Shown here piece after piece: positions 1-64,000 of a stretch of DNA of 64,000 nt (positions are counted from its first letter, which is position 1; each line of letters begins with the position of its first letter). This DNA is from Nemertoderma westbladi. Lineage: Eukaryota; Animalia; Xenacoelomorpha. Both the position numbers and the translations under genes were made by a program. The notes below the pieces were generated by a model. The model saw nothing but the letters and a program-made list of their open reading frames with translations. It made no database searches and was not told the DNA's origin. The stretch covers positions 18,172 to 82,171 of the forward strand of contig JAUCBJ010008828.1 in assembly GCA_032718475.1 (NCBI GenBank). The letters are read 5' to 3'.

Positions 1-2046
1 ATTCGAAAAATTAGGTGAATTTAAAAAATTTACAAATAAAATGATATCAAAACAGCCAAATAGTAGTTATATAGCAACACAAAATGCAGACGATACATTT
101 GCTTTTAAAAACATATCTGAATTTGAAATAATGAATATTCTCGAAAAACTTAATACAAATAAACCAAACGGGCCGTCTAACTTACCACCACGTATAATTA
201 AATTAGCGAGATCAAAAATTATATTTCCATTTACATCAATAATAAATAAATGCCTCACAACATCTACTTTTCCTGATAAATTAAAAGCCGCATATGTTAC
301 ACCTGTATTTAAAGACGGAGACAGACTGAAACCTACTAACTACAGGCCGATTGCAGTTATATCTACCTTCAGTAAAATATTTGAAACTGTGATACTGAAC
401 CAAATGCTTAATTACGTTACAGACGAGAAAATAATTAATCGTAGACAATTTGGATTTAGAAAACGTTATTCTACTACTGATGCATTAATATACACAACAG
501 AAACCTGGCGATCATCATTAGACAAAAATAAATATGTCGCAGTTGCAGCTCTAGACTTAGCGAAAGCATTTAATTCCATTAATCATAAAATATTGCTTGA
601 AAAATTAACTAGATTGGGGTTTCACAGTACATCGATTCGATTACTAAATAGTTACTTAACCGACAGAAAACAAAAAGTAAAGATAAATAATGTTTTTTCG
701 GAATGGGTCAAAATTAACAGGGGGGTACCACAGGGAACACAGCTAGGGCCGCTTTTGTACCTACTATACGCTAACGATATTGCACTACTAAAAGATCTAG
801 ACCTAGTACAATACGCCGATGACACATTGATATTTTACACCCATTCAGACCCACAAACTGCAACTAAAATTCTCTCAGAGCAAATAACCGCAGTAGAAAA
901 GGAATTGACAAAAAATCAGCTCATGTTAAATACAGGTAAAACTAAATTTATACTAATATCACCAAAACAACGAAATGACAATGTAAATACAATCACCCTT
1001 GATACAGCAACATGTAAAATAGAACAATGTACAACATTTAAATATCTAGGAGTAATTTTGGACAATCAGCTTAATTGGAAAGAACAGATAAAAAAGGCTT
1101 CACATAAAATGGCGCTAGCCATATCTTGCCTACGACGAATAAAAGGCCAGCTTCCACGCAAGACTAAGCTAAATATATATAAGGCTACTGTACTTCCCTT
1201 TCACAACTACTGTTCACAATTGCTAATACCATTACATGACCTACACGGATACAAGCAGTTACTGTACGATCTTGAAAAACAACAGAATTACGCACTACGA
1301 CTAGTATTTGGGAGGCAAATAAGAGACAGTACTGGGACCGAACTACGACAACTTGCTAAATTGCCGAATCTACACTCATTGCGTGAATTCAATGGACTCA
1401 ACTTTTTATTTAAATATATACACAATCTATCTATTCCATTTCAATCCTTAACACTACCATTTCTAAATAATATACACACAGACCCACAACTACTAAATGC
1501 TCGTACCAAAATTATAAAAATACCAAGGACCTATAACAGCTACGGACACAACAGTTTATTAATTTCACTTATCAAATTATGGAACTCAACTGATATCAAA
1601 CTGAAACAAATTCAATCTCATAAGGAATACTACACAACAACAAAGAAAAAGTATTACGAACTACACATGCGCTATGATGAAATCACATAATTAATTAAAA
1701 CAACGCTGCACGGGAACTTTGTCTCACTTTTAATTTTCACCCAGTGTAAGATAGTTTATTGAAGCGTCAAATAACATTATTGTGCTATATTCTGAATATT
1801 TGGTACGGTACATTACTGTATTCTAGCTACATATAGGATTGTATTGTATGTTGTATTTATTTTATAGTACTTGTAGCTACTGTAGGAGTGTACAATAGAC
1901 CAGCCCCTGCTGGACTGAATCCTGACGCTATTTACGGTCTTCAATTATCAGCTGGTATATTATCGTACTGTGCTGCCTCACTATAATTGTATTATTGTGA
2001 GTTTTACCGTAAATAAAGAAATAAAAATAAAAAAATAAATAAATAA
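1..2046 (+). mobile_element. Non-LTR retrotransposon (CR1/L2-like LINE), 3' part with 3' UTR and A-rich (AAAT)n tail
   Basis: RT ORF runs in from the window edge, followed by a ~320 bp UTR and an aaataaagaaataaaaataaaaaaataaataaataa tail at ~2011-2046. Confidence 0.85.
41..1690 (+). CDS. LINE ORF2 reverse transcriptase (5' partial)
   Basis: Motifs NYRPIAV, QFGFRK, LDLAKAFNSI, GVPQGTQLGP, YADDT, KYLGV. Confidence 0.92.
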   Translation: MISKQPNSSYIATQNADDTFAFKNISEFEIMNILEKLNTNKPNGPSNLPPRIIKLARSKIIFPFTSIINKCLTTSTFPDKLKAAYVTPVFKDGDRLKPTNYRPIAVISTFSKIFETVILNQMLNYVTDEKIINRRQFGFRKRYSTTDALIYTTETWRSSLDKNKYVAVAALDLAKAFNSINHKILLEKLTRLGFHSTSIRLLNSYLTDRKQKVKINNVFSEWVKINRGVPQGTQLGPLLYLLYANDIALLKDLDLVQYADDTLIFYTHSDPQTATKILSEQITAVEKELTKNQLMLNTGKTKFILISPKQRNDNVNTITLDTATCKIEQCTTFKYLGVILDNQLNWKEQIKKASHKMALAISCLRRIKGQLPRKTKLNIYKATVLPFHNYCSQLLIPLHDLHGYKQLLYDLEKQQNYALRLVFGRQIRDSTGTELRQLAKLPNLHSLREFNGLNFLFKYIHNLSIPFQSLTLPFLNNIHTDPQLLNARTKIIKIPRTYNSYGHNSLLISLIKLWNSTDIKLKQIQSHKEYYTTTKKKYYELHMRYDEIT

Positions 2047-4149
2047 GTTCCGTATAGCGCTACATTTTTATAACATAAATCATTGTTACCAAGGCAACAT
2101 TGTAGAGTTCTAGAACAAAATATCAATATTATACACTATTCTAGAACATAAATATATTAAAAAATATAATGTTCTAGAACACATAGCTAGAAATTAAAAA
2201 AATTATTCAAAAATTTTTTGGGGTACGAAACGCACAAAAGTCAAATTAAGGCAATTAAAAGACAAGTACTTTGAAAAATAAGAAAGATATAGTCGACGCC
2301 GGAGCTTTGTGTGAGGAGTACATTAAACTTTAAAGATAAATTCTGCGAAAAACGGACAGAATACATGTGGAGGCACCATTGTAGTCAGTATGCTACATTA
2401 TTATTTTAGGCAGTACGGTAGGTACATATCTAGATACTATGTCTGTACACAATTGTACATATATTGCACTTAGATCCCAGTCATTGCATTCGCGACACTC
2501 CCGACACCAAAAATAAATACAATTTATATACTTTTTACCAATTATTGCATTCGTGACATTCCCAATACCAAAAAATTACTAAAAAATAAATAAAAAATTT
2601 ATTCAATTTCTTCATAACAGTTCTTAATATTCTTCTCCGCAATAATTGCTGTTTTTCGTTTTGGTCTGGATGTGACTTCATTTACTTTCAGTTTCGACTT
2701 GATAGCTAGGTGGGATAAATATTTCTCCATTTGACGCAACACCGCCGCGGCCGCTATGAGGGAGGTGAATACCGCGGCCGCTCCTAAAGCCGCAGGCCAT
2801 CGCTAACTATATAGGTTAACTTGGGATTCTGGGGGACTTTTCGATGAAGGAACAGACCAATTTTTTTTATTTTCACACCAGGGGAGTGACTCGGAATTCT
2901 AAGATATTAGCCACTCTAACATTAGCAAATCTATCCCCTCGACGGACACGGCGGACAAAAAACCGTCATTTTTTTTGACAATTTTAAAAATTTTTTGAAA
3001 GGCGCTCTACAGTGACTCGAAAAAACCCTAGGTTATTGCTTAACCGACGCCGGGATACGATAGAAGGGATTAATTACTGTAGTGAATTCGTTTTTTTTTT
3101 TCAAAAAAGATTACCACGCCTTTTTCCCGAAATTGTCCGTCAAAGTTGAAAAAACGGACAAAATGGCTTTGCGGGATCCGCTCTGACTCGGCTAATATTA
3201 ATCGTACGGGGACGAAATTAACGCGGTTGGAAAGGGGAAGAGTGGTACTACCTTCGTATCGAATGGGGGTAAGATATTTATTAATATTTCGGGTGGAAAA
3301 AGGGGCCGTAACTTTGTCCGTTTTTCCATCTTTTTTACATAATTATTATTTCCAAAATTTTTAATTCGACAACGCTAGTAGGAATCTGCCAATTCTTTTT
3401 CGGAAAGCGTAGAAGACCACAGGGGCTACATTCCTATCGAATGGGGGTACAAAAAATATGTAGGCAAAGGGGTCCAAAAAGGGCCAGAAAATAATAAAAA
3501 GTTTATAACTAACAACTTTTTTATTTTTGACTCTTGAATGTTAAAGTACATTTTATACGGTTAATATCGATACGGGGAATCCAAATATTCGATTGGTTTT
3601 GCCGCGCAAACGATATTAAAAAAATTAGGGCCCAAATTATAATTTCACGCTTCAAACTCGCTTCGCGGGAACTCGTCTAGCTCGAAAAATACATAAGGTC
3701 TGGGAGACTTATTTAAACAGTCTTATAGAGCGTCAAATTATCTATCTTTCAACGGTAGTTACAGCGCCATAGCTATTATATAACTGAAGCGGCAGACGAT
3801 CGTGTGAAATATACTACTTATAAAAAAGGGACGAAAAAATTTTTTTTTAATAAATCGCCATTACATTATAATTTAACCTTTTGCGCCAAAAGTTCCAGTA
3901 AAATGTAGCAAATTAACTCCACTATCTTTTTTCTTAACATTTATAATTAAAATAACGAGTTTTAAGGGTCGAAAAATATCGCGTAATTTTGGCCCTTTTT
4001 TTTCATTTTTTTTGGGGCCAAAAATACCCCCTCTCAAAAGATAGAAAAAAAATTACGGCAAAGAATATACCAATTTTATTGAATTTGGAGCACCAGAACC
4101 GAAATTTAGTCAAAAATTAAAAATACTTTTTTTTGCAAAAAATTAAGAA

Positions 4150-4223
4150 TGGTCATATTGGGTTTCGAACCCACGAACTTTAAGTATCGTTAACGTGATT
4201 GATTACCACTAGACTACGTGACC
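4150..4223 (-). other. Degenerate tRNA-derived sequence (pseudo-tRNA or SINE head)
   Basis: Minus strand GGTCACG-TAGTCTAGTGG (A box) ... GGTTCGAAACCC (B box) ... TATGACC; acceptor stem partly pairs, anticodon arm is poor. Confidence 0.35.
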
Positions 4224-5832
4224 AAGAGAATTTGAAATTTTCGAGTGATTATTTTTAAACATCAATAACTTCTGTTCTACTGGGCCGTTTGATCTGAAAC
4301 TTTTTTCATTGGATAGAGGATAGATTGTAGTGTGTGAAATAGGATACAACTTGGGAAAACGCATGTGCACTTAGTGCATAATGCACTTAAAAAGTACACA
4401 TTTTTTCGATATTTCAAACACTATTATTTCCAGTTCCATTCATCGTAGAATGTTATTTTTTGGATTAAAATGTAGTTTGGAGTGATTTCTAACTATAATC
4501 GTAACATTTGTTTAACTTTTTATGTATATAAAGTGACTTAAAATGCCTATGAATATGGTCCAAAATCGCAAATGTCGCGATTTATTAAATTAGATTTTTT
4601 ACACTTTTAGTGACTGACACTTGATCATACACCATCGTAGATCGGTAGAGGATAAACATAAGTTTGTTAAATAAGAACCACAATTACGATCTGCTGAAGT
4701 GCACTTGTACAAATAAGTGTGCAAAAGTGCAAATTTTTTAATAAGGTCAAATTATATAGCATTGGGTTCTTTTCTTTGCAGATACTTTAATTTCATATTA
4801 ATATGTTGTTTGGCTCATACTGAGCGCATTAGGGATATGCGTACAAATAAGCGGCCCTTATTAAGGCTTCGATTGGGGTAATAAATAAAACATAAGGTTG
4901 TAATATTCTAAAAAACCAGTGTGATATTAAATGCACTTTAAACAATAAATAGAGATCAAATAACAAATGGACTACACAATTAAAAACTCGCACAATTTTG
5001 TACTTATCATATCGCTTCAAATTAATTTAACAGTGGATATTTGGGGGAAGGGGGAAGTTACAGTGTGCATTCGGGGGAAGTTTGGTGAACTGCATTTATG
5101 CAGTGAATCCAAACTTCCCCCTTTGATATATCATATACTTAAGACATGCTAGGGTGACGGGGAAATATTTGTTACTGTCACACTTTGCTTCCATTTATCC
5201 TATCCTTTTATTATTACCCCTGTCAGATAAGAGATAATAATCAGTAAAAACCAAACTAAACTGTTAATTTCGAATTAAAGACGGGTGAATGACCATGACC
5301 ATGGAAATAATTTTAAATATAATCGTATATCAACTATTTGGGGAGGCTTCCAAACCCAAAAACAATTATTTCGTTACATATAATATAGTAAATAACGTTG
5401 TATGTTCTTCTTCCTCTCATAATAAAATATATATGAAATATCTCTGATCGCTGTGCCCTGAACATTTCACAACCAAAATGTTTCAGTGTGAAAAGTGTAG
5501 GCCTACCACACCCCGCCCAAACAGCCGCAAACGCATAGCCAACAAATTTATCAAAAGTTTACATACATGTTGTGTTCATGACGAGATGAGTGAAAATTGA
5601 TCGCGTAATATAAACTAAAAATTGAGAGTCGGGCCTGGCTCTTCTCCACTTTCTTACCCAATGGAAATGTTGTTGTTATAATCTAATATTGGGGCGGCTT
5701 TCTCTCGTTTCGGTCTGTCTAATTGTTTATCTATTGAGCTATCTGTATGTGTGTCACATTCTATTGGGTATAAAAGAGTTACATGTCTTTCTATTATTTT
5801 CTTTGATGGAAGCTTTACTTTTACGGAACGAA

Positions 5833-5889
5833 CTTGACCATCAGAACTAGGTAATAATTTATGAATACGACCGAGTTCTGATGGTCAAG
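5833..5889. repeat. Inverted repeat / hairpin
   Basis: cttgaccatcagaactaggt ... accgagttctgatggtcaag. Confidence 0.6.
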
Positions 5890-6126
5890 ATGGTCAAGAG
5901 TTTTGATAATTCAGATTGATGATATTGATAAATATATATTAAACTGTTTAGCAATAAATGATACTTTATTCTTATTTATTATTTATTTATTTACCGCAGG
6001 CAACATATGGAAAATATAATATATTATAATCGCACAATCAGCCCATATCGTCTACCTACGCTACAGCACAATAATTAAGTATGTAATTGATTATGTATGC
6101 GTGTACTTAGTAATACTAATAATTCG

Positions 6127-7383
6127 CTAAATTAACAGATTTTCGGAATTGCACATTTCAAAAATTCTAGAACTATGCAACGCGGTGTAACAATATACAG
6201 CATTTACAATATAATTACTGGAACATTTTATCCTACGAAATAAACTTTGAATTGATTTGAAACGTAAATGAATGAAGCACGGAATATTGTTGCAACCAAA
6301 GAAATATGACATACTAGAACCTACAGAGATGAAAAATAGCTTTCTTGCTGCATTATTGTATGCTACCCTTAACCGATTATAGACAACAGATGAGTAGTTC
6401 CTACGTGACCACAGAGCATTACAATATAGTGGAGTTATAAATGCTAGAAATAAACGAACTTTCACTGCAACGGTACAGGTACTAAATTTTCTAAACAACG
6501 TATTTGTACGGGCGTACATACTACCTATTTGTTTCTTAATGTCAAGATCATCATCACGTGATTCGTGTATTATATGACCCAAATATGTAAATTTATCAGT
6601 TCTAGAAATAACACGCTGGTATAAATATATTGGAGCTATTGTACTTAAGTTACAAGATTTCGGGCACAAAAACATTACCTTAGTCTTCTTTAAATTAAAC
6701 ATTATAGAATGTGAAATTGCATAATCCTGACACACATTAACTAACTTTTGTAAACCTATAAGTGAATTTGACATTAAACCAATGTCGTCTGCATACATTG
6801 TATGATTAATCCTTTGACCATTAATTGAACAACCTACGTTAGCCATTATAAGTTTACGGGATAAGTCGTCCATGTAAACATTAAATAAATAACCAGATAA
6901 TATTCCGCCTTGCTTCACGCCATTAAACACTGCAAACGTTCTGGAATATGTAGCACCCCAGCGCACTTGTAATGTTTGATGTCGGTACCAAAAGGCTAAA
7001 ATACGCACCAAATAGAGTGGTACATTCCTATTTATTAATTTCTGAAAAAGTTTATCGTGCTCTATTCTGTCAAATGCTTTAGATGCATCCAAGAAACAAA
7101 TATACATAGGAGAATCATTATCTAAGTAATAATCAATAACCTCTTTCAGAGTATATACACAAAGCTCGGTACCGCTATTTGCCTTATATGAGAATTGGTG
7201 ATCGCTACAAATTAAGAAAGACTGCATTCTAGATAATAAAATACGTTCAAATATCTTACTTATTGCTGTTGAAATAGCAACGGGCCGATAGTTTGATTTC
7301 TCATCTATAGCACCATTTTTATCTTTAATGATTGGTACAATAATACTATGAATAATGGAGCTTGGTAAATAACCATGTACCAT
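6127..7383 (-). CDS. LINE reverse transcriptase domain (fragment of disrupted ORF2)
   Basis: FLDASKAFD, QGGILS, YADD, YLGH motifs. Confidence 0.85.
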   Translation of the reverse strand: MVHGYLPSSIIHSIIVPIIKDKNGAIDEKSNYRPVAISTAISKIFERILLSRMQSFLICSDHQFSYKANSGTELCVYTLKEVIDYYLDNDSPMYICFLDASKAFDRIEHDKLFQKLINRNVPLYLVRILAFWYRHQTLQVRWGATYSRTFAVFNGVKQGGILSGYLFNVYMDDLSRKLIMANVGCSINGQRINHTMYADDIGLMSNSLIGLQKLVNVCQDYAISHSIMFNLKKTKVMFLCPKSCNLSTIAPIYLYQRVISRTDKFTYLGHIIHESRDDDLDIKKQIGSMYARTNTLFRKFSTCTVAVKVRLFLAFITPLYCNALWSRRNYSSVVYNRLRVAYNNAARKLFFISVGSSMSYFFGCNNIPCFIHLRFKSIQSLFRRIKCSSNYIVNAVYCYTALHSSRIFEMCNSENLLI

Positions 7384-7428
7384 ACAAGAACTGAAAATAA
7401 AGCTAATAAAATATTTAGCCTACTACTA

Positions 7429-8076
7429 TTACTGTAAATGAAATGTTCCCCAGTCCCCCATGAAATGTCCTATCGCTTTACCTAATTTTAAATTAGCTAT
7501 TGCACATCCTACTTCTGCTGCACTTATATTCATATCAGTTGTGTACAGTACTTTATTTAGTTGTTCGTATATGCTACTGCCAACACAAAACTCAGTTACT
7601 CCATTAGTTTTGTTACAATTAAACAATATTTCAAAATCGTTTGCAAAATTACTACAAATTTCTCGTTCACCGGTCGCACCACTAACAACATTGGGTAAGG
7701 GTATTTTGCACGAAATATCTTTCTTCACGGATTTCCAAAATGAATTAAAGTCCTTAGAAAGGTTCGATTGTGCTAATTTATCGACCCGTTTTTGATTTTC
7801 GGAACGTTTACATTGTCTAAAAATACGTTTAAAATTTGCTCTGGCGTTAAGGTAGTCATCATGGTGAAGACTACCCTGCCGAGGACAGCCGGCATCTTTC
7901 CACTGTATAAAAGTATCCCGAGATTCCTCATAGAGCGCTTTAACATGATCATTCCAACCAGGAACGTTGTAACTATTGTTTGAATTCATGTTAATATTAT
8001 TACTCGGTATGGACGTTGACGCACTTTCTACTAAAGCACCTACTATACGGTCCCACAAACTACTAAGATTGTTCAC
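7429..8076 (-). pseudogene. LINE ORF2 linker between endonuclease and RT
   Basis: VPGWNDHVK...W...G.PR.G and FWKSVK motifs; lies between the EN and RT ORFs. Confidence 0.75.
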
Positions 8077-8127
8077 ATGTGATTCATCATTACAGTTTAT
8101 GGAGGTACATGTGAAGGCCTCGGGTAT

Positions 8128-8775
8128 TTATATATTATTCAATGAATCATTAAGTCTACGGTAATTATCGAGTTGCACCGGCCGAGCTGCAGTCCAAATA
8201 AACTTAGTAGGATTTGTAATCATAGTATCGCTTTTATCCGTAGTATTTACCGTAGCGTTAACATTAATATCAATAGTAAATCTTAAAGGTATATGATCAA
8301 TGGTAGCTAGATCATAAATAACATCGACATCCTTAATTAAAGAGTCGGACGTGGTGGTGCTGACAATATGGTCTAACCAAGAGGTGGTACTAAATGCTGC
8401 ACTCACAATTGTAAACGTATGTGGTGGTAATCGTTTTACATCGGACAAAATAATTCCGCAATTAGCGCACCAATCAGATAACTCTCTATAAAATGATTTT
8501 TGTGGCGAGGCATTAAAATCACCGACTATACAGCATTTCACAGTTGGGGCATTATCAATTATTGATTGTATGCGTCCTAGGTACTCTAAGTACAAATCCA
8601 AATTGTCAGATGATTCGAAAGGTAAATATAAATTCAATATTAAAATTTTCGATTTATCCGATAGGTTTACATAAAATCCCATTATTCGTTCATCCGCTAT
8701 ATTTAAATACTCAATAGAAGATGAAATTTCTTCCCTTACCATAACCGCCAGACCTCCATGTGGACGGCCGCGCAA
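8128..8775 (-). pseudogene. LINE apurinic-like endonuclease domain
   Basis: GRPHGGLA, NLYLP, GDFNA, WLDHI, DHIPL; the N-terminal LLQEH lies upstream across a frameshift. Confidence 0.82.
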
Positions 8776-9169
8776 TAATCCATTGGATAAATCTACTGAG
8801 ATTCGCCTCGACAGATAAACTTGTCATCTATTTTCGAGAGGAAACTTAATTCCTGTTTCGGAAGTAGATGCTCTTGTAACAAAACAATATCCGAAATATC
8901 ACACAAAAACCTATCAGTAGAAATCGATTTAGGTGTACGTAGAGTTACAGTTATATGTTGTTATTCTTATTGGATCCATTGTGAATTAATAAGGCCGAAA
9001 TTTGAAATATATGAAAATTAAGGAAAATAAACAAGTACAAAAATATACAATGATATATAAAAGGTGTATATACGTGAATGAATTAAGCGAATCAAATTGA
9101 TACTGCTTAATTATTCATGCTGAAACCCGACGTGAATTATTCTATTCCACTTATATTCGCTGCAAAGGT

Positions 9170-9915
9170 GGAACCGCACTGGCTTCTGGTATCGCTCCGC
9201 TCTCCTCTAAAGTGGCAGCTATCCTTGAATATCCAACCCCCAAGTCAAAACTCGCCCTACAACGTTTCCTTGGAATTATAAACTACTATCATCGCTTTAT
9301 GGCAAGTATTGCCGCCACCCTCGCAGCTCTCCATGATGCCAATATGGGATAGGGGAAAGACATAACGTGGACCACCGAATGTCAGTCTGCCTTTGAAGCT
9401 GCTAAGGCAACGTTAACATCTGCAACTCTTCTCATGCATCCAAGTTCTAAGAGTGAGATGAGGATCAGCACCGATTCATCAAATCGCAGTCGGAGCCCAA
9501 ATTGAACAGCTAAACTCTGTTTCTGATACATGGCTTCCCCTGGCGTTTTCTCCAGGAAACTCACCACTGCTGAGTCAAAATACAGTACCTTCGACAATGA
9601 ACTGTTGGCGATATTCACCTCAGTCAAACACTTCCAACACTTTATTGAAGGCCGGAAGTTCCATATCTAAACCAACCACAAGCCTTTGACTTTCGCCTTC
9701 TCTTCAACCACTGACAGATCACCACAACAAACTTGACAACTCTGATACATATCAGAGTTTACCACTGATGTTCGCCATATCAATGGCTCTGATAATGTGG
9801 TTGCAGATGCACCCTCTCGTGTAGTCAGTCCAACTCTCTCTGCGATTCATGTTCCTACTATTGATTACCAACAATTGGCAGCTGACCAGGTTTCTTCCGA
9901 CGAAATCGCATCCTC
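9170..9915 (+). pseudogene. Ty3/Gypsy pol relic (end of RT and RNase H)
   Basis: Manual translation gives LQRFLGIINYYHRF, AFFSRKLTTAESKYSTFDNELLAIF, TNHKPL, DNVVADA, with stops and frameshifts. Confidence 0.8.
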
Positions 9916-10009
9916 TGTAGATGACCGTAAGGTCGAAATGTCATTAGACTAGAATGTCATTAATTTATTATCAGTATTTTTCCTATTTTATTAAATTTAA
10001 ATAAATACA

Positions 10010-10041
<32 letters not shown>

Positions 10042-10439
10042 AACACAAAGTCAATATTAATATTAATAATTAAATAATGTAAACAATAAGATATTATAGT
10101 GGTCGGTGCTTGTCCCAACAATTCAAATAACCCATCCTATTCTTCTTGCTATAAAGTTCCAGTTCTTTGCAACTGTCTTTTATGTCCATCACCATTAACA
10201 GATTGCTTTGCTATTGGCCCTTCTGTCAGTCTGCCCTTCCTTCTTCCTTCATATATGTAGTCCAGGTGCCGGAAGAGGTGCGTGCTATCTAGATGCCTAG
10301 GATATCGAATAGGCCCTTTGACGGAGATTCAACTGTACCGAGGACTGCGGCCGAGTTTTTTAATTTAATTTTAAATAAAAACTTCTTTATTCATATTTAC
10401 TATACCGGGAAGATAGACCCCAAGTTTCACCTTATGATA

Positions 10440-10855
10440 ATTTTGATATAATGAACTCTTCCCTGAAAGCGGTTTGTCGATAACTTAACGATTTTGAGAA
10501 CACTTTGTGTATGGCATGAATAATGAAATGCTAATTCTTCTGGCACATAATATGTTTAGAATAAGAGAAACCGGTTCTTGCCATTCTAAACTAAAGGAAT
10601 CACTACTCATACCAATTTATAAGGGGAGGTCCCTCGACAAAACAGTACCAAAGAATTATAGTGGGGTAATCACCCTAATCAGGATATTAGGGGAAGCTGA
10701 GATCCTTAAAGGAACCCTCATATCTACTATGGGGACAAACGAACTCCAGATGGGTTTCAAACCAAAAATCAGCACTGGAATAACAATAACATATTTGAGT
10801 GTAACTAAAATCATTCAGTACTTACTTTATATAAACACCACTCAGCTGCACATAT
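10440..10855 (+). pseudogene. Old LINE RT fragment interrupted by element A (continues after 24805)
   Basis: LLIPIYKG..DK..PKNY, LQMGFKP; after the element the sequence reads LSSAFDRVN (~24900). Confidence 0.55.
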
Positions 10856-11384
10856 TGTGACGGGATCCAGGAGGGATCTCGATTTATCCGGTATTTTAGT
10901 TTACGCGTCCCCGCCGTGTATAAAGAGTAAACGAAACAGTGAATGAGTTCTGATGTTCGGTGTATAATAACTGATGGGTATAAGATATAGATATAGATAT
11001 GTGGAAGGCGGGATATGGTAACTAAAAGTCCCGTGCTCCCCTATCTAAACTAACTAACCTATGCTAGTACTACTGCATTGAGATAACTGAATTACTGATT
11101 AATAGGTTACTGATTATATTGCACGGTTGGCCTAATTACTACCTAATCGATGCCTTGCCCCCCTCTGATTGGTTGATACCCTTGTTGGCGCCCCGTGGAG
11201 TGTTCCCGTTCACTCCACCTGTACTCTCTGGGTTAGGGGTTTGGCCCCTGACCCTTTATTGTGTGCTTCCTTCCCACTCTTATTGGGATGGCACGAGTTG
11301 GTTAATTGCCCAATCTCGTGGCTCCCAATATTGCTTATCGGCTTATAACTTTATGGGGTGTTAGCGGGATTGAGTAAGCTAACA
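10856..11384 (-). repeat. 3' LTR of element A (529 bp)
   Basis: Direct repeat of 24271-24800; about 4 substitutions and 1 indel seen by eye. Confidence 0.95.
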
Positions 11385-11395
11385 CTCCCCCCCAT
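11385..11395 (-). promoter_or_regulatory. Polypurine tract of element A
   Basis: Minus-strand G run plus AG directly abutting the TGTTAG start of the 3' LTR. Confidence 0.85.
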
Positions 11396-12095
11396 GCTAT
11401 CTTCCCGGTAAGAAGATAGCATCAACCAAAAAGTGCGCTACAATCCCGCTGGATCCCGATCTAGTATCGGGTGTGGGGTGGAATTCTTTTCTCTCGGAGT
11501 CGGCTTTCCAGGCCGCCCCCTATGGGTATGATAACGCTACCCTGTGTGCCTGGCGTCTCATGTCGGGCCGATCGCGCTCACCTCTCGCGCGACTTTTGTT
11601 TCCCCAACACTTTCGCCCTATCTCACCTTCACTCTCACCCTAACTCTCTCACACTCGGACCTCCTCGTCCCCCACTCAGCCTCTTATTCTCCCCCCCCCC
11701 CACACTAGAATTGCGTCCGCACTCTCTCTGCACTCCGCACTATTATTCCGTCCCTCAACCTCACTTCGACTGTCTCTTCCCTTCTGACGAATCTCCCCCC
11801 CCCTCTCGTGCCGTCGCACTCAAGAAGTGTGAAATTGTCTGGTGTCTCGTCCATAGTGCCATAGTCAGTTATCCCCCAGTCCCAGTAGCTAATTGAGAAA
11901 GGTTGTATGACTATAGTACTTACTCCGAACGTATATATTTCTAGATTACTAATTACTACGTACGTACATACAAATTGCACTTATATGATTATTTTGCATT
12001 AATTGAATTTGTACTTAATAGTTCGTATATCCCACGCGGCGCCCACCAGGCGTACCACGTCCAAGTCCCAGTCTCTCTCCCTCGACTCTGGGAAC

Positions 12096-14631
12096 CTATC
12101 TGTTCCTCCGGGGGTAGTTCCCCCTAGCGTCCTCTTCCCTGGGCCGCTTCTTGGTTATCACCGTTCCTCTGGCATCATCCGCTTTCTGCTTTCGGACCTT
12201 CGCCGCCACTTCCTTGCTGATCCCGGTCGTTGGCTCCTTGGGCGCTGGTGTTATTAGTGCCCGATATCGCTTCGCCGGTGGCCCCTCAGAATGGCCCGGT
12301 TGTCTCCCTCTAGTGGCGTCCCATAGGATCATTTTCATTGCCTTTGGTACGTGCTCCGCCAAGAAATCCCTAAACTCCCTTCGGTTCTCTGGCGTCCACC
12401 TGTCCAGATACCTTTGCGTGTTCATCACTCCAGCGTACGACGCCGCCGTTGCTACCTCTTGGTAGGTAAACGGTAGCCTCCGCTTTATGATTTCCATGTG
12501 AGTCTCCTGATTGATAAGGAAGAAACCCCACTTAAACTCCTGGGCCTTCATGCGCTGGCGCGTCATGGCCCCGACGTCGGCCCACTCCTCGAATCTTGTG
12601 AACTTCTCCTCGTCGTTCATCCAGTCGCACTCGCGTCCGTAGTGTCCCCGAAAGTGGCACTTTGGACATCGGTTATGCAACCGTGGACACGCCCCCATCC
12701 TGTGGCTTGGTTCTCTGCAGTAGAGACAAAAGGTTCCCTGTTGGAACCGGTATAGACAGCTGCTTTCCCGATGGGTCCGTCTCCCACAGTAATCGCAGCC
12801 GAGTACCAATGTCTCCCGTCCCACCTCGTCTTTCGTCCCAAGCGATCTCCGCGGTCTGTGGAGTCGCTGGTAGGCGAATTTCTCTACGTTGGTCTCCCTG
12901 TCTACGTCGATCTCTCCGCCCCTCTCGGGCATCGTCTCCCCGAATACTATCCGTGGTGCCGTCCCCGGTTGCTCGCCCAACCTGATGGTGCTCCCCGCGA
13001 AATCCATCGCCGGCTCCTCGTGCACCCAGGTCCGCTTGCCGGATCTGTTCCAGAAGGCCCTTGCCCCACTGGCCGTCACCACCCTTCCGCCAACCCAGTC
13101 CGTGTCCGAGTGGCCTATCCTCTCGATGGGCGGTATCTCTCCAAACTCGTCGTCGTCGTCCTCCTCTTCTGGTAGTGTCTCCAATCCCGGTATCCCGATG
13201 GATCCACTATGTCCCTTCCCGCCTTGGCTCTCGCCCGTAGCTCTCCATCCCTCTAGCTCCCTTAACTTCCTTGGCGGTTGGTCGCCCTCGGCGCCCGCTG
13301 GTATGGGCATCGTTCGCAACCCCGACGTCGACTGTTTCGGCGATCCCACCGTCCATCCCAATTCTCGCCCTAGAGACTCCCCCGAACTCCCTGACGAAGT
13401 CCAATGAAGTTCGTCTAGGCCCGCCTGTTCCTCGAAGCCGTAACTCTGTGTCCTGGCCTCCTCTTCCCTCTCCTCTGCTTCTATCCTCTCCCGTCTAGCG
13501 ACTTCTTCCAGTCGCTTTGCTTCTCGTCTATCCGTCTCTAACTGCTCCCATCTCTGATACGGTGTATCTGTCTCCCCGTCTACCAGATGTCGGCTGTTGT
13601 AATACACCGACTCGCCCTTCAGCCCCGGGTGGTCTACCAGACCGTCAAAGGCCACTTTAAAGGCTCTCCTGTAGCTTAGGGGTGATCCCGATAACAGAAA
13701 TGCCCCTGGTTCCCTCTCGATAATCACGGTCATGAATAAGTTAAGCAAACTTATCATCATCCAGTCCTCCTGCAGGATATATCGCTTCTGATATACCTTT
13801 ATCGCTCCCCTGCGGAACTGATATACCTCCTGCTTTCCCGGTCTCGCTCCCCACTTTAGCGAGTTCGCTAGTTCTGCCCCGTATTCTTCCCTAAACTTCC
13901 CCCAGGAATACGAGCCCCAATAATTGGCCCATCGCCACCGCCCCGCATTGGCCTGTGTTTTCGACTACCCCCAATCCATCCGGTGCCGTCATAGCCATAA
14001 AGACTTTCTGCATATCCAGGAGGTTGGTGGCGTCCGGACCGATGATCCTCTCCGCGTCCTCGCGAATCGCCGATCCCACTTTCGTCGTCGACTTCTCTCT
14101 TACTAAGACTTGTACCGCTTTCGGTAATCGGTCTAATTTCGGCCCGTCCTTCTTCCCATACGTCCCTAGGTCGAATAAGAAGATGTCCCCATTTGGCGCG
14201 GCCAAATGTAGGAGTATGGTCCTGGCCGACCCTGCCGTTCCTCGTCTCGAACCCGCTTCGTCTTCCACGGTTCCCTCGTCATCTAGGATCATATATCCTC
14301 CTCTGTTGACGGACTCTATGAATCTTTTCCAGTCCTTCCTCGGTGATTCCCTCGGGTATTTCGGAATCCCGAACTTCGCCTCGTCCCCTTTCACCACGTA
14401 GTGGAAGTGTTGGAAGATCGCGTTGTCTAGCGACGGGGTCCCGTAGGTCCCGACCAGCCGCTGTTCGTGCGCCTCCCGGAAGTGATCCTGCAGCGCTCGT
14501 GCCGCGTGACCCCTTTCCAACCTCTCGTAGTATCCTCTCGTCTTCTCTTCCGGATGTCTCTAGGTGAAATCCACCAGTATCTCCTTTCCTCCTGACTCCG
14601 CCTTTCTCTTTCTGATCAACTTACTCGCCAT
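12096..14631 (-). pseudogene. Accessory ORF: DEDDy 3'-5' exonuclease + acidic/disordered linker + three CCHC zinc knuckles (one stop and one frameshift in this copy)
   Basis: ATG at 14631 (MASKLIRKRK), TAG at 14560-14562; YMILDDEG (ExoI), LLHLA..DIFLFDL, LP..VQVLV..STTKVGSAIRED (ExoII), LLDMQ; frameshift near 13890-13960; YQKRYILQED (ExoIII-like); CDYCGRRTHRESSC, CLYCREPSHRMGAC, CPKCHFRGHYGREC. Confidence 0.72.
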
Positions 14632-15119
14632 TCCGAACGTTCACTCGCTCACCTGCAAGGTGGTGCCTTACCAAGGCGCAATACAGATGAGTGATGTATC
14701 TAGGATGTTCTGTACAGTTCGATAATGGCCTACTTCTACTTAACTGCGCCTTTTAACCTAAATTATTCCTAATTAATTTTGAAGCTAGTAAATACACCCT
14801 AATTTCGATTTCTGTCCGTTACTTTTATTATGTTCTAGAATAGCTTCCCTTGTGTTGCCACTATTTTACAATTTTCAGCCCTATTCTATTTATTTATTTA
14901 TTTACTTTGATTCTACTGTCCTACTACTTGCTACTGCCTATGGATTACTCTATTCTCTAATCCACATTCTGGCCTACTCTGTGGGTCTATGCAGTACAGC
15001 AGTATACGTCGTGTGGCCACACGATTTACCCAGCTGTACTCATATGCCCCCCTCTCGCTACTAACTGCTAACTAATATCTATATCTTATATACCCCTTTT
15101 ACTTCTTACTTTCTCTCTT

Positions 15120-15725
15120 CTAACTAACGGTACTACGTACCCTCTAACTCTCTAACTAACTAACGGTACTACGTACCTTCTAACTCTCCTCTAACTATCG
15201 GTACTACGTACCCTCTAACTCTCTAACTAATGGTACTACGTACCCTCTAACTCTCTAACTAACTATCGGTACTGCGTACCCTCTAACTCTCTAACTAACT
15301 ATCGGTACTACGTACCCTCTAACTCTCTAACTAACTATCGGTACTACGTACCCCCTAACTCTTCTAACTAACTATCGGTACTACGTACCCTCTAACTCTT
15401 TAACTAACTAACTAACGGTACTTACGTACCCTCTAACTAACTCTCTAACTGGCGGTACTACGTACCTCCTAACTAACTAACTAACTAACGGTACTTACGT
15501 ACCCTCTAACTAACTCTCTAACTGGCGGTACTACGTACCTCCTAACTAACTAACTAACTAACGGTACTTACGTACCCTCTAACTAACTCTCTAACTAACT
15601 AGCGGTACCACGTACCCTCTAACTAACTTTCTAACTGGCGGTACTACGTACCTCCTAACTAACTAATTAACTAGGTACTACGTACCTTCTTACTAACTCT
15701 CTGCCTACTAACTGCGTACCTACCA
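15120..15725. repeat. Tandem array (~16 units, ~36 bp) of GGTAC-TAC-GTACC hairpins in CTAA/CTCTAA spacers
   Basis: Repeated ctaactaacggtactacgtaccctctaact between the pol stop and the accessory ORF. Confidence 0.9.
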
Positions 15726-15833
15726 TGTACTATTTTTTTATTTATTTTATTTTGTTTGTGGGAAGGGCGTCTCGCCCTCAATCCCACCCCCCTCAGTCCA
15801 AAACTTGGACGACTAAAATATCCTCTAACTTTG

Positions 15834-18800
15834 CTAAGGTGCCCCTTCTAATAGACAACATTTACCTACAGCTCTCCTGTAGGTTTTTCTGTCCTTCGCA
15901 CCTATCTTTCCACCTATCCGCACTTCTACCGATCGGACTCTTCCGTCCTCGTCGGAGTAGGTGCCTACAACTCTCGCCAACTGCCACTGGTTGTTGATGA
16001 TAGTATCATCCGTAACGATTACGAGATCTCCCTCTCTTAACTCCCTGTTCGGCTTCCTCCACTTGCTTCGCTTATGGAGTGTGGGTAGGTATTCCTCGAC
16101 CCACCTCCTCCAATACTCTGCGCTTATTGCTTTAGCGACTTTCCAACTTTGGCGGGAGTGTATGTCATCTGGGTCTACACCCCGCATATCGATGGTCGCT
16201 GGCCTTTCCATCAGGAAATGGCTAGGCGTCAGCACGTCTAATGACTCAGGGTCATCATTCTCCGGATATAGCGGTCTGCTATTAATGATCCCCTCGCACT
16301 TCGCAAGTACTGTCCGTAAGACGTCCTCAGTGACCATGTGGGTGTTCATCAGCTTCGTCATTAGACGCTTTGAACTGCCCACTAGTCTCTCGACGCATCC
16401 TAGTGTATGTGGTGCATACGGCGTCCTTCTCTCCCACTTTACTTGTCGTCGTCTCATGGCTGCCCTGACTTCTTCTCCCTCCAGGATGTCCAAGGCCTCT
16501 GCCATCTCACTCTCTGCGCCCACAAAGTTGGTGCCGTTGTCGCTGTATATCACTGCGATCGTCCCACCTTTGCGGTCCCTAAATCTTTCTAAGGCGTTAA
16601 TGAACGCTGATGCGGTTGCATCTTGGGCGAGTTCTATCCCTACCGCCCGCGTATTGTTGCATACGAAGATAATGCCGTAGCGTTTCTCCGTGTGTCGCAT
16701 CACTTTGATCTTTATCGGCCCGAACATGTCCACACCGCAATGCGTAAATGGCGGGTCGTGCTGTCTTACCCTACTCGCCGGTAGTGGTGCCATCTCCTGT
16801 ACGGCTCGCTCCTTCTTCGCTCGTCGGCAGGTCTGGCACTGCCCCACTACCGCTTTAACCTTCTTCCTTAATTGTTTGACCCAATAGGTCCTCCTTATCT
16901 CTGTGAGGGTTCGGTTGGTGCCCCCGTGCAGTATCGATTTGTGGGAGTCCCATATAATCTGGTGGACTATTGGCGATCCTGTAGGAATGATGATGGGTTT
17001 CGGTGGTACCACTATGCTGTTGTTGTATCCCACCCTAGAATTCATTACTAGAATCCCGTCGTCATTGAGTTGTGGCGACAGCGTAATCAGCTCGCTGTCC
17101 CGTCGGATGTGCTGTTGGTTACCGACGCGTTCCACCTCGTCGCCGTAGTTCTTCCGTTGTTCATAGCGGATCACTGCCTTGGCCGCTCCTTCCAGATCTA
17201 TGGTTGTCCTGATTTTCTTGTCCTTGCCGACTCCCGCAAGGAAATTCCCGAAGGCTCTCCAATACGCCACTAGTTTCTTGGTCTTATACCAACTAGAACT
17301 GTAGCTGAGGAGTTTATCCGTTGGGTTATCGCACAGTTCCCTTCCTGGTTGCACGTCCCTAATCTCCCTCACCATCTGGGAGTATATCTCTTCTCCCTCT
17401 GAATCTCCCTCTTCTCCTTCTGATACTACTTCCGAGCCCGGGTCCACCTTCCTCATCGGCGGCCAGGCCTCCCTATCGCTCAGAAATTGTGGCCCATGTT
17501 GCCACAATACTTCCTTCTTCAGGAAAGTGTGGCGTTCCACGCCCCTCGACAGCAAGTCCGCTGGGTTCTCGTCTGTTGGGCAGTAGTGCCACCTTTCCAG
17601 TTCTGTGCTCGCCCTTATTTCGTCCACTCTATTCGCGACGAATATCGGGTATCTCGTCTTTTCGTTGTGTAGCCAACCAAGCACTACCATGGAGTCCGTC
17701 CAGTAGTGTGTCTCCACTATGTTGGGAATAGTATCCACTAGGTAGGCTGTGGCTCTTACTCCTAGTCTCGCAGCTGTCAATTCTAACTTGGGAACAGATG
17801 CTGAATCTGGGGGCGTTGACTTTGCTTTGCTAAAGGCTAGTCTGGGCCTGTGAGCCCCCTCTCGTTGTACTAAGTAGAGTGCCGCTCCGTACGCTTCCAA
17901 CGACGCGTCGGAGAACATGTGTAGGTCCAGATTCGTCATGTTCCCATCCGGGAAATACACCCTTGGCATGTTGTATGTTCCCATCTTCTCCAAGTTTCCT
18001 GTCCACTTGCTCCACTGTCTCTTGATTTCCTCTGGTACCTCTACGTCCCACTCATCTTTCAATTTGTATACTCTCTTGAGTATCTCTTTCCCCGTGACTA
18101 ATAATGGGGATGCTAGGCCTAGGGGATCGTATATCCTTGCTATATACGATACATAGCCCCTCTTCGTGTGGATGTCTGCGCCCTCCTGGCTCAGCTGATA
18201 CTTCAGTTCGTCTGTCTTTCTATCCCACACGATTCCCAATGCCTTCTGCTGAGATTCTGTTCTCTTAATCGCCATGTCCTGCCCTTTGGCTGTTGTGGGG
18301 TTATCCATGGTCGATTCTGGTTTCCTGTCCTCTATGGCTTTGATAAATTCTTCCGAACTGGATTGGAATTTGGTCAGGTTAAAGCCGGATCCTTTTAGGA
18401 TGTCGCGAACCTCGCGCCCTGTATCCAGTATCTCCTTAACCGTATTCCCAGACTCCATTCCGTCGTCTACGTAGAAGCCACGTCGAATCATATCGACGGC
18501 TCTACCGCTGTATCTATCTTCCTTCCCCTTTACTGTGTCTCTCACTGCCATAGTCGTCGTAAATGAAGACGACTTGGCCCCCATGTTCTGTACTATCATC
18601 TTATATGCTGGTATTATCGGCGGTTCTTCTTCGCCGTTATACCATAAGAAGCGTTGACTGTCGCTATCTTCTTCCGTTACACGGACTTGGTTGAACATGC
18701 CTTCTATGTCACACGTGAAGGCGTGTTTCCCATTTCGAAATCTAAGTAACACCTCTATGCCCGAATTGTAAATGTTTGGGCCTTCTAACAGGTAGTCGTT

Positions 18801-21800
18801 TAAGCACTTTCCGTCGGTCTTTGCCGATGCGTCGACTACCATCCTTAGTTTACCTTTCTTTGGATCTAAAGCCACGTGCAGTGGCAGGTAATATGTTCTA
18901 TCCGTGTTCGGCTCGTCGACCGGTAACTCCACGGCCCATCCTTTCTCGACGTACTTCTTAATCGTCCTGTGGATGTACTCATTCTTCTCGGGGCTCCGTT
19001 TTAGTGTTTGTTTCAGCTTGCGGAGTCTCGTGAACTGTCTGAGCAGTCTTTTAAGCTGCTCCTCTGCTCCCTCATCACCCATTTCCTGCATTGTTCCCGC
19101 GAACATGCATCCTGATGTCTCCGACATCCTAAATGGTATCTTACTCTTGATTGGACCACTCAGCGTCCACCCGAATGGTGTTAATATGGCCACCGGGTCA
19201 CTCTGCTTGTCTTCGCCGAAGACCGTTTGCATTCTTTCGTGGGCTGTTGGGCAGTCCATACCTACTATGATGGATACCTTCCTAACGTCCACGTCTGGGA
19301 TTGAGAAGTCAATGTTGTCCAGGAATTTGTACTGCTCAACCTCGATGTTGGTTGGTCGCCTGGCATTGATATTAATTGACTCTATCACTTGAATGGGGTC
19401 GATTGTTGCCCCATAGTCGCATCCTGGTGCCACTGCTGCAATTGCGCACCATCCTGTTCTCATCTCCAGGATCTCATCTTTGCTAGAGATGGTTGTTACC
19501 GCCATCCTGCTTGGCCTCGTTCTCAATCCTATCTCCTCGGCCACCCATTCCTCGACTAATGTGAAGGCAGCTCCACTATCAACCAGCATTAGTGTTGTTA
19601 CTGATCGATTGCCTTCCCCGATCACTCGTACTGGTACTACTCCAAGTAGCACCGTTCCTCTCTTCTTCGCCCCTACTGTGCTCGTCGCCATCGTTTGGCC
19701 TCTCCTTTGACCAAATTTCATTGGCTTCTCTTTGCACTCCCTTGCTCTATGTCCACTCATTACACATCGCGAGCAGATTTTATTGCTGAACGCATAATCT
19801 ATCTGATCTTGCCTAGGTAGCGCCTGCCAGTACCTGCAGTTCATAGTTTGATGAAGCGCATTTGCGTGTAGCTGACATTTGCTCTTTGGGTCGTAGCCCT
19901 CTTTATACAGTGCATTGCGTATCGCAGTTGCGTTCGTACCAAAGTCCCTACTATTCTTATTGTTTGGGTTTTGCCTATTGGACGTACTGGGGTTATGTTT
20001 ATTCGTGTTATTATTATTTCCCTGTCCATTCCATGATGTTGTCTTATCCTCGGCTAGCTGTGGACTTGCAGTCCCCTGCGTCGCTGCATACGGCAATGAT
20101 TGCCTAAGTCTCGGTAATGCGTTCGATGTGTTGTGCTCTGGTTTCGGTCTATGGTAGTCTGTCTTCGGTCCCTTTCCCAGGCTGTCTTCGCTATAGACTG
20201 GGTCAGTTATTAGTTCAGCCTCGTAGTTTAAGAAGTTTGACATTTCTTCTAAACCCGGTTCCGCACCCTTCTTATCTCGAGTAGAGAAGGCGATTTTTCT
20301 CCACTTGTTGCGCAGCCAGTTTGGTAGTGCCTGCGCTATCGTGGTGATGTTGTTGGACGCATTGAGCTCGTACGGCGCGTCTAGCGTCTTCAGCACGATT
20401 AGCGCCTTTTCGACTTTGTTAGCGAACGTCTTAATGCTAACGGGATTATCCTGCAGGCCACCCGATGTTATGCCCCTCAGCGTCTGCCTGATGATCTTGG
20501 CCGGGTGCCCGTATTCCCTATCCAGTGCCCGCCATGCTGTCGTGAAGCCGCCCTCTATTCCTTGATATTGCCTCACGATGTCGTATGCTGGGCCTCCCGT
20601 GTACACTTGTAGATACTTTAGGCACTCCGCCTGCGTCAAGTTTTTTGTTAGTATTTCGTTACTATACATGCGCCGAAACTGTAGATATTCTTCCGGCCTA
20701 CTCCCATCGAATTTGAATGGTTCCACTGGTGGTAGCTCGATCCTCGTTTTCAACGCATCGATCAACGTGGCCATCCCCATTGCCTGCGCTTCCAATGGAT
20801 TCGACGGGTGCTGTATAGTTTCCCCTGTCTGGTGCGGTTCATCCGTCCTATTTCTCGATCTTCTCTGACTTGGGTATGTCATCGGGGGTAGCGGCCCCCT
20901 CCATATCTCCGTGTCACACGACTTATTCTCATCCAAGGGTCTCGTTGTTCTTGCTCCTATCAGGGTAGATTGTTGATATTGTGATGGGGGAATGTCACCC
21001 TGCCCCCCCCCCACCGGTATGTTTGGTACTGGGGTTGATGTTAATATGTTGGGGCCCATGCACCTATCCGCAATAATTCCCCCCTCCCCTGGGTATATGT
21101 TATGTCCCTGCATGCTGTAGTCATACTGCTGTGCTGGTACCGGTATAGGCCTATCAGCTTCTGGCCTACCCGCCGGTATGTATTCCGCGACTTCCGGGTT
21201 TAATCCCGTTGTCCACGCTATCCTATCGCCTACATTGCCCCTCTCAGTATGGCCTATGGTATGTGCAGTAAGGCCTACAGTATGTCCTACAGTCTGCATG
21301 TGTTGTTCGGGATCGAAGTTTATTCTTCTCGAATAATCCTCCCCGCGGCTACCGTATTCTCGATCGGTAGGTATATCCCGTCGGAAAGTTTCTCTTCGAC
21401 CCCCCTCTCTACTGTTCTCATCTTCGTACCGGTACATCGCGTACCCCTCTCTCGGCGCGTAGTGCGCCTCGCCGGGTCGCATCCCTCCGGGGCGACGGCA
21501 ATCTCCCGGAGTCCGACCCCACTGACTCTCCGTTCTCATCTCGACTATCGACGGCTCGCTATCCGTCCTCGCTCTTCTATCGTTCGCGGCGATACTTCTA
21601 CTACTGTCTTCCTTTCTTCTCCTATCAGTGGAATATTCCCGCTCGTGAGATCTCTCGTCGACCTCCCGGTTAAACCCCACTGTTCTTCTTCCTTCCTCTG
21701 ATCGGGCTCGACGCTTCATCCGCCCTCTCGCGACGTCAACCCGGCTCTCTCTGCTCGGTTGCACGCCGCTGGGGATATCCGCAATCCCCCTATTACTTTC

Positions 21801-22622
21801 CGTCGCCGGTTGTTGCGGTTTACCTATTTCGGCCCTCGCATTATCCACTGACGGCTGTGGGACACTCTCTGCACCCCCCCTTTCGCCGCTAACTTGCTGT
21901 TGTGGGGTTCTCGTAGCCCCCCCCCAATCGCCACATCTAACTTCGCTACTCCTCACCTCGCTACTATATCCCTCTCCAGTCGACACATCAACCCTACCGC
22001 GGTCGGGTCTATTCACCCCCGCTTCTCCTCCTGCTATTGCGTGGCCTTCCAGGCCCTCTACTCCCTGTCTACCAACTACGTGGCCTACCAGGCCCTCTGC
22101 TCCCTGCCTACCAACTACGTGGCCTACCAGGCCCTCTGCTCCCTGCCTACCAACTACGTGGCCTACCAGGCCCTCATCTGCCTGGCCATATACGCCCGAC
22201 GCGTTTACATTAATAGCACCCGTATTGGAAACAGAATTAATTTGTCCGTTTGAAATAAAATCACTTGGATTATCTTGCGCGACTACACTATCTGAATTAT
22301 TTTGTAAATTCGGGCTCGCTGAATTATTTAAGTTATTTAGATTATTTTGTGTTATTGCATTACTTAAATTATTTTCTAAGTTCGAATTTCGGTTATTACT
22401 TTGATTAATTGGATTATTTTGCGTAGCTACATTAACATTAGAATTATTTTCTACACTAATATTAGGAATGTTCTTATTTAAATTTAAATTACTACCACTA
22501 GGTAAAGTATTGCCTGCAATAAAGGTTTGATTAGAATTGTCCCATACGGTACTATTAATATTAACCACGTCTACTGTACCATTATCATTATTACCCCCCC
22601 CCCCCCGCCCGTACGGTCGCAC
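15834..22622 (-). CDS. pol: BEL/Pao Gag-Pol polyprotein (Gag with zinc knuckles, aspartic protease, RT, RNase H, integrase)
   Basis: KFDG gag core, CSRCVMSGHRAREC, LVDSGA, DIEGMFNQV, FYVDD, FSDAS, WTDS, NPADLLSRG, HCGVDMFGP, SDNGTNFVGA, WRRWVEEYLPTL..RSKW. Confidence 0.95.
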   Translation of the reverse strand: MRPYGRGGGGNNDNGTVDVVNINSTVWDNSNQTFIAGNTLPSGSNLNLNKNIPNISVENNSNVNVATQNNPINQSNNRNSNLENNLSNAITQNNLNNLNNSASPNLQNNSDSVVAQDNPSDFISNGQINSVSNTGAINVNASGVYGQADEGLVGHVVGRQGAEGLVGHVVGRQGAEGLVGHVVGRQGVEGLEGHAIAGGEAGVNRPDRGRVDVSTGEGYSSEVRSSEVRCGDWGGATRTPQQQVSGERGGAESVPQPSVDNARAEIGKPQQPATESNRGIADIPSGVQPSRESRVDVARGRMKRRARSEEGRRTVGFNREVDERSHEREYSTDRRRKEDSSRSIAANDRRARTDSEPSIVEMRTESQWGRTPGDCRRPGGMRPGEAHYAPREGYAMYRYEDENSREGGRRETFRRDIPTDREYGSRGEDYSRRINFDPEQHMQTVGHTVGLTAHTIGHTERGNVGDRIAWTTGLNPEVAEYIPAGRPEADRPIPVPAQQYDYSMQGHNIYPGEGGIIADRCMGPNILTSTPVPNIPVGGGQGDIPPSQYQQSTLIGARTTRPLDENKSCDTEIWRGPLPPMTYPSQRRSRNRTDEPHQTGETIQHPSNPLEAQAMGMATLIDALKTRIELPPVEPFKFDGSRPEEYLQFRRMYSNEILTKNLTQAECLKYLQVYTGGPAYDIVRQYQGIEGGFTTAWRALDREYGHPAKIIRQTLRGITSGGLQDNPVSIKTFANKVEKALIVLKTLDAPYELNASNNITTIAQALPNWLRNKWRKIAFSTRDKKGAEPGLEEMSNFLNYEAELITDPVYSEDSLGKGPKTDYHRPKPEHNTSNALPRLRQSLPYAATQGTASPQLAEDKTTSWNGQGNNNNTNKHNPSTSNRQNPNNKNSRDFGTNATAIRNALYKEGYDPKSKCQLHANALHQTMNCRYWQALPRQDQIDYAFSNKICSRCVMSGHRARECKEKPMKFGQRRGQTMATSTVGAKKRGTVLLGVVPVRVIGEGNRSVTTLMLVDSGAAFTLVEEWVAEEIGLRTRPSRMAVTTISSKDEILEMRTGWCAIAAVAPGCDYGATIDPIQVIESININARRPTNIEVEQYKFLDNIDFSIPDVDVRKVSIIVGMDCPTAHERMQTVFGEDKQSDPVAILTPFGWTLSGPIKSKIPFRMSETSGCMFAGTMQEMGDEGAEEQLKRLLRQFTRLRKLKQTLKRSPEKNEYIHRTIKKYVEKGWAVELPVDEPNTDRTYYLPLHVALDPKKGKLRMVVDASAKTDGKCLNDYLLEGPNIYNSGIEVLLRFRNGKHAFTCDIEGMFNQVRVTEEDSDSQRFLWYNGEEEPPIIPAYKMIVQNMGAKSSSFTTTMAVRDTVKGKEDRYSGRAVDMIRRGFYVDDGMESGNTVKEILDTGREVRDILKGSGFNLTKFQSSSEEFIKAIEDRKPESTMDNPTTAKGQDMAIKRTESQQKALGIVWDRKTDELKYQLSQEGADIHTKRGYVSYIARIYDPLGLASPLLVTGKEILKRVYKLKDEWDVEVPEEIKRQWSKWTGNLEKMGTYNMPRVYFPDGNMTNLDLHMFSDASLEAYGAALYLVQREGAHRPRLAFSKAKSTPPDSASVPKLELTAARLGVRATAYLVDTIPNIVETHYWTDSMVVLGWLHNEKTRYPIFVANRVDEIRASTELERWHYCPTDENPADLLSRGVERHTFLKKEVLWQHGPQFLSDREAWPPMRKVDPGSEVVSEGEEGDSEGEEIYSQMVREIRDVQPGRELCDNPTDKLLSYSSSWYKTKKLVAYWRAFGNFLAGVGKDKKIRTTIDLEGAAKAVIRYEQRKNYGDEVERVGNQQHIRRDSELITLSPQLNDDGILVMNSRVGYNNSIVVPPKPIIIPTGSPIVHQIIWDSHKSILHGGTNRTLTEIRRTYWVKQLRKKVKAVVGQCQTCRRAKKERAVQEMAPLPASRVRQHDPPFTHCGVDMFGPIKIKVMRHTEKRYGIIFVCNNTRAVGIELAQDATASAFINALERFRDRKGGTIAVIYSDNGTNFVGAESEMAEALDILEGEEVRAAMRRRQVKWERRTPYAPHTLGCVERLVGSSKRLMTKLMNTHMVTEDVLRTVLAKCEGIINSRPLYPENDDPESLDVLTPSHFLMERPATIDMRGVDPDDIHSRQSWKVAKAISAEYWRRWVEEYLPTLHKRSKWRKPNRELREGDLVIVTDDTIINNQWQLARVVGTYSDEDGRVRSVEVRIGGKIGAKDRKTYRRAVGKCCLLEGAP

Positions 22623-23293
22623 CAGTTTTGAGTCTGTCGTGCGGTCCCTGTCAGTGGGGTATCAATAAATGTATCTACGGCCCCCGGCTCCCCAAAAATA
22701 CTCGAGCCGGCCCCGCTTTCAGACGGCGACGCTCGCACCAGTTGCAGCTCGTGCGCCCGTCTAATCTTATCTTCCGCAAGCACACTCTGGCGTCTCTTTA
22801 ATTCCTTGTGCTCTCGTTCAGCCTCTGCCATTCTCCTCTCACACTCCTGGGTGTCCCGGGCGGCCGACTCCGCTACACTCCTAATGCTCTCCCTTCGTCT
22901 CACCTCGCGCTCCTTGCGTTCCTTTTCCCTTCTCGCCTCATGTTCCTTGCGTTCCTTTTCCCTTCTCGCCTCATGTTCCTTGCGTTCCTTTTCCCTTCTC
23001 GCCTCATGTTCCTTGCGTTCCTTTTCCCTCCTCGCCTCATGTTCCTTGTGTTCCGCCTCACGCTCTTTGCGTTCCCTATCCTCCCTCGCCTCACGCTCCC
23101 TACACTCCTTTTCCTCTATTTCCTCACACTCCCTAAGGCTTCTCAAAGCCCTTTCGGCCCTCTCTCCGGTTTCTCTAATCAATGCCGCTTCCCTCGCTAA
23201 CCGCACTCTCCCCTCCTCTAACCGTTCCTCCATTTCCCTCTGACCTTGTTCTACCATGTTGAGACGGTATGCGGCACCTATCTCTCTCACCAC
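22571..23293 (-). CDS. Coiled-coil N-terminal Gag segment of element A (frameshifted from the main ORF at a poly-C run)
   Basis: Same strand, overlaps the main ORF at the homopolymer near 22594-22606; 33-bp repeat encoding HEARREKERKE. Confidence 0.6.
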   Translation of the reverse strand: MVREIGAAYRLNMVEQGQREMEERLEEGRVRLAREAALIRETGERAERALRSLRECEEIEEKECREREAREDRERKEREAEHKEHEARREKERKEHEARREKERKEHEARREKERKEHEARREKERKEREVRRRESIRSVAESAARDTQECERRMAEAEREHKELKRRQSVLAEDKIRRAHELQLVRASPSESGAGSSIFGEPGAVDTFIDTPLTGTARQTQNWCDRTGGGGGVIMIMVQ

Positions 23294-23328
23294 TCTTTCT
23301 TTCGCGGAGGATGTAGCAGACTTATCGG

Positions 23329-24204
23329 TTACGACGGACCCCCTCCGCCTTCCCGACCTACTAACTTTCCCCCGCCTCCCGGAACTTTCTCCGACCGACG
23401 AGCTGAATCCTCGGGGTTAACCTCGGATTCGCCCCCCTCGGGTCCCCTCCAACCCACTAATTTTACTCCCCGGGCATCGACCAAGTATGGCCCTATGTAC
23501 ACTGGCGCTACGCTAGGTTCCATACTCCCACACTCCCATAGTTCAAACAGTTCGCCGGCAACCCCTTTTGCTCTCTCCTCGGCTAGTTCTCTCTGCCCAA
23601 AACGTATTAGGTAATTAAAGTGTCTATCCGACTCACCTAGTCGCTTTCTCAGTCTCACCTCGTCTACCTTCGCCCCTTCCTTCTTGGCGTCCTTCATTAG
23701 CTTCCGGGTCGCGTTGTAGGCCCGTCGAAGTCGCTCTGAAACCCCGACGTCCTCGTCGCCGACCTCTCCTCCGTCCCTCCGGGTTCGACGTCGTACCGGC
23801 GGCTCCACCGTCGCCGTTCCGGTGGGCCGTCCGTCGCCCTCGGCCTGTAGCTGGCCGGCGACATCGGTACCGATGTCTCCTCCGTCTCTCTGCGTCCGGG
23901 GCCGCACCGTCGGCCCCACCGTCGCCGTTTCGGCGGGCCGCTCGTCGCCCTCGGCCTGTGGCTGGCCGGCGACACCGGTGCGTCGACCCCCGTCCCGTGT
24001 CGACTCGTCTCCGTCTCCCTCCGTCCCGCTCTCTCTTTCTCTCGGTTCGACCTCGGGTTCCAGGCCCCCCTCGTCCTGAACTGCCGGATGACCCGTTACC
24101 GATGGGTCCGGCGTTGTGGGCCTGTATCGCCTGGTTGCGGCCTCGCGGATCGTTAGGTCTTCGTCCGGGGTCCGCGTCGGTGTCGTGTCACCTGACTGAC
24201 TCAT
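23329..24204 (-). CDS. Probable true N-terminus of element A Gag (frameshifted)
   Basis: First ATG lies 67 nt inside the 5' LTR boundary; purine-rich codon bias like the rest of gag. Confidence 0.55.
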   Translation of the reverse strand: MSQSGDTTPTRTPDEDLTIREAATRRYRPTTPDPSVTGHPAVQDEGGLEPEVEPRERESGTEGDGDESTRDGGRRTGVAGQPQAEGDERPAETATVGPTVRPRTQRDGGDIGTDVAGQLQAEGDGRPTGTATVEPPVRRRTRRDGGEVGDEDVGVSERLRRAYNATRKLMKDAKKEGAKVDEVRLRKRLGESDRHFNYLIRFGQRELAEERAKGVAGELFELWECGSMEPSVAPVYIGPYLVDARGVKLVGWRGPEGGESEVNPEDSARRSEKVPGGGGKLVGREGGGGPS

Positions 24205-24260
24205 CCTCTTCTGCAGATTTCGGTGGCTAGTGGTTGAGTTTTATCTGGGGCGGCAGCTGG

Positions 24261-24270
24261 TTTTAGTTAC
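24261..24270 (-). promoter_or_regulatory. Non-tRNA primer-binding site candidate GTAACTAAAA (complementary to LTR 24433-24442)
   Basis: Abuts the 5' LTR, lacks TGG, and is a perfect inverted repeat of an LTR-internal segment. Confidence 0.7.
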
Positions 24271-24800
24271 TGTGACGGGATCCAGGAGGGATCCCGATTT
24301 ATCCGGTATTTTAGTTTACGCGTCCCCGCCGTGTATAAAGAGTAAACGAAACAGTGAATGAGTTCTGATGTTCGGTGTATAATAACTGATGGGTATAAGA
24401 TATAGATATAGATATGTGGAAGGCGGGATACGGTAACTAAAAGTCCCGTGCTCCCCTATCTAAACTAACTAACCTATGCTAGCACTACTGCACTTGAGAT
24501 AACTGAATTACTGATTAATAGGTTACTGATTATATTGCACGGTTGGCCTAATTACTACCTAATCGATGCCTTGCCCCCCTCTGATTGGTTGATACCCTTG
24601 TTGGCGCCCCGTGGAGTGTTCCCGTTCACTCCACCTGTACTCTCTGGGTTAGGGGTTTGGCCCCTGACCCTTTATTGTGTGCTTCCTTCCCACTCTTATT
24701 GGGATGGCACGAGTTGGTTAATTGCCCAATCTCGTGGCTCCCAATATTGCTTATCGGCTTATAACTTTATGGGGTGTTAGCGGGATTGAATAAGCTAACA
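24271..24800 (-). repeat. 5' LTR of element A (530 bp)
   Basis: TG...CA ends, followed by TSD CATAT. Confidence 0.95.
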
Positions 24801-25499
24801 CATATTATCTTATGTCAGGGCCCCAACCGCAGGTTATCGTGTTCGGAGAACCCGATTCTGTGCTCGGCCACGGAACTAGTCTTGCGCACGCCTTTATCTA
24901 TCATCAGCCTTCGACAGGGTTAACTTCTCAAGATTAAACAGTATCCTATGGAATCAAACCTAAAGGTTGTAGGGTACCCCAACAATTAAAAAAAAGATTC
25001 TTATGACATACTTCCTATCAGGCTCGTTATACCTCTGTGTAAGAAAAATACAGCAGGAAAACCGTATTCCTATAGAACTTGGATTATGACAGGGAAGTTG
25101 GCTATCACTGTTCTTCAGTAACGTCTATATCGCATAACTATTCGATTACAAAGTTAACAGTAATTATTGAGTTCATGTGGGAAGCCTTTTATTCGGTATA
25201 ATTAGTTATGGGGATGATATCATATTGTAATCGCTAATCTCAAGACAGACGACAGCTCAGTCAGTCAGCAAGAAAGTCAATAGCTACTATGTGTTATACT
25301 TACTTAATAACTTAATCTTATAAAACAAAAGGACTCACTATCTTCTCATAAATAAAAAAGGGCGCAGTGCAACTGATATAATGTCTATGGGTTCCAGGGC
25401 ATAAAATCACCCATAGATTTATTTTGGAAATGTTTGTCCAGGTCGCGAGCGAGGCAGGTGTGGTAGAAGTAGATAGGTACATTTATACAACTGTCTTCA

Positions 25500-25840
25500 A
25501 ACGAAATTGCTTTGAGATATTCCAGTCAACTGACGAAGACAAATCCAACGATTATATATACAAGAATATTTGAACAATCACAATTATTGACAACCCACAA
25601 ATTATTGAACAACCAGGAGCCATAAACAAGAACCAGGTTAAGAAAGATAGAAAATCTTAAAGTGGCCGACTACATCAGCCATGAGAAGTACGTGCAAGGT
25701 AAAATTGAAGCATCACAAACTGCTCACATAAAGCAACAGTCAATACTCTTGCCTTACAAAATTAGCTATCTGGAAGGGAATATTGTGCTAAGGGGCGCCT
25801 AATAGCTGATAGTCCTGAAGAACATGTTTGGAATTGGACA
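25500..25840 (+). pseudogene. Diverged RTE LINE fragment
   Basis: Translates to EKYVQGKIE..TAHIKQQS and CAKGRL.ADSPEE, matching the ORF at 31976-35017. Confidence 0.6.
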
Positions 25841-27585
25841 TATAGAACCAAGAAGTCCACCAGAATTAAAGTGATTTATACATAAACTAAACTACGAGAT
25901 GATAGTGTCGTATAAATTTAATTAAAGTTCTTCCTTTATATTACTCTATCTACCTTATCATATTCGCTGTACTGCATAATTTTATTAATTTAGAGTAGAG
26001 GGATATGAGAGAATGTTGGACGTTATAATTCCATCATAGTTGTTGTAGCTATTGATTCGGTCTTCAAGAAATCCCGTGTATATTGGTATCTGACTACAGT
26101 GTTCTATAGAAGCTGTAGATAAACTCAGCATGATACGAATAACATATAGATAGCACGCTATGAACGACCAAATGTGTTGGATTAAATATATAATTATGTA
26201 AAAATAACATTTCGTACCATTCATTTATTTTTGAAACTGAGTGAGAGTGCATAATGTAGTTATCCCTAGGTCTAGCGAAGATGTTTTTGAGAAACAAAAA
26301 TATGAAGATATTTTCGTAACAAAAACTGTAAATATTGTTTCAATATTCTGAATCCGGTGTAAAATTTGATTAGACGGACTACTGAAGCCACAATTGTCGC
26401 TTCATTTACTCATTGAGAACTTTAAACCTCAGAATTACACCTCAGAAGTATTTATTTTGAGTAAAATACCGGTTAAATTTCTTTAGAAATTGTCGTTTCA
26501 TTATTGATTATAAATTTAGGATATTATATATAAATTATATATATTTTTTAAGAGAATCAGCACCCCATAGCGGGGTAAATATATTCTTATTGTTACTGCA
26601 CAAAACTGAATTGATAAGGATATTGGAAACAGCAGTAACACAGTAATAATACCATATATGTACGGTGCATTATAAAGTTAATAAAATAATTTAGAGTAAA
26701 AGGCCATGCAATAAAGTTATTAAAGATTATTATTTATAAATATATTAAATAACAACAAAAGAAGATTATTGTTTGTTTTATTGCATGCTCATGCAGCTAG
26801 AATTATATTTAATTTTAAATTAAATGCGGGGGGGGGGGGGGGTGGCGGGGGGTGTACACAATTTTTGGACAACTCTTCGATTTATCACTCCCAGCGTTTC
26901 AAATATTTTTGGTTTTGGCTATAATTTGGAATAAAGTTACCTAAGATGCTATTCTACATTGATAGCTCAGAAAAATTTTATTTTTGGCTATTTAATATTA
27001 TTTAAAGCTACAGTTAACAATGAAAAAACGTGGTTGATAAGATGAGTTTTTTTATAAATAGTATTAAATGTTATTAACTAAAAATTTCAAAAGGTTGTCT
27101 ATACTTTTATGCAGGGTTGCTATGTAGACAGACATTTGTAGAAGTAGTAGGGTTATGAAGTTGACAATTTCCCAAAAAAATATTTGGCGATAATAGATCG
27201 TTCATTATGCATAGTAATAGTAATTTCAATAGGTCTCCCTAAATGTAAATTGTTATAATTTGAAAAAGTAAAAGAGCTATTAAATACCCCCCCCCCCCCC
27301 CCCCCCCCCCACCCCCCTTAATTAGTTATAACTTAGTATGGAATGGTGATATAGAATTACAATGAATTGCAGAAGTTACCAGAATTACAGAAGCCACCTG
27401 GACTAACAAATATATATAATAACATCATTGTAAAAAATAATATTGTTTAATTTAATTCTTCAACATTTTAACTGGTAAATTTGTATCAAATAATAACATC
27501 GATCTACACAACCTCGCTACTAACTAACTACTAACTACTAACATCGATTTAATCAACTTCCATGGATAATGAGTGATTCATTAAA

Positions 27586-28292
27586 ATGATAATCATTATT
27601 GTTCTGCTTGTTACATTCCACACGGTAGCCACTCAGCTGAGTAACAACACAACCTCGCAGAAGACCACCACTGGTACACAACTCAGAATACCGGTCACAC
27701 ATGCCCCGAAGGTAGAAATTGGACACTGTCCTCAAAAAACATCGAGTTGCAAGAGATTTATGAAGCCAGGCTGCATAAGTTTATGAAAGCCAACGATTTA
27801 ATTAAACCGGTTATCGACTGGTATGGCTGCCACACTTGTTCACTCATATCTGTGGTATTCAGTGCGTGGTCCGCTGAATACAAGGCTGATATTACATTCG
27901 AAGTAGAAGATTCATGGTGCTACTATGAAGAATATAAAGGCAACTGTCTACCTATGCCTGAAACAGGTTGTCTCTATTTTGCGAACGTGGTACTTCCAGA
28001 ACATAAACCTGACCCAGACGACCCAAATGCTGTGAATCTCTTTGGGTTGATATCATATTACAACTACCTCCAGCTGGCACTCACTGTAACACACGAGACT
28101 TGCCAGTCTCAGTGCTGCAACGATGCGGCTTGCCCAGCTCCCGTATGGACTCACGAGAAAACCTCTACATCAGAAACCACTACCGAATACGTGCCGTTCA
28201 CCTGGGGAAACGGATCGGCTAATGTCAACCAAATGGTGACGTCTCATCTGGCTTGGGTCATCATTGTTGCCATAGTTCTCAGAGCGTTCTAG
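27586..28292 (+). CDS. Secreted/GPI-anchored cysteine-rich protein, Ly6/three-finger-like; signal peptide and body in different frames (copy 1)
   Basis: Hydrophobic MIIIIVLLVTF start; CHTC...C...C...C...CQSQCCND; S/T-rich stalk; GNGSA plus hydrophobic C-terminus; AATAAA at ~28322. Confidence 0.6.
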
Positions 28293-28520
28293 AATATAGG
28301 CCTAACTGAAGCTAAAACTTCAATAAATAAACAATCCATTTGGATCCACATATTCTAGGAACAAAAACCGTCTAGAAATCACTTCTAGAAATATTTATCG
28401 GAAATTCTTTATGGTGATTGATTCCAATTTCAAAGGTTGTGGGTTCGATTTATTATCCGGCAAAATTATGTTTATTATATATCTTCAATAATTATTTCAG
28501 GGGGGGGGGGGGGGGGGGGG

Positions 28521-29890
28521 GGTAGCACCCCCAAACAGAACCTCACATTTTGTTATCTCTGAACCCTAAAATTGGATGAAAATTATTTTTTGTGATACTA
28601 AACATCGTCTGGGGTGAAGTTTATGAATAGCCAAAGGAAATATTTTTAATCTGGCCTCAAAATGGCACTGCAATTGTGCCAAAAGTGCCTTTTGCGCCAA
28701 ACACAATTTCAGAATATAAGTTCAGAAGAATCCTGCAACCAATTCTTATATTTTTGGCCCTTTGATCTAAAGAGGCTCCGGAGCGTTTGAGGCAAAATTT
28801 CTTCAGAATTTATTGTCAAAGGTATTCTGAATAAGTGTACCAAATTTCAACTCATTTATAGTTTTAGGAACAATTTTCACATTTTTATTTAGTCAACAAT
28901 AACGAAATTTTTCATCATTGCTAAAAATATATCTAATAAAACAACTTTGTAGTATTTTTAGTCATATACAGTATGTACCGTGAGAGCCTTTTTGATGAAA
29001 AGGACCTTATTCAATTGTAATAACTATTTACATCATTGTGTGTAAAGTAGCACTTTGCAGCGTTATGACCCGAGTTAATTTATGTACCGAGCGAGCGCAG
29101 CGCGGGAGGTTTACATAAATAACCAAGGGTCTTTAACGCTGAAAAGTGACCTTTGCAAGCAATTATGTATGTAATTTTGTTACATTATGTCAACTTATCA
29201 CCGTTCGGTATTTGAAGAAAAGATTTTAAGGATACTCATTTATACATTTTAATCATGTACTATATCGAATATAAGTTAAATTTATTAACAGGTGCACTGG
29301 TACACAGTATTAATTATACATTTAAATCTAATTAAAGTTTATTGGAAGTTATCTCCTGCATGGATGTGATAAATCATTAATCCATCTTGACTATAGTCGA
29401 CTGTAGCAAACTTAGTCACCGTCTTGTGTCCGTTCAGTTTTACTGAACACTGTCGTCACTTTCTTTCCTATTTTACTGTCTTCTATTGGACGTTTCGGCA
29501 TAATGGAAAACAATATACTTTAAACAATTATTTTTACATACAGTAGCTAGTCCTGTAGTCCCTTCACTGCCAACTGGATAATAAAGCAGCACTCATTAAC
29601 ATAAATGGAAATAAAAAATTCTGGAAAACGGTAATGTTGTTTCCATGTCATTGATTACTTTGCAGCGTTACGAGAAATTCACCAGAACGCTGTAAAGTTG
29701 ACATAAATGTAACAAAATATCGTGCTGCTAGAAGGCTTTTCAAAAATCAGACTAGCTCTTACGTTTTGGGTAATAACTTGAGTTTGAGAAACGATATGAG
29801 AAAACTGCTTGAGATTTGAAATCTCCATTAAATTCTGCACATAATAGGATTCAAAAATGTCGAAAATTATCGAATTAGGGGGGTGCTACC
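28521..29890. mobile_element. Putative non-autonomous DNA element bounded by GGTAGCACCCCC inverted repeats, with a nested ~545 bp TIR element
   Basis: ggtagcaccccc ... gggggtgctacc; inner attttgttacattatgtcaactt (~29173) versus aagttgacataaatgtaacaaaat (~29718). Confidence 0.45.
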
Positions 29891-29957
29891 ATGACCTACT
29901 ACACCAACTGTATTATCACAATTCTGTTGGGCACAGCTTTGCAAAGTCGGCAATGAC

Positions 29958-30028
29958 GTCCATGTGGGATCGAACTGGTGACCTTAGAGTTGGAAGTCTG
30001 ACGCTCTAGTCTCTTTCCAACGACATGT
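29958..30028 (-). other. tRNA-derived (SINE-head-like) sequence
   Basis: Minus strand GAGCGTCAGACTTCCAACTCTAAGGTCACCAGTTCGATCCC with flanking CATGT/ACATG stem. Confidence 0.35.
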
Positions 30029-30706
30029 TATAGTAGGTCATCGTGCTACCTCCCCTCCCTCTCTTAAGTATTTAGCATAAACTCTCTAATAATAACTCAA
30101 ATTTTCCGAAGCACACCCATTACGGTTCGCTGTTAACTCAGTACACATCCTTTATACTTTCCAATAAGGTTTCTCTAATTATTCAATCAATTTTGTTGAT
30201 ATTAAACATTCTCATTTAGCGATATTCTATATTACTTTTCATTATGTTATGTTAATATCCCATTATTTACTTAATTAATGTGACGGGATCCTGGTTGGCC
30301 TGGGATGCCCCCCCCCCCCCCCCTTTTTTTTTTTTACTTAGTGGTGCCTTTCCTACTTGCTGCCGCTCTAGAAGACTGACTGGCCGTAGGCCTGATAAAA
30401 CTAGAGTTATGAGATTGCCGATAATATTATAATAGTCTCAATAGTGTAGTTTACCGGTACAATATACTGTAGCACAAAGTCAGTAGTGTGGTATACGACA
30501 TGCAGTGAAAACGGTTCACCTTCTTTACAGAGTCAATTGCCAACTGGTTACATAATGCACGTGATCGTTAATATAGGGAAAAATATATTGCCTATCTATC
30601 ACATCTTTATAGTCCCATTGGCCTGTGGATTTAATGTCTTATTATATTAGATATTATACTGTATTATAATACAGTATAAATTAATTAGTATTTTCAGTCT
30701 TTTTCG

Positions 30707-31227
30707 AGGTGATACGAGGTTGATTGCCAATCAACCTCGTATCACCCCAATAACCGGGGCGACAAACCCCAAAGGGACACACACAGCGGGGGTCAGAGGT
30801 TACACCTCCGGGAGGGAGAGAGTGACAGCAGCCGGGGGAAACACTCCCAGAGAGATGGGAGGGCGAGAATTGGGTTATTAGCCAATGGGGGGGAGGCATC
30901 CACTGAGTAATGTAATACGGCCAACCAGTGCAATATATTACCAGTTATTGTTCCTCATTTATTTCACTCAGTTAGTCAGTTTAGTTAGGACAGAACGGTG
31001 ACTTCTATTACCGTCCACTGCCGCCATCATTCACTTATACTTTACCGGTACATTATTTCTTCACTCCAACAACTGTGTCTATGCTTATTCTATATCAGTC
31101 ATATTATTCTATATCAGTCGACAAGATCAGAACTCTCAATCCAACTATAATAACTCTTTTCACTCACACGGCGGGGACGCGTAAATAGAACCACCGGGAT
31201 AAATCGGGATTCTCGGATCCCGTCACA
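30707..31227 (+). mobile_element. 5'-truncated LTR of a family related to element A, at the junction between the duplicated segments
   Basis: Ends ggcggggacgcgtaaa...gataaatcgggat...ggatcccgtcaca like the A LTR; shares ggccaacc.gtgcaatat, gttag.cagtttag and gactt.ta.ttaccgt blocks. Confidence 0.75.
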
Positions 31228-31969
31228 AAGTCCAAGAAGTCCACCAGAATTAAAGTGATTTATACATAAACTAAACTACGAGATGATAGTGTCGTATAAA
31301 TTTAATTAAAGTTCTTCCTTCATATTACTCTATCTACCTTATCATATTCGCTGTACTGCATAATTTTATTAATTTAGAGTAGAGGGATATGAGAGAATGT
31401 TGGACGTTATAATTCCCTCATAGTTGTTGTATCTATTGATTCGGTCTTCAAGAAATCCCGTGTATAACTACACCGCATTGTATATGTTGGTATCTGACTA
31501 CAGTGTTCTATAGAAGCTGTAGATACACTCAGCATGATACGAATAACATTTAGATAGCACACTATGAACGACCCAATGTGTTGGATTAAATATATAATTA
31601 TGTAACAAATAACATTTAAATCCGGTGTAAGATTTAATTAGACGGACTACTGGAGCTACAATATGTCGTTTCATTTACTCATTGAGAACTTTAAACCTCA
31701 GAATTACACCTCAGAAGTATTTATTTTGAGTAAAATACCGGTTAAATTTCTTTAGAAATTGTCGTTTCATTATTGATTATAAATTTAAGATATTATATAT
31801 AAATTAAATACATTTTTTAAGAGAATCAGCACCCCATAGTGGGGTAAATATATTCTTATTGTTACTGCACAAAACTGAATTGATAAGGATATTGGAAACA
31901 GCAATAACACAGTAATAATACCATATCTGTACGGTGCATTATAAAGTTAATAAAATAATTTAGAGTAAA

Positions 31970-34900
31970 CTACTACTAGGTCGAGCGAACTCGGACAGTG
32001 GAAATGAGATCCTTCCAGGCTTCCCGATTCTCCATAGTTGTCGCAATTTCGTTTCTCTCAAGTTCAGTATCCCTTTCAAGTTGATCTATATATGTTATGG
32101 CAGGTCGTCCACGACTACGCTTTCCATGAGTTGGTTGCCAGAGAAGTAGATCTGGTATGACCTCGTCTTTACTTCGCCAGCAGTGCCCACTGAATCTTAA
32201 TCTGCGTTCACGGAGGGTGGTTGATACAGGTGGTATTGTACCATAAAGCTCGGCGTTTGTCATGTGTTGTCTCCAGCTGATGTTTAGGGCTGCCCTTAGT
32301 AGTCTTGTGTAGCAACCATCAATTCGTTGTTCAAGTGATTTAGTCAGTGTCCAGGTCTCACCGCCGTATAAAAATACACTTTCCACTGTGGCTCGAAAGA
32401 ACTTAGTCTTCAGGTGCCTGGAGAGATCTGATTTCCAGATGGTATCCATTTTTGATAGAGCTACCCAAGCCTTTGCTTTCCTAACTTCTATGTCCTTTTT
32501 GCTACTCTCTATCCATGATCCAAGGTACTGGAAGTCATCGACCTTCCTTAGTTGATTATTATCAATGGTTGTCAAGTTTCCATCAACATTAAAGGTCATG
32601 AATTCGGTCTTGGTAGCATTTATATGTAATCCAACCTCCTTAGCAGCCCTCTCCACTTTATTTAGTAGAAGCTGTGCATCTGCTAGCGTATTAGAGAGCA
32701 GGGCGATGTCATCCGCAAAGTCGGTGTCTGTGACTGTAGTTGCCGGATATCTACTACTTCTGCGTTCTTGAAGTGTGAATCCCAGATCTTCACCCTTTGT
32801 GGCCGTCCTCATTGCGTAATCCAGCACAATTACAAATAGTAATGGTGCTAATGTGTCACCTTGCAGTACGCCAGCCAGGATTGAGAAAAACTCAGTTTCA
32901 CCATCTGGTGAGAGTACCTGCGCTTCTGTGTCACAATATAACAATCCAATGCCAGCAACAATTACTTCTGGTATTCCATAAGCTCTTAGGATTTCAAGCA
33001 TTTTACCTCTATGGATGGAGTCGAATGCCTTCTTGAAGTCCACAAAAGTCATGACTGCGGGGAGATTCTTTGACTTAATTCCTTCAATCAGTCTCCGTAG
33101 TGCAAGTATCTGAGCTATTGTTGATCTACTTGGTCGAAATCCGTTTTGGCTCTTACGCAGTAGTTTCTCTATGTGAGGCCTAATCCTATATAGAATCATT
33201 TTATTGTATATTTTGGCAGCTACCACAAGCAGACAGATCCCACGATAGTTTGTTGGTATGCCGAGGTCTCCTTTCTTGGGGAGAGGCTTTAGTTGACCTT
33301 TAGTCCAAATTGGTGGTGGCTTTTCCCCTTTTAACATCCGGTTGCAAACATTCAATAATGGTCTATTTAGCACTCCGGTTTTCCATACCTCCGCTGGGAT
33401 TTCATCTAATCCACTCGCTTTATTATTGGACATGCTTTTAATGCTTCTTTGGAGTTCGGCAGGTGTGAAGTCCCCTGTTTCTATAGGTAGTGTCTTGTCA
33501 TATATTTTCCTTGTAGGGCTGACCTCGATGTTTGGTGGCTGCCCAAGCAAGTTGCTGAAGTGATTTTTCCACTTCCCAACACGTTCTTCAGGACTATCGG
33601 CTTTGAGGCGCCCCTTTGCACAACTTTTCCGACCAGATACCTCATTTACAGTTTGCCAGGTAAGTCTTGATTGTTGCTGTATGTGAGCAGTTGTAATTGC
33701 TTCAGTTTTATCCTGTATGTACTTTTCCTGGCTGATGTTGTAGGCCAATTTAAGATCGTCCTTAGCTTTCTCAACCTTGTTAATGTTTTCGGTTGTTGGT
33801 TGTTCGGTTTTAACTTTGTAGGCTATCTTAAGATCTTCTCTCTTACAAGTAACCTCAGAGTTTTGCCATGGCACATACTGTTTTCGTTTAGGTTTCTGGG
33901 GGATATGCCTCTTAGCTGATTCCTTGTGGGCTGTTATTATATTCTGGTATATTGAATCGGTGGATTGGTCTTCATCCATTGACTGAAGTGCTTCAAAGCG
34001 GTTTCGAACTTCTACTGTATAAGCATCCTTTACAGCATTGTCAGTTCTGAGTTTCTCCCAGTCATAGTTGATTTGCTTGCTTGTCCTGGGTTTGCTGGCT
34101 CTCAAACTGAGTCTGATCTCTGCAGTCACAATTCTGTGGTCCGAACCAATTAGGTTGAACGAGCTGTATGCCTCGCAGTTGATCATGCTATTTCGCCACT
34201 TTTTGTTTATAAGGATGTAATCCAGTTGTGCTTTGGTTCCATTAGGGTATTGAAAGGTCCATAGCTTCCCCTTACTCTTTTCGAATGTGTTGTTTGTTGG
34301 TATCAATTCACATTCTTCCATTAGGTCTAAAAGTAAGTACCCATTTCTGTTAGAACTGGTGTTATAGGTGTAACCCTTGATGTCTTCTGGGCCAATTTGC
34401 GCATTCAGGTCACCAGCAATGACTTTAACATTGTGTTTCGGGATGTCCTTAATAAGTCCAGTCAGTTCTTCATAAAACTTGACTGCTTGTTCTGGCTCTG
34501 ATGCATTGGTTGGACTGTAGCAACATATAACTGTTGTCTTGGGATTCCCATCAAATGTTGCGATCATAACCCTGGAATTTATAGATTCGATGTTGTTTAG
34601 GGTCTTAAGTGCAAATGGGCTTAGCAGAATTCCTACTCCACCAATTGATGCATTGGCCGAGTTTCTTACTGCTGAGCTTGTTACTAACGTCCATCCATTT
34701 CCAATGTCATTGTACTTCATGGCAGTGTCTTCATGACAAATCCGATGTTCTTGGATGCAGATGATGTCGATGTTATATTCCATTGCCAGAGCGACCATGT
34801 CACCCTGTTTGCTCTGTGCTTTCAGCGTGCGTGCGTTCATTGTAGCAATCTTTAGTGTCTTTTTACATTTCAACAGGTTGGTTCTTCTTTCTTCTCTGTC

Positions 34901-35331
34901 TTCTGTTCCAGTAGCCAATTTATCGACCCCAGCCTGGTGTACCACTGAGGGACGCGGTCCTTGTTGACCCGGGCGACGACCGAGCCGGTATTTCTCCTGG
35001 AGGGTTCTCATACTCATATCTTTCAGTTGCGGGAGTAAACCGCTTGTGGTCGCAACTCCTACAAGCGTCTTCGCAGTAGGCCGCCGTTGGTTGATTACCT
35101 TCCGCCGACCTTGTCAGCATGTCTAGCCGTTGGTTGATTACCTTCCGCCTATTCATGGCCTACAGCCCTGCTGCCGACTGTAGGGGTCCATTTGTTACAC
35201 CCTGAACCAAGTGTGCCTCCTGGGTTAGGTTACCTAACACTGGTAGAGGAGCATCCAGTATAGACAGGGCGGGGCTTGTATCATCTCTAATGCAGATGCG
35301 TATCAAGCCTTTGCCTTCAATTTTGCCTTTT
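31970..35331 (-). mobile_element. Full-length RTE-clade LINE with (TAG)n tail and ~11-bp TSD
   Basis: TSD tttagagtaaa at 31959-31969 and 35332-35342; the empty site is present in copy 1 near 26690. Confidence 0.93.
31976..35017 (-). CDS. RTE endonuclease-reverse transcriptase, intact 1013 aa
   Basis: IATMNARTL, CIQEHR, GDLNA, QLDYIL, GSDH; FVDFKKAFDS, GVLQGDTLAP, FADD, YLGS; C-terminal GKRSRGRP. Confidence 0.95.
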   Translation of the reverse strand: MSMRTLQEKYRLGRRPGQQGPRPSVVHQAGVDKLATGTEDREERRTNLLKCKKTLKIATMNARTLKAQSKQGDMVALAMEYNIDIICIQEHRICHEDTAMKYNDIGNGWTLVTSSAVRNSANASIGGVGILLSPFALKTLNNIESINSRVMIATFDGNPKTTVICCYSPTNASEPEQAVKFYEELTGLIKDIPKHNVKVIAGDLNAQIGPEDIKGYTYNTSSNRNGYLLLDLMEECELIPTNNTFEKSKGKLWTFQYPNGTKAQLDYILINKKWRNSMINCEAYSSFNLIGSDHRIVTAEIRLSLRASKPRTSKQINYDWEKLRTDNAVKDAYTVEVRNRFEALQSMDEDQSTDSIYQNIITAHKESAKRHIPQKPKRKQYVPWQNSEVTCKREDLKIAYKVKTEQPTTENINKVEKAKDDLKLAYNISQEKYIQDKTEAITTAHIQQQSRLTWQTVNEVSGRKSCAKGRLKADSPEERVGKWKNHFSNLLGQPPNIEVSPTRKIYDKTLPIETGDFTPAELQRSIKSMSNNKASGLDEIPAEVWKTGVLNRPLLNVCNRMLKGEKPPPIWTKGQLKPLPKKGDLGIPTNYRGICLLVVAAKIYNKMILYRIRPHIEKLLRKSQNGFRPSRSTIAQILALRRLIEGIKSKNLPAVMTFVDFKKAFDSIHRGKMLEILRAYGIPEVIVAGIGLLYCDTEAQVLSPDGETEFFSILAGVLQGDTLAPLLFVIVLDYAMRTATKGEDLGFTLQERRSSRYPATTVTDTDFADDIALLSNTLADAQLLLNKVERAAKEVGLHINATKTEFMTFNVDGNLTTIDNNQLRKVDDFQYLGSWIESSKKDIEVRKAKAWVALSKMDTIWKSDLSRHLKTKFFRATVESVFLYGGETWTLTKSLEQRIDGCYTRLLRAALNISWRQHMTNAELYGTIPPVSTTLRERRLRFSGHCWRSKDEVIPDLLLWQPTHGKRSRGRPAITYIDQLERDTELERNEIATTMENREAWKDLISTVRVRST

Positions 35332-36174
35332 TTTAGAGTAAAAGGCCATGCAATAAAGTTATTAAAGATTATTATTTATAAATATATTAAATAACAACAA
35401 AAGAAGACTATTGTTTGTTTTATTGCATGCTCAGGCAGCTAGAATTATATTTAATTTTAAATTAAATGCGGGGGGGGGGGGGGGGGGGGGGTGTACACCA
35501 TTTTTGGACAACTCTTCGATTTATCACTGCCAGCGTTTCAAATTTTTTTGGTTTTGGCTATAATTTGGAATAAAGTTACCTAAGATGCTATTCTACATGA
35601 TAGCTCAGAAAAATTTTATTTTTGGCTATTTATATTATTTAAAGCTACAATTAACAATGAAAAAACGTGGTTGCTAAGAGGAGTTTTTTTATAAATAGTA
35701 TTAAATGTTATTAACTAAAAATTTCAAAAAGTTGTCTATACTTTTATGCAGGGTTGCTATGTAGACAGACATTTGTAGAAGTAGTAGGGTTATGAAGTTG
35801 ACAATTTCCCAAAAAAATATTTGGCGATAATAGATCGTTCATTATGCATAGTAATAGTAATTTCAATAGGTCTCCCTTAATGGAGATAGCTATAACTTGA
35901 AAAAGTAAAAGAGCTATTAAATAGCCCCCCCCCCCCCGACCCCCCTTAATTAGTTATAACTGAGTATGGAATGGTGATATAGAATTACAATGAATTGCAG
36001 AAGTTACCAGAATTACAGAAGCCACCTGGACTAACAATTATATAATAACATCATTGTAAAAAATAATATTGTTTAATTTAATTCTTCAACATTTTAACTG
36101 GTAAATTTGTATCAAATAATGAACTACTAACATCGATTTAATCCACTTCCATGGATAATGAGTGATTCATTAAA

Positions 36175-36881
36175 ATGATAATCATTATTGTTCTGCTTGT
36201 TACATTCCACACGGTAGCCACTCAGCTGAGTAACAACACAACCTCGCAGAAGACCACCACTGGTACACAACTCAGAATACCGGTCACACATGCCCCGAAG
36301 GTAGAAATTGGACACTGTCCTCAAAAAACATCGAGTTGCAAGAGATTTATGAAGCCAGGCTGCATAAGTTTATGAAAGCCAACGATTTAATTAAACCGGT
36401 TATCGACTGGTATGGCTGCCACACTTGTTCACTCATATCTGTGGTATTCAGTGCGTGGTCCGCTGAATACAAGGCTGATATTACATTCGAAGTAGAAGAT
36501 TCATGGTGCTACTATGAAGAATATAAAGGCAACTGTCTACCTATGCCTGAAACAGGTTGTCTCTATTTTGCGAACGTGGTACTTCCAGAACATAAACCTG
36601 ACCCAGACGACCCAAATGCTGTGAATCTCTTTGGGTTGATATCATATTACAACTACCTCCAGCTGGCACTCACTGTAACACACGAGACTTGCCAGTCTCA
36701 GTGCTGCAACGATGCGGCTTGCCCAGCTCCCGTATGGACTCACGAGAAAACCTCTACATCAGAAACCACAACCGAATACGTGCCGTTCACCTGGGGAAAC
36801 GGATCGGCTAATGTCAACCAAATGGTGACGTCTCACCTGGCTTGGGTCATCATTGTTGCCATAGTTCTCAGAGCGTTCTAG
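36175..36881 (+). CDS. Ly6/three-finger-like GPI protein, copy 2 (same split frames)
   Basis: Translations are identical to 27586-28292. Confidence 0.6.
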
Positions 36882-39137
36882 AATATAGGCCTACCTGAAG
36901 CTAAAACTTCAATAAATAAACAATCCATTTGGATCCTACATATTCTAGGAACAAAAACCGTCTAGAAATCACTTCTAGAAATATTTATCGGAAATTCTTT
37001 ATGGTGATTGATTCCAATTTCAAAGGTTGTGGGTTCGATTTATTATCCGGCAAAATATGTTTATTATATATCTTCAATAATTATTTCAGGGGTGGGGGGG
37101 GGGGGGGGGGGGGGTAGCACCCCCAAACAGAACCTCACATTTTGTTGTCTCTGAACCCTAAAATTGGATGAAAATTATTTTTTGTGATACTAAACATCGT
37201 CTGGGGTGAAGTTTATGAATAGCCAAAGGAAATATTTTTAATCTGGCCTCAAAATGGCACTGCAATTGTGCCAAAAGTGCCTTTTGCGCCAAACACAATT
37301 TCAGAATATAAGTTCAGAAGAATCCTGCAACCAATTCTTATATTTTTGGCCCTTTGATCTAAAGAGGCTCCGGAGCGTTTGAGGCAAAATTTGTTCAGAA
37401 TTTATTGTCAAAGGTATTTTGAATAAGTGTACCAAATTTCAACTCATTTATAGTTTTAGGAACAATTTTCACATTTTTCTTTAGTCAACAATAACGAAAT
37501 TTTTCATCATTGCTAAAAATATATCTAATAAAACAACTTTGTAGTATTTTTAGTCATATACAGTATGTACCGTGAGAGCCTTTTTGATGAAAAGGACCTT
37601 ATTCAATTGTAATAACTATTTACATCATTGTGTGTAAAGTAGCACTTTGCAGCGTTATGACCCGAGTTTATTTATGTACCGAGCGAGCGCAGCGAGGGAG
37701 GTTTACATAAATAACCAAGGGTCTTTAACGCTGAAAAGTGAGATTTGCAAGCAATTATGTATGTAATTTTGTTACATTACTGTATGTCAACTTATCAGCG
37801 TTGGGTATTTTGAAGAAAAGATTTTAAGGATACTCATTTATACATTTTAATCATGTACTATATCGAATATAAGTGAAATTTATTAACAGGTACACGGTAT
37901 TAATTATACATTTAAATCGAATTAAAGTTTATTGGAAGTTATCTCCTGCATAGTTGTGATAAATCATTAATCCATCTTGACTATAGTCGACTGTAGCATA
38001 CTTAGTCACTGTCTTGTGTCCGTTCAGTTTTACTGAACACTGTCTTCACTTTCTTTCCTATTTTAGTGTCTTCTATTGGACGTTTCGCCATAATGGAATA
38101 CAATACACGTTAAACAATTATTATTTACATTCAGTAGCTAGTCCTGTAGTCCCTTCACTGCAAACTGGATAATAAAGCAGCACTCATTAATATAAATGGA
38201 AATAAAAAATTCTGGAATACGGTAATTTAAGTTGTTTCCATGTCATTGATTACTTTGCAGCGTTCCGTCCTATAGGCCGCAACGAGAAACTCACCAGAAC
38301 GCTGTTAAGTTGACATATATGTAACAAAATATCGTGCTGCTAGAAGGCTTGTCAAAAATCAGACCAGCTCTTACGTTTTGGGTAATAACTTGAGTTTGAG
38401 AAACGATGAGAAAACTGCTACCATGACCTACTACACCAACTGTATTATCACAATTCTGTTGGGCACAGCTTTGCATTGGAAGTCTGACGAACTGGTGACC
38501 TTAGAGTTGGAAGTCTGACGCTCTAGTCTCTTTCCAACGACATGTTATAGTAGGTCATCGTGCTACCTCCCCTCCCTCTCTTAAGTATTTAGCATAAACT
38601 CTCTAACTCAAATTTTCCGAAGCACACCCATTACGGTTCGCTGTTAACTCAGTACACATCCTTTATACTTTCCAATAAGGTTTCTCTCATTATTCAATCA
38701 ATTTTGTTGATATTAAACATTCTCATTTGGCGATATTCTATATTACTTTTCATTATGTTATGTTAATATCCTATTATTTACTTAAGGTGACGGGATCCTG
38801 GTTGGCCTGGGATGTCCCCCCCCCCCTTTTTTTTTTTTTTTTTTACTTAGTGGTGCCTTTCCTACTTGCTGCCGCTGTAGAAGACTGACTGGCCGTAGGC
38901 CTGATAAAACTAGAGTTATGAGATTGCCGATATTATTATAATAGTCTCAATAGTGTAGTTTACCGGTACAATATACTGTAGCACAAAGTCAGTAGTGTGG
39001 TATACGGCATGCAGTGAAAACGGTTCCCCTTCTTTACAGAGTCAATTGCCAACTGGTTACATAATGCACGTGATCGTTAATATAGGGAAAAATATATTGC
39101 CTATCTATCATATCTATACATAGTCCCATTGGCCTGT

Positions 39138-39696
39138 CGTGGTTGACATGTACCGAACAACAAGAGTCCCACAAGAAATGAAAACAAATAAGTTGGTGCC
39201 AGTTCCCAAGCAGGGCAACCTAACACTCTATGGTTCTTTTCGGGGAATCTCATTGATCTCGATTGCTGCAAAGCTACACAATAGGATTCTAATAAATGGG
39301 GATCCCATTGAGAGACTGCTCCGTGGAAATCAGAATGGGTTCCGTAAAGGTCGTGGGACCATGGAGCCCATTTTGGCACTTAGAAGGATAATTGAAGAGT
39401 TATCAAAAAAGAAAGACAGCAAGGCCTTTGATTCAGTCTCTCGCTCACGTATGTTCAGCATACTTTCATTATATGGGATTCCTGATGAATTATTGCAGCA
39501 ATAAGATCAGTATACGATGGTTCGACAACATTTGTGTCTACTGTTGACGGTGACACAGAACCATTTGAAGTGTTATGGGGCGTCCTCCAAGGAGACACAC
39601 TTGCACCATTCTTGTTCATTATTGTGGTTGACTACGTTCTACGCATGTCCTTAGATTATTATAATGATGATGGGGTGATGATAACTCCACCTACTG
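39138..39696 (+). pseudogene. 5'-truncated RTE LINE (second family), left part, interrupted by element B
   Basis: VPVPKQG, RGISL, QNGFRKGR, KAFDSVSR, GVLQGDTLAPFLF. Confidence 0.8.
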
Positions 39697-40920
39697 TGTA
39701 AAAGCTTTTGCGTAATTAGCCGGTTATTATCCCCGTAAAGTACTCTGTGGTTGGTTTACCAGGCATAAAAAGGCCGTGTCCTTGCTGTACTGGTGTTTTG
39801 GAGGACATAAAAGCCATTTCTTCTGTATTTGTACTTTAGAGGACATAATCTGCAATTTCGTGACGTAAAAGCTCGATACTCTTGAAAACAGTGTCGCTAC
39901 CATGACGACGGCTAACGGCTGATATTGCCACGTTGCCCCATAGCCCTGCCTTCTGTATCTGCCAATAGGATTTGAGTTGGTTTTGATTTTGACCTATCAC
40001 AGATCTACTGAACTGAATTTCCTATCTGTATGCTCATTCTCTGTGGTGGGTGAGATCTTTGTAGAATAAGGGTAGCTGGTATTCTTATAGTTATTCTTAT
40101 CAGTTTTTAGTGTTGTTGGTGATTCTAAGCCAGGAAGAACGGCTTTAGCCCTACACTAGTAGGCTTAATTATAAGGACATATATCCGTTATCTGCATTTA
40201 TCACAACATAACATACCATACCTAATCAAACAACCTGTGCATACTTTATATTGTTATACTGCTATTTACTGTCAGTTCTTCATAATATGGTTGATGAATT
40301 ATTATATTTGGAATAACGATAAATAACCCCGAAACCCAATATTCTTGATATACCGAAGGTAGGAGAGAAGGGTTACATATAACAATTGTGACTTATGTTA
40401 AAGTGGTTTGAAGTGAATCTAATGTTATTTGATAGACCCTACATGATTCGGTCCGTGTTCCTTTTATATGTGACTAAAATCAGTGAAGATCGGCAGATTA
40501 GTGTGCAGTATTGTGCAGCATTGTGTATGAGTGAGACTGATAACGAAGCATTTCCTAAAGAATGCGCCATATATGTGAATTGTAACTAAGCCATATCGTT
40601 GTGAGTAGTTTAAGTCATAACTCTGTTTATATAGATAGAGCGCCACGTCCTAAAGGAACTGTTAATATTCCCCGAAGGTGAATAATATTGTCAGAGATTA
40701 TATAATACTGTCAGTCGAATAATACATTAGGCTTACATAGCAATACGATTAAGCTGTCGAAATCAATCTCCCGGGTATATCCAACGGGTGAATGATCGCG
40801 CACAGATTGGTTTCAACTAGTGTAGTGAATCAAATACTTGTTAGAGGCTAAAGCGATTTATTATCTAGAAGACATCCTAATTTGGCGGGTTAAACTGCCA
40901 AAGGTCTGAAAGCGCGAACA
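39697..40920 (+). repeat. 5' LTR of element B
   Basis: Direct repeat of 50786-52009; only 2 differences noticed. Confidence 0.95.
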
Positions 40921-40931
40921 ATAACGGATAT
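40921..40931 (+). promoter_or_regulatory. Non-tRNA primer-binding site candidate ATAACGGATAT (complementary to LTR 40181-40191)
   Basis: Abuts the 5' LTR, lacks TGG, and is an 11-nt perfect inverted repeat of atatccgttat. Confidence 0.72.
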
Positions 40932-41049
40932 TTAGTCTGTATTGCAGTGTAGGCATTAAATACAGTTTAATATTGTTCTGGTAAGAACAATAACGGATAT
41001 AGCTTCTTTATTGCAGTAAGCAATAAAGTTGAAAGTACCGGTTGACCGG

Positions 41050-41190
41050 TAAACCTGAACCGGTACTTCTGTAGGTCAGTAGGCCCAACTGCCAGAACCG
41101 GTACTGCTGTAGATCCGTAGGTCCAACTGTCAGAACCGGTACTTCTGTAGGTCCGTAGGCCCAACTGTCCTAACCGGTACTTCCAGTATA
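41050..41190 (+). repeat. ~36-bp tandem repeat in the element B leader
   Basis: aaccggtacttctgtaggtc(c/a)gtaggcccaactg.cag about 4 times. Confidence 0.8.
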
Positions 41191-41409
41191 AGTACAATAG
41201 TATTATTCGATTGTGATATATTGTATATTGTAGGCTGCTAAGGGATTAGGGATTGATCAACCCTTATTCCTTTGTATGGTTTACTTATTTCTGTCAGTTT
41301 TATTTGTTTGTAGGCCAATATTGAGCAGAAGGCGTGTAAGCCTGATCAGATTGTACAGACAATTTGTAGGCTGAGCTGTTGTCTGATTGCTGTTAAGTCC
41401 GAACGGATT

Positions 41410-41925
41410 GCAGTGTGTGTAGATCACCTGTCCGATAAAGAACGGTTAGGAAGTAGGGGCAGCCAATACTGTAAGGTAAACCCCCAACTAAAGAATAAGT
41501 CGTACTACTGGGTTAGAACGCATACTACCTAATCATTTCGGAGTCTGCATGTCCTGTAGTTTATTTGGGCTTGAGAGTAGTCTGCCATCGTTTAGTCTGT
41601 ACTTTGTTTGTGTAGTCGGTACAGGTAGCGTATAATATTTTATTTAGATAATTTGTAGGCTGGATAGTTGTCTGGCTGATTGTTGGGTTTGAGGAAATTT
41701 CGGTGTGTGTAAAGCATCTGTCCGATAAAGAACGGTTAGGAAGTAGGGGCAGCAAAAGCTGTAAGGTAAACCCCCATCTAAAGAATAAGTCGTACTACTG
41801 GGTTAGAACGCATACTACTTAACCATTTCGGAGTCTACATATACCGTAGTTTGTTTAAGCTTGATAGTAGTCTGTCAGTATTTGGTCTGCATTTTGTTTG
41901 AATGGTCTGTACGCGTAGCGTAATA
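41410..41925 (+). repeat. Two direct repeats at 300-bp spacing in the element B leader
   Basis: ctgtccgataaagaacggttaggaagtaggggcagc...gggttagaacgcatactac at ~41428 and ~41718. Confidence 0.8.
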
Positions 41926-43254
41926 TTTATTATTCAGAGTTTATGCGATTATTCGCAACATTCATATCCCCAAGATTATTCCTACAGTAATTGTGTTTGT
42001 TATACATACCGTTATAGTTAAACTAACCCCGGTACTATACGGGCTGCTCGGCGTAGGTAAAGACTGGTGATTTTGTGCACCGGTCACTCCAGCAGATACC
42101 GTGGTTCTTTTAGCTGTTCAAGTATTTTTAACTACTGATTATTTGTTATACAAGTACTTGTACCTAATTTAGGGTTTAGTGTACAGTACTTTCCGAAAGT
42201 AATTATTGTAGGCATTATATTTGTGTTGTAAAGTGGTTGATAGGCACATACGTTAGCTCTATTAACTTCTAGGTAGGAACACTCCGTGATACATAACGTA
42301 GTACCTATAGCGATACGGCTATAGGTCGTCAGGCGGTGGTATTTTCCTATCTGGACAGCGCAGTGTATTTACTACTACTTATTATTTTCAAATACCGTAG
42401 TAACCTGTCCGTTGTAATAACCAGATTTCTAACCCTTTGTTAGGCTGGTTTGTAGACTTCTTGTAAAATTACCCTGGAAATTCGTATTTTGTGTTTTTGT
42501 AAATTTTTGTGTTTATTTAGAGATTGTAATCTCACCCGAATTGTACGTAATTAGTAGTATTAAGTAACTTAGGTAAATTAGCATTATTTGTTTTAGTGTC
42601 CTATAAGTAACACTTCACTGAAAGCGCACCGCTTTGTGTAGTGATTACTCCCCAGAAATAATAACATTTATTTCAAACATTGACAAAAACCCATTTCAAC
42701 GGGTATATATATATTATAAATCAACTCAAACGATTTATAAATAGTAGGCCTGCCATACACCCATTAGGTCTCAATATCAGTTGGACTACTGCTCAAATAA
42801 CGGTAATAAAGTAAGTAAAGTAACCAAGTAACCCTAAAATTCAGAAATTCAATTATTTAAAATAATTGGTATACCGGTATTTACGATAGGCCTATTATCT
42901 TTATTTCTATAAATTTTAGGTTGAAATCATACCGGTACTCTGTAATTAATTCTAGTCTGTAATTATACTTATATATATACACTATAAGTGTAAACTGCAT
43001 ACCGGTATTCATGATAGGCCTATTATATATTTATATATATTTGTGCTAAAATTACCTACCGGTATTCTGTGATAAACTAGTCTGTAATAATACTTATATA
43101 TACTATAAGCATACCGGTATTCTAATATATTATATATATCACGCTACATTGAGTAGCAGTATCGGTAATTAATTACTAGGCTAACAGTGATACTGAATTA
43201 CTAGACTTGCTTTAACTGTAATATAGCAGTAGGCATTCAACTGTACCATCAAAC

Positions 43255-46200
43255 ATGTCTGACACAACCCAATCACTGTCGGATAGTCTCCTAGATAGTG
43301 TTAGAATGACTGTTAGACAGTGTCTTAAAAAGATCAGTGACCCAGATCCAAGTATAGAACATCCTAGATCCAAGTCGAAGTCACCTCCTGCTGTAAGAAA
43401 GGCCATCCCTACTGTAGTAATCTCAGACCCTAGGCTAGTCCAACATCGTAGGTCTATCATTGGCACTCGGGCCCAAGTCAAGCGGGATCAAGAAGCAGCG
43501 GAACCTCAACAACCCGCGAGCCAAGAACTTACTTCTCAACGGCCCGATAGCTCCAGTAGTTCGGATACTGTTGAGCGGACGCCCGAACGCGGAGCGAAGA
43601 TGGCGGATAAGGTTTATGATGAGCGGCCAACCTATGAAGAATCAACCGACGCCACTTCTTCTCAAGAAGAAAGCGAAGTGACAGCAGAGAAACCGCATAA
43701 GAGGGATGCCATTGACATTTATCTGTCAGACTATCAACGTTTTTTAGGTGATGACGAGTTGAGGAGAAGGTTAGAGGGACTTAGCCCTAATAGTGAAGGA
43801 ACCAAGCTTGTGTTGGATGCCATCGATGTGGAAATGAGGGCTGCGAATCAGGCTAAATTTGATGAACAACTCCGCATCACACGAGTCCAGGAAGAACAAG
43901 TAAAGAAAAAACGTATAGAAGACAGAAAGGCAGCGGCGGTAGCAGCAGCAGTGGCAGCTGCAGAAGCAGAAACAAAAGCGGCAGTAGCAGCAGCAAAAGC
44001 AGCGGCCGAAGCAGAAACAAAAGCGGCAGCGGCAGTGGCAGCGGCAGAGACAAAAGCGGCAGTAGCGGCAGCGGAGGCGGTGGCCGAAGCGGAAAGAAAA
44101 GCGGCGGAGGCAGTGGCAGAAGCCGAACGGAGAGCGACTGAAGAAACCACCCAATTAGAATTGGAAAACATTCAGGAGAATCAAGACTGCATAAATAAAC
44201 AGTTAACAGCTAGTAATATGCAGATGATGAATCGATCTACTCCCAAAAGACAGGGATATACATCATCTGAGGAAGGCGATACCACCGATACTGAAGGCAA
44301 GGGAAATAGATCTCGTCTAAGTAGACGTAAAAGAACATTCCACCGTCAGAAATTGCCTGATTTGCCTCCAGCTGTTAGAAGGCAACTAAATAATACCAAC
44401 TTAGGTAGTGCAGAGCCCACAGACCAAATAATTAAAATAGAAAGACTCCCTACTATAGTAGATGAGCCTGAAATAATTAGGCCTGTTCTTGAAATCACCC
44501 CTTCGGTGATAGACACACCTGTGCTCCCTGAAACTACCTCTAAATTCCCTCTGCATAGCACTAAGCTACCTGTGCCCCGTAGAACTGCCCAGGAGACAGT
44601 TCAGGTTCTGGACCCCGAGCGAAATACTCCTGATTTGTCGCCCGTTGTCCCTCGTCCGCCCGCTACAACGTTGGCGACTCCCGCTTCGGCGGTCGAATGG
44701 GTGGACGAGAGAAGGCGGGGGATGGATCTCCTGCTCGGGCAGATGCAGGAGACTGTTCAGCAATTTAAGGGCACAGTAAGGGAAAGTAGGCTAGAGTTGC
44801 AAGAAGTGCAGCAAAGTATCGCGCTAGAACGCGATAAATTAGTAAATACCCAAAAGGGTATACCACCACCCTCTGTAACAATGTGTCAACCTGTTAGGTC
44901 TGAAGTATCGCATGCGCAAGGTGTGGAGCCTACACGCATCTATACTGCTAGCGAAGTAGAAACTCCTATAGTGAACCCTATTAAGGGTAATTATAGACCT
45001 GTTGATAATGACATTCCCTATAGAACTGATCATAATCCGAGAAATTTATATACCGATAACTCGATATTAAATAACACGATGGCCCAAGAAAGTTTTACGC
45101 GTCAAATGGCTAGAACCGAAGCCCGGCAAGCGGTAAAGGTGGGAGAGATCGTCAAGTTCAATGGAGATGAGATGAAATGGTTACCTTTTAATGAATATTA
45201 CAAAGATAACATACAGAACTCTGTACTATCTAATGGAGAAAAACTTAGATACCTCATCGAGTGCTTGGAAGGATCTCCCAAGTCAATGGCGTTAAAATTT
45301 ATTGGACATCCAGATGGATTAAGACAAGTTTGGGATACACTAAACATCAGGTATGGTAATAGGACTAACATAGCTAGGTATTTATATGCGAAATTAATGG
45401 CGCCCCGAAAGTTTCTTAGCAGCGGGATTATAGAGTTTTCCGATGAGATTCAGGAGATCTGTAGACAACTAGATTGGTTAGGTAAGTCTCATGAATACCA
45501 GAATTCTATGGTTGTAGGAGCCTTAGCATCTACTTTGCCCAAGGGTGGAGTAGGTACACGCTGGGACAAGAAGGTGTTATATATGATGGAACAACAACAA
45601 CGAGACCCTACCATGGCTGATCTCATGTCATTCTTGGATAGCGAGGTGAAATTACAGCTCATAAAGCAGTCCAGAGAGAAGACAGCGGAAAGTAAGGTAA
45701 GTGAGAAACCCGTTTCTAGGAGAAGGGTAACACCAGTATGTTATACCGACGACGGTGAAAGCCAAACTTCTCAAGGAGAGGACAGCGGGAAAGACACTGA
45801 CAGATCTTATTATGTCAATAAAATGCCTAAAGGTCAGGTAAGTAAATCCGAGTCTCGACCCAATGACAGAAGGGAACCGGTACAAAAAACCCTTCCTACG
45901 TCTCCTAAAAGAATTCAGGTGAGAAAGCCCGAGGAAAGAACAAGTGTGCACCACATAGCACAGGTTAAAGTAAGTAACATCAAGCCGAAATGTGTGCTGT
46001 GCGACGGGCCCCACCGTTTAAATGCGTGTGATAAATTCTTGAGGAAATCACTAAAGGATAGACGTGAAGTCATGTGGGATAAGCGGTTGTGTTATAATTG
46101 CCTCAGACGAGGACACCAACGGCGAACCTGTTACTCCGACGCAAGGTGTGCAAAGTGCGGCGCAAAACATCATATCTTGTTGCACACGGAATTCGAACGA

Positions 46201-47730
46201 AACAGCCCGAGTCAGGTAAGTGAGTCCGAACTACATGTCCAATTCAGTGATGTGAACGACACTGATCAATCTGAGATGGAAGGATTCTATACGGACGAGT
46301 TCTCCGACGAAAACGAATCCTGTTACTTAATAAACACCACCGCAGTGTATCGAGCACTCATGTATGAGAAAGACACAGACAGCGACCTCACCCTAACTAC
46401 TTCAGATCAACAACCATCTTGGAAAGCGCCAACTTCCAATATAGGAATCCGAGAATTTCCTGTAGTCCAGTTACGGGTCCACGGACCTCAGAAGAGCTAT
46501 ATAGTGAACGCCCTCCTGGACTCCGGTAGCACAGGAACATTCATCGATAAAGAACTAGCCGAAGTCATCTTTGCTGGACAACCCAAGTTCCGAACCAAGC
46601 TAAACATGTCAGGGATCATGCAGGTTTGGAATTCTACTGTAGCTGCCGACTATTATATAGGTGAGTTGTCCACTCCACAGGATAAACTAGGAGAATACAG
46701 TATAAGGTCAGTAAAAATGGTGGCAATAAAGAACTTCGCTACCACCCAAGTGGAACCTTATAATTGGGACGAAGATGATCATGCCCAACAACTTAACATC
46801 CCTAGATTCGACACCGATTATCCTGGAGTACAAATATTAATCGGTCAAAACGCGCATGAGGCGCTGGAGACATTAGAGAAACGACCTACTCAACCGCAAC
46901 CACTTCAGACCTATGCGGTAAGAACTAGAGTAGGTTGGTACCTTACTGGACCTTCCCGTAGAACGCTCAGAGAAAGACTGCTTCAAGATCGCGTCTGCCA
47001 GGTGAGTGAATGGGAAGATGATACTAGTGAGGGAGACGACCCAACTGAGGGAACACCATACTCCTCAGATAATGACGATATTAGCTCCAATGTAGATCAA
47101 TGGAGATATTGCCCCAAGAAGTTTAATCCAACTGACATCGCTTCCAGAGGAGCAACTCCTCAAGAACTGACAGATACTACAGACCGGTTAGGTGAACCCG
47201 ACTTCCTGAGTAAGGAGGATGAATGGCCTCCCCATCTTACTCCGACTGAGATTAGACCAGCCAAGGGAGCGGAGAAAGTTAAACCTAAAACCCGGACGGG
47301 TGGAGCGGAGTTATTTGAACCCGGGATAGATCTGTCGGTATTACATATTGCCAGGGACGACGCCGTGGATCTGGACCTCCCCACCGCGAGTGGATCCTTC
47401 ATGAAGATCAGAGAGAGCGATTGGAGCTCTGGAACATCAGACGTCTCGCAGGGACTCTCACCTCTCCTGCAGAGAGCGACGGACCACTATAGCTCCTGGA
47501 ATCGGCTTTGTAAGGCCGTCGTGTACTTAGAGCGATGTTTCTATCGTCACTATTCCAGGACGAAGAGGAAACCTGGAATTGTATTCGGGATGCAGCGACT
47601 CAATCGCCCAGCTGGTCGTTTGTGTTTACCGGAAGGGAATGGAGGACTCTCCGGAAACTGTGGAAGGCAAGATTCTCTTCCCACGACCACCTCCCTAATC
47701 CTTCAAACATCTAGGGACTCCATAACGTAA
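43255..47730 (+). CDS. gag: BEL/Pao Gag-protease polyprotein lacking RT, most of RNase H and integrase
   Basis: KFNGD..W..F, KLRYLIECLEG, CVLCDGPHRLNAC, CYNCLRRGHQRRTC, CAKCGAKHHILLH, ALLDSGS, then jumps to QWRYCP...NPTDIASRG; no YVDD. Confidence 0.9.
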   Translation: MSDTTQSLSDSLLDSVRMTVRQCLKKISDPDPSIEHPRSKSKSPPAVRKAIPTVVISDPRLVQHRRSIIGTRAQVKRDQEAAEPQQPASQELTSQRPDSSSSSDTVERTPERGAKMADKVYDERPTYEESTDATSSQEESEVTAEKPHKRDAIDIYLSDYQRFLGDDELRRRLEGLSPNSEGTKLVLDAIDVEMRAANQAKFDEQLRITRVQEEQVKKKRIEDRKAAAVAAAVAAAEAETKAAVAAAKAAAEAETKAAAAVAAAETKAAVAAAEAVAEAERKAAEAVAEAERRATEETTQLELENIQENQDCINKQLTASNMQMMNRSTPKRQGYTSSEEGDTTDTEGKGNRSRLSRRKRTFHRQKLPDLPPAVRRQLNNTNLGSAEPTDQIIKIERLPTIVDEPEIIRPVLEITPSVIDTPVLPETTSKFPLHSTKLPVPRRTAQETVQVLDPERNTPDLSPVVPRPPATTLATPASAVEWVDERRRGMDLLLGQMQETVQQFKGTVRESRLELQEVQQSIALERDKLVNTQKGIPPPSVTMCQPVRSEVSHAQGVEPTRIYTASEVETPIVNPIKGNYRPVDNDIPYRTDHNPRNLYTDNSILNNTMAQESFTRQMARTEARQAVKVGEIVKFNGDEMKWLPFNEYYKDNIQNSVLSNGEKLRYLIECLEGSPKSMALKFIGHPDGLRQVWDTLNIRYGNRTNIARYLYAKLMAPRKFLSSGIIEFSDEIQEICRQLDWLGKSHEYQNSMVVGALASTLPKGGVGTRWDKKVLYMMEQQQRDPTMADLMSFLDSEVKLQLIKQSREKTAESKVSEKPVSRRRVTPVCYTDDGESQTSQGEDSGKDTDRSYYVNKMPKGQVSKSESRPNDRREPVQKTLPTSPKRIQVRKPEERTSVHHIAQVKVSNIKPKCVLCDGPHRLNACDKFLRKSLKDRREVMWDKRLCYNCLRRGHQRRTCYSDARCAKCGAKHHILLHTEFERNSPSQVSESELHVQFSDVNDTDQSEMEGFYTDEFSDENESCYLINTTAVYRALMYEKDTDSDLTLTTSDQQPSWKAPTSNIGIREFPVVQLRVHGPQKSYIVNALLDSGSTGTFIDKELAEVIFAGQPKFRTKLNMSGIMQVWNSTVAADYYIGELSTPQDKLGEYSIRSVKMVAIKNFATTQVEPYNWDEDDHAQQLNIPRFDTDYPGVQILIGQNAHEALETLEKRPTQPQPLQTYAVRTRVGWYLTGPSRRTLRERLLQDRVCQVSEWEDDTSEGDDPTEGTPYSSDNDDISSNVDQWRYCPKKFNPTDIASRGATPQELTDTTDRLGEPDFLSKEDEWPPHLTPTEIRPAKGAEKVKPKTRTGGAELFEPGIDLSVLHIARDDAVDLDLPTASGSFMKIRESDWSSGTSDVSQGLSPLLQRATDHYSSWNRLCKAVVYLERCFYRHYSRTKRKPGIVFGMQRLNRPAGRLCLPEGNGGLSGNCGRQDSLPTTTSLILQTSRDSIT

Positions 47731-50700
47731 CAACATATGGAGTGGGTGTGTGACTCTATTATTTTATATTATTTTATTATTTTTATATTTCTGTATGTAT
47801 TACTATGTAATTTTATTATAATCGTTTTCTTTAATTTTATTCAGTAGAATGTTATTTTAGCGATTATTTAGTAGATTAGTGCAATATATATTCGCGTTTA
47901 TTATTTAATTACGTATATTATATTTAGTGCGACGGCGAAGAAATAATTCTTTTTCTCTTTCCTTACTGTCCGTATTATATTATAAATACGTAACTACAGT
48001 AAGATGAAATGTCCGTACTTATTAAAGTACAATAAAGCCACTACTATATTAAAGTATTATTGGTAGGCAGAGTATTAGGAATGCAAAGTTCAGATCCTCG
48101 TGTCTCAGCTAAACCAAGCTCTGGGTAGACCTTGGAAACGACTTGCCTCTTCACACTGACATTGCTTCGTGCGATATTGCTCTCATACCGTATATTAAAT
48201 AATACATATAGTAGCGTGATGTCCCTCTAACAGTAGCGTAAAACGCACATAAATCTGTTAAACCTTTTGACCATCTGTAATTCTAGTCGATTAAGATATC
48301 GCGGCACCCACCGATATACTTGAAAGACAAATTTTAGAATCAGTGGTTAACAAGTTCTGGAATAAATTGGTGCCCATCTCAAATATTAATTATTTAATAT
48401 TTGCAAATCTAATAAATCAAAATCTGTAAAATTCAGATCCTTCAACAATTCTAGTCAATTAAGATATCGTAGCATTTACCGATATTCTTAAAAAGACAAT
48501 TGTCATAGAATTAAGGATCTTGTGTCCCCAGACATGTTCTAGAATCAAAATATGTCAATTTAATTATCAAATAATAAAATTTCAGGGAATAAATTTAAAT
48601 TCATGCCTTTTAATGAATTTAATAAATTGCCATTTTTACGCAATTTATAACATTCCCAAAATTCCATTAATTAATAGATCAAGGGAGCGGAGATTTATCG
48701 TATTATGAGTATGAGTGTGCGAAGTCTCCCAAACATAGTCAATAGCCGATAAAATTCATAAAGTCATGTATAAAACAGGACATTGACTATTAAAGAATTA
48801 CTATTAAATAACATCCCAGATCTGTATGCATTGGAATTACCCTAATTCTACCGCTAGCTTTACATAATGTCACCATAGCAACAACCACGCTAGAATTAGA
48901 ATTGAGTTAAGAGAACAATAGAAAGCTTGTCCCATTGAATAGCATAGGGAATAAATAGTGCACTGATAGTATCCAAGGATACATAATAATACAGTGACAT
49001 TCTGGAAGGCATTGACTAACGGACAAGTGACCCGAGTGTGTGTAATTTGTGACAAGTTGTGTGTGTGGTATTTGTGAGTTTATAGGCGAATGTTACTACT
49101 AAGGTGTGTTTACAGTAGCGAGTCGCAATTGTGAAAGTAACCCTAACTCTCCAGTAAGAACCTGAGGTGTATCTAAGCCTTTGGGACGGACAGTCGAGTG
49201 ACTTGTGCCGGTTGTCGTTGTCGTTGTGCGGCTACGTCGTTGGCGAAAGTACAGCGGCGACGACACATCGGCGCTGAGGATCTCGTACTGTCCGGGGGTT
49301 GATTGGGGTAGGCAGCGACGCCCGCTCGCCTAAATATAAACTCATTATAATATGGATAAACTCATATATAGCAGATATGACGGAGTTGATAGAAGATGGT
49401 CTTAGTATCGGGGAGCGATATACTCTACTTTTACAAGCGTTTGTTGATAGCTTAATACGCGGCGACGTTAGTCCAACTGCTGAGGAGGACGATGGTCGTT
49501 ATATCGAACCGCCAATGTCCCAAGAGCAGCTCGCGCGAGTTGGACTATAGAAAATTCGCTGCTCGATATACGCAGAGTAATGGTACGTATATGGTCTTCT
49601 TAACTACTGGTCATCCTATCGATTTACATAATACGGACTATGTCGACTATATATCCTGCCCAGCGGAGTCGGAACCATAAACTGAAATTCGAATGCGAAA
49701 ATTCTATTCGAAATCGACTCGAAAGAAAAGACACTAAAGAAACAAATAAACGCGGTAACTCCAACGTATATTTGGAATTCTTGATAGAAGCATTGTAACA
49801 ACAAATAAATATCACCCGCGTTTCCCCTACCAGACGTGCGTCTTTGGTATTATTATGATAAATGCCCTAGACCCAACTAATAAACGGAAAGACATAAACA
49901 TCCACGGAAACGTTGTGTTAAACACAGTTGTGCTCGTTATATTTACTGGAGTTTCGAGCGAAACTTGTTTGACGTATCACCTATGCTCACTCGGCTCGAA
50001 CGATCCTGGAGTAAACCTACGATCAGAGTCCCGGAATACTCGGTCAAACCTCCTCATTCCTTAGTTGGACCTCAGACCTGCGATCCTGGTGGTGTCGCGG
50101 ATCCTCGCGGACTGTATTCACTGTTCAAAGATCTAGTGCTACCCTAACAATTAATCGGTAACACTCCGACAGTGATTTCTAGCTAGCCGCCCATCTTACC
50201 TAGCCGGATTGTGACGCGGACACCTAATATCACTATCCAACCGTATGGTCGTTACCGTTTAACGCGATACAACCCTTCATCAAGGTGAAGGAGAGCGTTG
50301 TACGAAACGAGTTAAACGCTATTCTATAAAGATCAAAAAAGAAACCTGCGTTTGTTCAGATCAACGTAAGTTATAACAGTAAGTCCAATCGATAAACGAA
50401 TTGGCCTTATCTCAGTTCGATTGGGAAATCTCGAATCTCTAAGAAGATATCAAGCTTAGAAAACCCTATTCTCTGCGAGAGTTTTGGATGAACGTATCCA
50501 GCTACGAGCGGAGGAAAATCAGCTCGAGGAGAAGCATATCGAAACGGCGGATACCCCGACCATAATCCTACACCTTCTGATGCAATCATATTGCACCCTT
50601 CACCCAGGATTTATAGCCCTCCTAGTAAAGTGGCTCGCCCCAAAGAGAAAAGGACTCTTGCTAGCCTCAAAAAACTGCGTAAACGCCGTCTGCGTAAGAA

Positions 50701-50777
50701 AGACTAACTGTTTAGAGTATCTTTATATTTTAGAAACTGTGATTTGTTATATTTTATAGACTTAAATCCCATTTTCT

Positions 50778-50785
50778 GGGAGCGG
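50778..50785 (+). promoter_or_regulatory. Polypurine tract of element B
   Basis: GGGAGCGG directly before TGTAAAAG. Confidence 0.75.
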
Positions 50786-52009
50786 TGTAAAAGCTTTTAC
50801 GTAATTAGCCGGTTATTATCCCCGTAAAGTACTCTGTGGTTGGTTTACCAGGCATAAAAAGGCCGTATCCTTGCTGTACTGGTGTTTTGGAGGACATAAA
50901 AGCCATTTCTTCTGTATTTGTACTTTAGAGGACATAATCTGCAATTTCGTGACGTAAAAGCTCGATACTCTTGAAAACAGTGTCGCTACCATGACGACGG
51001 CTAACGGCTGATATTGCCACGTTGCCCCATAGCCCTGCCTTCTGTATCTGCCAATAGGATTTGAGTTGGTTTTGATTTTGACCTATCACAGATCTACTGA
51101 ACTGAATTTCCTATCTGTATGCTCATTCTCTGTGGTGGGTGAGATCTTTGTAGAATAAGGGTAGCTGGTATTCTTATAGTTATTCTTATCAGTTTTTAGT
51201 GTTGTTGGTGATTCTAAGCCAGGAAGAACGGCTTTAGCCCTACACTAGTAGGCTTAATTATAAGGACATATATCCGTTATCTGCATTTATCACAACATAA
51301 CATACCATACCTAATCAAACAACCTGTGCATACTTTATATTGTTATACTGCTATTTACTGTCAGTTCTTCATAATATGGTTGATGAATTATTATATTTGG
51401 AATAACGATAAATAACCCCGAAACCCAATATTCTTGATATACCGAAGGTAGGAGAGAAGGGTTACATATAACAATTGTGACTTATGTTAAAGTGGTTTGA
51501 AGTGAATCTAATGTTATTTGATAGACCCTACATGATTCGGTCCGTGTTCCTTTTATATGTGACTAAAATCAGTGAAGATCGGCAGATTAGTGTGCAGTAT
51601 TGTGCAGCATTGTGTATGAGTGAGACTGATAACGAAGCATTTCCTAAAGAATGCGCCATATATGTGAATTGTAACTAAGCCATATCGTTGTGAGTAGTTT
51701 AAGTCATAACTCTGTTTATATAGATAGAGCGCCACGTCCTAAAGGAACTGTTAATATTCCCCGAAGGTGAATAATATTGTCAGAGATTATATAATACTGT
51801 CAGTCGAATAATACATTAGGCTTACATAGCAATACGATTAAGCTGTCGAAATCAATCTCCCGGGTATATCCAACGGGTGAATGATCGCGCACAGATTGGT
51901 TTCAACTAGTGTAGTGAATCAAATACTTGTTAGAGGCTAAAGCGATTTATTATCTAGAAGACATCCTAATTTGGCGGGTTAAACTGCCAAAGGTCTGAAA
52001 GCGCGAACA
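50786..52009 (+). repeat. 3' LTR of element B
   Basis: Direct repeat of 39697-40920, followed by TSD TACTG. Confidence 0.95.
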
Positions 52010-52014
52010 TACTG

Positions 52015-52908
52015 GCTCCAGAAGTCGAGGAAATCCTGCCAAGTACCTAACTGATCTAGACTTTGCTGATGACTTATGAGTACTCTCAGAATCATTAGAG
52101 GGAGCCCAACGGCTCCTCAGCTCATTAGAACATGCTGCTTCTAGTGTTGGTCTTTTTATTAACTCCAGAAAGACCAAAATTCTGACAGTTAACTTTGAAA
52201 GTCCTCAGCAAGTCTCTGATCGGATGAGCATAAGCTCAAAGGATGGTATGCTTGAGCATGTGGACGACTTCTGTTACCTGGGATCATGGATCAGGAAGTC
52301 AGGTGTGGACCTTCGAATACGTAAGGAAAAGGCATGGGCAGCCTTGAATAGGCTTTCCAGGATTTGGAAGTCACCGAGAATTAATCGGAAACTTAAGGTC
52401 CGATTATTTAGAGCAGCAGTAGTTCCAGTACTCCTCTATGGGAGTCCATGCTCTAACTGCTGAGGACACCAAATCTCTGGATGGAAAGACCCCTAGATCC
52501 CTTCCCATAATAAATCTCTGGATGGCACATTCACAAGAATGCTACGCCGGGTTCATTGTGTCAAGTACAATGCACACATCTCCAACCAGACACTATATAA
52601 CATTGGAGGTGTCTCATTGGTTCCCCCAAGCTTGACACTAGAACAAAATCGCCTCCGCTTTGCAGGACATTGCTTTCGCCGTGAGGACCAGCCAGTGCAT
52701 AATCTTGTACTTTGGCAGCCTCATGGTTTGAATTTTGACTTTCTTGAGACGCATCTTAAAGGACACTGGCCTTAAAGATGCGGATGATCTAGCAAATGTC
52801 ATGGGTGATAGGGAGTTGTGGCGGTGCAATTTTGTTGACAAGCCGGCACATCATTCTTAAAAATGTAGCTGCAATGCAGCATGCCGATCCTAGTAGTAGT
52901 AGTAGTAG
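52015..52908 (+). pseudogene. RTE LINE right part (continuation of 39138-39696) with (TAG)n tail
   Basis: DLDFADDL, DDFCYLGSW, RLRFAGHC; tagtagtagtagtagtag at ~52890-52908. Confidence 0.82.
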
Positions 52909-53306
52909 GTTGATACAACTAACTGTTATTGTAGATATGCATCCCCCCCATTATTGTTCGTGGATTTAATGTCTTATTATATTAGATATTATACTGTATT
53001 ATAATACAGTATAAATTAATTAGTATTTTCAGTCTTTTTCGCGGTACCCTAAAAGGAGGCATTCAGGCAGTTTTTCTGCTGTCAGACCGTAACAAAAAGG
53101 CCTATATACGCGTCCTGTCATTCTTGCCTTATTCAGTTCTTATTACTTATCGCGCCCTACTGCTCTATGTTTCCACAACCTACAGACGGCATGACTGGCT
53201 GAATTACTAAAATATAACAATTTATTATTATGTATTATTAAGTAAATAAGTTATTAAGTGTTGATATTATGTATATTATATGTAATGGAAGAATACAAGG
53301 ATACAG

Positions 53307-53810
53307 AAGTCACCGAGAATTAATCGGAAACTTAAGGTCCGATTATTTAGAGCAGCAGTAGTTCCAGTACTCCTCTACGGGAGTCCATGCTGGGCTCTAA
53401 CTGCTGAGGACACCAAATCTCTGGATGGCACATTCACAAGAATGCTACGCCGGGTTCATTGTGTCAAGTACAATGCACACATCTCCAACCAGACACTATA
53501 TAACATTGGAGGTGTCTCATTGGTTCCCCCAAGCTTGACACTAGAACAAAATCGCCTCCGCTTTGCAGGACATTGCTTTCGCCGTGAGGACCAGCCAGTG
53601 CATAATCTTGTACTTTGGCTGCCCCATGGAGTGAATAAGCATGGTGGACAGCCCATGACTTTCTTGAGACGCATCTTAAAGGACACTGGCCTTAAAGATG
53701 CGGATGATCTAGCAAATGTCATGGGTGATAGGGAGTTGTGGCGGTGCAATTTTGTTGACAAGCCGGCACAGCATTCTTAAAAATGCAGCTGCAATGCAGC
53801 ATGCCGATAC
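53307..53810 (+). pseudogene. Second copy of the RTE 3' end
   Basis: Near-identical to 52367-52888 but without its deletions (reads WALTAEDTKSLDG, GVNKHGGQP). Confidence 0.8.
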
Positions 53811-53821
53811 TACTACTACTA

Positions 53822-55446
53822 CTTGCTACTCTCTATCCATGATCCAAGGTACTGGAATTCAACGACCTTCCTTAGTTGATTATTATCAATGGTTGTCAAG
53901 TTTCCATCAACATTAAATGTCATGAATTCGGTCTTGGTAGCATTTATATGCAATCCAACCTCCTTAGCAGCCCTCTCCACTTTATTTAGTAGAAGCTGTG
54001 CATCTGCTAGCGTATTAGAGAGCAGGGCGATGTCATCCGCAAAGTCTGTGTCTGTGACTGTAGTTGCCGGATATCTACTACTTCTGCGTTCTTGAAGTGA
54101 GAATCCCAGATCTTCACCCTTTATTGATGTCCACATTGCGTAATCCAGCACAATTACAAATAGTAATGGTGCTAATGTGTTACCTTGCAGTACGCCAGCC
54201 AGGATTGAGAAAAACTCAGTTTCACCATCTGGTGAGAGTACCTGCGCTTCTGTGTCACAATGCCAGCAACAATTTCTTCTCGTATTCCATAAGCTCTTAT
54301 GATTTCAAGCATTTTACCTCTATGGATGGAGTCGAGTGCCTTCTTGAAGTCCACAAAAGTCAAGACTGCGGGGAGATTCTTTGACTTTATTCCTTCAATC
54401 CGTCTCCCTAATGCAAGTATCTGAGCTATTGTTGATCTACTTGGTCGAAATCCGTTTTGGCTCTTACGCAGTAGTTTATCTATGTGAGGCCTAATCCTAT
54501 ATAGAATCATTTTATTGTATATTTTGGCAGCTACCACAATCAGACAGATCCCACGATAGTTTGTTGGTATGCCGAGGTCTCCTTTCTTGGGGAGAGGCTT
54601 TAGTTGACCTTTAGTCCAAATTGGTGGTGGCTTTTCCCCTTTTAACATCCGGTTGCAAACATTCAATAATGGTCTGTTTAGCACTCCGGTTTTTCTGGGA
54701 TTTCATCTAATCCACTCGCTTTATTATTGGACATGATTTTAATGCTTCTTTGGAGTTCGGCAGCTGTGAAGTCCCCTGTTTCTATAGGTAGTGTCTTGTC
54801 ATATATTTTCCTTGTAGGGCTGACCTCGATGTTTGGTGGCTTCCCAAGCAAGTTGCTGAAGTATTTTTCCACTTCCCAACACGTTCTTCAGGACTATCGG
54901 CTTTGAGGCGCCCCTTTGCACAACTTCTCCAACCAGATACCTCATTTACAGTTTGCCAGGTAAGTCTTGATTGTTGCTGTATGTGAGCAGTTGTAATTGT
55001 TTCAGTTTTATCCTGTATGTACTTTTCCTGGCTGATGTTGCAGGCCAATTTAAGATCGTCCTTAGCTTTCTCAACCTTGTTAATGTTTTCGGTTGTTGGT
55101 TGTTCGGTTTTAACTTTATAGGCTATCTTAAGATCTTCTCTCTTACAAGTAACCTCAGAGTTTTGCAAGGGCACATACTGTTTTCGTTTGGGTTTCTGGG
55201 GGATATGCCTCTTAGCTGATTCCTTGTGGGCTGTTGTTTTATTCTGGTATATTGGGTCGGTGGATTGGTCTTCATCCATTGACTGAAGTGCTTCAAAGCG
55301 GTTTTGAATTTCTACTGTATAAGCATCCTTTACAGCATTGTCAGTTCTGAGTTTCTCCCAGTCATAGTTGATTTGCTTGCTTGTCCTGGGTTTGCTGGCT
55401 CTCAAACTGAGTCTGATCTCTGCAGTCGCAATTCTGTGTCCGAACC
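53822..55446 (-). pseudogene. Degraded internal fragment of the RTE family at 31970-35331
   Basis: High nucleotide identity to ~32500-34145 with frameshifts (ORFs 53819-54151, 54172-54684, 54782-55405). Confidence 0.88.
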
Positions 55447-56255
55447 TCTGGTTACTGATTTAAATTCTACTTATAGCGCTCATTAATTGCACTATGTAAA
55501 AATTAATCAAGCATAAAAAATATACAGTATATCTTTATCTATATCTATAGAGACTGATGTTTTGGTTCGTCAGCACCACTTTCGAGCAGTTTTAATGATT
55601 TCATAATATCTCCCAATTTCTTTAATGAAAATTATAAAAAACATGGGTTTATTAATTTTTTTTTAGTTTTGAATATTTTTTACAAAATTGCCAATTATCA
55701 GAAATAGAAAATGAAAATACTAAAAAATATGATGAAAATTATCATGTTTGTTCCAAAAAATGTTGTATCGAAAAATAAAAATGGAAAATAACGGAGGAGT
55801 AGTCTTTTTAGCTAAATGTATTAAATCTCATACCCGCCGATAGGGGGCGCCAAAATTTTTTTTAATCTTTATTTACTTTAGTTCATTCTCTTTTCGATGG
55901 TATATAGTTTTCTATGCATTTTTCAACCACATTAGAGATATAGACAAATATAAAAAAACACCAGGTGGGGTTACGCCCTCCCCCTCTCCCCCCCCCCCCC
56001 CCCCCATTAAGGAAGGAAACGTCCAATACAGTTACCCCAAAGGAAACCAATAACGGAAACCATAACGGGATAACCTGGACCCACGATCTGCCCTGAAGGT
56101 ATATTTATATCGAACTACTTGCTAAACGACGACGAGAGAGACGAGTTTGGTCTGGTGGTGGCGGAACGCTGCCCCAGTTTCAATGATGCCGAACCCTTCA
56201 TCAACCATATCGGGGGACGATTAACGCACTAACAAGATATCAATATACTCAACTA

Positions 56256-59200
56256 TCTGTCTGGGTGTCTGTTGTCAGGGGGTCTACTGTCTGGGTGGCT
56301 GTTGTCCGGGGGTCTACTGTCTGGGTGGCTGTTGCCCGGCGGTCTAATGTTTGGTTGGCTGTTGTAAGGGGGTGTACTGCCTGGTTGGCTGTTGTCCAGG
56401 GTTCTACTGTCTGGTTGGCTGTTGTCCGCAGGTCTAATGTCTGGGTGGCTGTTGTCCGGGGGTCTACTGTCTGGGTGGCTGTTGCCCGGGGGTCTAATGT
56501 CTGGTTGGCTGTTTTCAGGGGGTGTACTGTCTGGTTGGCTGTTGTCCGGGGTTCTACTATCTGGGTGGCTGTTGTCCGGGGGTCTAATGTCTGGGTGGCT
56601 GTTGTCCGGGGGTCTAATGTCTGGTTGGCTGTTGTCCGGGGGTCTAATGTCTGGTTGGCTGTTGTCTGGGGGTCTACTATCTGGGTGGCTGTTGTTCGGG
56701 GGTCTAATGTCTGGTTGGCTGTTGTCCGGGGGTCTACTTTCTGGGTGGCTGTTGTCCGGGGGTCAACTGTTTGGGTGGCTGTTGTCCGGGGGTCTAATGT
56801 CTGGTTGGCTGTTGTCGGTTGGTCTAATGTCTGGTAGGCTGTTGTCCGGGGGTCTACTGTCTGGGTGGCTGTTGTCCGGGGGTCTAATGTCTGGTTGGCT
56901 GTTGTCCGGGTCTACTATCTGGGTGGCTGTTGTCTCAGGGGGTCTAATGTCTGGTTGGCTGTTGTCCGGGGGTCTAATGTCTGGTTGGCTGTTGTCGGGG
57001 GGTCTAATGTCTCGTTGGCTGTTGTCCGGGAGTCTACTTTCTGGGTGGCTGTTGTCCGGGGGTCTACTGTCTGGGTGGCTGTTGTCCGGGGGTCTAATGT
57101 CTGGTTGGCTGTTGTCGGTTGGTCTAATGTCTGGTAGGCTGTTGTCCGGGGGTCTACTGTCTGGGTGGCTGTTGTCCGGGGGTCTAATGTCTGGTTGGCT
57201 GTTGTACGGGTCTACTATCTGGGTGGCTGTTGTCTCAGGGGGTCTAATGTCTGGTTGGCTGTTGTCCGGGGGTCTAATGTCTGGTTGGCTGTTGTCGGGG
57301 GGTCTAATGTCTCGTTGGCTGTTGTCCGGGAGTCTACTGTCTGGGTGGCTGTTGTCCGGGGGTCTACAGTCTGGGTGGCTGTTGTCCGGGGGTCTACAGT
57401 CTGGGTGGCTGTTGTCCGGGGGTATAATGTCTGGTTGGCTGTTGTCCGGGGGTCTAATGTCTGGTTAGCTGTTGTCAGGGGGTCTAATGTCTGGTTGGCT
57501 GTTGTTCGGGGGTGTAATGTCTGGTTGGCTGTTGTCTGGCGGTCTACTGTCTGAATGGCTGTTGTCCGGGGTTCTACTGTCTGGGTGGCTGTTGTCCGAG
57601 GGTCTACTGTCTGGGTGGCTGTTGTCCGGGGTCTACTGTCTGGGTGGCTGTTGTCCGGGGGTCTAATGTCTGGGTGGCTGTTATCCGGGGGTTTTTCTGT
57701 CTGGTTGGCTGTTGTCCGGGGGTCTAATGTCTGGTTGGCTGTTGTCCGGGGGTCTACTGTCTGGGTGGCTGTTGTCCGTGGGTCTAATGTCTGGTTGGCT
57801 ATTGTTCGGGGGTCTACTGTGGGGGTGGCTCTTTTCCGCAGGTCTACTGTCTGGGTGGCTGTTGTCCGGGGGTCTAATGTCTGGTTGGCTGTTGTCCGGG
57901 GGTCTACTGTCTGGGTGGCTGTTGTCCGTGGGTCTAATGTCTGGTTGGCTGTTGTTCGGGGGTCTACTGTGGGGGTGGCTCTTTTCCGCAGGTCTACTGT
58001 CTGGGTGGCTGTTGTCCGGGCGTCTAATGTCTGGTTGGCTGCTGTCCGGTTTTCTACTGTCTGGTTGGCTTTTGTCCGGGTGTCTAATGTCTGGTTGGCT
58101 GTTTTCCGGGGGTCTACTGTCTGGGTGTCTGTTGTCCGGGGGTCTAATGTCTGGTTGGCTGTTATCCGGTGGTCTACTGTCTGTGTAGCTGTTGTCCGGT
58201 GGTCTAATGTCTGGTTGGCTGTTGTCCGGGGGTCTAACATCTGGTTGGCTATTGTCCGGGGTCTAATGTCTGATTGGCAGTTGTCCGGGGGTCTAATGTC
58301 TGGTTGGCTGTTGTCCGGGGGTCTACTGTCTGGGTGGCTGTTGTCCGGGGGTCTACTGTCTGGGTGGCTGTTGTCCGAGGGTCTACTGTCTGGGTGGATG
58401 TTGTCCGGGGGTCTAATGTCTGGTTGGCTATTGTCCGGGACTCTACTGTCTGGGTGGCTTTTGTCCAGGGGTCTAATGTCTGGTTGGCTGTTGTCCGGGG
58501 GTCTACTGTCTGGGTGGCTGTTGTCTTGGGGTCTACTATCTGGGTGGCTGTTGTCCGGGGGCCTAATGTCTGGTTGGCTGTTGTCCAGGGGTCTACTATC
58601 TGGGTGGCTGTTATCCGGAGATCTAATGTCTGGTTGGCTGTTGTCCGGGGGTCTAATGTCTGGTTGGCTGTTTTCCGGGGGTCTACTGTCTGGTTGGCTG
58701 TTGTCCGGGGGTCTACTGTCTGGGTGGCTGTTGTCCGGGGGTCTAATGTCTGGTTGGCTGTGGTCCGGTGGTCTATTGTCTGGGTGGCTGTTGTCCGGGG
58801 GTCTAATGTCTGGTTGGCTGTTGTCCGGGGGTCTAATATCTGGTTGGCTGTTGTCCGGGGTCTAATTTCTGGTTGGCTGTTGTCCGGGGGTCTAATGTCT
58901 GGTTGACTGTTGTCCGGGGGTATACTGTCTGGGTGGCTGTTGTCCGGGGGTCTTCTGTCTGGGTGGCTGTTGTCCGGGGGTCTACTGTCTGGGTGGCTGT
59001 TGTCCGGGTCTACTATCTGGGTGGCTGTTGTCTCAGGGGGTCTAATGTCTGGTTGGCTGTTGTCCGGGGGTCTAATGTCTGGTTGGCTGTTGTCGGGGGG
59101 TCTAATGTCTCGTTGGCTGTTGTCCGGGAGTCTACTTTCTGGGTGGCTGTTGTCCGGGGGTCTACTGTCTGGGTGGCTGTTGTCCGGGGGTCTAATGTCT

Positions 59201-62200
59201 GGTTGGCTGTTGTCCGGGGGTCTACTGTCTGGGTGGCTGTTGTCCGGGGGTCTAATGTCTGGTTGGCTGTTGTACGGGTCTACTATCTGGGTGGCTGTTG
59301 TCTCAGGGGGTCTAATGTCTGGTTGGCTGTTGTCCGGGGGTCTAATGTCTGGTTGGCTGTTGTCGGGGGGTCTAATGTCTCGTTGGCTGTTGTCCGGGAG
59401 TCTACTGTCTGGGTGGCTGTTGTCCGGGGGTCTACAGTCTGGGTGGCTGTTGTCCGGGGGTCTACTGTCTGGGTGGCTGTTGTCCGGGGGTATAATGTCT
59501 GGTTGGCTGTTGTCCGGGGGTCTAATGTCTGGTTAGCTGTTGTCAGGGGGTCTAATGTCTGGTTGGCTGTTGTTCGGGGGTGTAATGTCTGGTTGGCTGT
59601 TGTCTGGCGGTCTACTGTCTGAATGGCTGTTGTCCGGGGTTCTACTGTCTGGGTGGCTGTTGTCCGGGGGTCTACTGTCTGGGTGGCTGTTGTCCGGGGT
59701 CTACTGTCTGGGTGGCTGTTGTCCGGGGGTCTAATGTCTGGGTGGCTGTTATCCGGGGGTTTTTCTGTCTGGTTGGCTGTTGTCCGGGGGTCTAATGTCT
59801 GGTTGGCTGTTGTCCGGGGGTCTACTGTCTGGGTGGCTGTTGTCCGTGGGTCTAATGTCTGGTTGGCTGTTGTTCGGGGGTCTACTGTGGGGGTGGCTCT
59901 TTTCCGCAGGTCTACTGTCTGGGTGGCTGTTGTCCGGGGGTCTAATGTCTGGTTGGCTGTTGTCCGGGGGTCTACTGTCTGGGTGGCTGTTGTCCGTGGG
60001 TCTAATGTCTGGTTGGCTGTTGTTCGGGGGTCTACTGTGGGGGTGGCTCTTTTCCGCAGGTCTACTGTCTGGGTGGCTGTTGTCCGGGGGTCTAATGTCT
60101 GGTTGGCTGCTGTCCGGTTTTCTACTGTCTGGTTGGCTTTTGTCCGGGTGTCTAATGTCTGGTTGGCTGTTTTCCGGGGGTCTACTGTCTGGGTGTCTGT
60201 TGTCCGGGGGTCTAATGTCTGGTTGGCTGTTATCCGGTGGTCTACTGTCTGGGTAGCTGTTGTCCGGTGGTCTAATGTCTGGTTGGCTGTTATCCGGTGG
60301 TCTACTGTCTGGGTAGCTGTTGTCCGGTGGTCTAATGTCTGGTTGGCTGTTGTCCGGGGGTCTAACATCTGGTTGGCTATTGTCCGGGGTCTAATGTCTG
60401 ATTGGCAGTTGTCCGGGGGTCTAATGTCTGGTTGGCTGTTGTCCGGGGGTCTACTGTCTGCGTGGCTGTTGTCCGGGGGTCTACTGTCTGGGTGGCTGTT
60501 GTCCGAGGGTCTACTGTCTGGGTGGATGTTGTCCGGGGGTCTAATGTCTGGTTGGCTATTGTCCGGGACTCTACTGTCTGGGTGGCTTTTGTCCAGGGGT
60601 CTAATGTCTGGTTGGCTGTTGTCCGGGGGTCTACTGTCTGGGTGGCTGTGTCTTGGGGTCTACTATCTGGGTGGCTGTTGTCCGGGGGTCTAATGTCTGG
60701 TTGGCTGTTGTCCAGGGGTCTACTATCTGGGTGGCTGTTATCCGGAGATCTAATGTCTGGTTGGCTGTTGTCCGGGGGTCTAATGTCTGGTTGGCTGTTT
60801 TCCGGGGGTCTACTGCCTGGTTGGCTGTTGTCCGGGGGTCTACTGTCTGGGTGGCTGTTGTCCGGGGGTCTAATGTCTGGTTGGCTGTGGTCCGGTGGTC
60901 TATTGTCTGGGTGGCTGTTGTCCGGGGGTCTAATGTCTGGTTGGCTGTTGTCCGGGGGTCTAATATCTGGTTGGCTGTTGTCCGAGGTCTAATTTCTGGT
61001 TGGCTGTTGTCCGGGGGTCTAATGTCTGGTTGACTGTTGTCCGGGGGTATACTGTCTGGGTGGCTGTTGTCCGGGGGTCTTCTGTCTGGGTGGCTGTTGT
61101 CCGGGGGTCTACTGTCTGGGTGGCTGTTGTCCGGGTCTACTATCTGGGTGGCTGTTGTCTCAGGGGGTCTAATGTCTGGTTGGCTGTTGTCCGGGGGTCT
61201 AATGTCTGGTTGGCTGTTGTCGGGGGGTCTAATGTCTCGTTGGCTGTTATCCGGAGATCTAATGTCTGGTTGGCTGTTGTCCGGGGGTCTAATGTCTGGT
61301 TGGCTGTTTTCCGGGGGTCTACTGTCTGGTTGGCTGTTGTCCGGGGGTCTACTGTCTGGGTGGCTGTTGTCCGGGGGTCTAATGTCTGGTTGGCTATGGT
61401 CCGGTGGTCTATTGTCTGGGTGGCTGTTGTCCGGGGGTCTAATGTCTGGTTGGCTGTTGTCCGGGGGTCTAATATCTGGTTGGCTGTTGTCCGGGGTCTA
61501 ATTTCTGGTTGGCTGTTGTCCGGGGCTCTAATGTCTGGTTGACTGTTGTCCGGGGGTATACTGTCTGGGTGGCTGTTGTCCGGGGGTCTTCTGTCTGGGT
61601 GGCTGTTGTCCGGGGGTCTACTGTCTGGGTGGCTGTTGTCCGGGGGTATAATGTCTGGTTGGCTGTTGTTCGGGGGTCTAATGTCTGGTTGGCTGTTGTC
61701 TGGGGGTCTACTGTCTGGGTGGCTGTTGTCCGGGGGTCTACTGTCTGGGTGGCTGTTGTCCGGGGGTCTACTGTCTGGGTGGCTGTTGTCCGGGGGTCTA
61801 CTGTATGGGTGGCTGTTATCCGAGGGTGTACTGTCTGGTTGGCTGTTGTCTTGGGGTCTAATGTCTGGTTGGCTGTTGTCCGGGTGGCTGTTGTTCATGG
61901 GTTAATGTCTGGTTGGCTGTTGTCCGGGGGTCTAGTGTCTGGATGGCTGTTGTCCGGGGGTCTACTGTCTGGTTGGCTGTTGTCCGGGGGTCTACTGTCT
62001 GAGTGGCTGTTGTCAGGGGGTCTAATGTCTGGTTGGCTGTTGTCCGGGGGTCTACTGTCTGGGTGGCTTTTGTCCGGGGGTATAATGTCTGGTTGGCTGT
62101 TGTCCGGGGGTCTACAGTCTGGGTGGCTGTTGTCCTGGGGTCGACTGTTTGCGTGGTTGTTGTCCGGGGGTCTAATATCTGGTTGGCTGTTGTACGGGGG

Positions 62201-62437
62201 TCTACTGTCTGGGTGGCTGTGGTCCGGGGGTCTAATGTCTGGTTGGCTGTTTTCCGGGGGTCTACTGTCTGGGTGGCTGTTGTCCGGGGGTCTGATGTCT
62301 GGGTGGCTGTTGTCCGGGGTCTACTGTCTGGGTGGTTGTTGTCCGGGGGTCTACTGTCTGGTTGGCTTTTGTCCGGGGGTCTACTGTCTGGGCTGCTGTT
62401 GTTCGGGGGTCTACTGTCTGGGTGACTGTTGTCCGGG
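56256..62437. repeat. 30-bp GT-rich satellite (~205 units) with ~2.1 kb higher-order repeat
   Basis: Consensus GTCTGG(G/T)TGGCTGTTGTCCGGGGGTCTA(C/A)T. Confidence 0.97.
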
Positions 62438-64000
62438 TGTTCGCGCTTTCAGACTTTTGGCAGTTTAACCCACCAAATTAAGATGTCTTCTAGATATTAA
62501 ATCAGTTTTTAGTCTATGACAAGTATTTGATTCACTACACTAGTCGAAACCAATCCGTGCGCGACCATTCACCCGCTGGAGATTCCCGGGAGATTGGGTT
62601 CGACGGTTTAATTTTATTGCTATGTAAGCCTAATGTATTATTCGACTGACAGTATTATATAATCTCTGACAATATTATTCACCTTCGGGAATATTAACAG
62701 TTCCTTTAGGACGTGGCGCTTTATCTATATAAACAGAGTTATGACTTAAACTACTCACAACGATATGGCTTAATTATAATTCACATATATGGCGCATTCT
62801 TTAGGAATTGCTTCTTTAACAGACTCACTCATACACAATGCTGCACAATACTGCACACTAATATGCCAATCTTCACTGATTTTAGTCACATATAAAAGGA
62901 ACACAGACTGACTCATGTAGGGTCTATCAAATAACATTAGATTCACTTCAAACCACTTTAACATAAGTCACAATCGTTATTGGTAACCTTTCTCTCTTAC
63001 CTTCGGTATATCAAGAATATTGGGTTTTCGGGGTTATTTCTCGTTATTCCAATATAATAATTCATCAACCAATATAATGAATAACCGACAACAAATAGCA
63101 GTACACAGTATCGATTGAGCAGGTAATTTTAGCAGTTTCAGCAGTTATTAAAAACCGTGTGTCAGCAGTCAGTGTATTCCCAGATCAGTGATTCCATGAG
63201 TTTGATCGGTATGTCAGTTAAAGGATATATGCCCTTATAATTAAACCTACTAGTGTAAGACTAAAAACTGAAAACACGGAGGTGCCAAAAGCCGGTTCTT
63301 AGGCTCTGGGCAAAAAACATAACACTGAACTACTGAGTTTCTGTATATACCTCCAACACAGAGACAACAAACGCTCTGATTGGTCAACCTGAACAACGAG
63401 AGAACAAAGAAACAAAGAAACGTCGACGTGGCAATATCAGCTGCTAGCCGTCGTCATGGTAGCGACACTGTTTCAAAGTATCCAGCTATTGCGTCACGAG
63501 ATTGTGGATTATGTCCTCTAAAGTACAAATACAGTACAAATACATAAGAAATGACTTTTATGTCCTCTAAAACACCAGTACAGCAAGGACACGGCCTTTT
63601 TATGCCTGGCAAACCAACTACAGAGTACTTTAAGGGAAAATAACCGGCTAATTACGCAAAAGCTTTTACACCGCTCCCAGAAAATGGGATTTAAGTCTAT
63701 AAAATATAACAAATCACAGTTTCTAAAATATAAAGATACTCTAAACAGTTAGCCTTTCTTACGCAGACGGCGTTTACGCAGTTTTTTGAGGCTAGCAAGA
63801 GTCCTTTTCTCTTTGGGGGGAGCCACTTTACTAGGAGGGCCATAACTCCTGGGTGAAGGGTGCAATATGATTGCATTAAAAGGTTTGGGTTTACGGTCGG
63901 TGTCTCGTCCATTTCGATATGCTTCTCCTCGAGCTGATTTTCCTCCGCTTGTCATGGGATACGTTCGTCCAAAACTCTCGCAGAGAATAGGGTTTTCTTG
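62438..64000 (-). mobile_element. 3' end of a BEL/Pao element related to B (3' LTR 62438-63670, PPT 63671-63678), abutting the satellite
   Basis: Reverse complement of the B LTR ends (tgttcgcgctttcagac ... agcttttaca) with ccgctccc; internal sequence matches 50460-50785. Confidence 0.9.

Follow-up and report, generated by a model that had tools for sequence, protein, structure and literature searches.

Accessory genes in the env slot show which functions LTR retroelements require in addition to gag and pol. A retrotransposon on the minus strand of the window, the whole 64-kb stretch of DNA analyzed here, raises this question directly: what is encoded by ORF3, the reading frame in env position? 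An initial annotation had read a sense gene of about 840 codons at this site, coding for a DEDDy-type 3′–5′ exonuclease with three zinc knuckles. According to our analysis ORF3 is a genuine accessory gene carried by a high-copy BEL/Pao family, and its N-terminal domain is probably a very divergent DEDDy-type (RNase D/WRN-exo-like) 3′–5′ exonuclease that the knuckles would hold on element RNA or cDNA. The features of the locus are collected in Table 1.

Table 1. Features of the BEL/Pao element and of ORF3, in positions of the window
Feature	Position	Strand	Remarks
Complete BEL/Pao LTR retrotransposon	10856..24800	-	13,945 bp; LTR pair, target-site duplication, Pfam domains
Target-site duplication	10851-10855 and 24801-24805		5 bp, identical flanks
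5′ LTR	24271..24800	-
3′ LTR	10856..11384	-	purine-rich tract (about 11385-11408) ahead of it on the minus strand
gag-pol open frame	15834..22661	-	2275 codons; one CCHC knuckle and YVDD motif
36-nt tandem repeat array	15113..15694	.	16 copies, inside the 1.2-kb spacer that separates pol from ORF3
ORF3, accessory gene in env position	12096..14631	-	one stop and one frame change interrupt this copy
ORF3 start ATG	14631	-	after a stop
In-frame stop TAG	14560..14562	-	after codon 23; confined to this copy or to a rare subfamily
First long ORF3 frame	14559..13894	-	222 codons
Second long ORF3 frame	13964..12099	-	622 codons
Break between the two ORF3 frames	13906..13909	-
Exonuclease-like domain	13715..14310	-	ExoI-, ExoII- and ExoIII-like motifs; block test
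ExoI-like D-x-E motif	14289-14272	-	ILDDEG
Strand-like segment	14200-14223	-	TILLHLA
ExoII-like motif	14082-14056	-	KVGSAIRED
S-x-W-x-x-R-P motif	13862-13839	-	SLKWGARP
ExoIII-like string	13790-13764	-	QKRYILQED; assignment as ExoIII ambiguous
Acidic linker	12798..13714	-	partly coiled, low-complexity; by composition; differs among copies
Three CCHC zinc knuckles	12627..12797	-	C-X2-C-X4-H-X4-C pattern match
First knuckle	12797-12756	-	residues 390-403 of the 622-aa frame
Second knuckle	12728-12687	-	residues 413-426
Third knuckle	12668-12627	-	residues 433-446
C-terminal region of ORF3	12096..12626	-	basic NLS-like tail; stop codon 12096-12098

The host is a BEL/Pao element (Belpaoviridae), as it carries both BEL/Pao-specific Pfam families and an integrase. 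The gag-pol product of 2275 aa matched DUF1759 (1.4e-10), Peptidase_A17 (1.8e-39) and DUF5641 (4.2e-24) as well as the integrase families Integrase_H2C2 (3.8e-12) and rve (8e-4). Two LTRs with 98.9% identity over 534 aligned bases, TG...CA ends and a target-site duplication delimit the element, and its GC and AT skew at 12–14 kb is continuous with the remaining element. With 13.9 kb the element is long for its kind. The window contains no tRNA genes within its 64 kb. ORF3 is placed as described in the initial annotation: it is encoded on the minus (coding) strand with gag-pol upstream and the 3′ LTR downstream.

The gene itself is present, but it does not form a single open frame in this copy: an in-frame stop and a frame change, both overlooked initially, interrupt it, and reading moves from the 222-codon to the 622-codon frame at the break. 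The individual parts of the predicted protein were found where they had been claimed, namely the ExoI- and ExoII-like motifs, an acidic linker, three knuckles and basic ends. The gene was also correctly described as non-env: neither a signal peptide-like nor a transmembrane-like segment was found in ORF3 (the maximal 19-residue Kyte-Doolittle means in the two frames are 1.39 and 1.32, below the usual 1.6), and the Pfam search returned no env family. On the knuckles Pfam reported zf-CCHC_5 alone (E 0.32), and for the C-terminal region we obtained no family match in Pfam, NCBIfam or PHROGs and no relatives in the protein search. A second copy of ORF3 was not found within the window. A pyrimidine-rich tract ending in CAG lies ∼20 nt upstream of the ATG and resembles a splice acceptor; ORF3 may thus be expressed from a spliced subgenomic mRNA, and the basic ends of the protein could mediate nuclear import.

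In order to judge the N-terminal domain we used a block test, in which position-specific scores were derived for the blocks conserved among 48 RNase D, PolA-exo and short-exonuclease sequences and then chained in order. The test picked exactly the motifs of the initial annotation, with scores of 4.5 bits for ExoI, 5.8 for the strand, 15.3 for ExoII, 9.3 for S-x-W-x-x-R-P and −1.1 for ExoIII. The four-block score of 17.8 bits was reached by 2 of 3000 and 3 of 3000 shuffles in two runs, and the five-block score of 33.7 bits by none of 3000 shuffles (maximum 31.2) and none of 171 real control segments (67 from other ORFs of the window and 104 from bacterial non-exonuclease ORFs), where the blocks had been picked with the candidate motifs known and block 1 was split after the first result. 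An extended hhalign alignment spans 169 columns and pairs ExoI, the next strand, ExoII and S-x-W-x-x-R-P. In both analyses the D-x-E of ExoI and the D of ExoII stand in conserved context, in the right order and with a spacing compatible with DEDDy enzymes. A look-up by features in the ESM Atlas over all clusters pointed the same way: the three top clusters (0.89, 0.88 and 0.88) hold PF01612 in 40%, 29% and 16% of their members and the ten best matches with a family all belong to the PF01612 clan; at scores below 0.9 and 161 shared features (fewer than 170) the tool rates this as a lead only, and one third of shuffled proteins likewise get ten matches of one clan. The part of ORF3 downstream of the break gave no usable match in the Atlas.

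The block test and the Atlas lead thus speak for the proposed DEDDy identity, but standard profile searches and hhalign were silent or weak. Pfam searches at E≤10 with either ORF3 piece and with the read-through returned neither PF01612 nor any other exonuclease or related family. NCBIfam, PHROGs and phmmer against the PDB did not yield an exonuclease either, and the few weak matches across the profile and PDB searches (E 0.2–2.4) were unrelated. hhalign against RNase D-type alignments gave P values of 0.036 and 0.023 at a probability of 1.4–2%, with the confident part covering ExoII alone. An HMM built from RNase D only scored −0.0 bits on the domain, and HMMER with filters off gave 2.8 bits on ExoII, a score reached or exceeded in 9 of 5000 shuffles. 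Word-index protein searches with the 622-aa frame, the read-through and residues 380–622 found nothing, and the 222-aa piece had no relatives among viral and metagenome contigs. Two candidates were rejected: the sole phmmer match of the 222-aa piece among 1.84 billion representatives was spurious, a stretch of 19 residues that recurs 14 times along a repeat protein, and the single locus found with the knuckles and C-terminal part was a bacterial contig read in the wrong frame of a peptidase gene. Compared with the gag-pol product of its own element and with upstream ORFs, ORF3 showed low-complexity or pattern-level matches only. AlphaFold2 run twice without an alignment produced unusable models (pLDDT 32.7 and 32.5).

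These results have to be weighed against the possibility that ORF3 is real and constrained but that its N-terminal domain is unrelated to DnaQ-like exonucleases, the motif resemblance being coincidental; the protein would then be a knuckle-based nucleic-acid-binding or chaperone factor (a second nucleocapsid) or an adaptor. The silence of all standard profile and sequence searches, the hhalign probability of 2%, Atlas scores under the tool's 0.9 line and an ExoIII without support in the block test are what this reading would predict, and the exonuclease hypothesis was made by eye from the same sequence while many families could have been recognized, so that a p of about 1e-3 counts for less. 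However, four ordered blocks with sensible spacing outscored all 3000 shuffles and all 171 control segments, an independent, alignment-free look-up put the same family first, and ExoI and ExoII offer D, E and D as metal ligands, none of which is changed in the variants listed. We therefore regard a coincidental resemblance as unlikely, and homology of the domain to the DnaQ-like exonucleases as the probable explanation of its motifs.

A domain of DEDDy descent could also be catalytically dead and act by binding RNA, for example as an adaptor that localizes RNA or interferes with silencing. EXD1, Maelstrom and Egalitarian are catalytically dead DEDDy derivatives that work by RNA binding. Maelstrom and EXD1 are mentioned as inactive derivatives in the available part of a report on rotifer retrotransposons (PMC5408684). 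The point at issue is ExoIII. The string QKRYILQED that had been assigned to this motif is present, but the assignment is ambiguous: hhalign favors another, upstream Tyr at canonical spacing from S-x-W-x-x-R-P, which has an Arg at the position of the catalytic Asp, whereas QKRYILQED reads Y-x3-E-D, with Glu instead of Asp at the catalytic position, and is followed by a hydrophobic helix. Together with the extreme divergence from active enzymes this would be consistent with a loss of activity. On the other hand, ExoI and ExoII retain all three of their acids (D, E and D), Tyr-x3-Glu-Asp with its hydrophobic helix is on offer, and the rotifer ORF3s, as far as the available part of PMC5408684 describes them, have an altered but probably functional DEED motif. 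A dead domain thus appears quite improbable to us. With D, E and D in place and a fourth ligand provided by the E or the adjacent D after the Tyr, the putative exonuclease may well be catalytically competent.

Other copies of the element were obtained from the contigs of four public runs (X1, X2, X5 and X6). The family carrying ORF3 is a high-copy family: 5974 contigs of X1 and 3338 of X2 lie on the stretch at 85–100% identity, and copies also occur in X6, whose contigs bear a different organism label. Position 14562 in the stop codon carries a different letter in 99.3% of the X1 depth, 99.1% of the X2 depth and all of the X5 and X6 depth, which turns the stop into a sense codon. At the frame break other copies contain a longer stretch, and the length difference, derived by arithmetic and by eye, sets both frames in phase; loose contig ends lie at 13905/13910 (four in X1, five in X2 and one in X6) and at 13898 (one in X5). 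Among the sites listed, variants in other copies mostly affect the third base of codons in the claimed frame. Between 13716 and 14557, 28 of the 37 variant sites listed are synonymous, where 23–31% are expected (with the null set generously at 0.40, the binomial p is about 1e-5), and the remaining nine replacements are mainly conservative (I/V, R/K, E/D). In a first list for 13320–14620 synonymous sites numbered 17 of 18, and between 13716 and 14326, across the exonuclease-like domain, they make up 13 of the 15 sites listed. Purifying selection acts on the N-terminal domain. The span 12534–13315, which takes in the knuckles along with portions of the linker and of the C-terminal region, shows 14 non-synonymous sites among the 20 listed, and parts of the acidic linker are skipped in several copies (joints). 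None of the variants listed touches a Cys or His ligand of the knuckles or changes the metal-ligand positions D, E and D of ExoI and ExoII.

From the sense codon at the stop site, the frames in phase and the 28 of 37 synonymous sites we conclude that ORF3 is an authentic accessory gene under constraint; an ORF absent or unconstrained elsewhere would have spoken against the initial annotation, and in other copies it is present, open at both breaks and constrained. That the stretch is not an element gene at all, but what is left of a decayed env, part of a captured host gene or a foreign piece nested in the element, was already disfavored and is highly improbable: the stop and frame change of this copy and the repeat-filled 1.2-kb spacer that parts ORF3 from pol would fit such an origin, but other copies are open at both breaks and vary mainly synonymously in the claimed frame, signal peptide- or transmembrane-like segments and internal LTRs or repeats bounding ORF3 were not found, no host-gene relative appeared among the 1.84 billion representatives, and the composition of ORF3 agrees with that of the element.

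If the preferred reading of ORF3 as a knuckle-bearing, DEDDy-type exonuclease is correct, the knuckles could bind element nucleic acid inside the replication complex in a nucleocapsid-like manner, and the putative nuclease would trim the 3′ ends of replication intermediates. It might remove mismatched or non-templated nucleotides from the 3′ end of the cDNA, or it might mature the 3′ end of an RNA. Trimming of this kind could help a very long element (13.9 kb) to finish reverse transcription. The specific roles that can be named, i.e. primer trimming, proofreading and anti-silencing, are guesses. More speculative is the scenario of an active, knuckle-tethered 3′–5′ exonuclease that proofreads or trims cDNA or RNA 3′ ends like nidovirus ExoN, thereby permitting an unusually long genome of ∼14 kb, and that was acquired independently of the rotifer Gypsy-like cases, or else destroys host triggers of small-RNA silencing; we hold this scenario to be rather improbable.

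In full-text searches of the literature we found no description of exonuclease cargo in BEL/Pao elements; published cases so far, in the available parts of the reports, are rotifer Gypsy-like elements and Terminons alone (PMC5408684, PMC6431247). If our reading is true, unrelated LTR lineages repeatedly recruit 3′-end-trimming enzymes, and the many natural copies would make this family a tractable case for distinguishing a role in reverse transcription (fidelity, primer or end processing) from defense against host silencing. ORF3 also illustrates that such cargo can escape annotation at the Pfam level.

Several known systems invite comparison. In the cellular DNA_pol_A_exo1 enzymes (RNase D, WRN, Mut-7, Rrp6, PolA), the D-x-E of ExoI, the strand after it, ExoII (K-V-G...D) and S-x-W-x-x-R-P follow one another as they do in ORF3 and at roughly similar distances; in contrast to them, ORF3 gives no significant profile match, contains insertions after ExoI and before ExoIII and has an ambiguous ExoIII. 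To our knowledge none of these cellular enzymes carries three CCHC knuckles. The knuckles have the same C-X2-C-X4-H-X4-C spacing as the gag knuckle of the element itself, but there are three of them and they reside in a separate protein downstream of pol; beyond this pattern ORF3 and gag share no significant similarity (best local match 14 residues, E 0.45). Nidovirus nsp14 ExoN and arenavirus NP likewise place a DEDD-superfamily 3′–5′ exonuclease on a replicating genetic element (PMC7968707, in the part available), and ExoN goes with unusually long genomes, a possible parallel to the 13.9-kb element; however, these are DEDDh enzymes of RNA viruses and the likeness is one of analogy only. The Athena/Terminon Penelope-like elements of bdelloid rotifers are large retroelements with an accessory 3′-exonuclease, for which 3′-end processing of structured RNA or ssDNA has been proposed (PMC6431247, PMC5408684); they belong to another retroelement class, lack LTRs and are telomeric, and are likened to ORF3 here by their description in the available parts of these reports. 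The rotifer precedent of DEDDy ORFs that the initial annotation had named is real, and it includes Juno and Vesta, which are LTR retrotransposons of bdelloid rotifers. Rodriguez, Kenefick and Arkhipova (2017; PMC5408684) describe these, in the available part of their report, as rotifer-specific, Gypsy-like (Metaviridae-type) elements, whose ORF3 bears ‘strong homology’ to DEDDy enzymes; they report that its fourth acidic position is altered (DEED) and that the Vesta2 and Vesta5 ORFs contain a Cys-His-Cys motif. Both the rotifer elements and the one studied here carry a non-env third ORF with DEDDy-like motifs downstream of pol, whereas the ORF3 of this study resides in a BEL/Pao element and is invisible to Pfam; a long acidic linker joins its domain to three CCHC knuckles of canonical form, and another region follows at the C-terminus. 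Judged by these descriptions only, it is best regarded as a variant of the rotifer Juno/Vesta-type DEDDy ORF3, placed in a BEL/Pao element and fused to zinc knuckles.

ORF3, an accessory gene of a BEL/Pao element, lies within a region (~10.8–24.8 kb) that a composition scan of the window set off by a GC content of 0.42–0.57 from AT-rich flanks and by strongly negative GC and AT skew, which marks the minus strand as the coding strand. Self-comparison of the window yielded a pair of direct repeats of ~530 bp each (98.9% identity) with TG...CA ends, and an identical 5 bases flank both sides; the region therefore holds a single, complete insertion of an LTR retrotransposon, 13,945 bp long. The domain content of its gag-pol frame (see the table) is the BEL/Pao set, and YVDD was seen in the translation. 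On the minus strand pol is followed by the spacer and ORF3, and after another ~710 bases a purine-rich tract leads up to the 3′ LTR. Since ORF3 lies downstream of pol, ahead of the 3′ LTR and on the same strand, its env position and sense orientation are confirmed. The repeat in the spacer could be an internal promoter, an RNA element or a plain expansion. Upstream of the gag DUF1759 domain the coding sequence is repeat-rich and of low complexity; the N-terminal 640 residues of the gag-pol frame are Asn-rich and two extra ORFs run in other frames. By eye, the leader right after the 5′ LTR (24230–24270, minus strand) contains no obvious complement to a tRNA 3′-end, and the window holds no tRNA genes.

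Features of the element, of ORF3 and of the surrounding window
Feature	Position	Strand	Remarks
BEL/Pao element	10856-24800	minus	
Coding region upstream of gag DUF1759	20700-24240	minus	~3.5 kb; internal repeats of 111, 33 and 39 nt
Extra ORF	24240..23329	minus	303 aa; frame differs from gag-pol
Extra ORF	23416..22571	minus	281 aa; Glu/Arg-rich, coiled; frame differs from gag-pol
gag-pol frame	22661..15834	minus	2275 codons; DUF1759, aspartic protease, Peptidase_A17, Integrase_H2C2, rve, DUF5641 (Pfam)
Tandem repeat filling pol-ORF3 spacer (1.2 kb)	15113-15694		36-nt (or 73-nt) unit, 16 copies
ORF3	14631..12096	minus	~840 codons
ORF3, first frame	14559..13894	minus	222 codons
ORF3, second frame	13964..12099	minus	622 codons
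Second BEL/Pao-like element	43222-47730	plus	1502-aa frame; DUF1759, one CCHC knuckle
Non-LTR retrotransposon copy/fragment	2-1690	plus	RVT_1
Non-LTR retrotransposon copy/fragment	6127-8823	minus	RVT_1
Non-LTR retrotransposon copy/fragment	31976-35113	minus	RVT_1
LTR-like stretch	31166-31228		65 bp; 82-83% identity to the element's LTR start, opposite orientation
Satellite	56258-62437		30-nt unit, ~206 copies, 87% matches; GC-rich, very strong strand skew

Repeats appear to make up the whole window. The 30-nt satellite accounts for the many overlapping ORFs seen on both of its strands. The second BEL/Pao-like element is a different one, with only 23–37% identity to the first element's gag-pol in aligned segments, and no ORF3-like sequence was detected in it. 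Exo_endo_phos-type endonuclease matches were found in two of the three non-LTR copies. The short LTR-like stretch may be a remnant of a related solo LTR.

The ATG of ORF3 (14631) is preceded by a stop, and a pyrimidine-rich, splice-acceptor-like sequence ending in CAG is located ~20 nt 5′ of it (14650–14657, minus strand). All motifs quoted in the initial annotation were found in the sequence (ExoI, ExoII and the ExoIII-like motif). ORF3 also has an acidic stretch, basic stretches at either end and three knuckles that fit C-X2-C-X4-H-X4-C exactly. A hydrophobic segment of transmembrane strength is missing from ORF3 (maximum 19-residue Kyte-Doolittle mean 1.39), in agreement with the earlier view that this is an accessory gene and not env. 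ORF3 had also been taken as one open gene of ~840 codons: the sense gene between pol and 3′ LTR is there, but the window copy is broken twice. Codon 24 is a stop (14562–14560), and the reading must shift from the 222-codon to the 622-codon frame inside the exonuclease-like domain.

The window contains no second ORF3 copy, and other copies were surveyed via Logan contigs of public sequencing runs aligned to the ORF3 stretch. Two runs of one organism (X1 and X2) yielded 5974 and 3338 short matching contigs with 85–100% identity, and diverged pieces were also present in a third run of this organism (X5) and in a run under a different organism label (X6); the element belongs to a high-copy family that splits into subfamilies. 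The stop codon's first base is replaced by one that gives a sense codon in 99.3% (X1) and 99.1% (X2) of word depth, as well as in all of X5 and X6. At 13905–13910 contigs of all four runs diverge from the window sequence as loose ends and rejoin after a longer stretch, whose extra length exactly restores the phase between the two frames and in which no stop was seen by eye. Both defects are therefore private to the window copy or to a rare subfamily. The listing covers 37 variant sites in 13716–14557, with 28 more beyond it; 28 of the 37 leave the amino acid in the claimed frame unchanged, compared with 23–31% synonymous sites under random change, and the 9 replacements are mostly conservative. 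In the list for the whole gene, beyond which 256 more sites lie, synonymous changes make up 17 of 18 sites in 13320–14620, against only 6 of 20 in 12534–13315, a span of linker, knuckles and a portion of the C-terminal region. Parts of the linker are skipped in several copies, and it is free to vary. None of the variants among the listed sites touches the knuckle ligands or the ExoI and ExoII acids. The mostly synonymous variation identifies the N-terminal domain as a protein under purifying selection; ORF3 is thus both present and constrained in other copies, where it is open at both defect sites.

Database searches gave no exonuclease match: none in Pfam (E≤10; both pieces and a read-through carrying an X in place of the break), and likewise none in NCBIfam, PHROGs and PDB sequences. 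Word-index protein searches with the ORF3 sequence returned no matches, and scans of viral and metagenome contigs no relatives. A phmmer search of 1.84 billion representatives with the 222-aa piece gave a single match, a spurious one; the sole locus from one relatives scan was likewise spurious, and is bacterial. As judged by these searches the ORF3 protein is an orphan. AlphaFold2 on the single sequence without alignment reached a pLDDT of 32.7 and 32.5 in two runs, too low for a usable model. The comparison set comprised 48 PF01612 domains, namely 31 RNase D rows (30 from collected loci and an E. coli sequence duplicating one of those), 12 short exonucleases and 5 PolA domains. An RNase D-domain HMM scored the candidate at -0.0 bits; a broad HMM with filters off gave 2.8 bits with ExoII alone aligned, which was matched by 9 of 5000 shuffles. 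The expected family match to DNA_pol_A_exo1-type profiles was not obtained, with hhalign P-values of 0.036 and 0.023 and a probability of 1.4–2%. The extended hhalign alignment (169 columns) places ILDDEG on ExoI, TILLHLA...FLFD on the next two strands, KVGSAIRED on ExoII and SLKWGARP on the conserved S-x-W-x-x-R-P.

Exactly the ILDDEG, TILLHLA, KVGSAIRED and SLKWGARP sites were picked by a chained block test, which applies position-specific scores for conserved blocks in order with variable gaps. The 4-block score of 17.8 bits was matched or beaten by 2/3000 and 3/3000 shuffles in two runs. With block 1 split the score is 33.7 bits, above all 3000 shuffles (maximum 31.2), all 67 segments of the window's other ORFs (maximum 16.3) and all 104 control segments from non-exonuclease ORFs of bacteria (maximum 20.1). 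The blocks had, however, been selected with the candidate in view, block 1 was split once the initial score had been seen, and the p-value that this implies is no better than ~1e-3. The lowest-scoring true family member reaches 39.0. Queried with the 222-aa frame as it stands, the alignment-free ESM-Atlas look-up gave three best clusters at 0.89, 0.88 and 0.88, scores which the tool itself rates as a lead only; PF01612 occurs in 40%, 29% and 16% of their members, and the ten best matches having a family all belong to the PF01612 clan. The part downstream of the break had no match there. Agreement of this unbiased look-up with the motif reading by chance is unlikely. An ExoIII block adds nothing (-1.1 bits). 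Here hhalign favours a Tyr at the canonical distance, with Arg at the expected Asp position; QKRYILQED provides Tyr-x3-Glu-Asp ahead of a hydrophobic helix, though it lies past a 14-residue insertion. Because of this ambiguous ExoIII, a derivative that binds RNA but is catalytically dead has to be taken seriously as a rival. The proposed DEDDy identity is backed by ExoI, ExoII, S-x-W-x-x-R-P and the ESM-Atlas lead and weakened by the profile searches; with no profile match and an ambiguous ExoIII, membership in PF01612 is not established. A DnaQ-like DEDDy exonuclease is the probable ancestor of the domain; that the domain has kept the activity is less likely than the descent. The best reading is that it would work like an RNase D/WRN-type exonuclease.

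The element encodes an accessory protein of ~840 residues that is kept by selection, with a D-x-E and a D in an exonuclease-like context in its N-terminal domain, followed by a variable acidic linker, three nucleocapsid-type knuckles and a C-terminal region without assigned fold, and with basic ends. Knuckles of retroviral NC bind nucleic acid. By analogy, those of ORF3 may attach to RNA or single-stranded cDNA of the element and could bring the putative nuclease to 3′ ends within the replication complex, whereas the basic ends might serve nuclear import. The pyrimidine tract and CAG ahead of the ATG would be consistent with expression from a spliced subgenomic RNA. The most likely role would be to trim 3′ ends of replication intermediates of the element itself, with mismatched or non-templated 3′ nucleotides being removed or an RNA end matured; interference with host small-RNA silencing would be our second choice.

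Within the full-text literature covered, from which most subscription journals and Repbase reports fall out, we found no description of such a gene in BEL/Pao. Overall, ORF3 is a selectively maintained accessory gene distinct from env; its exonuclease identity is likely but not demonstrated. The precedent given in the initial annotation exists: according to the published accounts, bdelloid rotifers have a DEDDy ORF3 in Juno and Vesta, which are Gypsy-like elements, and a DEDDy ORF is also present in Athena/Terminon retroelements (PMC5408684, PMC6431247, PMC5718144). Among published cases these genes are the closest to ORF3, which in contrast sits in a BEL/Pao element.

Follow-up and report, generated by a model that had tools for sequence, protein, structure and literature searches.

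A BEL/Pao retrotransposon of Nemertoderma westbladi with a primer site complementary to its own LTR

Among LTR retrotransposons, self-priming has been described for the Tf1/sushi group and Tcn1 and predicted for the TAR lineage, in the available parts of two papers (PMC6317226, PMC4600332). Tf1 and Tf2 of S. pombe, Tj1, the Tf1/sushi group and Tcn1 (Ty3/gypsy) have no tRNA primer binding site (PBS); instead, 10–11 nt behind the 5' LTR pair with a segment of the LTR. The primer in Tf1 is its RNA's first 11 bases, and RNase H cleaves to free it, according to the accessible part of PMC7175516. For the TAR lineage (Houba and Osr-1, plant Ty1/copia), self-priming is by prediction only, on the rule that a complement of at least 10 bp starts 0–5 bp behind the LTR (PMC6317226, in the part available).

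The BEL/Pao elements are a different case. The ICTV profile of the Belpaoviridae (PMC8742986) gives an 18-nt PBS for host tRNA-Arg or tRNA-Gly, tRNA priming and a genome of 4–10 kb, and calls their replication poorly understood. No self-priming BEL/Pao element was found in the accessible parts of the open full-text literature (a scope outside which Repbase Reports, GyDB, subscription papers and supplements fall), including those of PMC554778, PMC3118150, PMC6238403, PMC3601003, PMC2774666, PMC5006619, PMC5443660 and PMC5445492; a term look-up for a passage on the PBS or priming in the available text of PMC554778, PMC3118150, PMC6238403 and PMC2774666 found none. An earlier note on the DNA considered here had likewise known of no such description.

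The stretch of Nemertoderma westbladi DNA analysed here (the window, 64 kb) is animal-type and rich in repeats. It includes two elements, designated A and C, in each of which at least 10 nt behind the LTR are complementary to an LTR segment, as in Tf1-type elements and under the TAR rule. LINE-type elements (endonuclease and RT), partly in pieces, are found at 6127-8823, 31976-35113, and 53819-55459.

Anatomy and class of element A

Element A has the following parts.

24800 to 10856, minus strand: element A as a whole, spanning 13.9 kb with extra open frames
24271..24800, minus strand: 5' LTR, 530 nt, TG..CA
10856..11384, minus strand: 3' LTR, 529 nt, 98.9% alike to the 5' LTR
11385..11395, minus strand: polypurine tract (PPT), adjoining the 3' LTR
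15834..22661, minus strand: gag-pol open frame, 2275 aa, with DUF1759, protease, RT (YVDD), Peptidase_A17/RNase H, integrase and DUF5641

The target site duplication (TSD) ATATG flanks the element on both sides. Pfam domains in the gag-pol frame follow the order DUF1759, Asp protease, Peptidase_A17 (1.8e-39), Integrase_H2C2, rve, DUF5641, and RT, RNase H and integrase motifs are readable in it. The closest homologues of the protein are BEL/Pao proteins, at 35–40% identity, those with names coming from fish, echinoderms, a cnidarian, nemerteans and a pseudoscorpion. By its domain set and order, LTRs, TSD and PPT, element A is a BEL/Pao (Belpaoviridae) retrotransposon. It shares the domain set and order, TG..CA LTRs, 5-nt TSD and PPT of canonical members (Belpaoviridae, Semotivirus), but these have an 18-nt tRNA PBS and 4–10 kb, whereas A has no such PBS and is longer. 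The absence of the PBS named by the ICTV is the departure, and as 11 relatives do have TGG, the assignment rests on the proteins. No chromodomain was matched in A by a Pfam domain search. Element A would work like Tf1 and yet is not a member of the Tf1/sushi group, its polyprotein not being that of a Ty3/gypsy chromovirus. Near-identical LTRs and intact TSDs indicate recent movement of both A and C, and A is a young element.

Several further features lie within A. Between integrase and the 3' LTR there is an extra open frame of 622 aa (12096-13964, minus strand) with three CCHC-like knuckles; it has no Pfam match, and its leads in the Atlas are zf-CCHC/DUF8363 clusters, under 0.9. The frame may encode an RNA chaperone for the element. 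Two more open frames (22571-24240, minus strand), of 303 and 281 aa when counted from stop to stop, precede gag-pol, with internal repeats and no Pfam match. The 3' region includes a tandem array of 16 copies of a 36-nt unit (15113-15694).

Primer sites of elements A and C

The sequences at and around the expected primer site of A are listed below.

24261..24270, minus strand: PBS position, GTAACTAAAA, 10 nt, offset 0 behind the 5' LTR
24433..24442, minus strand: LTR segment X, TTTTAGTTAC, LTR positions 359-368, exact complement of the PBS and putative 3' segment of the primer
24443..24485, minus strand: upstream extension, with marginal imperfect pairing to 24260-24223
24223..24260, minus strand: leader behind the PBS, partner of the extension

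TGG is absent at the PBS position and over the 70 nt that follow the LTR, and no tRNA or Rfam family has a match within the window. TTTTAGTTAC stands in the orientation of a primer: its distance from the LTR end is 162 nt, and its 3' C pairs with the base that immediately follows the LTR. The coordinates in the earlier note were all correct on re-reading, and the sequence bears out its two central observations, that no tRNA-type PBS or TGG follows the 5' LTR and that the LTR holds an exact complement with its 3' C at the U5 edge. When the LTR is shuffled with its dinucleotides kept, the 10-mer turns up in 23 of 20000 cases, or in 56 of 20000 if offsets 0–3 are allowed. Within A, a 10-nt LTR complement is found at 15 of about 12,880 internal positions, position 1 included. 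The imperfect pairing over ~45 nt that had also been proposed does exist as a duplex (−31.0 kcal/mol for extension and core together); 122 of 2000 shuffles of the extension pair equally well, so that on its own it is only marginal. Contigs of four runs, too short to reach the LTR segment, cover the PBS region and have variants at 24259, 24261, and 24264.

Element C has the same geometry on the opposite strand.

39697..40920, plus strand: 5' LTR, 1224 nt; 3' LTR at 50786-52009, 99.8% alike; TSD TACTG
40921..40931, plus strand: PBS position, 11 nt, offset 0, no TGG; equalled in 16 of 20000 shuffles
40181..40191, plus strand: LTR segment, exact complement of the PBS

The extension in C is matched by 37 of 2000 shuffles. 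The Gag proteins of C and A are 23% identical, and the frame of C has no match to the RT of A; C is a distant BEL/Pao element with the geometry of A in other letters. The PBS starts ATAAC in C and GTAAC in A, compared with ATAAC in Tf1 (PMC11042837, in the part available).

Most of pol is missing from C (43222-47730, plus strand), despite its 99.8% identical LTRs and TSD, and C is a recently mobile non-autonomous copy. It is inserted within RT-like sequence. Its LTR end and PBS are repeated about 70 nt downstream (40985-41001, plus strand), so that the LTR segment has a further complementary site there. A variant 3' LTR of the same family (62438-63670, minus strand; about 92%), whose 5' part is beyond the window edge, has other letters in the primer segment and on that basis predicts a different PBS; a 30-nt satellite (56100-62440) adjoins it.

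Relatives in other animals

Relatives were sought with a protein-profile search for BEL/Pao loci in the host DNA of genome bins and metagenomes. Of 117 loci screened, 59 had no repeat pair, no LTR end or PBS could be used in 16, and 11 were dropped as near-duplicates. The 31 counted are non-redundant families in which the end of the LTR can be read; 11 of them have TGG and 20 do not. For the latter, a repeat pair sets the LTR end in 12 (with a visual adjustment in one of them, L066), and in the other eight the end was inferred visually, with the pairing in view. All went through one pipeline, which allowed offsets of 0–9 and accepted both unbroken matches and those spanning a GT..AG intron of 40 nt or more, with shuffled controls; the splice-donor list was set after the loci had been seen.

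A self-complement of 10–13 nt is present in 19 of the 20 non-TGG families (11 of the 12 where the repeat pair fixes the LTR end) and in none of the 11 TGG families, where all are 4–7 nt. Four of the 19 matches are contiguous, and 15 are found only across an LTR intron. In family L001 the exact match is 8 nt long, and across the intron 10 of 11 positions pair. When A and C are added, shuffles as good as the real sequence number at most 6 of 300 in 20 of 22 families; L001 (23) and L038 (19) have more. No two of these 22 families share a PBS sequence, and each PBS is matched by the LTR of its own family. Since in 15 of 20 relatives the match is present only across a GT..AG intron, its partner should be the RNA of the element rather than DNA or a shared host RNA, and a PBS matching an exon junction would be best explained by spliced element RNA as that partner. 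The commonest TGG site among the relatives is one that we take to fit tRNA-Tyr. In viral contigs, a U5 motif search and the protein profile were both without result. Five prokaryotic genome bins (G001–G005) include animal contigs with intact BEL/Pao elements (38 PF05380 matches); these contigs are host contamination.

A quick tree of RT/RNase H was made from 33 rows, with no usable row for L017 or C and with L027, L049, L050, L062, L135, L137–L139 and L141 left out as near-duplicates. Element A and 21 self-complementary rows fall on one side of a branch (SH-aLRT 96), together with one TGG row, L067. The priming-site label changes twice on the tree, compared with a mean of 9.3 when shuffled and none of 500 shuffles with as few, and the AU test does not reject a single clade for the self-complementary rows (p=0.16). 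On the tree, families with contiguous and with spliced matches are intermixed. Element A itself is a long branch, with a best identity of 38%, and a starred branch separates it from the other self-complementary rows. L067, nested in the self-complementary group, is sister to L035, in which a TGG lies a few bases behind the self-complementary site; from this placement, the two are possible transitional forms.

The R/U5 stem and a candidate route of priming

The features below come from folding of the leader, from a related solo LTR and from motifs in the LTR.

24309..24330, minus strand: U5 arm of a predicted stem, with an echo of the PBS (24319-24309) and a bulged C (24320) opposite the putative cut
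24422..24432, minus strand: downstream arm of the predicted R/U5 stem, pairing with 24330-24321 in the fold
24276..24296, minus strand: 8-bp hairpin predicted by the fold at the U5 end, beside the PBS; kept in B with a shorter loop region
24501..24536, minus strand: TATA-like AATATAA (24536-24530) and Inr-like TCAGTT (24506-24501), read from the sequence
30708..31227, plus strand: solo LTR B, of a family related to A; 5' edge uncertain; segment 31003-31011, U5 echo 31181-31190

The U5 echo of the PBS at 24319-24309 was missed in the earlier note. With the uncut leader folded from three possible starts and at two temperatures, segment X is predicted to lie on the echo (p about 0.9) and barely on the PBS (0.00–0.08). 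The predicted stem continues for 10 pairs behind the segment, with the AC|C bond opposite the bulged C. In solo LTR B the stem and its bulges are retained: where T has become C, the partner A has become G, and the loss of a G is balanced by the loss of a C. The stem is thus kept between A and B by compensatory changes, one paired substitution and one paired deletion. A primer built by splicing was also considered for A and rejected, the best junction giving 8 nt compared with 10 nt unspliced, and the AG being missing in B.

Across the 22 families the match ends 3' in AC (16), AT (4), or CT (2). A U5 pattern of three pairs, one bulged base and two pairs across the bond is found in 12 of the 22, with 2.2 expected, and the bulged base is C in 10, with 0.5 expected; cuts shifted by 1–4 bases give the pattern in 2–5 and the C bulge in 1–2. 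These counts are post hoc, since counting began only after the motif had been noticed, and related families do not form independent cases. AATAAA or ATTAAA follows the putative cut in 16 of 22 families, a placement that fits self-priming because strand transfer needs it; neither is present behind the cut in A.

Nicking the A leader in silico at 24433 raises the pairing of segment and PBS from 0.05 to 0.84, but nicks at 24433-24427 and 24322-24320 all flip the fold. Of the 20 relatives, four flip clearly, eight are already paired when uncut (two of these fall after the nick), and eight stay at or below 0.36. A site-specific, general switch in which the cut flips the fold is therefore unsupported, and the nick switch is a model for A, not a rule.

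The motifs AATATAA and TCAGTT are presumably a TATA box and an initiator. If so, the RNA of A probably starts near 24504, about 62 nt upstream of segment X, and such a start would make the primer about 72 nt long. The likeness to Tf1 that the earlier note drew, in which the first 11 nt of the RNA pair with the PBS, holds for the self-complement of at least 10 nt; the Tf1 picture itself, taken unchanged, probably does not fit, with a start placed upstream by motifs and a predicted R/U5 stem. Unlike the Tf1 primer, the segment in A, from another superfamily, is probably about 60–70 nt inside the RNA and is predicted to lie on the U5 echo before cutting, and most of the relatives complete theirs only by splicing. 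The primer is probably longer than that of Tf1. What is new here is the predicted pairing of segment and U5 echo in uncut RNA, together with a putative cut after AC opposite one bulged C.

For the earlier proposal of tRNA-independent priming in a BEL/Pao element, the class, the lack of a tRNA-type PBS and the self-complement at the primer position stand as observed; priming itself we infer from them. Element A quite probably starts minus-strand synthesis from a 5' fragment of its own RNA, which a cut after the AC at 24433 would free. Transcription from the 5' LTR would start upstream of segment X, on the motifs probably near 24504. The segment and the 11 nt behind it would then pair with U5, leaving one bulged C opposite AC|C, a step supported by the compensatory changes in B and by the relatives. 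A nuclease would cut at AC|C, after 24433, and leave a 3'-OH; the likeliest candidate, by analogy with Tf1, is the element's own RNase H, though within this model that is a toss-up. The freed end would shift to the PBS (predicted at 0.05 to 0.84 for A), perhaps tethered by the upstream extension, and RT would copy 162 nt of U5/R and then jump to the LTR copy at the 3' end. When the primer is copied in plus-strand synthesis, the PBS would presumably be rewritten from the LTR segment, so that the pair stays matched; in Tf1, about half of the cDNA retains a PBS copy at its end (PMC11042837, in the part available). Counted against self-priming of A are the minor PBS pairing in uncut RNA, the unspecific nick flip, the post hoc motif, the missing poly(A) signal, the marginal extension, the long branch, the nested position of L067 and the PBS variants.

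The pairing could instead belong to a folded leader (a packaging, translation or dimer switch), and the host would supply the primer RNA, for example half of a tRNA or a small RNA. We consider this unlikely. The preference of uncut RNA for the R/U5 stem would suit it, as would the half-tRNA primers without TGG known in Ty1/copia lineages (PMC6317226, in the part available), but it sits poorly with 22 different sites that are each matched in their own LTR, many after splicing only, and with a pairing that begins right at the LTR edge or a few bases past it, ends in AC or AT, and is absent from the TGG families. It is likewise improbable that element RNA primes without an internal cut, as a short LTR transcript acting in trans or from a start just upstream of 24442 as in Tf1. 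In the model an 11-nt fragment pairs with the PBS equally well (0.8–0.95), solo LTRs such as B exist, and the start near 24504 is itself a prediction from motifs; against this, TATA- and Inr-like motifs lie 60–100 nt upstream, the spliced relatives require the first exon, and the stem conserved across the AC bond suggests a cut in cis. Coincidence, or a single template-switch duplication in a copy whose tRNA PBS had been lost, could draw on an AT-rich 10-mer, a marginal extension and the single 5' end of family A in the window, but is very improbable: two elements of the window share the feature with 19 of 20 relatives, LTRs that hardly differ and TSDs that are intact show recent movement, and contigs of four runs cover the PBS region.

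Returning to self-priming by a cut element RNA, its widest form would be that a whole aquatic branch of BEL/Pao primes itself unlike Tf1: a long 5' fragment would be cut at AC, where a single bulged C faces the bond in an R/U5 stem, and would shift from there to the PBS, with most families splicing an LTR intron to make the primer end and A being an intron-free form. We hold the case for this to be evenly balanced. The putative cut is defined to one base and has a shared structural mark, so it can be tested directly by mapping RNA ends. If the reading is true, BEL/Pao would be the third LTR superfamily to do without tRNA, after Ty3/gypsy and, by prediction, Ty1/copia; such elements would escape control through tRNA supply or tRNA fragments, and it would explain why annotation based on the PBS overlooks them.

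Follow-up and report, generated by a model that had tools for sequence, protein, structure and literature searches.

Complementarity between the LTR and the putative primer-binding site in two unrelated BEL/Pao elements, and a possible self-priming mechanism

Each group of retroelements is defined in part by the way in which it primes reverse transcription. Self-priming is established for Tf1 and Tf2, for which published accounts describe an RNA segment that pairs with the site where the primer binds (PBS), undergoes cutting by RNase H and primes the minus strand from its 3'-OH. According to these accounts, the Tf1 primer is the 5'-terminal part of the RNA, with three duplexes forming a 'pretzel' around the primer-PBS duplex, and the activity of Tf2 is switched by the choice of transcription start site.

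Self-priming has also been proposed for the Tf1/sushi group, for Tcn1 (Ty3/gypsy) and for TAR (Houba, Osr-1; Ty1/copia). The predictions for Tcn1 and TAR imply that the trait arose or spread in more than one superfamily and, as for the elements described here, they were drawn from sequence alone, from an LTR-complementary PBS together with the lack of a tRNA match. Tcn1 and TAR are plant or fungal elements of the other two superfamilies, whereas the elements reported here belong to BEL/Pao.

BEL/Pao elements are confined to metazoans, and the ICTV profile of the Belpaoviridae names tRNA-Arg or tRNA-Gly of the host as the primer, with a PBS of 18 nt. In the full-text literature outside subscription journals we found no description of self-priming in BEL/Pao, Semotivirus or Belpaoviridae. 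Here we describe two BEL/Pao elements in which the bases that directly follow the 5' LTR are complementary to a segment of the LTR itself.

Two LTR elements in the window

Self-comparison of the window, by which we mean the whole 64-kb stretch of Nemertoderma westbladi DNA analysed here, revealed two LTR elements, A on the minus strand and B on the plus strand; these are the sole two in the window, and a third B-family LTR stands separately. Element B (39697-52009) is 12.3 kb long. Its 5' LTR (39697-40920; 1224 nt, TGT..ACA) was paired by self-BLAST with a 3' LTR of 1224 nt (50786-52009) that differs from it by 2 mismatches, a 5-bp target-site duplication, TACTG, flanks the element (39692-39696 and 52010-52014), and a polypurine tract, GGGAGCGG (50778-50785), adjoins the 3' LTR. 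Since the LTR pair, the TGT..ACA termini and the TACTG duplication set the boundaries, the 5' LTR ends at 40920, and it starts at 39697 and not at 40145, the first coordinate given in the sequence-only reading. Neither AATAAA nor ATTAAA, which would help to delimit the R region, occurs in the B LTR.

Element B is inserted within the reverse transcriptase (RT) ORF of a LINE, and the empty LINE site is abundant in public DNA runs, where it is recognised by a loose end at 39696. Several copies of LINEs, with RVT_1 and endonuclease domains, were seen at 39600-39696, 52015-52150, 2-1690, 6127-8823 and 31976-35113, and about 4 kb of sequence (26690-30626) recurs at 35332-39137.

The B ORF (43222-47730, plus strand; first in-frame ATG at 43255) encodes 1502 aa with the gag domain DUF1759, zinc knuckles, a part resembling a protease and what is left of a post-RNase H region. 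RT/RNase H and integrase are missing from this ORF, which is colinear with the A polyprotein except that it skips RT-RNase H (23% identity in gag, 24% in protease). Lacking RT-RNase H and integrase, B is therefore a non-autonomous derivative, and by its DUF1759 gag and the protease-like part colinear with A it is classified as BEL/Pao.

Element A, on the minus strand, has a 5' LTR of 530 nt (24271-24800), paired in the self-comparison with a 3' LTR at 10856-11384, and is flanked by the target duplication CATAT (10851-10855 and 24801-24805). Its gag-pol ORF (15834-22661, minus strand; 2275 aa) contains DUF1759, Peptidase_A17, Integrase_H2C2, rve and DUF5641; RVT_1 went undetected by Pfam in the polyprotein, and all the other expected BEL/Pao families were present. 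The best homologues of A pol in the protein collection were BEL/Pao polyproteins with at most 35% identity, some of them annotated with RVT_1, and the polyprotein had zero matches in viral contigs. By its domain content, element A is assigned as a full BEL/Pao element. With canonical BEL/Pao elements (Belpaoviridae, Semotivirus) the window elements share the gag-pol domain set, the TGT..ACA termini, the 5-bp duplication and the polypurine tract by the 3' LTR. Membership of A and B in the Tf1/sushi group was considered and ruled out: those elements are Ty3/gypsy chromoviruses, whereas A and B are marked as BEL/Pao by Peptidase_A17, DUF1759 and DUF5641 (A) and by DUF1759 (B), no Ty3/gypsy chromovirus pol was found in them, and the best homologues of A pol are BEL/Pao.

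The 4.4 kb between the A pol stop and the 3' LTR (11385-15833, minus strand) hold two Pfam-negative ORFs, one encoding 622 aa (12096-13964) and the other 222 aa (13891-14559), possibly an env-like gene, as well as a tract (15113-15702) of tandem repeats roughly 36-73 nt in size.

Complementarity at the LTR junction and its conservation

The first bases after the 5' LTR of element B, ATAACGGATAT (40921-40931, plus strand), form a putative PBS that lacks TGG and is, over its 11 nt, the exact reverse complement of ATATCCGTTAT (40181-40191, plus strand), a putative self-primer at LTR position 485-495 that is present again in the 3' LTR (51270-51280). This complement had been reported in the sequence-only reading, and it held when the coordinates were checked and the LTR end was fixed at 40920. 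Motif and PBS both lie on the ORF strand, so they can pair within the genomic RNA. Dinucleotide shuffling of the LTR (20000 trials) produced an anchored complement of at least 11 nt in 0.1% of cases, or 0.3% when offsets 0-5 were allowed; the earlier estimate of 3e-4 was somewhat optimistic.

Element A has the same arrangement. Directly after its 5' LTR lies a putative PBS without TGG, GTAACTAAAA (24261-24270, minus strand), complementary on the sense strand over 10 nt to TTTTAGTTAC (24433-24442, minus strand; LTR position 359-368), and an anchored complement of this length was reached in 0.145% of 20000 shuffles. In both elements the complementarity thus exceeds that of shuffled LTRs, and both complements start at offset 0; the joint chance is about 1.5e-6 if the two are taken as independent. 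The A and B LTRs are unrelated by blastn, which at word size 7 yielded merely 9-13-nt matches (E = 2.9), yet both pairings are anchored at the LTR junction, bearing out the earlier claim that dissimilar LTRs share one geometry. Motif and PBS are 729 nt apart in B and 162 nt apart in A.

Control comparisons gave shorter matches: the B PBS was complementary to the A LTR over 5 nt, to the antisense B LTR over 6 nt and to 28 internal 1224-nt windows of B over at most 7 nt. Among 1000 other starts downstream of the B LTR, besides a second copy of the PBS at 40990, complements of at least 10 nt were obtained at 41200-41201 and 41260, which is the level expected by chance. The complementarity between LTR and PBS is, then, non-random in two unrelated BEL/Pao elements. 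We also noted that the 10-mer GTAACTAAAA recurs at 10801-10810, in flanking DNA 46 nt outside the A 3' LTR, where about 0.1 chance hits would be expected in the window.

As in Tf1, Tf2, Tj1 and the Tf1/sushi group, the putative PBS of A and B lies directly 3' of the 5' LTR, is complementary to the element's own sense-strand LTR and comes without a tRNA-type PBS. The duplex is likewise short, 10-12 bp in A and B; the Tf1 self-primer measures 11 nt.

No TGG-type tRNA site was present in the first bases after the ACA of A or B, no tRNA gene was found in the 64-kb window, and none of the Rfam families, tRNA included, matched the LTRs or leaders of the two elements. For comparison, a 19-protein BEL/Pao alignment was used to collect 80 metagenome loci, all distant (22-37% identity); six of them had two LTR copies, and leaving out one whose 3' copy is truncated where the contig stops (L001) gave five controls. 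A TGG-type PBS stood 2-6 nt after ACA in four of these five metagenomic BEL/Pao elements, in which the end of the 5' LTR is defined, three with the form TGGTCC..GA(G/A)CCGGAT and one with TGGTAGCAGAGCGAGG, and the anchored LTR complement was at most 7 nt in all five. A and B differ from these relatives in that they are without a site of the type TGGTCC..CGAGCCGGAT 2-6 nt past the LTR; in its place they carry the LTR-complementary site as their putative PBS.

An unanchored survey of the metagenome loci gave 12 ACA-anchored complements of at least 10 nt in 60 upstream regions, versus 7 with reversed and 6 with complement-only sequences, an uninformative difference. The same 19-protein alignment retrieved zero relatives from viral contigs. 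A match to the 18-nt LTR-end pattern in contig L081 was considered as a possible relative and set aside as chance, the contig being GC-rich and apparently non-eukaryotic.

The B family is very highly repeated in the public DNA runs X1 and X3, in which B-family contigs are about 60-150 nt long and motif and PBS never fall on one contig. Within the PBS (40921-40931) the sole variant reaching at least 2% was A>T at 40928, at 6-7% (depth 7345.7/102307.2 in X1 and 7240.8/119032 in X3), whereas A>C at 40934 reached 52% in X1 and 64% in X3, and G>T at 40935 reached 54% and 77%, respectively. With the PBS near-invariant and the bases that follow it variable, the conserved stretch therefore coincides with the paired stretch. 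In the majority form the next base after the PBS is an A, which pairs with T40180 to give 12 bp, as is also seen in the window copy at 40990-41001. The LTR end, PBS and leader of the B family are also found on a contig from a second organism (run X4).

The third B-family LTR (62438-63670, minus strand) is a 3' LTR, about 8% diverged, whose element body runs off the window. Its version of the motif, ATATCCTTTAA (63218-63228), has two changes in 11 nt, the last base included; these are uninformative, because neutral decay gives them in 22-43% of cases at 8-13% divergence. A block of 48 nt (40145-40192, plus strand), containing a hairpin, a TATAA (40170-40174) and the PBS-complementary motif, could be aligned to this third LTR, whereas its flanks, 200 nt on the near side and 60-100 nt beyond, could not, and joints or loose ends in the DNA runs fall at 40144 and 40192-40194, at the edges of the block. 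About 6 kb of tandem repeats (56100-62470; 30-nt period with a 15-nt sub-period, units 80-90% alike) abut the third LTR.

Proposed self-priming and its alternatives

The explanation that we favour, at roughly even weight, is that in A and B a piece of the element's own RNA, and not a tRNA of the host, serves as primer for the minus DNA strand. The sequence-only reading, which argued for function and compared the 11 nt with the Tf1 self-primer, is partly supported: the pairing is anchored and non-random, lies on the sense strand, takes the place of a tRNA-type PBS and matches the conserved stretch. A second helix noted in that reading did not survive, as described in the last section.

By analogy with Tf1 and Tf2, the LTR segment would lie in the 5' part of the genomic RNA and fold back onto the PBS. 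Cleavage by the element's RNase H immediately behind the motif (after 40191 in B and after LTR position 368 in A) would yield a new 3'-OH that would prime the copying of U5 and R. Plus-strand synthesis would then copy the primer, so that each cycle would renew the PBS from the LTR motif, and such renewal would explain a perfect match with sharp ends. For B, reverse transcription would have to rely on the enzymes of an autonomous relative, since its own RT has been lost. A primer built by splicing was also considered and rejected, as no upstream LTR word beside a splice-like site lengthens the complementarity in A or B.

If this reading is true, self-priming has arisen in all three LTR-retrotransposon superfamilies, and BEL/Pao RNase H can cut an RNA-RNA duplex. 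Annotation pipelines that require a tRNA-type PBS would miss or mislabel such elements, the host would be unable to restrain them via tRNA or tRNA fragments, and the choice of start site could switch them on or off, as in Tf2. Two unrelated primer/PBS pairs within one genome would also provide a clean test system.

RTAAC opens the PBS of A, that of B and all the PBS-like variants in contigs (CGAACA-GTAACAGTT), which differ in the rest, a regularity recognised post hoc; the putative primers therefore end in GTTAY. A broader claim, which we hold tentatively and rate a little short of even, is that some BEL/Pao lineages of this animal have abandoned tRNA priming, self-prime from a 10-12-nt LTR segment ending in GTTAY and re-copy the PBS in each cycle, independently of Tf1/sushi.

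Folding gave results that bear on self-priming and on its strongest competitor alike. In B the helix was part of the minimum-energy fold in four of five constructs, with a pair probability of about 0.9 or more for most of its pairs in those four. In A the primer-PBS helix came within 1.8 kcal/mol of the minimum-energy fold, and there the LTR motif has a stronger alternative partner, a PBS-like arm in U5 (LTR position 471-492) with which it starts a stem of 21 bp. When the A duplex was enforced, adjacent stems and a U5 hairpin formed, not between PBS-adjacent sequences as in Tf1, so that a Tf1-like three-duplex 'pretzel' was not clearly found; in B the span is very long, at 780 nt.

The competitor is a long-range leader helix with a regulatory or structural role, which would mask or present the PBS and switch the RNA between translation or packaging and reverse transcription, with some host RNA as the primer. 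We consider this unlikely, although the choice of the A motif between two partners 1.8 kcal/mol apart, the PBS (10 bp) or the U5 arm, is switch-like, and the promoter motifs of A, a TATAA (LTR position 267) and a TCAGTT (295) for which the predicted start is some 62 nt upstream of it, put that motif inside the transcript and away from its end. Under self-priming, an A motif internal to the predicted transcript would mean a long primer, unlike the 5'-terminal primer of Tf1. The model for a leader helix comes from retroviruses, with their U5-leader and U5-PBS helices; in known retroviruses, however, it is the flanks of the PBS that are paired and not the whole PBS. A leader helix would moreover need a second primer for two different sites that are not tRNA-like (ATAACGGATAT and GTAACTAAAA), and it would leave unexplained why exactly the first post-LTR bases, and exactly the conserved stretch, are paired.

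A second alternative, which we regard as improbable, turns on where transcription begins. If the start lies downstream of the motif, the genomic RNA would carry the motif only in its 3'-terminal U3, from where it would pair with the 5' PBS region and join the RNA ends for initiation or first strand transfer. In neither element do the TATA/Inr motifs put a start at the LTR motif itself. In B the TATAA at 40170-40174 lies 11 nt upstream of the motif, a poor fit to self-priming, and its spacing would predict a start near 40196-40203, about 5-12 nt past the motif; a second TATA-like pair (TATAT at about 40246 with TCAGTT at 40272; 40246-40277) would put the start still further downstream. With a B start downstream of 40191 the motif would be found only at the RNA 3' end and a 5'-3' pairing role would fit better, and the 48-nt block could then owe its conservation to being a core promoter rather than a primer. 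In A, by contrast, the best TATA-Inr pair is upstream of the motif and places it in the 5' RNA, and this reading would still require a separate primer.

Pairing of this kind has known counterparts. In Ty1 (CYC5-CYC3) and Ty3 (bipartite PBS) a short stretch of the leader, in or close to the PBS, pairs with a remote part of the same RNA, uniting the RNA ends and aiding initiation or first strand transfer; the complement in A and B likewise links a leader site to a remote one. A difference is that Ty1 and Ty3 still use tRNA-iMet as the primer and that their partner sequence is confined to the 3' region.

Less probable again is priming of both elements by a host RNA, such as an internal tRNA segment, a half-tRNA or another small RNA, with the LTR copies being incidental or primer-derived. 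Half-tRNA and internal-tRNA priming exist in Ty1/copia lineages, but two host RNAs would each have to match their own LTR by coincidence, at the joint chance of about 1.5e-6 given above, and neither LTR contains a tRNA-like sequence.

That the two matches are functionless coincidences is very improbable: each alone has a chance of about 1 in 1000, many features of the window were examined in the first reading, and unanchored positions yield further complements of 10-11 nt as often as expected, but both LTR elements of the window are positive at offset 0, the boundary of PBS conservation is the boundary of pairing, and the tRNA site is missing.

The B leader and the proposed second helix

In the sequence-only reading the B duplex was extended by a second helix between AGTGTAGG (40947-40954) and CCTACACT (40150-40157). 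This 8-nt complement is present in element B, but when the 53 nt after the PBS were shuffled and compared with the 61 nt before the motif, 854 of 20000 shuffles (4.3%) reached at least 8 nt, which is chance level. One arm, CCTACACT, falls in a competing local hairpin, CCTAC-ACTA-GTAGG (40150-40163, plus strand), that was flagged by a terminator scan, and the other, AGTGTAGG, lies in a non-conserved 69-nt insertion (40932-41000, plus strand) between 16-nt direct repeats, GAACAATAACGGATAT (40916-40931 and 40985-41000).

The majority of B-family copies in public DNA contigs of the same organism are without this insertion, as seen from joints that skip the 69 nt and from a loose end at 40931. In 18 X1 contigs, 40931 is followed by AGCTTCTTTATTGCAG..., the window sequence past the second repeat copy, and in this majority leader the second-helix complement is down to 5 nt. 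We therefore rejected the second helix as evidence, its PBS-side arm being missing from most family copies and its length being matched by the shuffles. The insertion ends with the second PBS copy (40990-41000), from which the 12-nt pairing extends to 41001.

In contigs from other copies, repeated CGAACAGTAACAGTT units surround the same 43-nt segment, so that the leader carries tandem units made of an LTR end and a PBS-like sequence; these units are possibly scars of aberrant priming or strand transfer. The B leader as a whole is 2.3 kb long and includes short tandem repeats, whose CCGGTAC-rich unit measures about 39 nt, along with a tandem duplication of 290 nt (41040-41180 and 41357-41931).

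Follow-up and report, generated by a model that had tools for sequence, protein, structure and literature searches.

A candidate self-primer and its binding site in BEL/Pao elements of Nemertoderma westbladi

To our knowledge, self-primed reverse transcription has been established only for the Tf1/sushi group of the Ty3/gypsy elements. In Tf1 the primer consists of the first 11 nucleotides of the transcript, and the cut is made by RNase H. A passage in PMC5443660 cites Lin and Levin (1998) for the self-priming of Tf1, and a passage in PMC3601003 ascribes hairpin priming to some chromoviruses. The BEL/Pao elements (Belpaoviridae, Semotivirus) are described in a part of PMC8742986 as being primed by a host tRNA, through an 18-nt site complementary to tRNA-Arg or tRNA-Gly. 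We found no report of self-priming in BEL/Pao in the main texts of open full-text papers, and the terms 'tRNA', 'primer binding' and 'priming' are all absent from the main text of the principal BEL/Pao survey, of 2011 (PMC3118150).

Here we analysed a stretch of 64,000 nucleotides (the window) from contig JAUCBJ010008828.1 of the Nemertoderma westbladi assembly. It contains two elements, called A and B below, which share several characters with BEL/Pao. A encodes a DUF1759 gag, the Pao peptidase A17, an integrase and DUF5641, and B carries DUF1759 and is similar to A. In each of them the LTRs are of the TG..CA type, the target duplication is 5 bp long and a purine tract precedes the 3' LTR. 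They differ from the described members of the superfamily in the site that follows the 5' LTR, which lacks TGG and finds its match in the LTR of the element itself. Judged by the 3'-CCA rule only, neither A nor B has an 18-nt site complementary to a host tRNA.

In these respects A and B resemble the Tf1/sushi group. Tf1 and Tf2 of Schizosaccharomyces pombe likewise lack a tRNA-type site, about 11 nt after the 5' LTR being complementary to the element's own LTR-derived RNA, and there as here pairing appears to be kept by matched changes between relatives. The superfamily, however, is BEL/Pao and not Ty3/gypsy: Pfam gives DUF1759 in both A and B, with Pao peptidase A17 and DUF5641 in A, and no Ty3/gypsy-type pol. 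The position of the LTR sequence complementary to the site (hereafter the block) is a further difference from Tf1. In B it lies 485 nt into a 1224-nt LTR, 729 nt before the LTR end, and in A about 63 nt past the start predicted from sequence motifs. From these positions it follows that the primer would be a longer 5' fragment, or that the block may lie outside the 5' end of the RNA.

LTR elements of the window

The coordinates of the two elements, of a third LTR (C) related to B, and of the candidate priming sequences are collected in Table 1.

Table 1. LTR elements of the window and their blocks, islands and candidate primer sites (position 1 is the first letter of the window)
Feature	Position	Strand	Basis
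A 3' LTR, G-rich purine tract just before it	10856..11384	-	self-BLAST
A gag-pol frame, 2275 codons: DUF1759, Peptidase_A17, Integrase_H2C2, rve, DUF5641	15837..22661	-	Pfam
A primer site (candidate), GTAACTAAAA, from the first base after the LTR	24261..24270	-	10/10 complementary to the A block
A 5' LTR, 530 nt	24271..24800	-	self-BLAST; target-site duplication CATAT
A block, TTTTAGTTAC, LTR position 359-368	24433-24442	-	complementarity to the site
B 5' LTR, 1224 nt, TG..CA	39697..40920	+	self-BLAST, junctions
B island, including TATAAGG at 40170-40176	40144..40194	+	alignment
B block, ATATCCGTTAT, LTR position 485-495	40181..40191	+	complementarity to the site
B primer site (candidate), ATAACGGATAT, from the first base after the LTR	40921..40931	+	11/11 complementary to the block
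Second copy of the LTR end (GAACA) and site in B	40985..41000	+	sequence; public contigs
B open frame, 1502 codons: gag (DUF1759), zinc knuckles, protease	43222..47730	+	Pfam, BLASTP
B 3' LTR, block at 51270-51280	50786..52009	+	self-BLAST, junctions
C, 3' LTR of a B-family element, 1233 nt	62438..63670	-	self-BLAST, junctions
C island, 51-nt kept module between two replaced segments	63215..63265	-	MAFFT alignment, 45/51 identical to B
C block, ATATCCTTTAA in the element's sense, two substitutions relative to B	63218..63228	-	MAFFT alignment

The gag-pol frame of A is uninterrupted, and A is an autonomous BEL/Pao element. Its interior (12000-24000) has a G+C content of 46-57%, against 33-40% in the surroundings, and many long open frames overlap on both strands upstream of its gag.

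The two LTRs of B show 2 differences in 1224 nt and are flanked by the target-site duplication TACTG. A short purine tract ending in GGGAGCGG stands just before the 3' LTR. BLASTP matched B to the gag, the protease and a post-RNase H motif of A, at 23-37% protein identity. Between 43222 and 50784 B contains gag and protease but no detectable similarity to reverse transcriptase, RNase H or integrase, even by comparison with A. Its LTRs are nevertheless near-identical, public DNA runs contain the family in abundance, and B has the look of a non-autonomous element mobilised in trans. No long open frame is present in the 3 kb that follow the frame of B, and the sequence at its insertion point (about 39500-39696) seems, by eye, to be LINE-like reverse transcriptase sequence.

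The internal part of C starts at 63671 and extends past the end of the window. The segment 63634-63998, including some 330 nt to the right of the LTR, is 94% complementary to the 3' end of the internal part of B (50458-50822), and these 330 nt carry the same short purine tract as B. C is a 3' LTR, and its 5' LTR and primer site therefore lie beyond position 64000. One LTR is accordingly present in three copies in the window (B 5', B 3' and C), and a 25-mer common to all three occurs exactly 3 times, against 0 in 100 shuffles. No copies of the LTR end or of the leader were found in the window beyond those of B and C.

The outer end of the C LTR adjoins a long tandem array (about 56130-62437) with a period of 30 nt and a sub-period of 15 nt, a G+C content of about 57% and a strong strand skew; a contig of public run X3 spans this junction. 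Elsewhere in the window, LINE-type elements (RVT_1 with an endonuclease domain) were seen at 2-1690, 6130-8823, 31979-35113 and 53823-55446. A unit of about 4.8 kb is repeated at 25848-30626 and 31232-39137, its second copy being interrupted by one LINE-type element.

Complementarity at the LTR ends of B and A

At 40920 the 5' LTR of B comes to an end with ...GAACA; the 11 nt beyond are reverse-complementary, without a mismatch, to positions 40181-40191 within the LTR. Read on the minus strand, the blocks of both B LTRs (40181-40191 and 51270-51280) give the letters of the site, ATAACGGATAT. When the LTR was shuffled by dinucleotides, 20 of 20000 sequences gave an 11-nt match at offset 0; with offsets of 0 to 5 all allowed, the number was 61 of 20000. 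TGG is absent from the start of the site, and by eye none occurs within about 50 nt downstream. Lacking TGG, the site therefore cannot pair with the CCA end of a tRNA.

The same arrangement recurs in A, although the LTRs of the two elements show no resemblance by eye. The LTR of A ends in ...CACA and is followed by GTAACTAAAA, a site that likewise does not start with TGG; its 10/10 match at offset 0 was reached in 24 of 20000 shuffles. What can be observed directly is thus that block and site pair, that the register is exact with respect to the LTR end, that chance would rarely give such a match, and that a second family has it too.

We also folded the RNA of B from the block to the site. The helix between the two closes the MFE and the centroid fold alike, with a z of -4.0 and 0 of 20 shuffles folding as well; the folded RNA starts at the block by choice, so that terminal pairing is favoured by construction.

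The island of the C LTR and a compensated site in public contigs

The first-pass annotation of this DNA had described the LTR at 62438-63670 as strongly different from B around the block, with the block itself retained. Its coordinates and letters proved exact, and self-BLAST and MAFFT both agree with it. Self-BLAST aligns C with B over some 240 nt at the start of the LTR (39696-39933, 88.4% identity) and some 665 nt at its end (40257-40920, 92.5%). The middle ~320 nt are unalignable, one ungapped stretch of 51 nt excepted. In the MAFFT alignment, 0-15 of 25 columns are identical on either side of this island, against 22 and 19 of 25 inside it. No other ungapped match between the diverged middles of the two LTRs scores as high (B 40144-40194 against C 63265-63215): the island reaches 33, whereas 200 shuffles averaged 8.6 and did not exceed 13. 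Its identity (88%) is that of the alignable LTR ends, and the flanks therefore look replaced and not fast-diverged.

The island was found in at least four flank contexts, in B, in C and in other public contigs, and the alignments of these contigs break at its edges. At 63267, contigs of runs X3 and X5 show loose ends and X4 a joint, and at 63215/63216 X4 shows a loose end and X5 a joint. Recurring with sharp edges between differing flanks, the island is therefore a retained module. The block stands at its 3' edge, 3 nt from the break. The sequence right after the block (63130-63215 and contigs) has been swapped for loosely similar stretches in at least four subfamilies; these replaced stretches carry repeated ATATC/TTATC motifs, and the hotspot of turnover begins 3 nt past the block.

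The first-pass annotation had further proposed that the block is under constraint. This holds for the island, which was kept as a whole in the various flank contexts, but not for the block in particular, which is its least conserved part: 2 of the 6 differences between the islands of B and C fall in the 11 nt of the block and 4 in the remaining 40 nt. The retention of these 40 letters, which lie upstream of the block, calls for a separate explanation. At the two substituted places of the C block, no variants occur among 40 of the 48 contig rows.

Two other features of the island were considered. TCAGT, which stands at its 5' edge in B and C, may or may not be a conserved start: in two further subfamily contexts, seen as loose ends at 63267, it is missing. 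A hairpin in the island was given no weight, since the island RNAs fold no better than shuffles (z of -0.18 to -0.35).

Contigs of four public runs were aligned on the C LTR, and contigs were also aligned on B. None of the runs is on record as RNA; we guess that X4 is. From the letters of the C block, the first-pass annotation had predicted that the site of this subfamily reads TTAAAGGATAT, as does the + strand at 63218-63228. This is the site found in another copy: in one 83-nt contig of run X4, TTAAAGGATAT stands between 43 nt of LTR end and a stretch of 29 nt that agrees letter for letter with the family leader. The site of this contig is thus related to the block, has no TGG and differs from the ATAACGGATAT of B. 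It had been predicted beforehand, from sequence alone, and is borne out in independent public data by this one contig.

The LTR end that the contig carries is a near-identical one, and in the alignment on C the contig shows as a loose end before 62438. In the alignment on B the same contig is record 20, and its second piece, 45 nt at 40985-41029, has exactly 2 other letters. Of this piece, 5 nt belong to the end of the LTR, 11 to the site and 29 to the leader; in view of the site letters read on C, its two other letters would correspond to the changes in the site. By simple counting, 1 in 495 possible two-letter changes is the exactly complementary one. One compensated pair is thus observed directly, the two changes of the C block being matched by two changes of the site; it suggests a single case in which pairing was kept by compensatory change, in contigs so short that block and site are not linkable within one element.

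On the island of C, the C block is the sole type seen in X4 contigs, at a depth of 23.5, compared with 16.6 for the contig with the compensated site, these being per-contig figures and therefore weak hints. X4 is labelled organism B, unlike the best-matching runs (organism A), and the compensated site is represented by one contig. In the organism-A runs X1 and X3 no changes are listed at 40921 and 40925, though C-type LTR parts are common there. The two changes of X4 itself are likewise unlisted; matches near the ends of pieces were evidently dropped, and the blank in X1 and X3 is thus not evidence of absence.

The site varies among copies of the family, while the LTR end and the leader are kept. 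The variant ATAACGGTTAT was found in 13 contigs of X1 and 8 of X3, and ATAACAGTTAT in one contig of X4, after a slightly different LTR end. There may be uncompensated cases among these variants. A further form of the site, GTAACAGTTTAT, is present in contigs aligned to 40921-41006.

B itself carries GAACA and the site twice, 69 nt apart, and the 58-nt spacer that separates the sites is a direct duplicate, though a diverged one, of the beginning of the leader (local alignment score of 24). We rejected the idea that the spacer is an inverted copy of the island, left as a fossil of read-through into the primer, the score of 16 being equalled in 71 of 500 shuffles. The common form of the family in public contigs has one site, with the leader immediately behind it (15 contigs of X1), and the form with the 69-nt repeat is in the minority.

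A metagenome scan for the LTR end with either form of the site gave 11 loci, which were discarded as a 20-nt chance match in a conserved, apparently bacterial gene; none of the 11 has an LTR block upstream. The site with the leader gave 0 matches in genome contigs and 0 in viral contigs.

Self-priming and other uses of the pair

We interpret the block and the site as a matched pair, probably a self-primer and its binding site. For A and B, self-priming of the Tf1 type is the best-supported reading and seems to us rather likely, in a superfamily described as tRNA-primed. In such a mechanism the RNA of the element would fold back and the block would pair with the site. The RNA would then be cut at the 3' end of the block, as by the RNase H of Tf1, and minus-strand synthesis would set out from that end, exactly at the U5 border. 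Any change in the block would be passed on to the site when the primer is copied into the plus strand. Priming, the cut and the place of the block in the transcript are what we infer from the observed pairing. The U5 border of an LTR is made by the 3' end of the primer, and the complementarity begins at the first base past this border in two unrelated families; for this reason the block is, in our reading, the 3' end of a primer.

A comparable process is known as primer-site imprinting in retroviruses, where a changed primer rewrites its site. It provides a route to the co-variation of block and site without separate selection. In retroviruses, however, the primer is a host tRNA, which holds the site constant, whereas an element-encoded primer here would drift freely. 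With no host tRNA to fix the sequence, block and site can drift together. Since an element-encoded primer would be copied into the plus strand and the site thereby rewritten, the two would co-vary almost automatically and the sites of subfamilies would diversify. Such rewriting would explain the two changes of the C block together with the two complementary site changes in the C-like copy.

The place of the block in the transcript was considered from sequence motifs. In A, TATAAT at LTR position 267 and TCAGT at 295 predict a start at 297; the block would then occupy +63 to +72, in the part of the 5' LTR that is transcribed. In B, TATAAGG lies 11 nt upstream of the block and is the only TATA-like motif near the island. 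A start directed by it would be expected about 5-10 nt past the block, which would thus belong to U3 and be missing from the RNA 5' end. The motifs for the transcript start in B and C disagree, TATAAGG standing 11 nt before the block and TCAGT at the 5' edge of the island. A capped 5' fragment of some 50-80 nt may serve as the primer, or the U3 copy at the 3' end of the RNA may do so, or the helix may be structural only.

In the structural alternative, the pairing would serve a long-range RNA structure, such as 5'-3' joining via the U3 copy, strand transfer, or the control of packaging or translation, and the primer would be something else. We consider this unlikely, though less so than the two alternatives that follow. 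A start directed by TATAAGG would leave the block only in the 3' U3, the helix of B is stable whatever its use, and covariation backs pairing and not priming as such. A mere helix, however, would not need its register at the first base after the LTR in two unrelated families, and no alternative primer site is visible, with no TGG near the LTR end by eye.

A second alternative is that the island is the core promoter of the LTR, kept for transcription, and that the 11-nt match and the contig are coincidental, or that the contig comes from an element with another block. It seems improbable to us. The island does hold the sole TATA-like motif nearby, the block makes up 11 of its 51 nt and is less well conserved than the other 40, and a single contig represents the compensated site; but both changes in that contig are exactly complementary, chance gives the match of B in 20 of 20000 shuffles and the independent match of A in 24 of 20000, and no TATA motif stands beside the block of A. 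A promoter role of the island is, moreover, compatible with a primer role of the block. Finally, internal or half-tRNA priming in copia and Ty5 is a precedent for a host small RNA or tRNA fragment with the sequence of the block acting as primer, the LTR block being a mere resemblance, but this is the least credible explanation of all, as it would take one host RNA that happens to match the LTR of subfamily C and another that happens to match the LTR of the unrelated element A, and we found 0 tRNA genes in the window (ARAGORN) and 0 Rfam matches over the LTR and leader of B (39600-41300).

Self-priming might extend beyond these two elements, a more tentative proposal that we put forward with some doubt. 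The BEL/Pao elements of this animal, and perhaps much of the superfamily, might not use tRNAs but private LTR-RNA primers ending in a block of 10-11 nt. With the site rewritten in each cycle, the pair would drift freely and subfamilies would acquire private primer codes, and copies without reverse transcriptase, like B, would spread as long as the pair matches. If this were true, a whole animal superfamily would be free of dependence on host tRNA, and primer sites would be a fast-evolving marker of subfamilies. LTR-annotation tools that require a tRNA-type site would then systematically miss or mis-score such elements.

The RNA of A gave a different fold from that of B. In its MFE structure the block pairs with a look-alike of the site in U5 and not with the site, and the fold is no better than shuffles (z of -0.57). 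This near-copy of the A site, GTAAACTAAAA at LTR position 482, could be a decoy or a switch.
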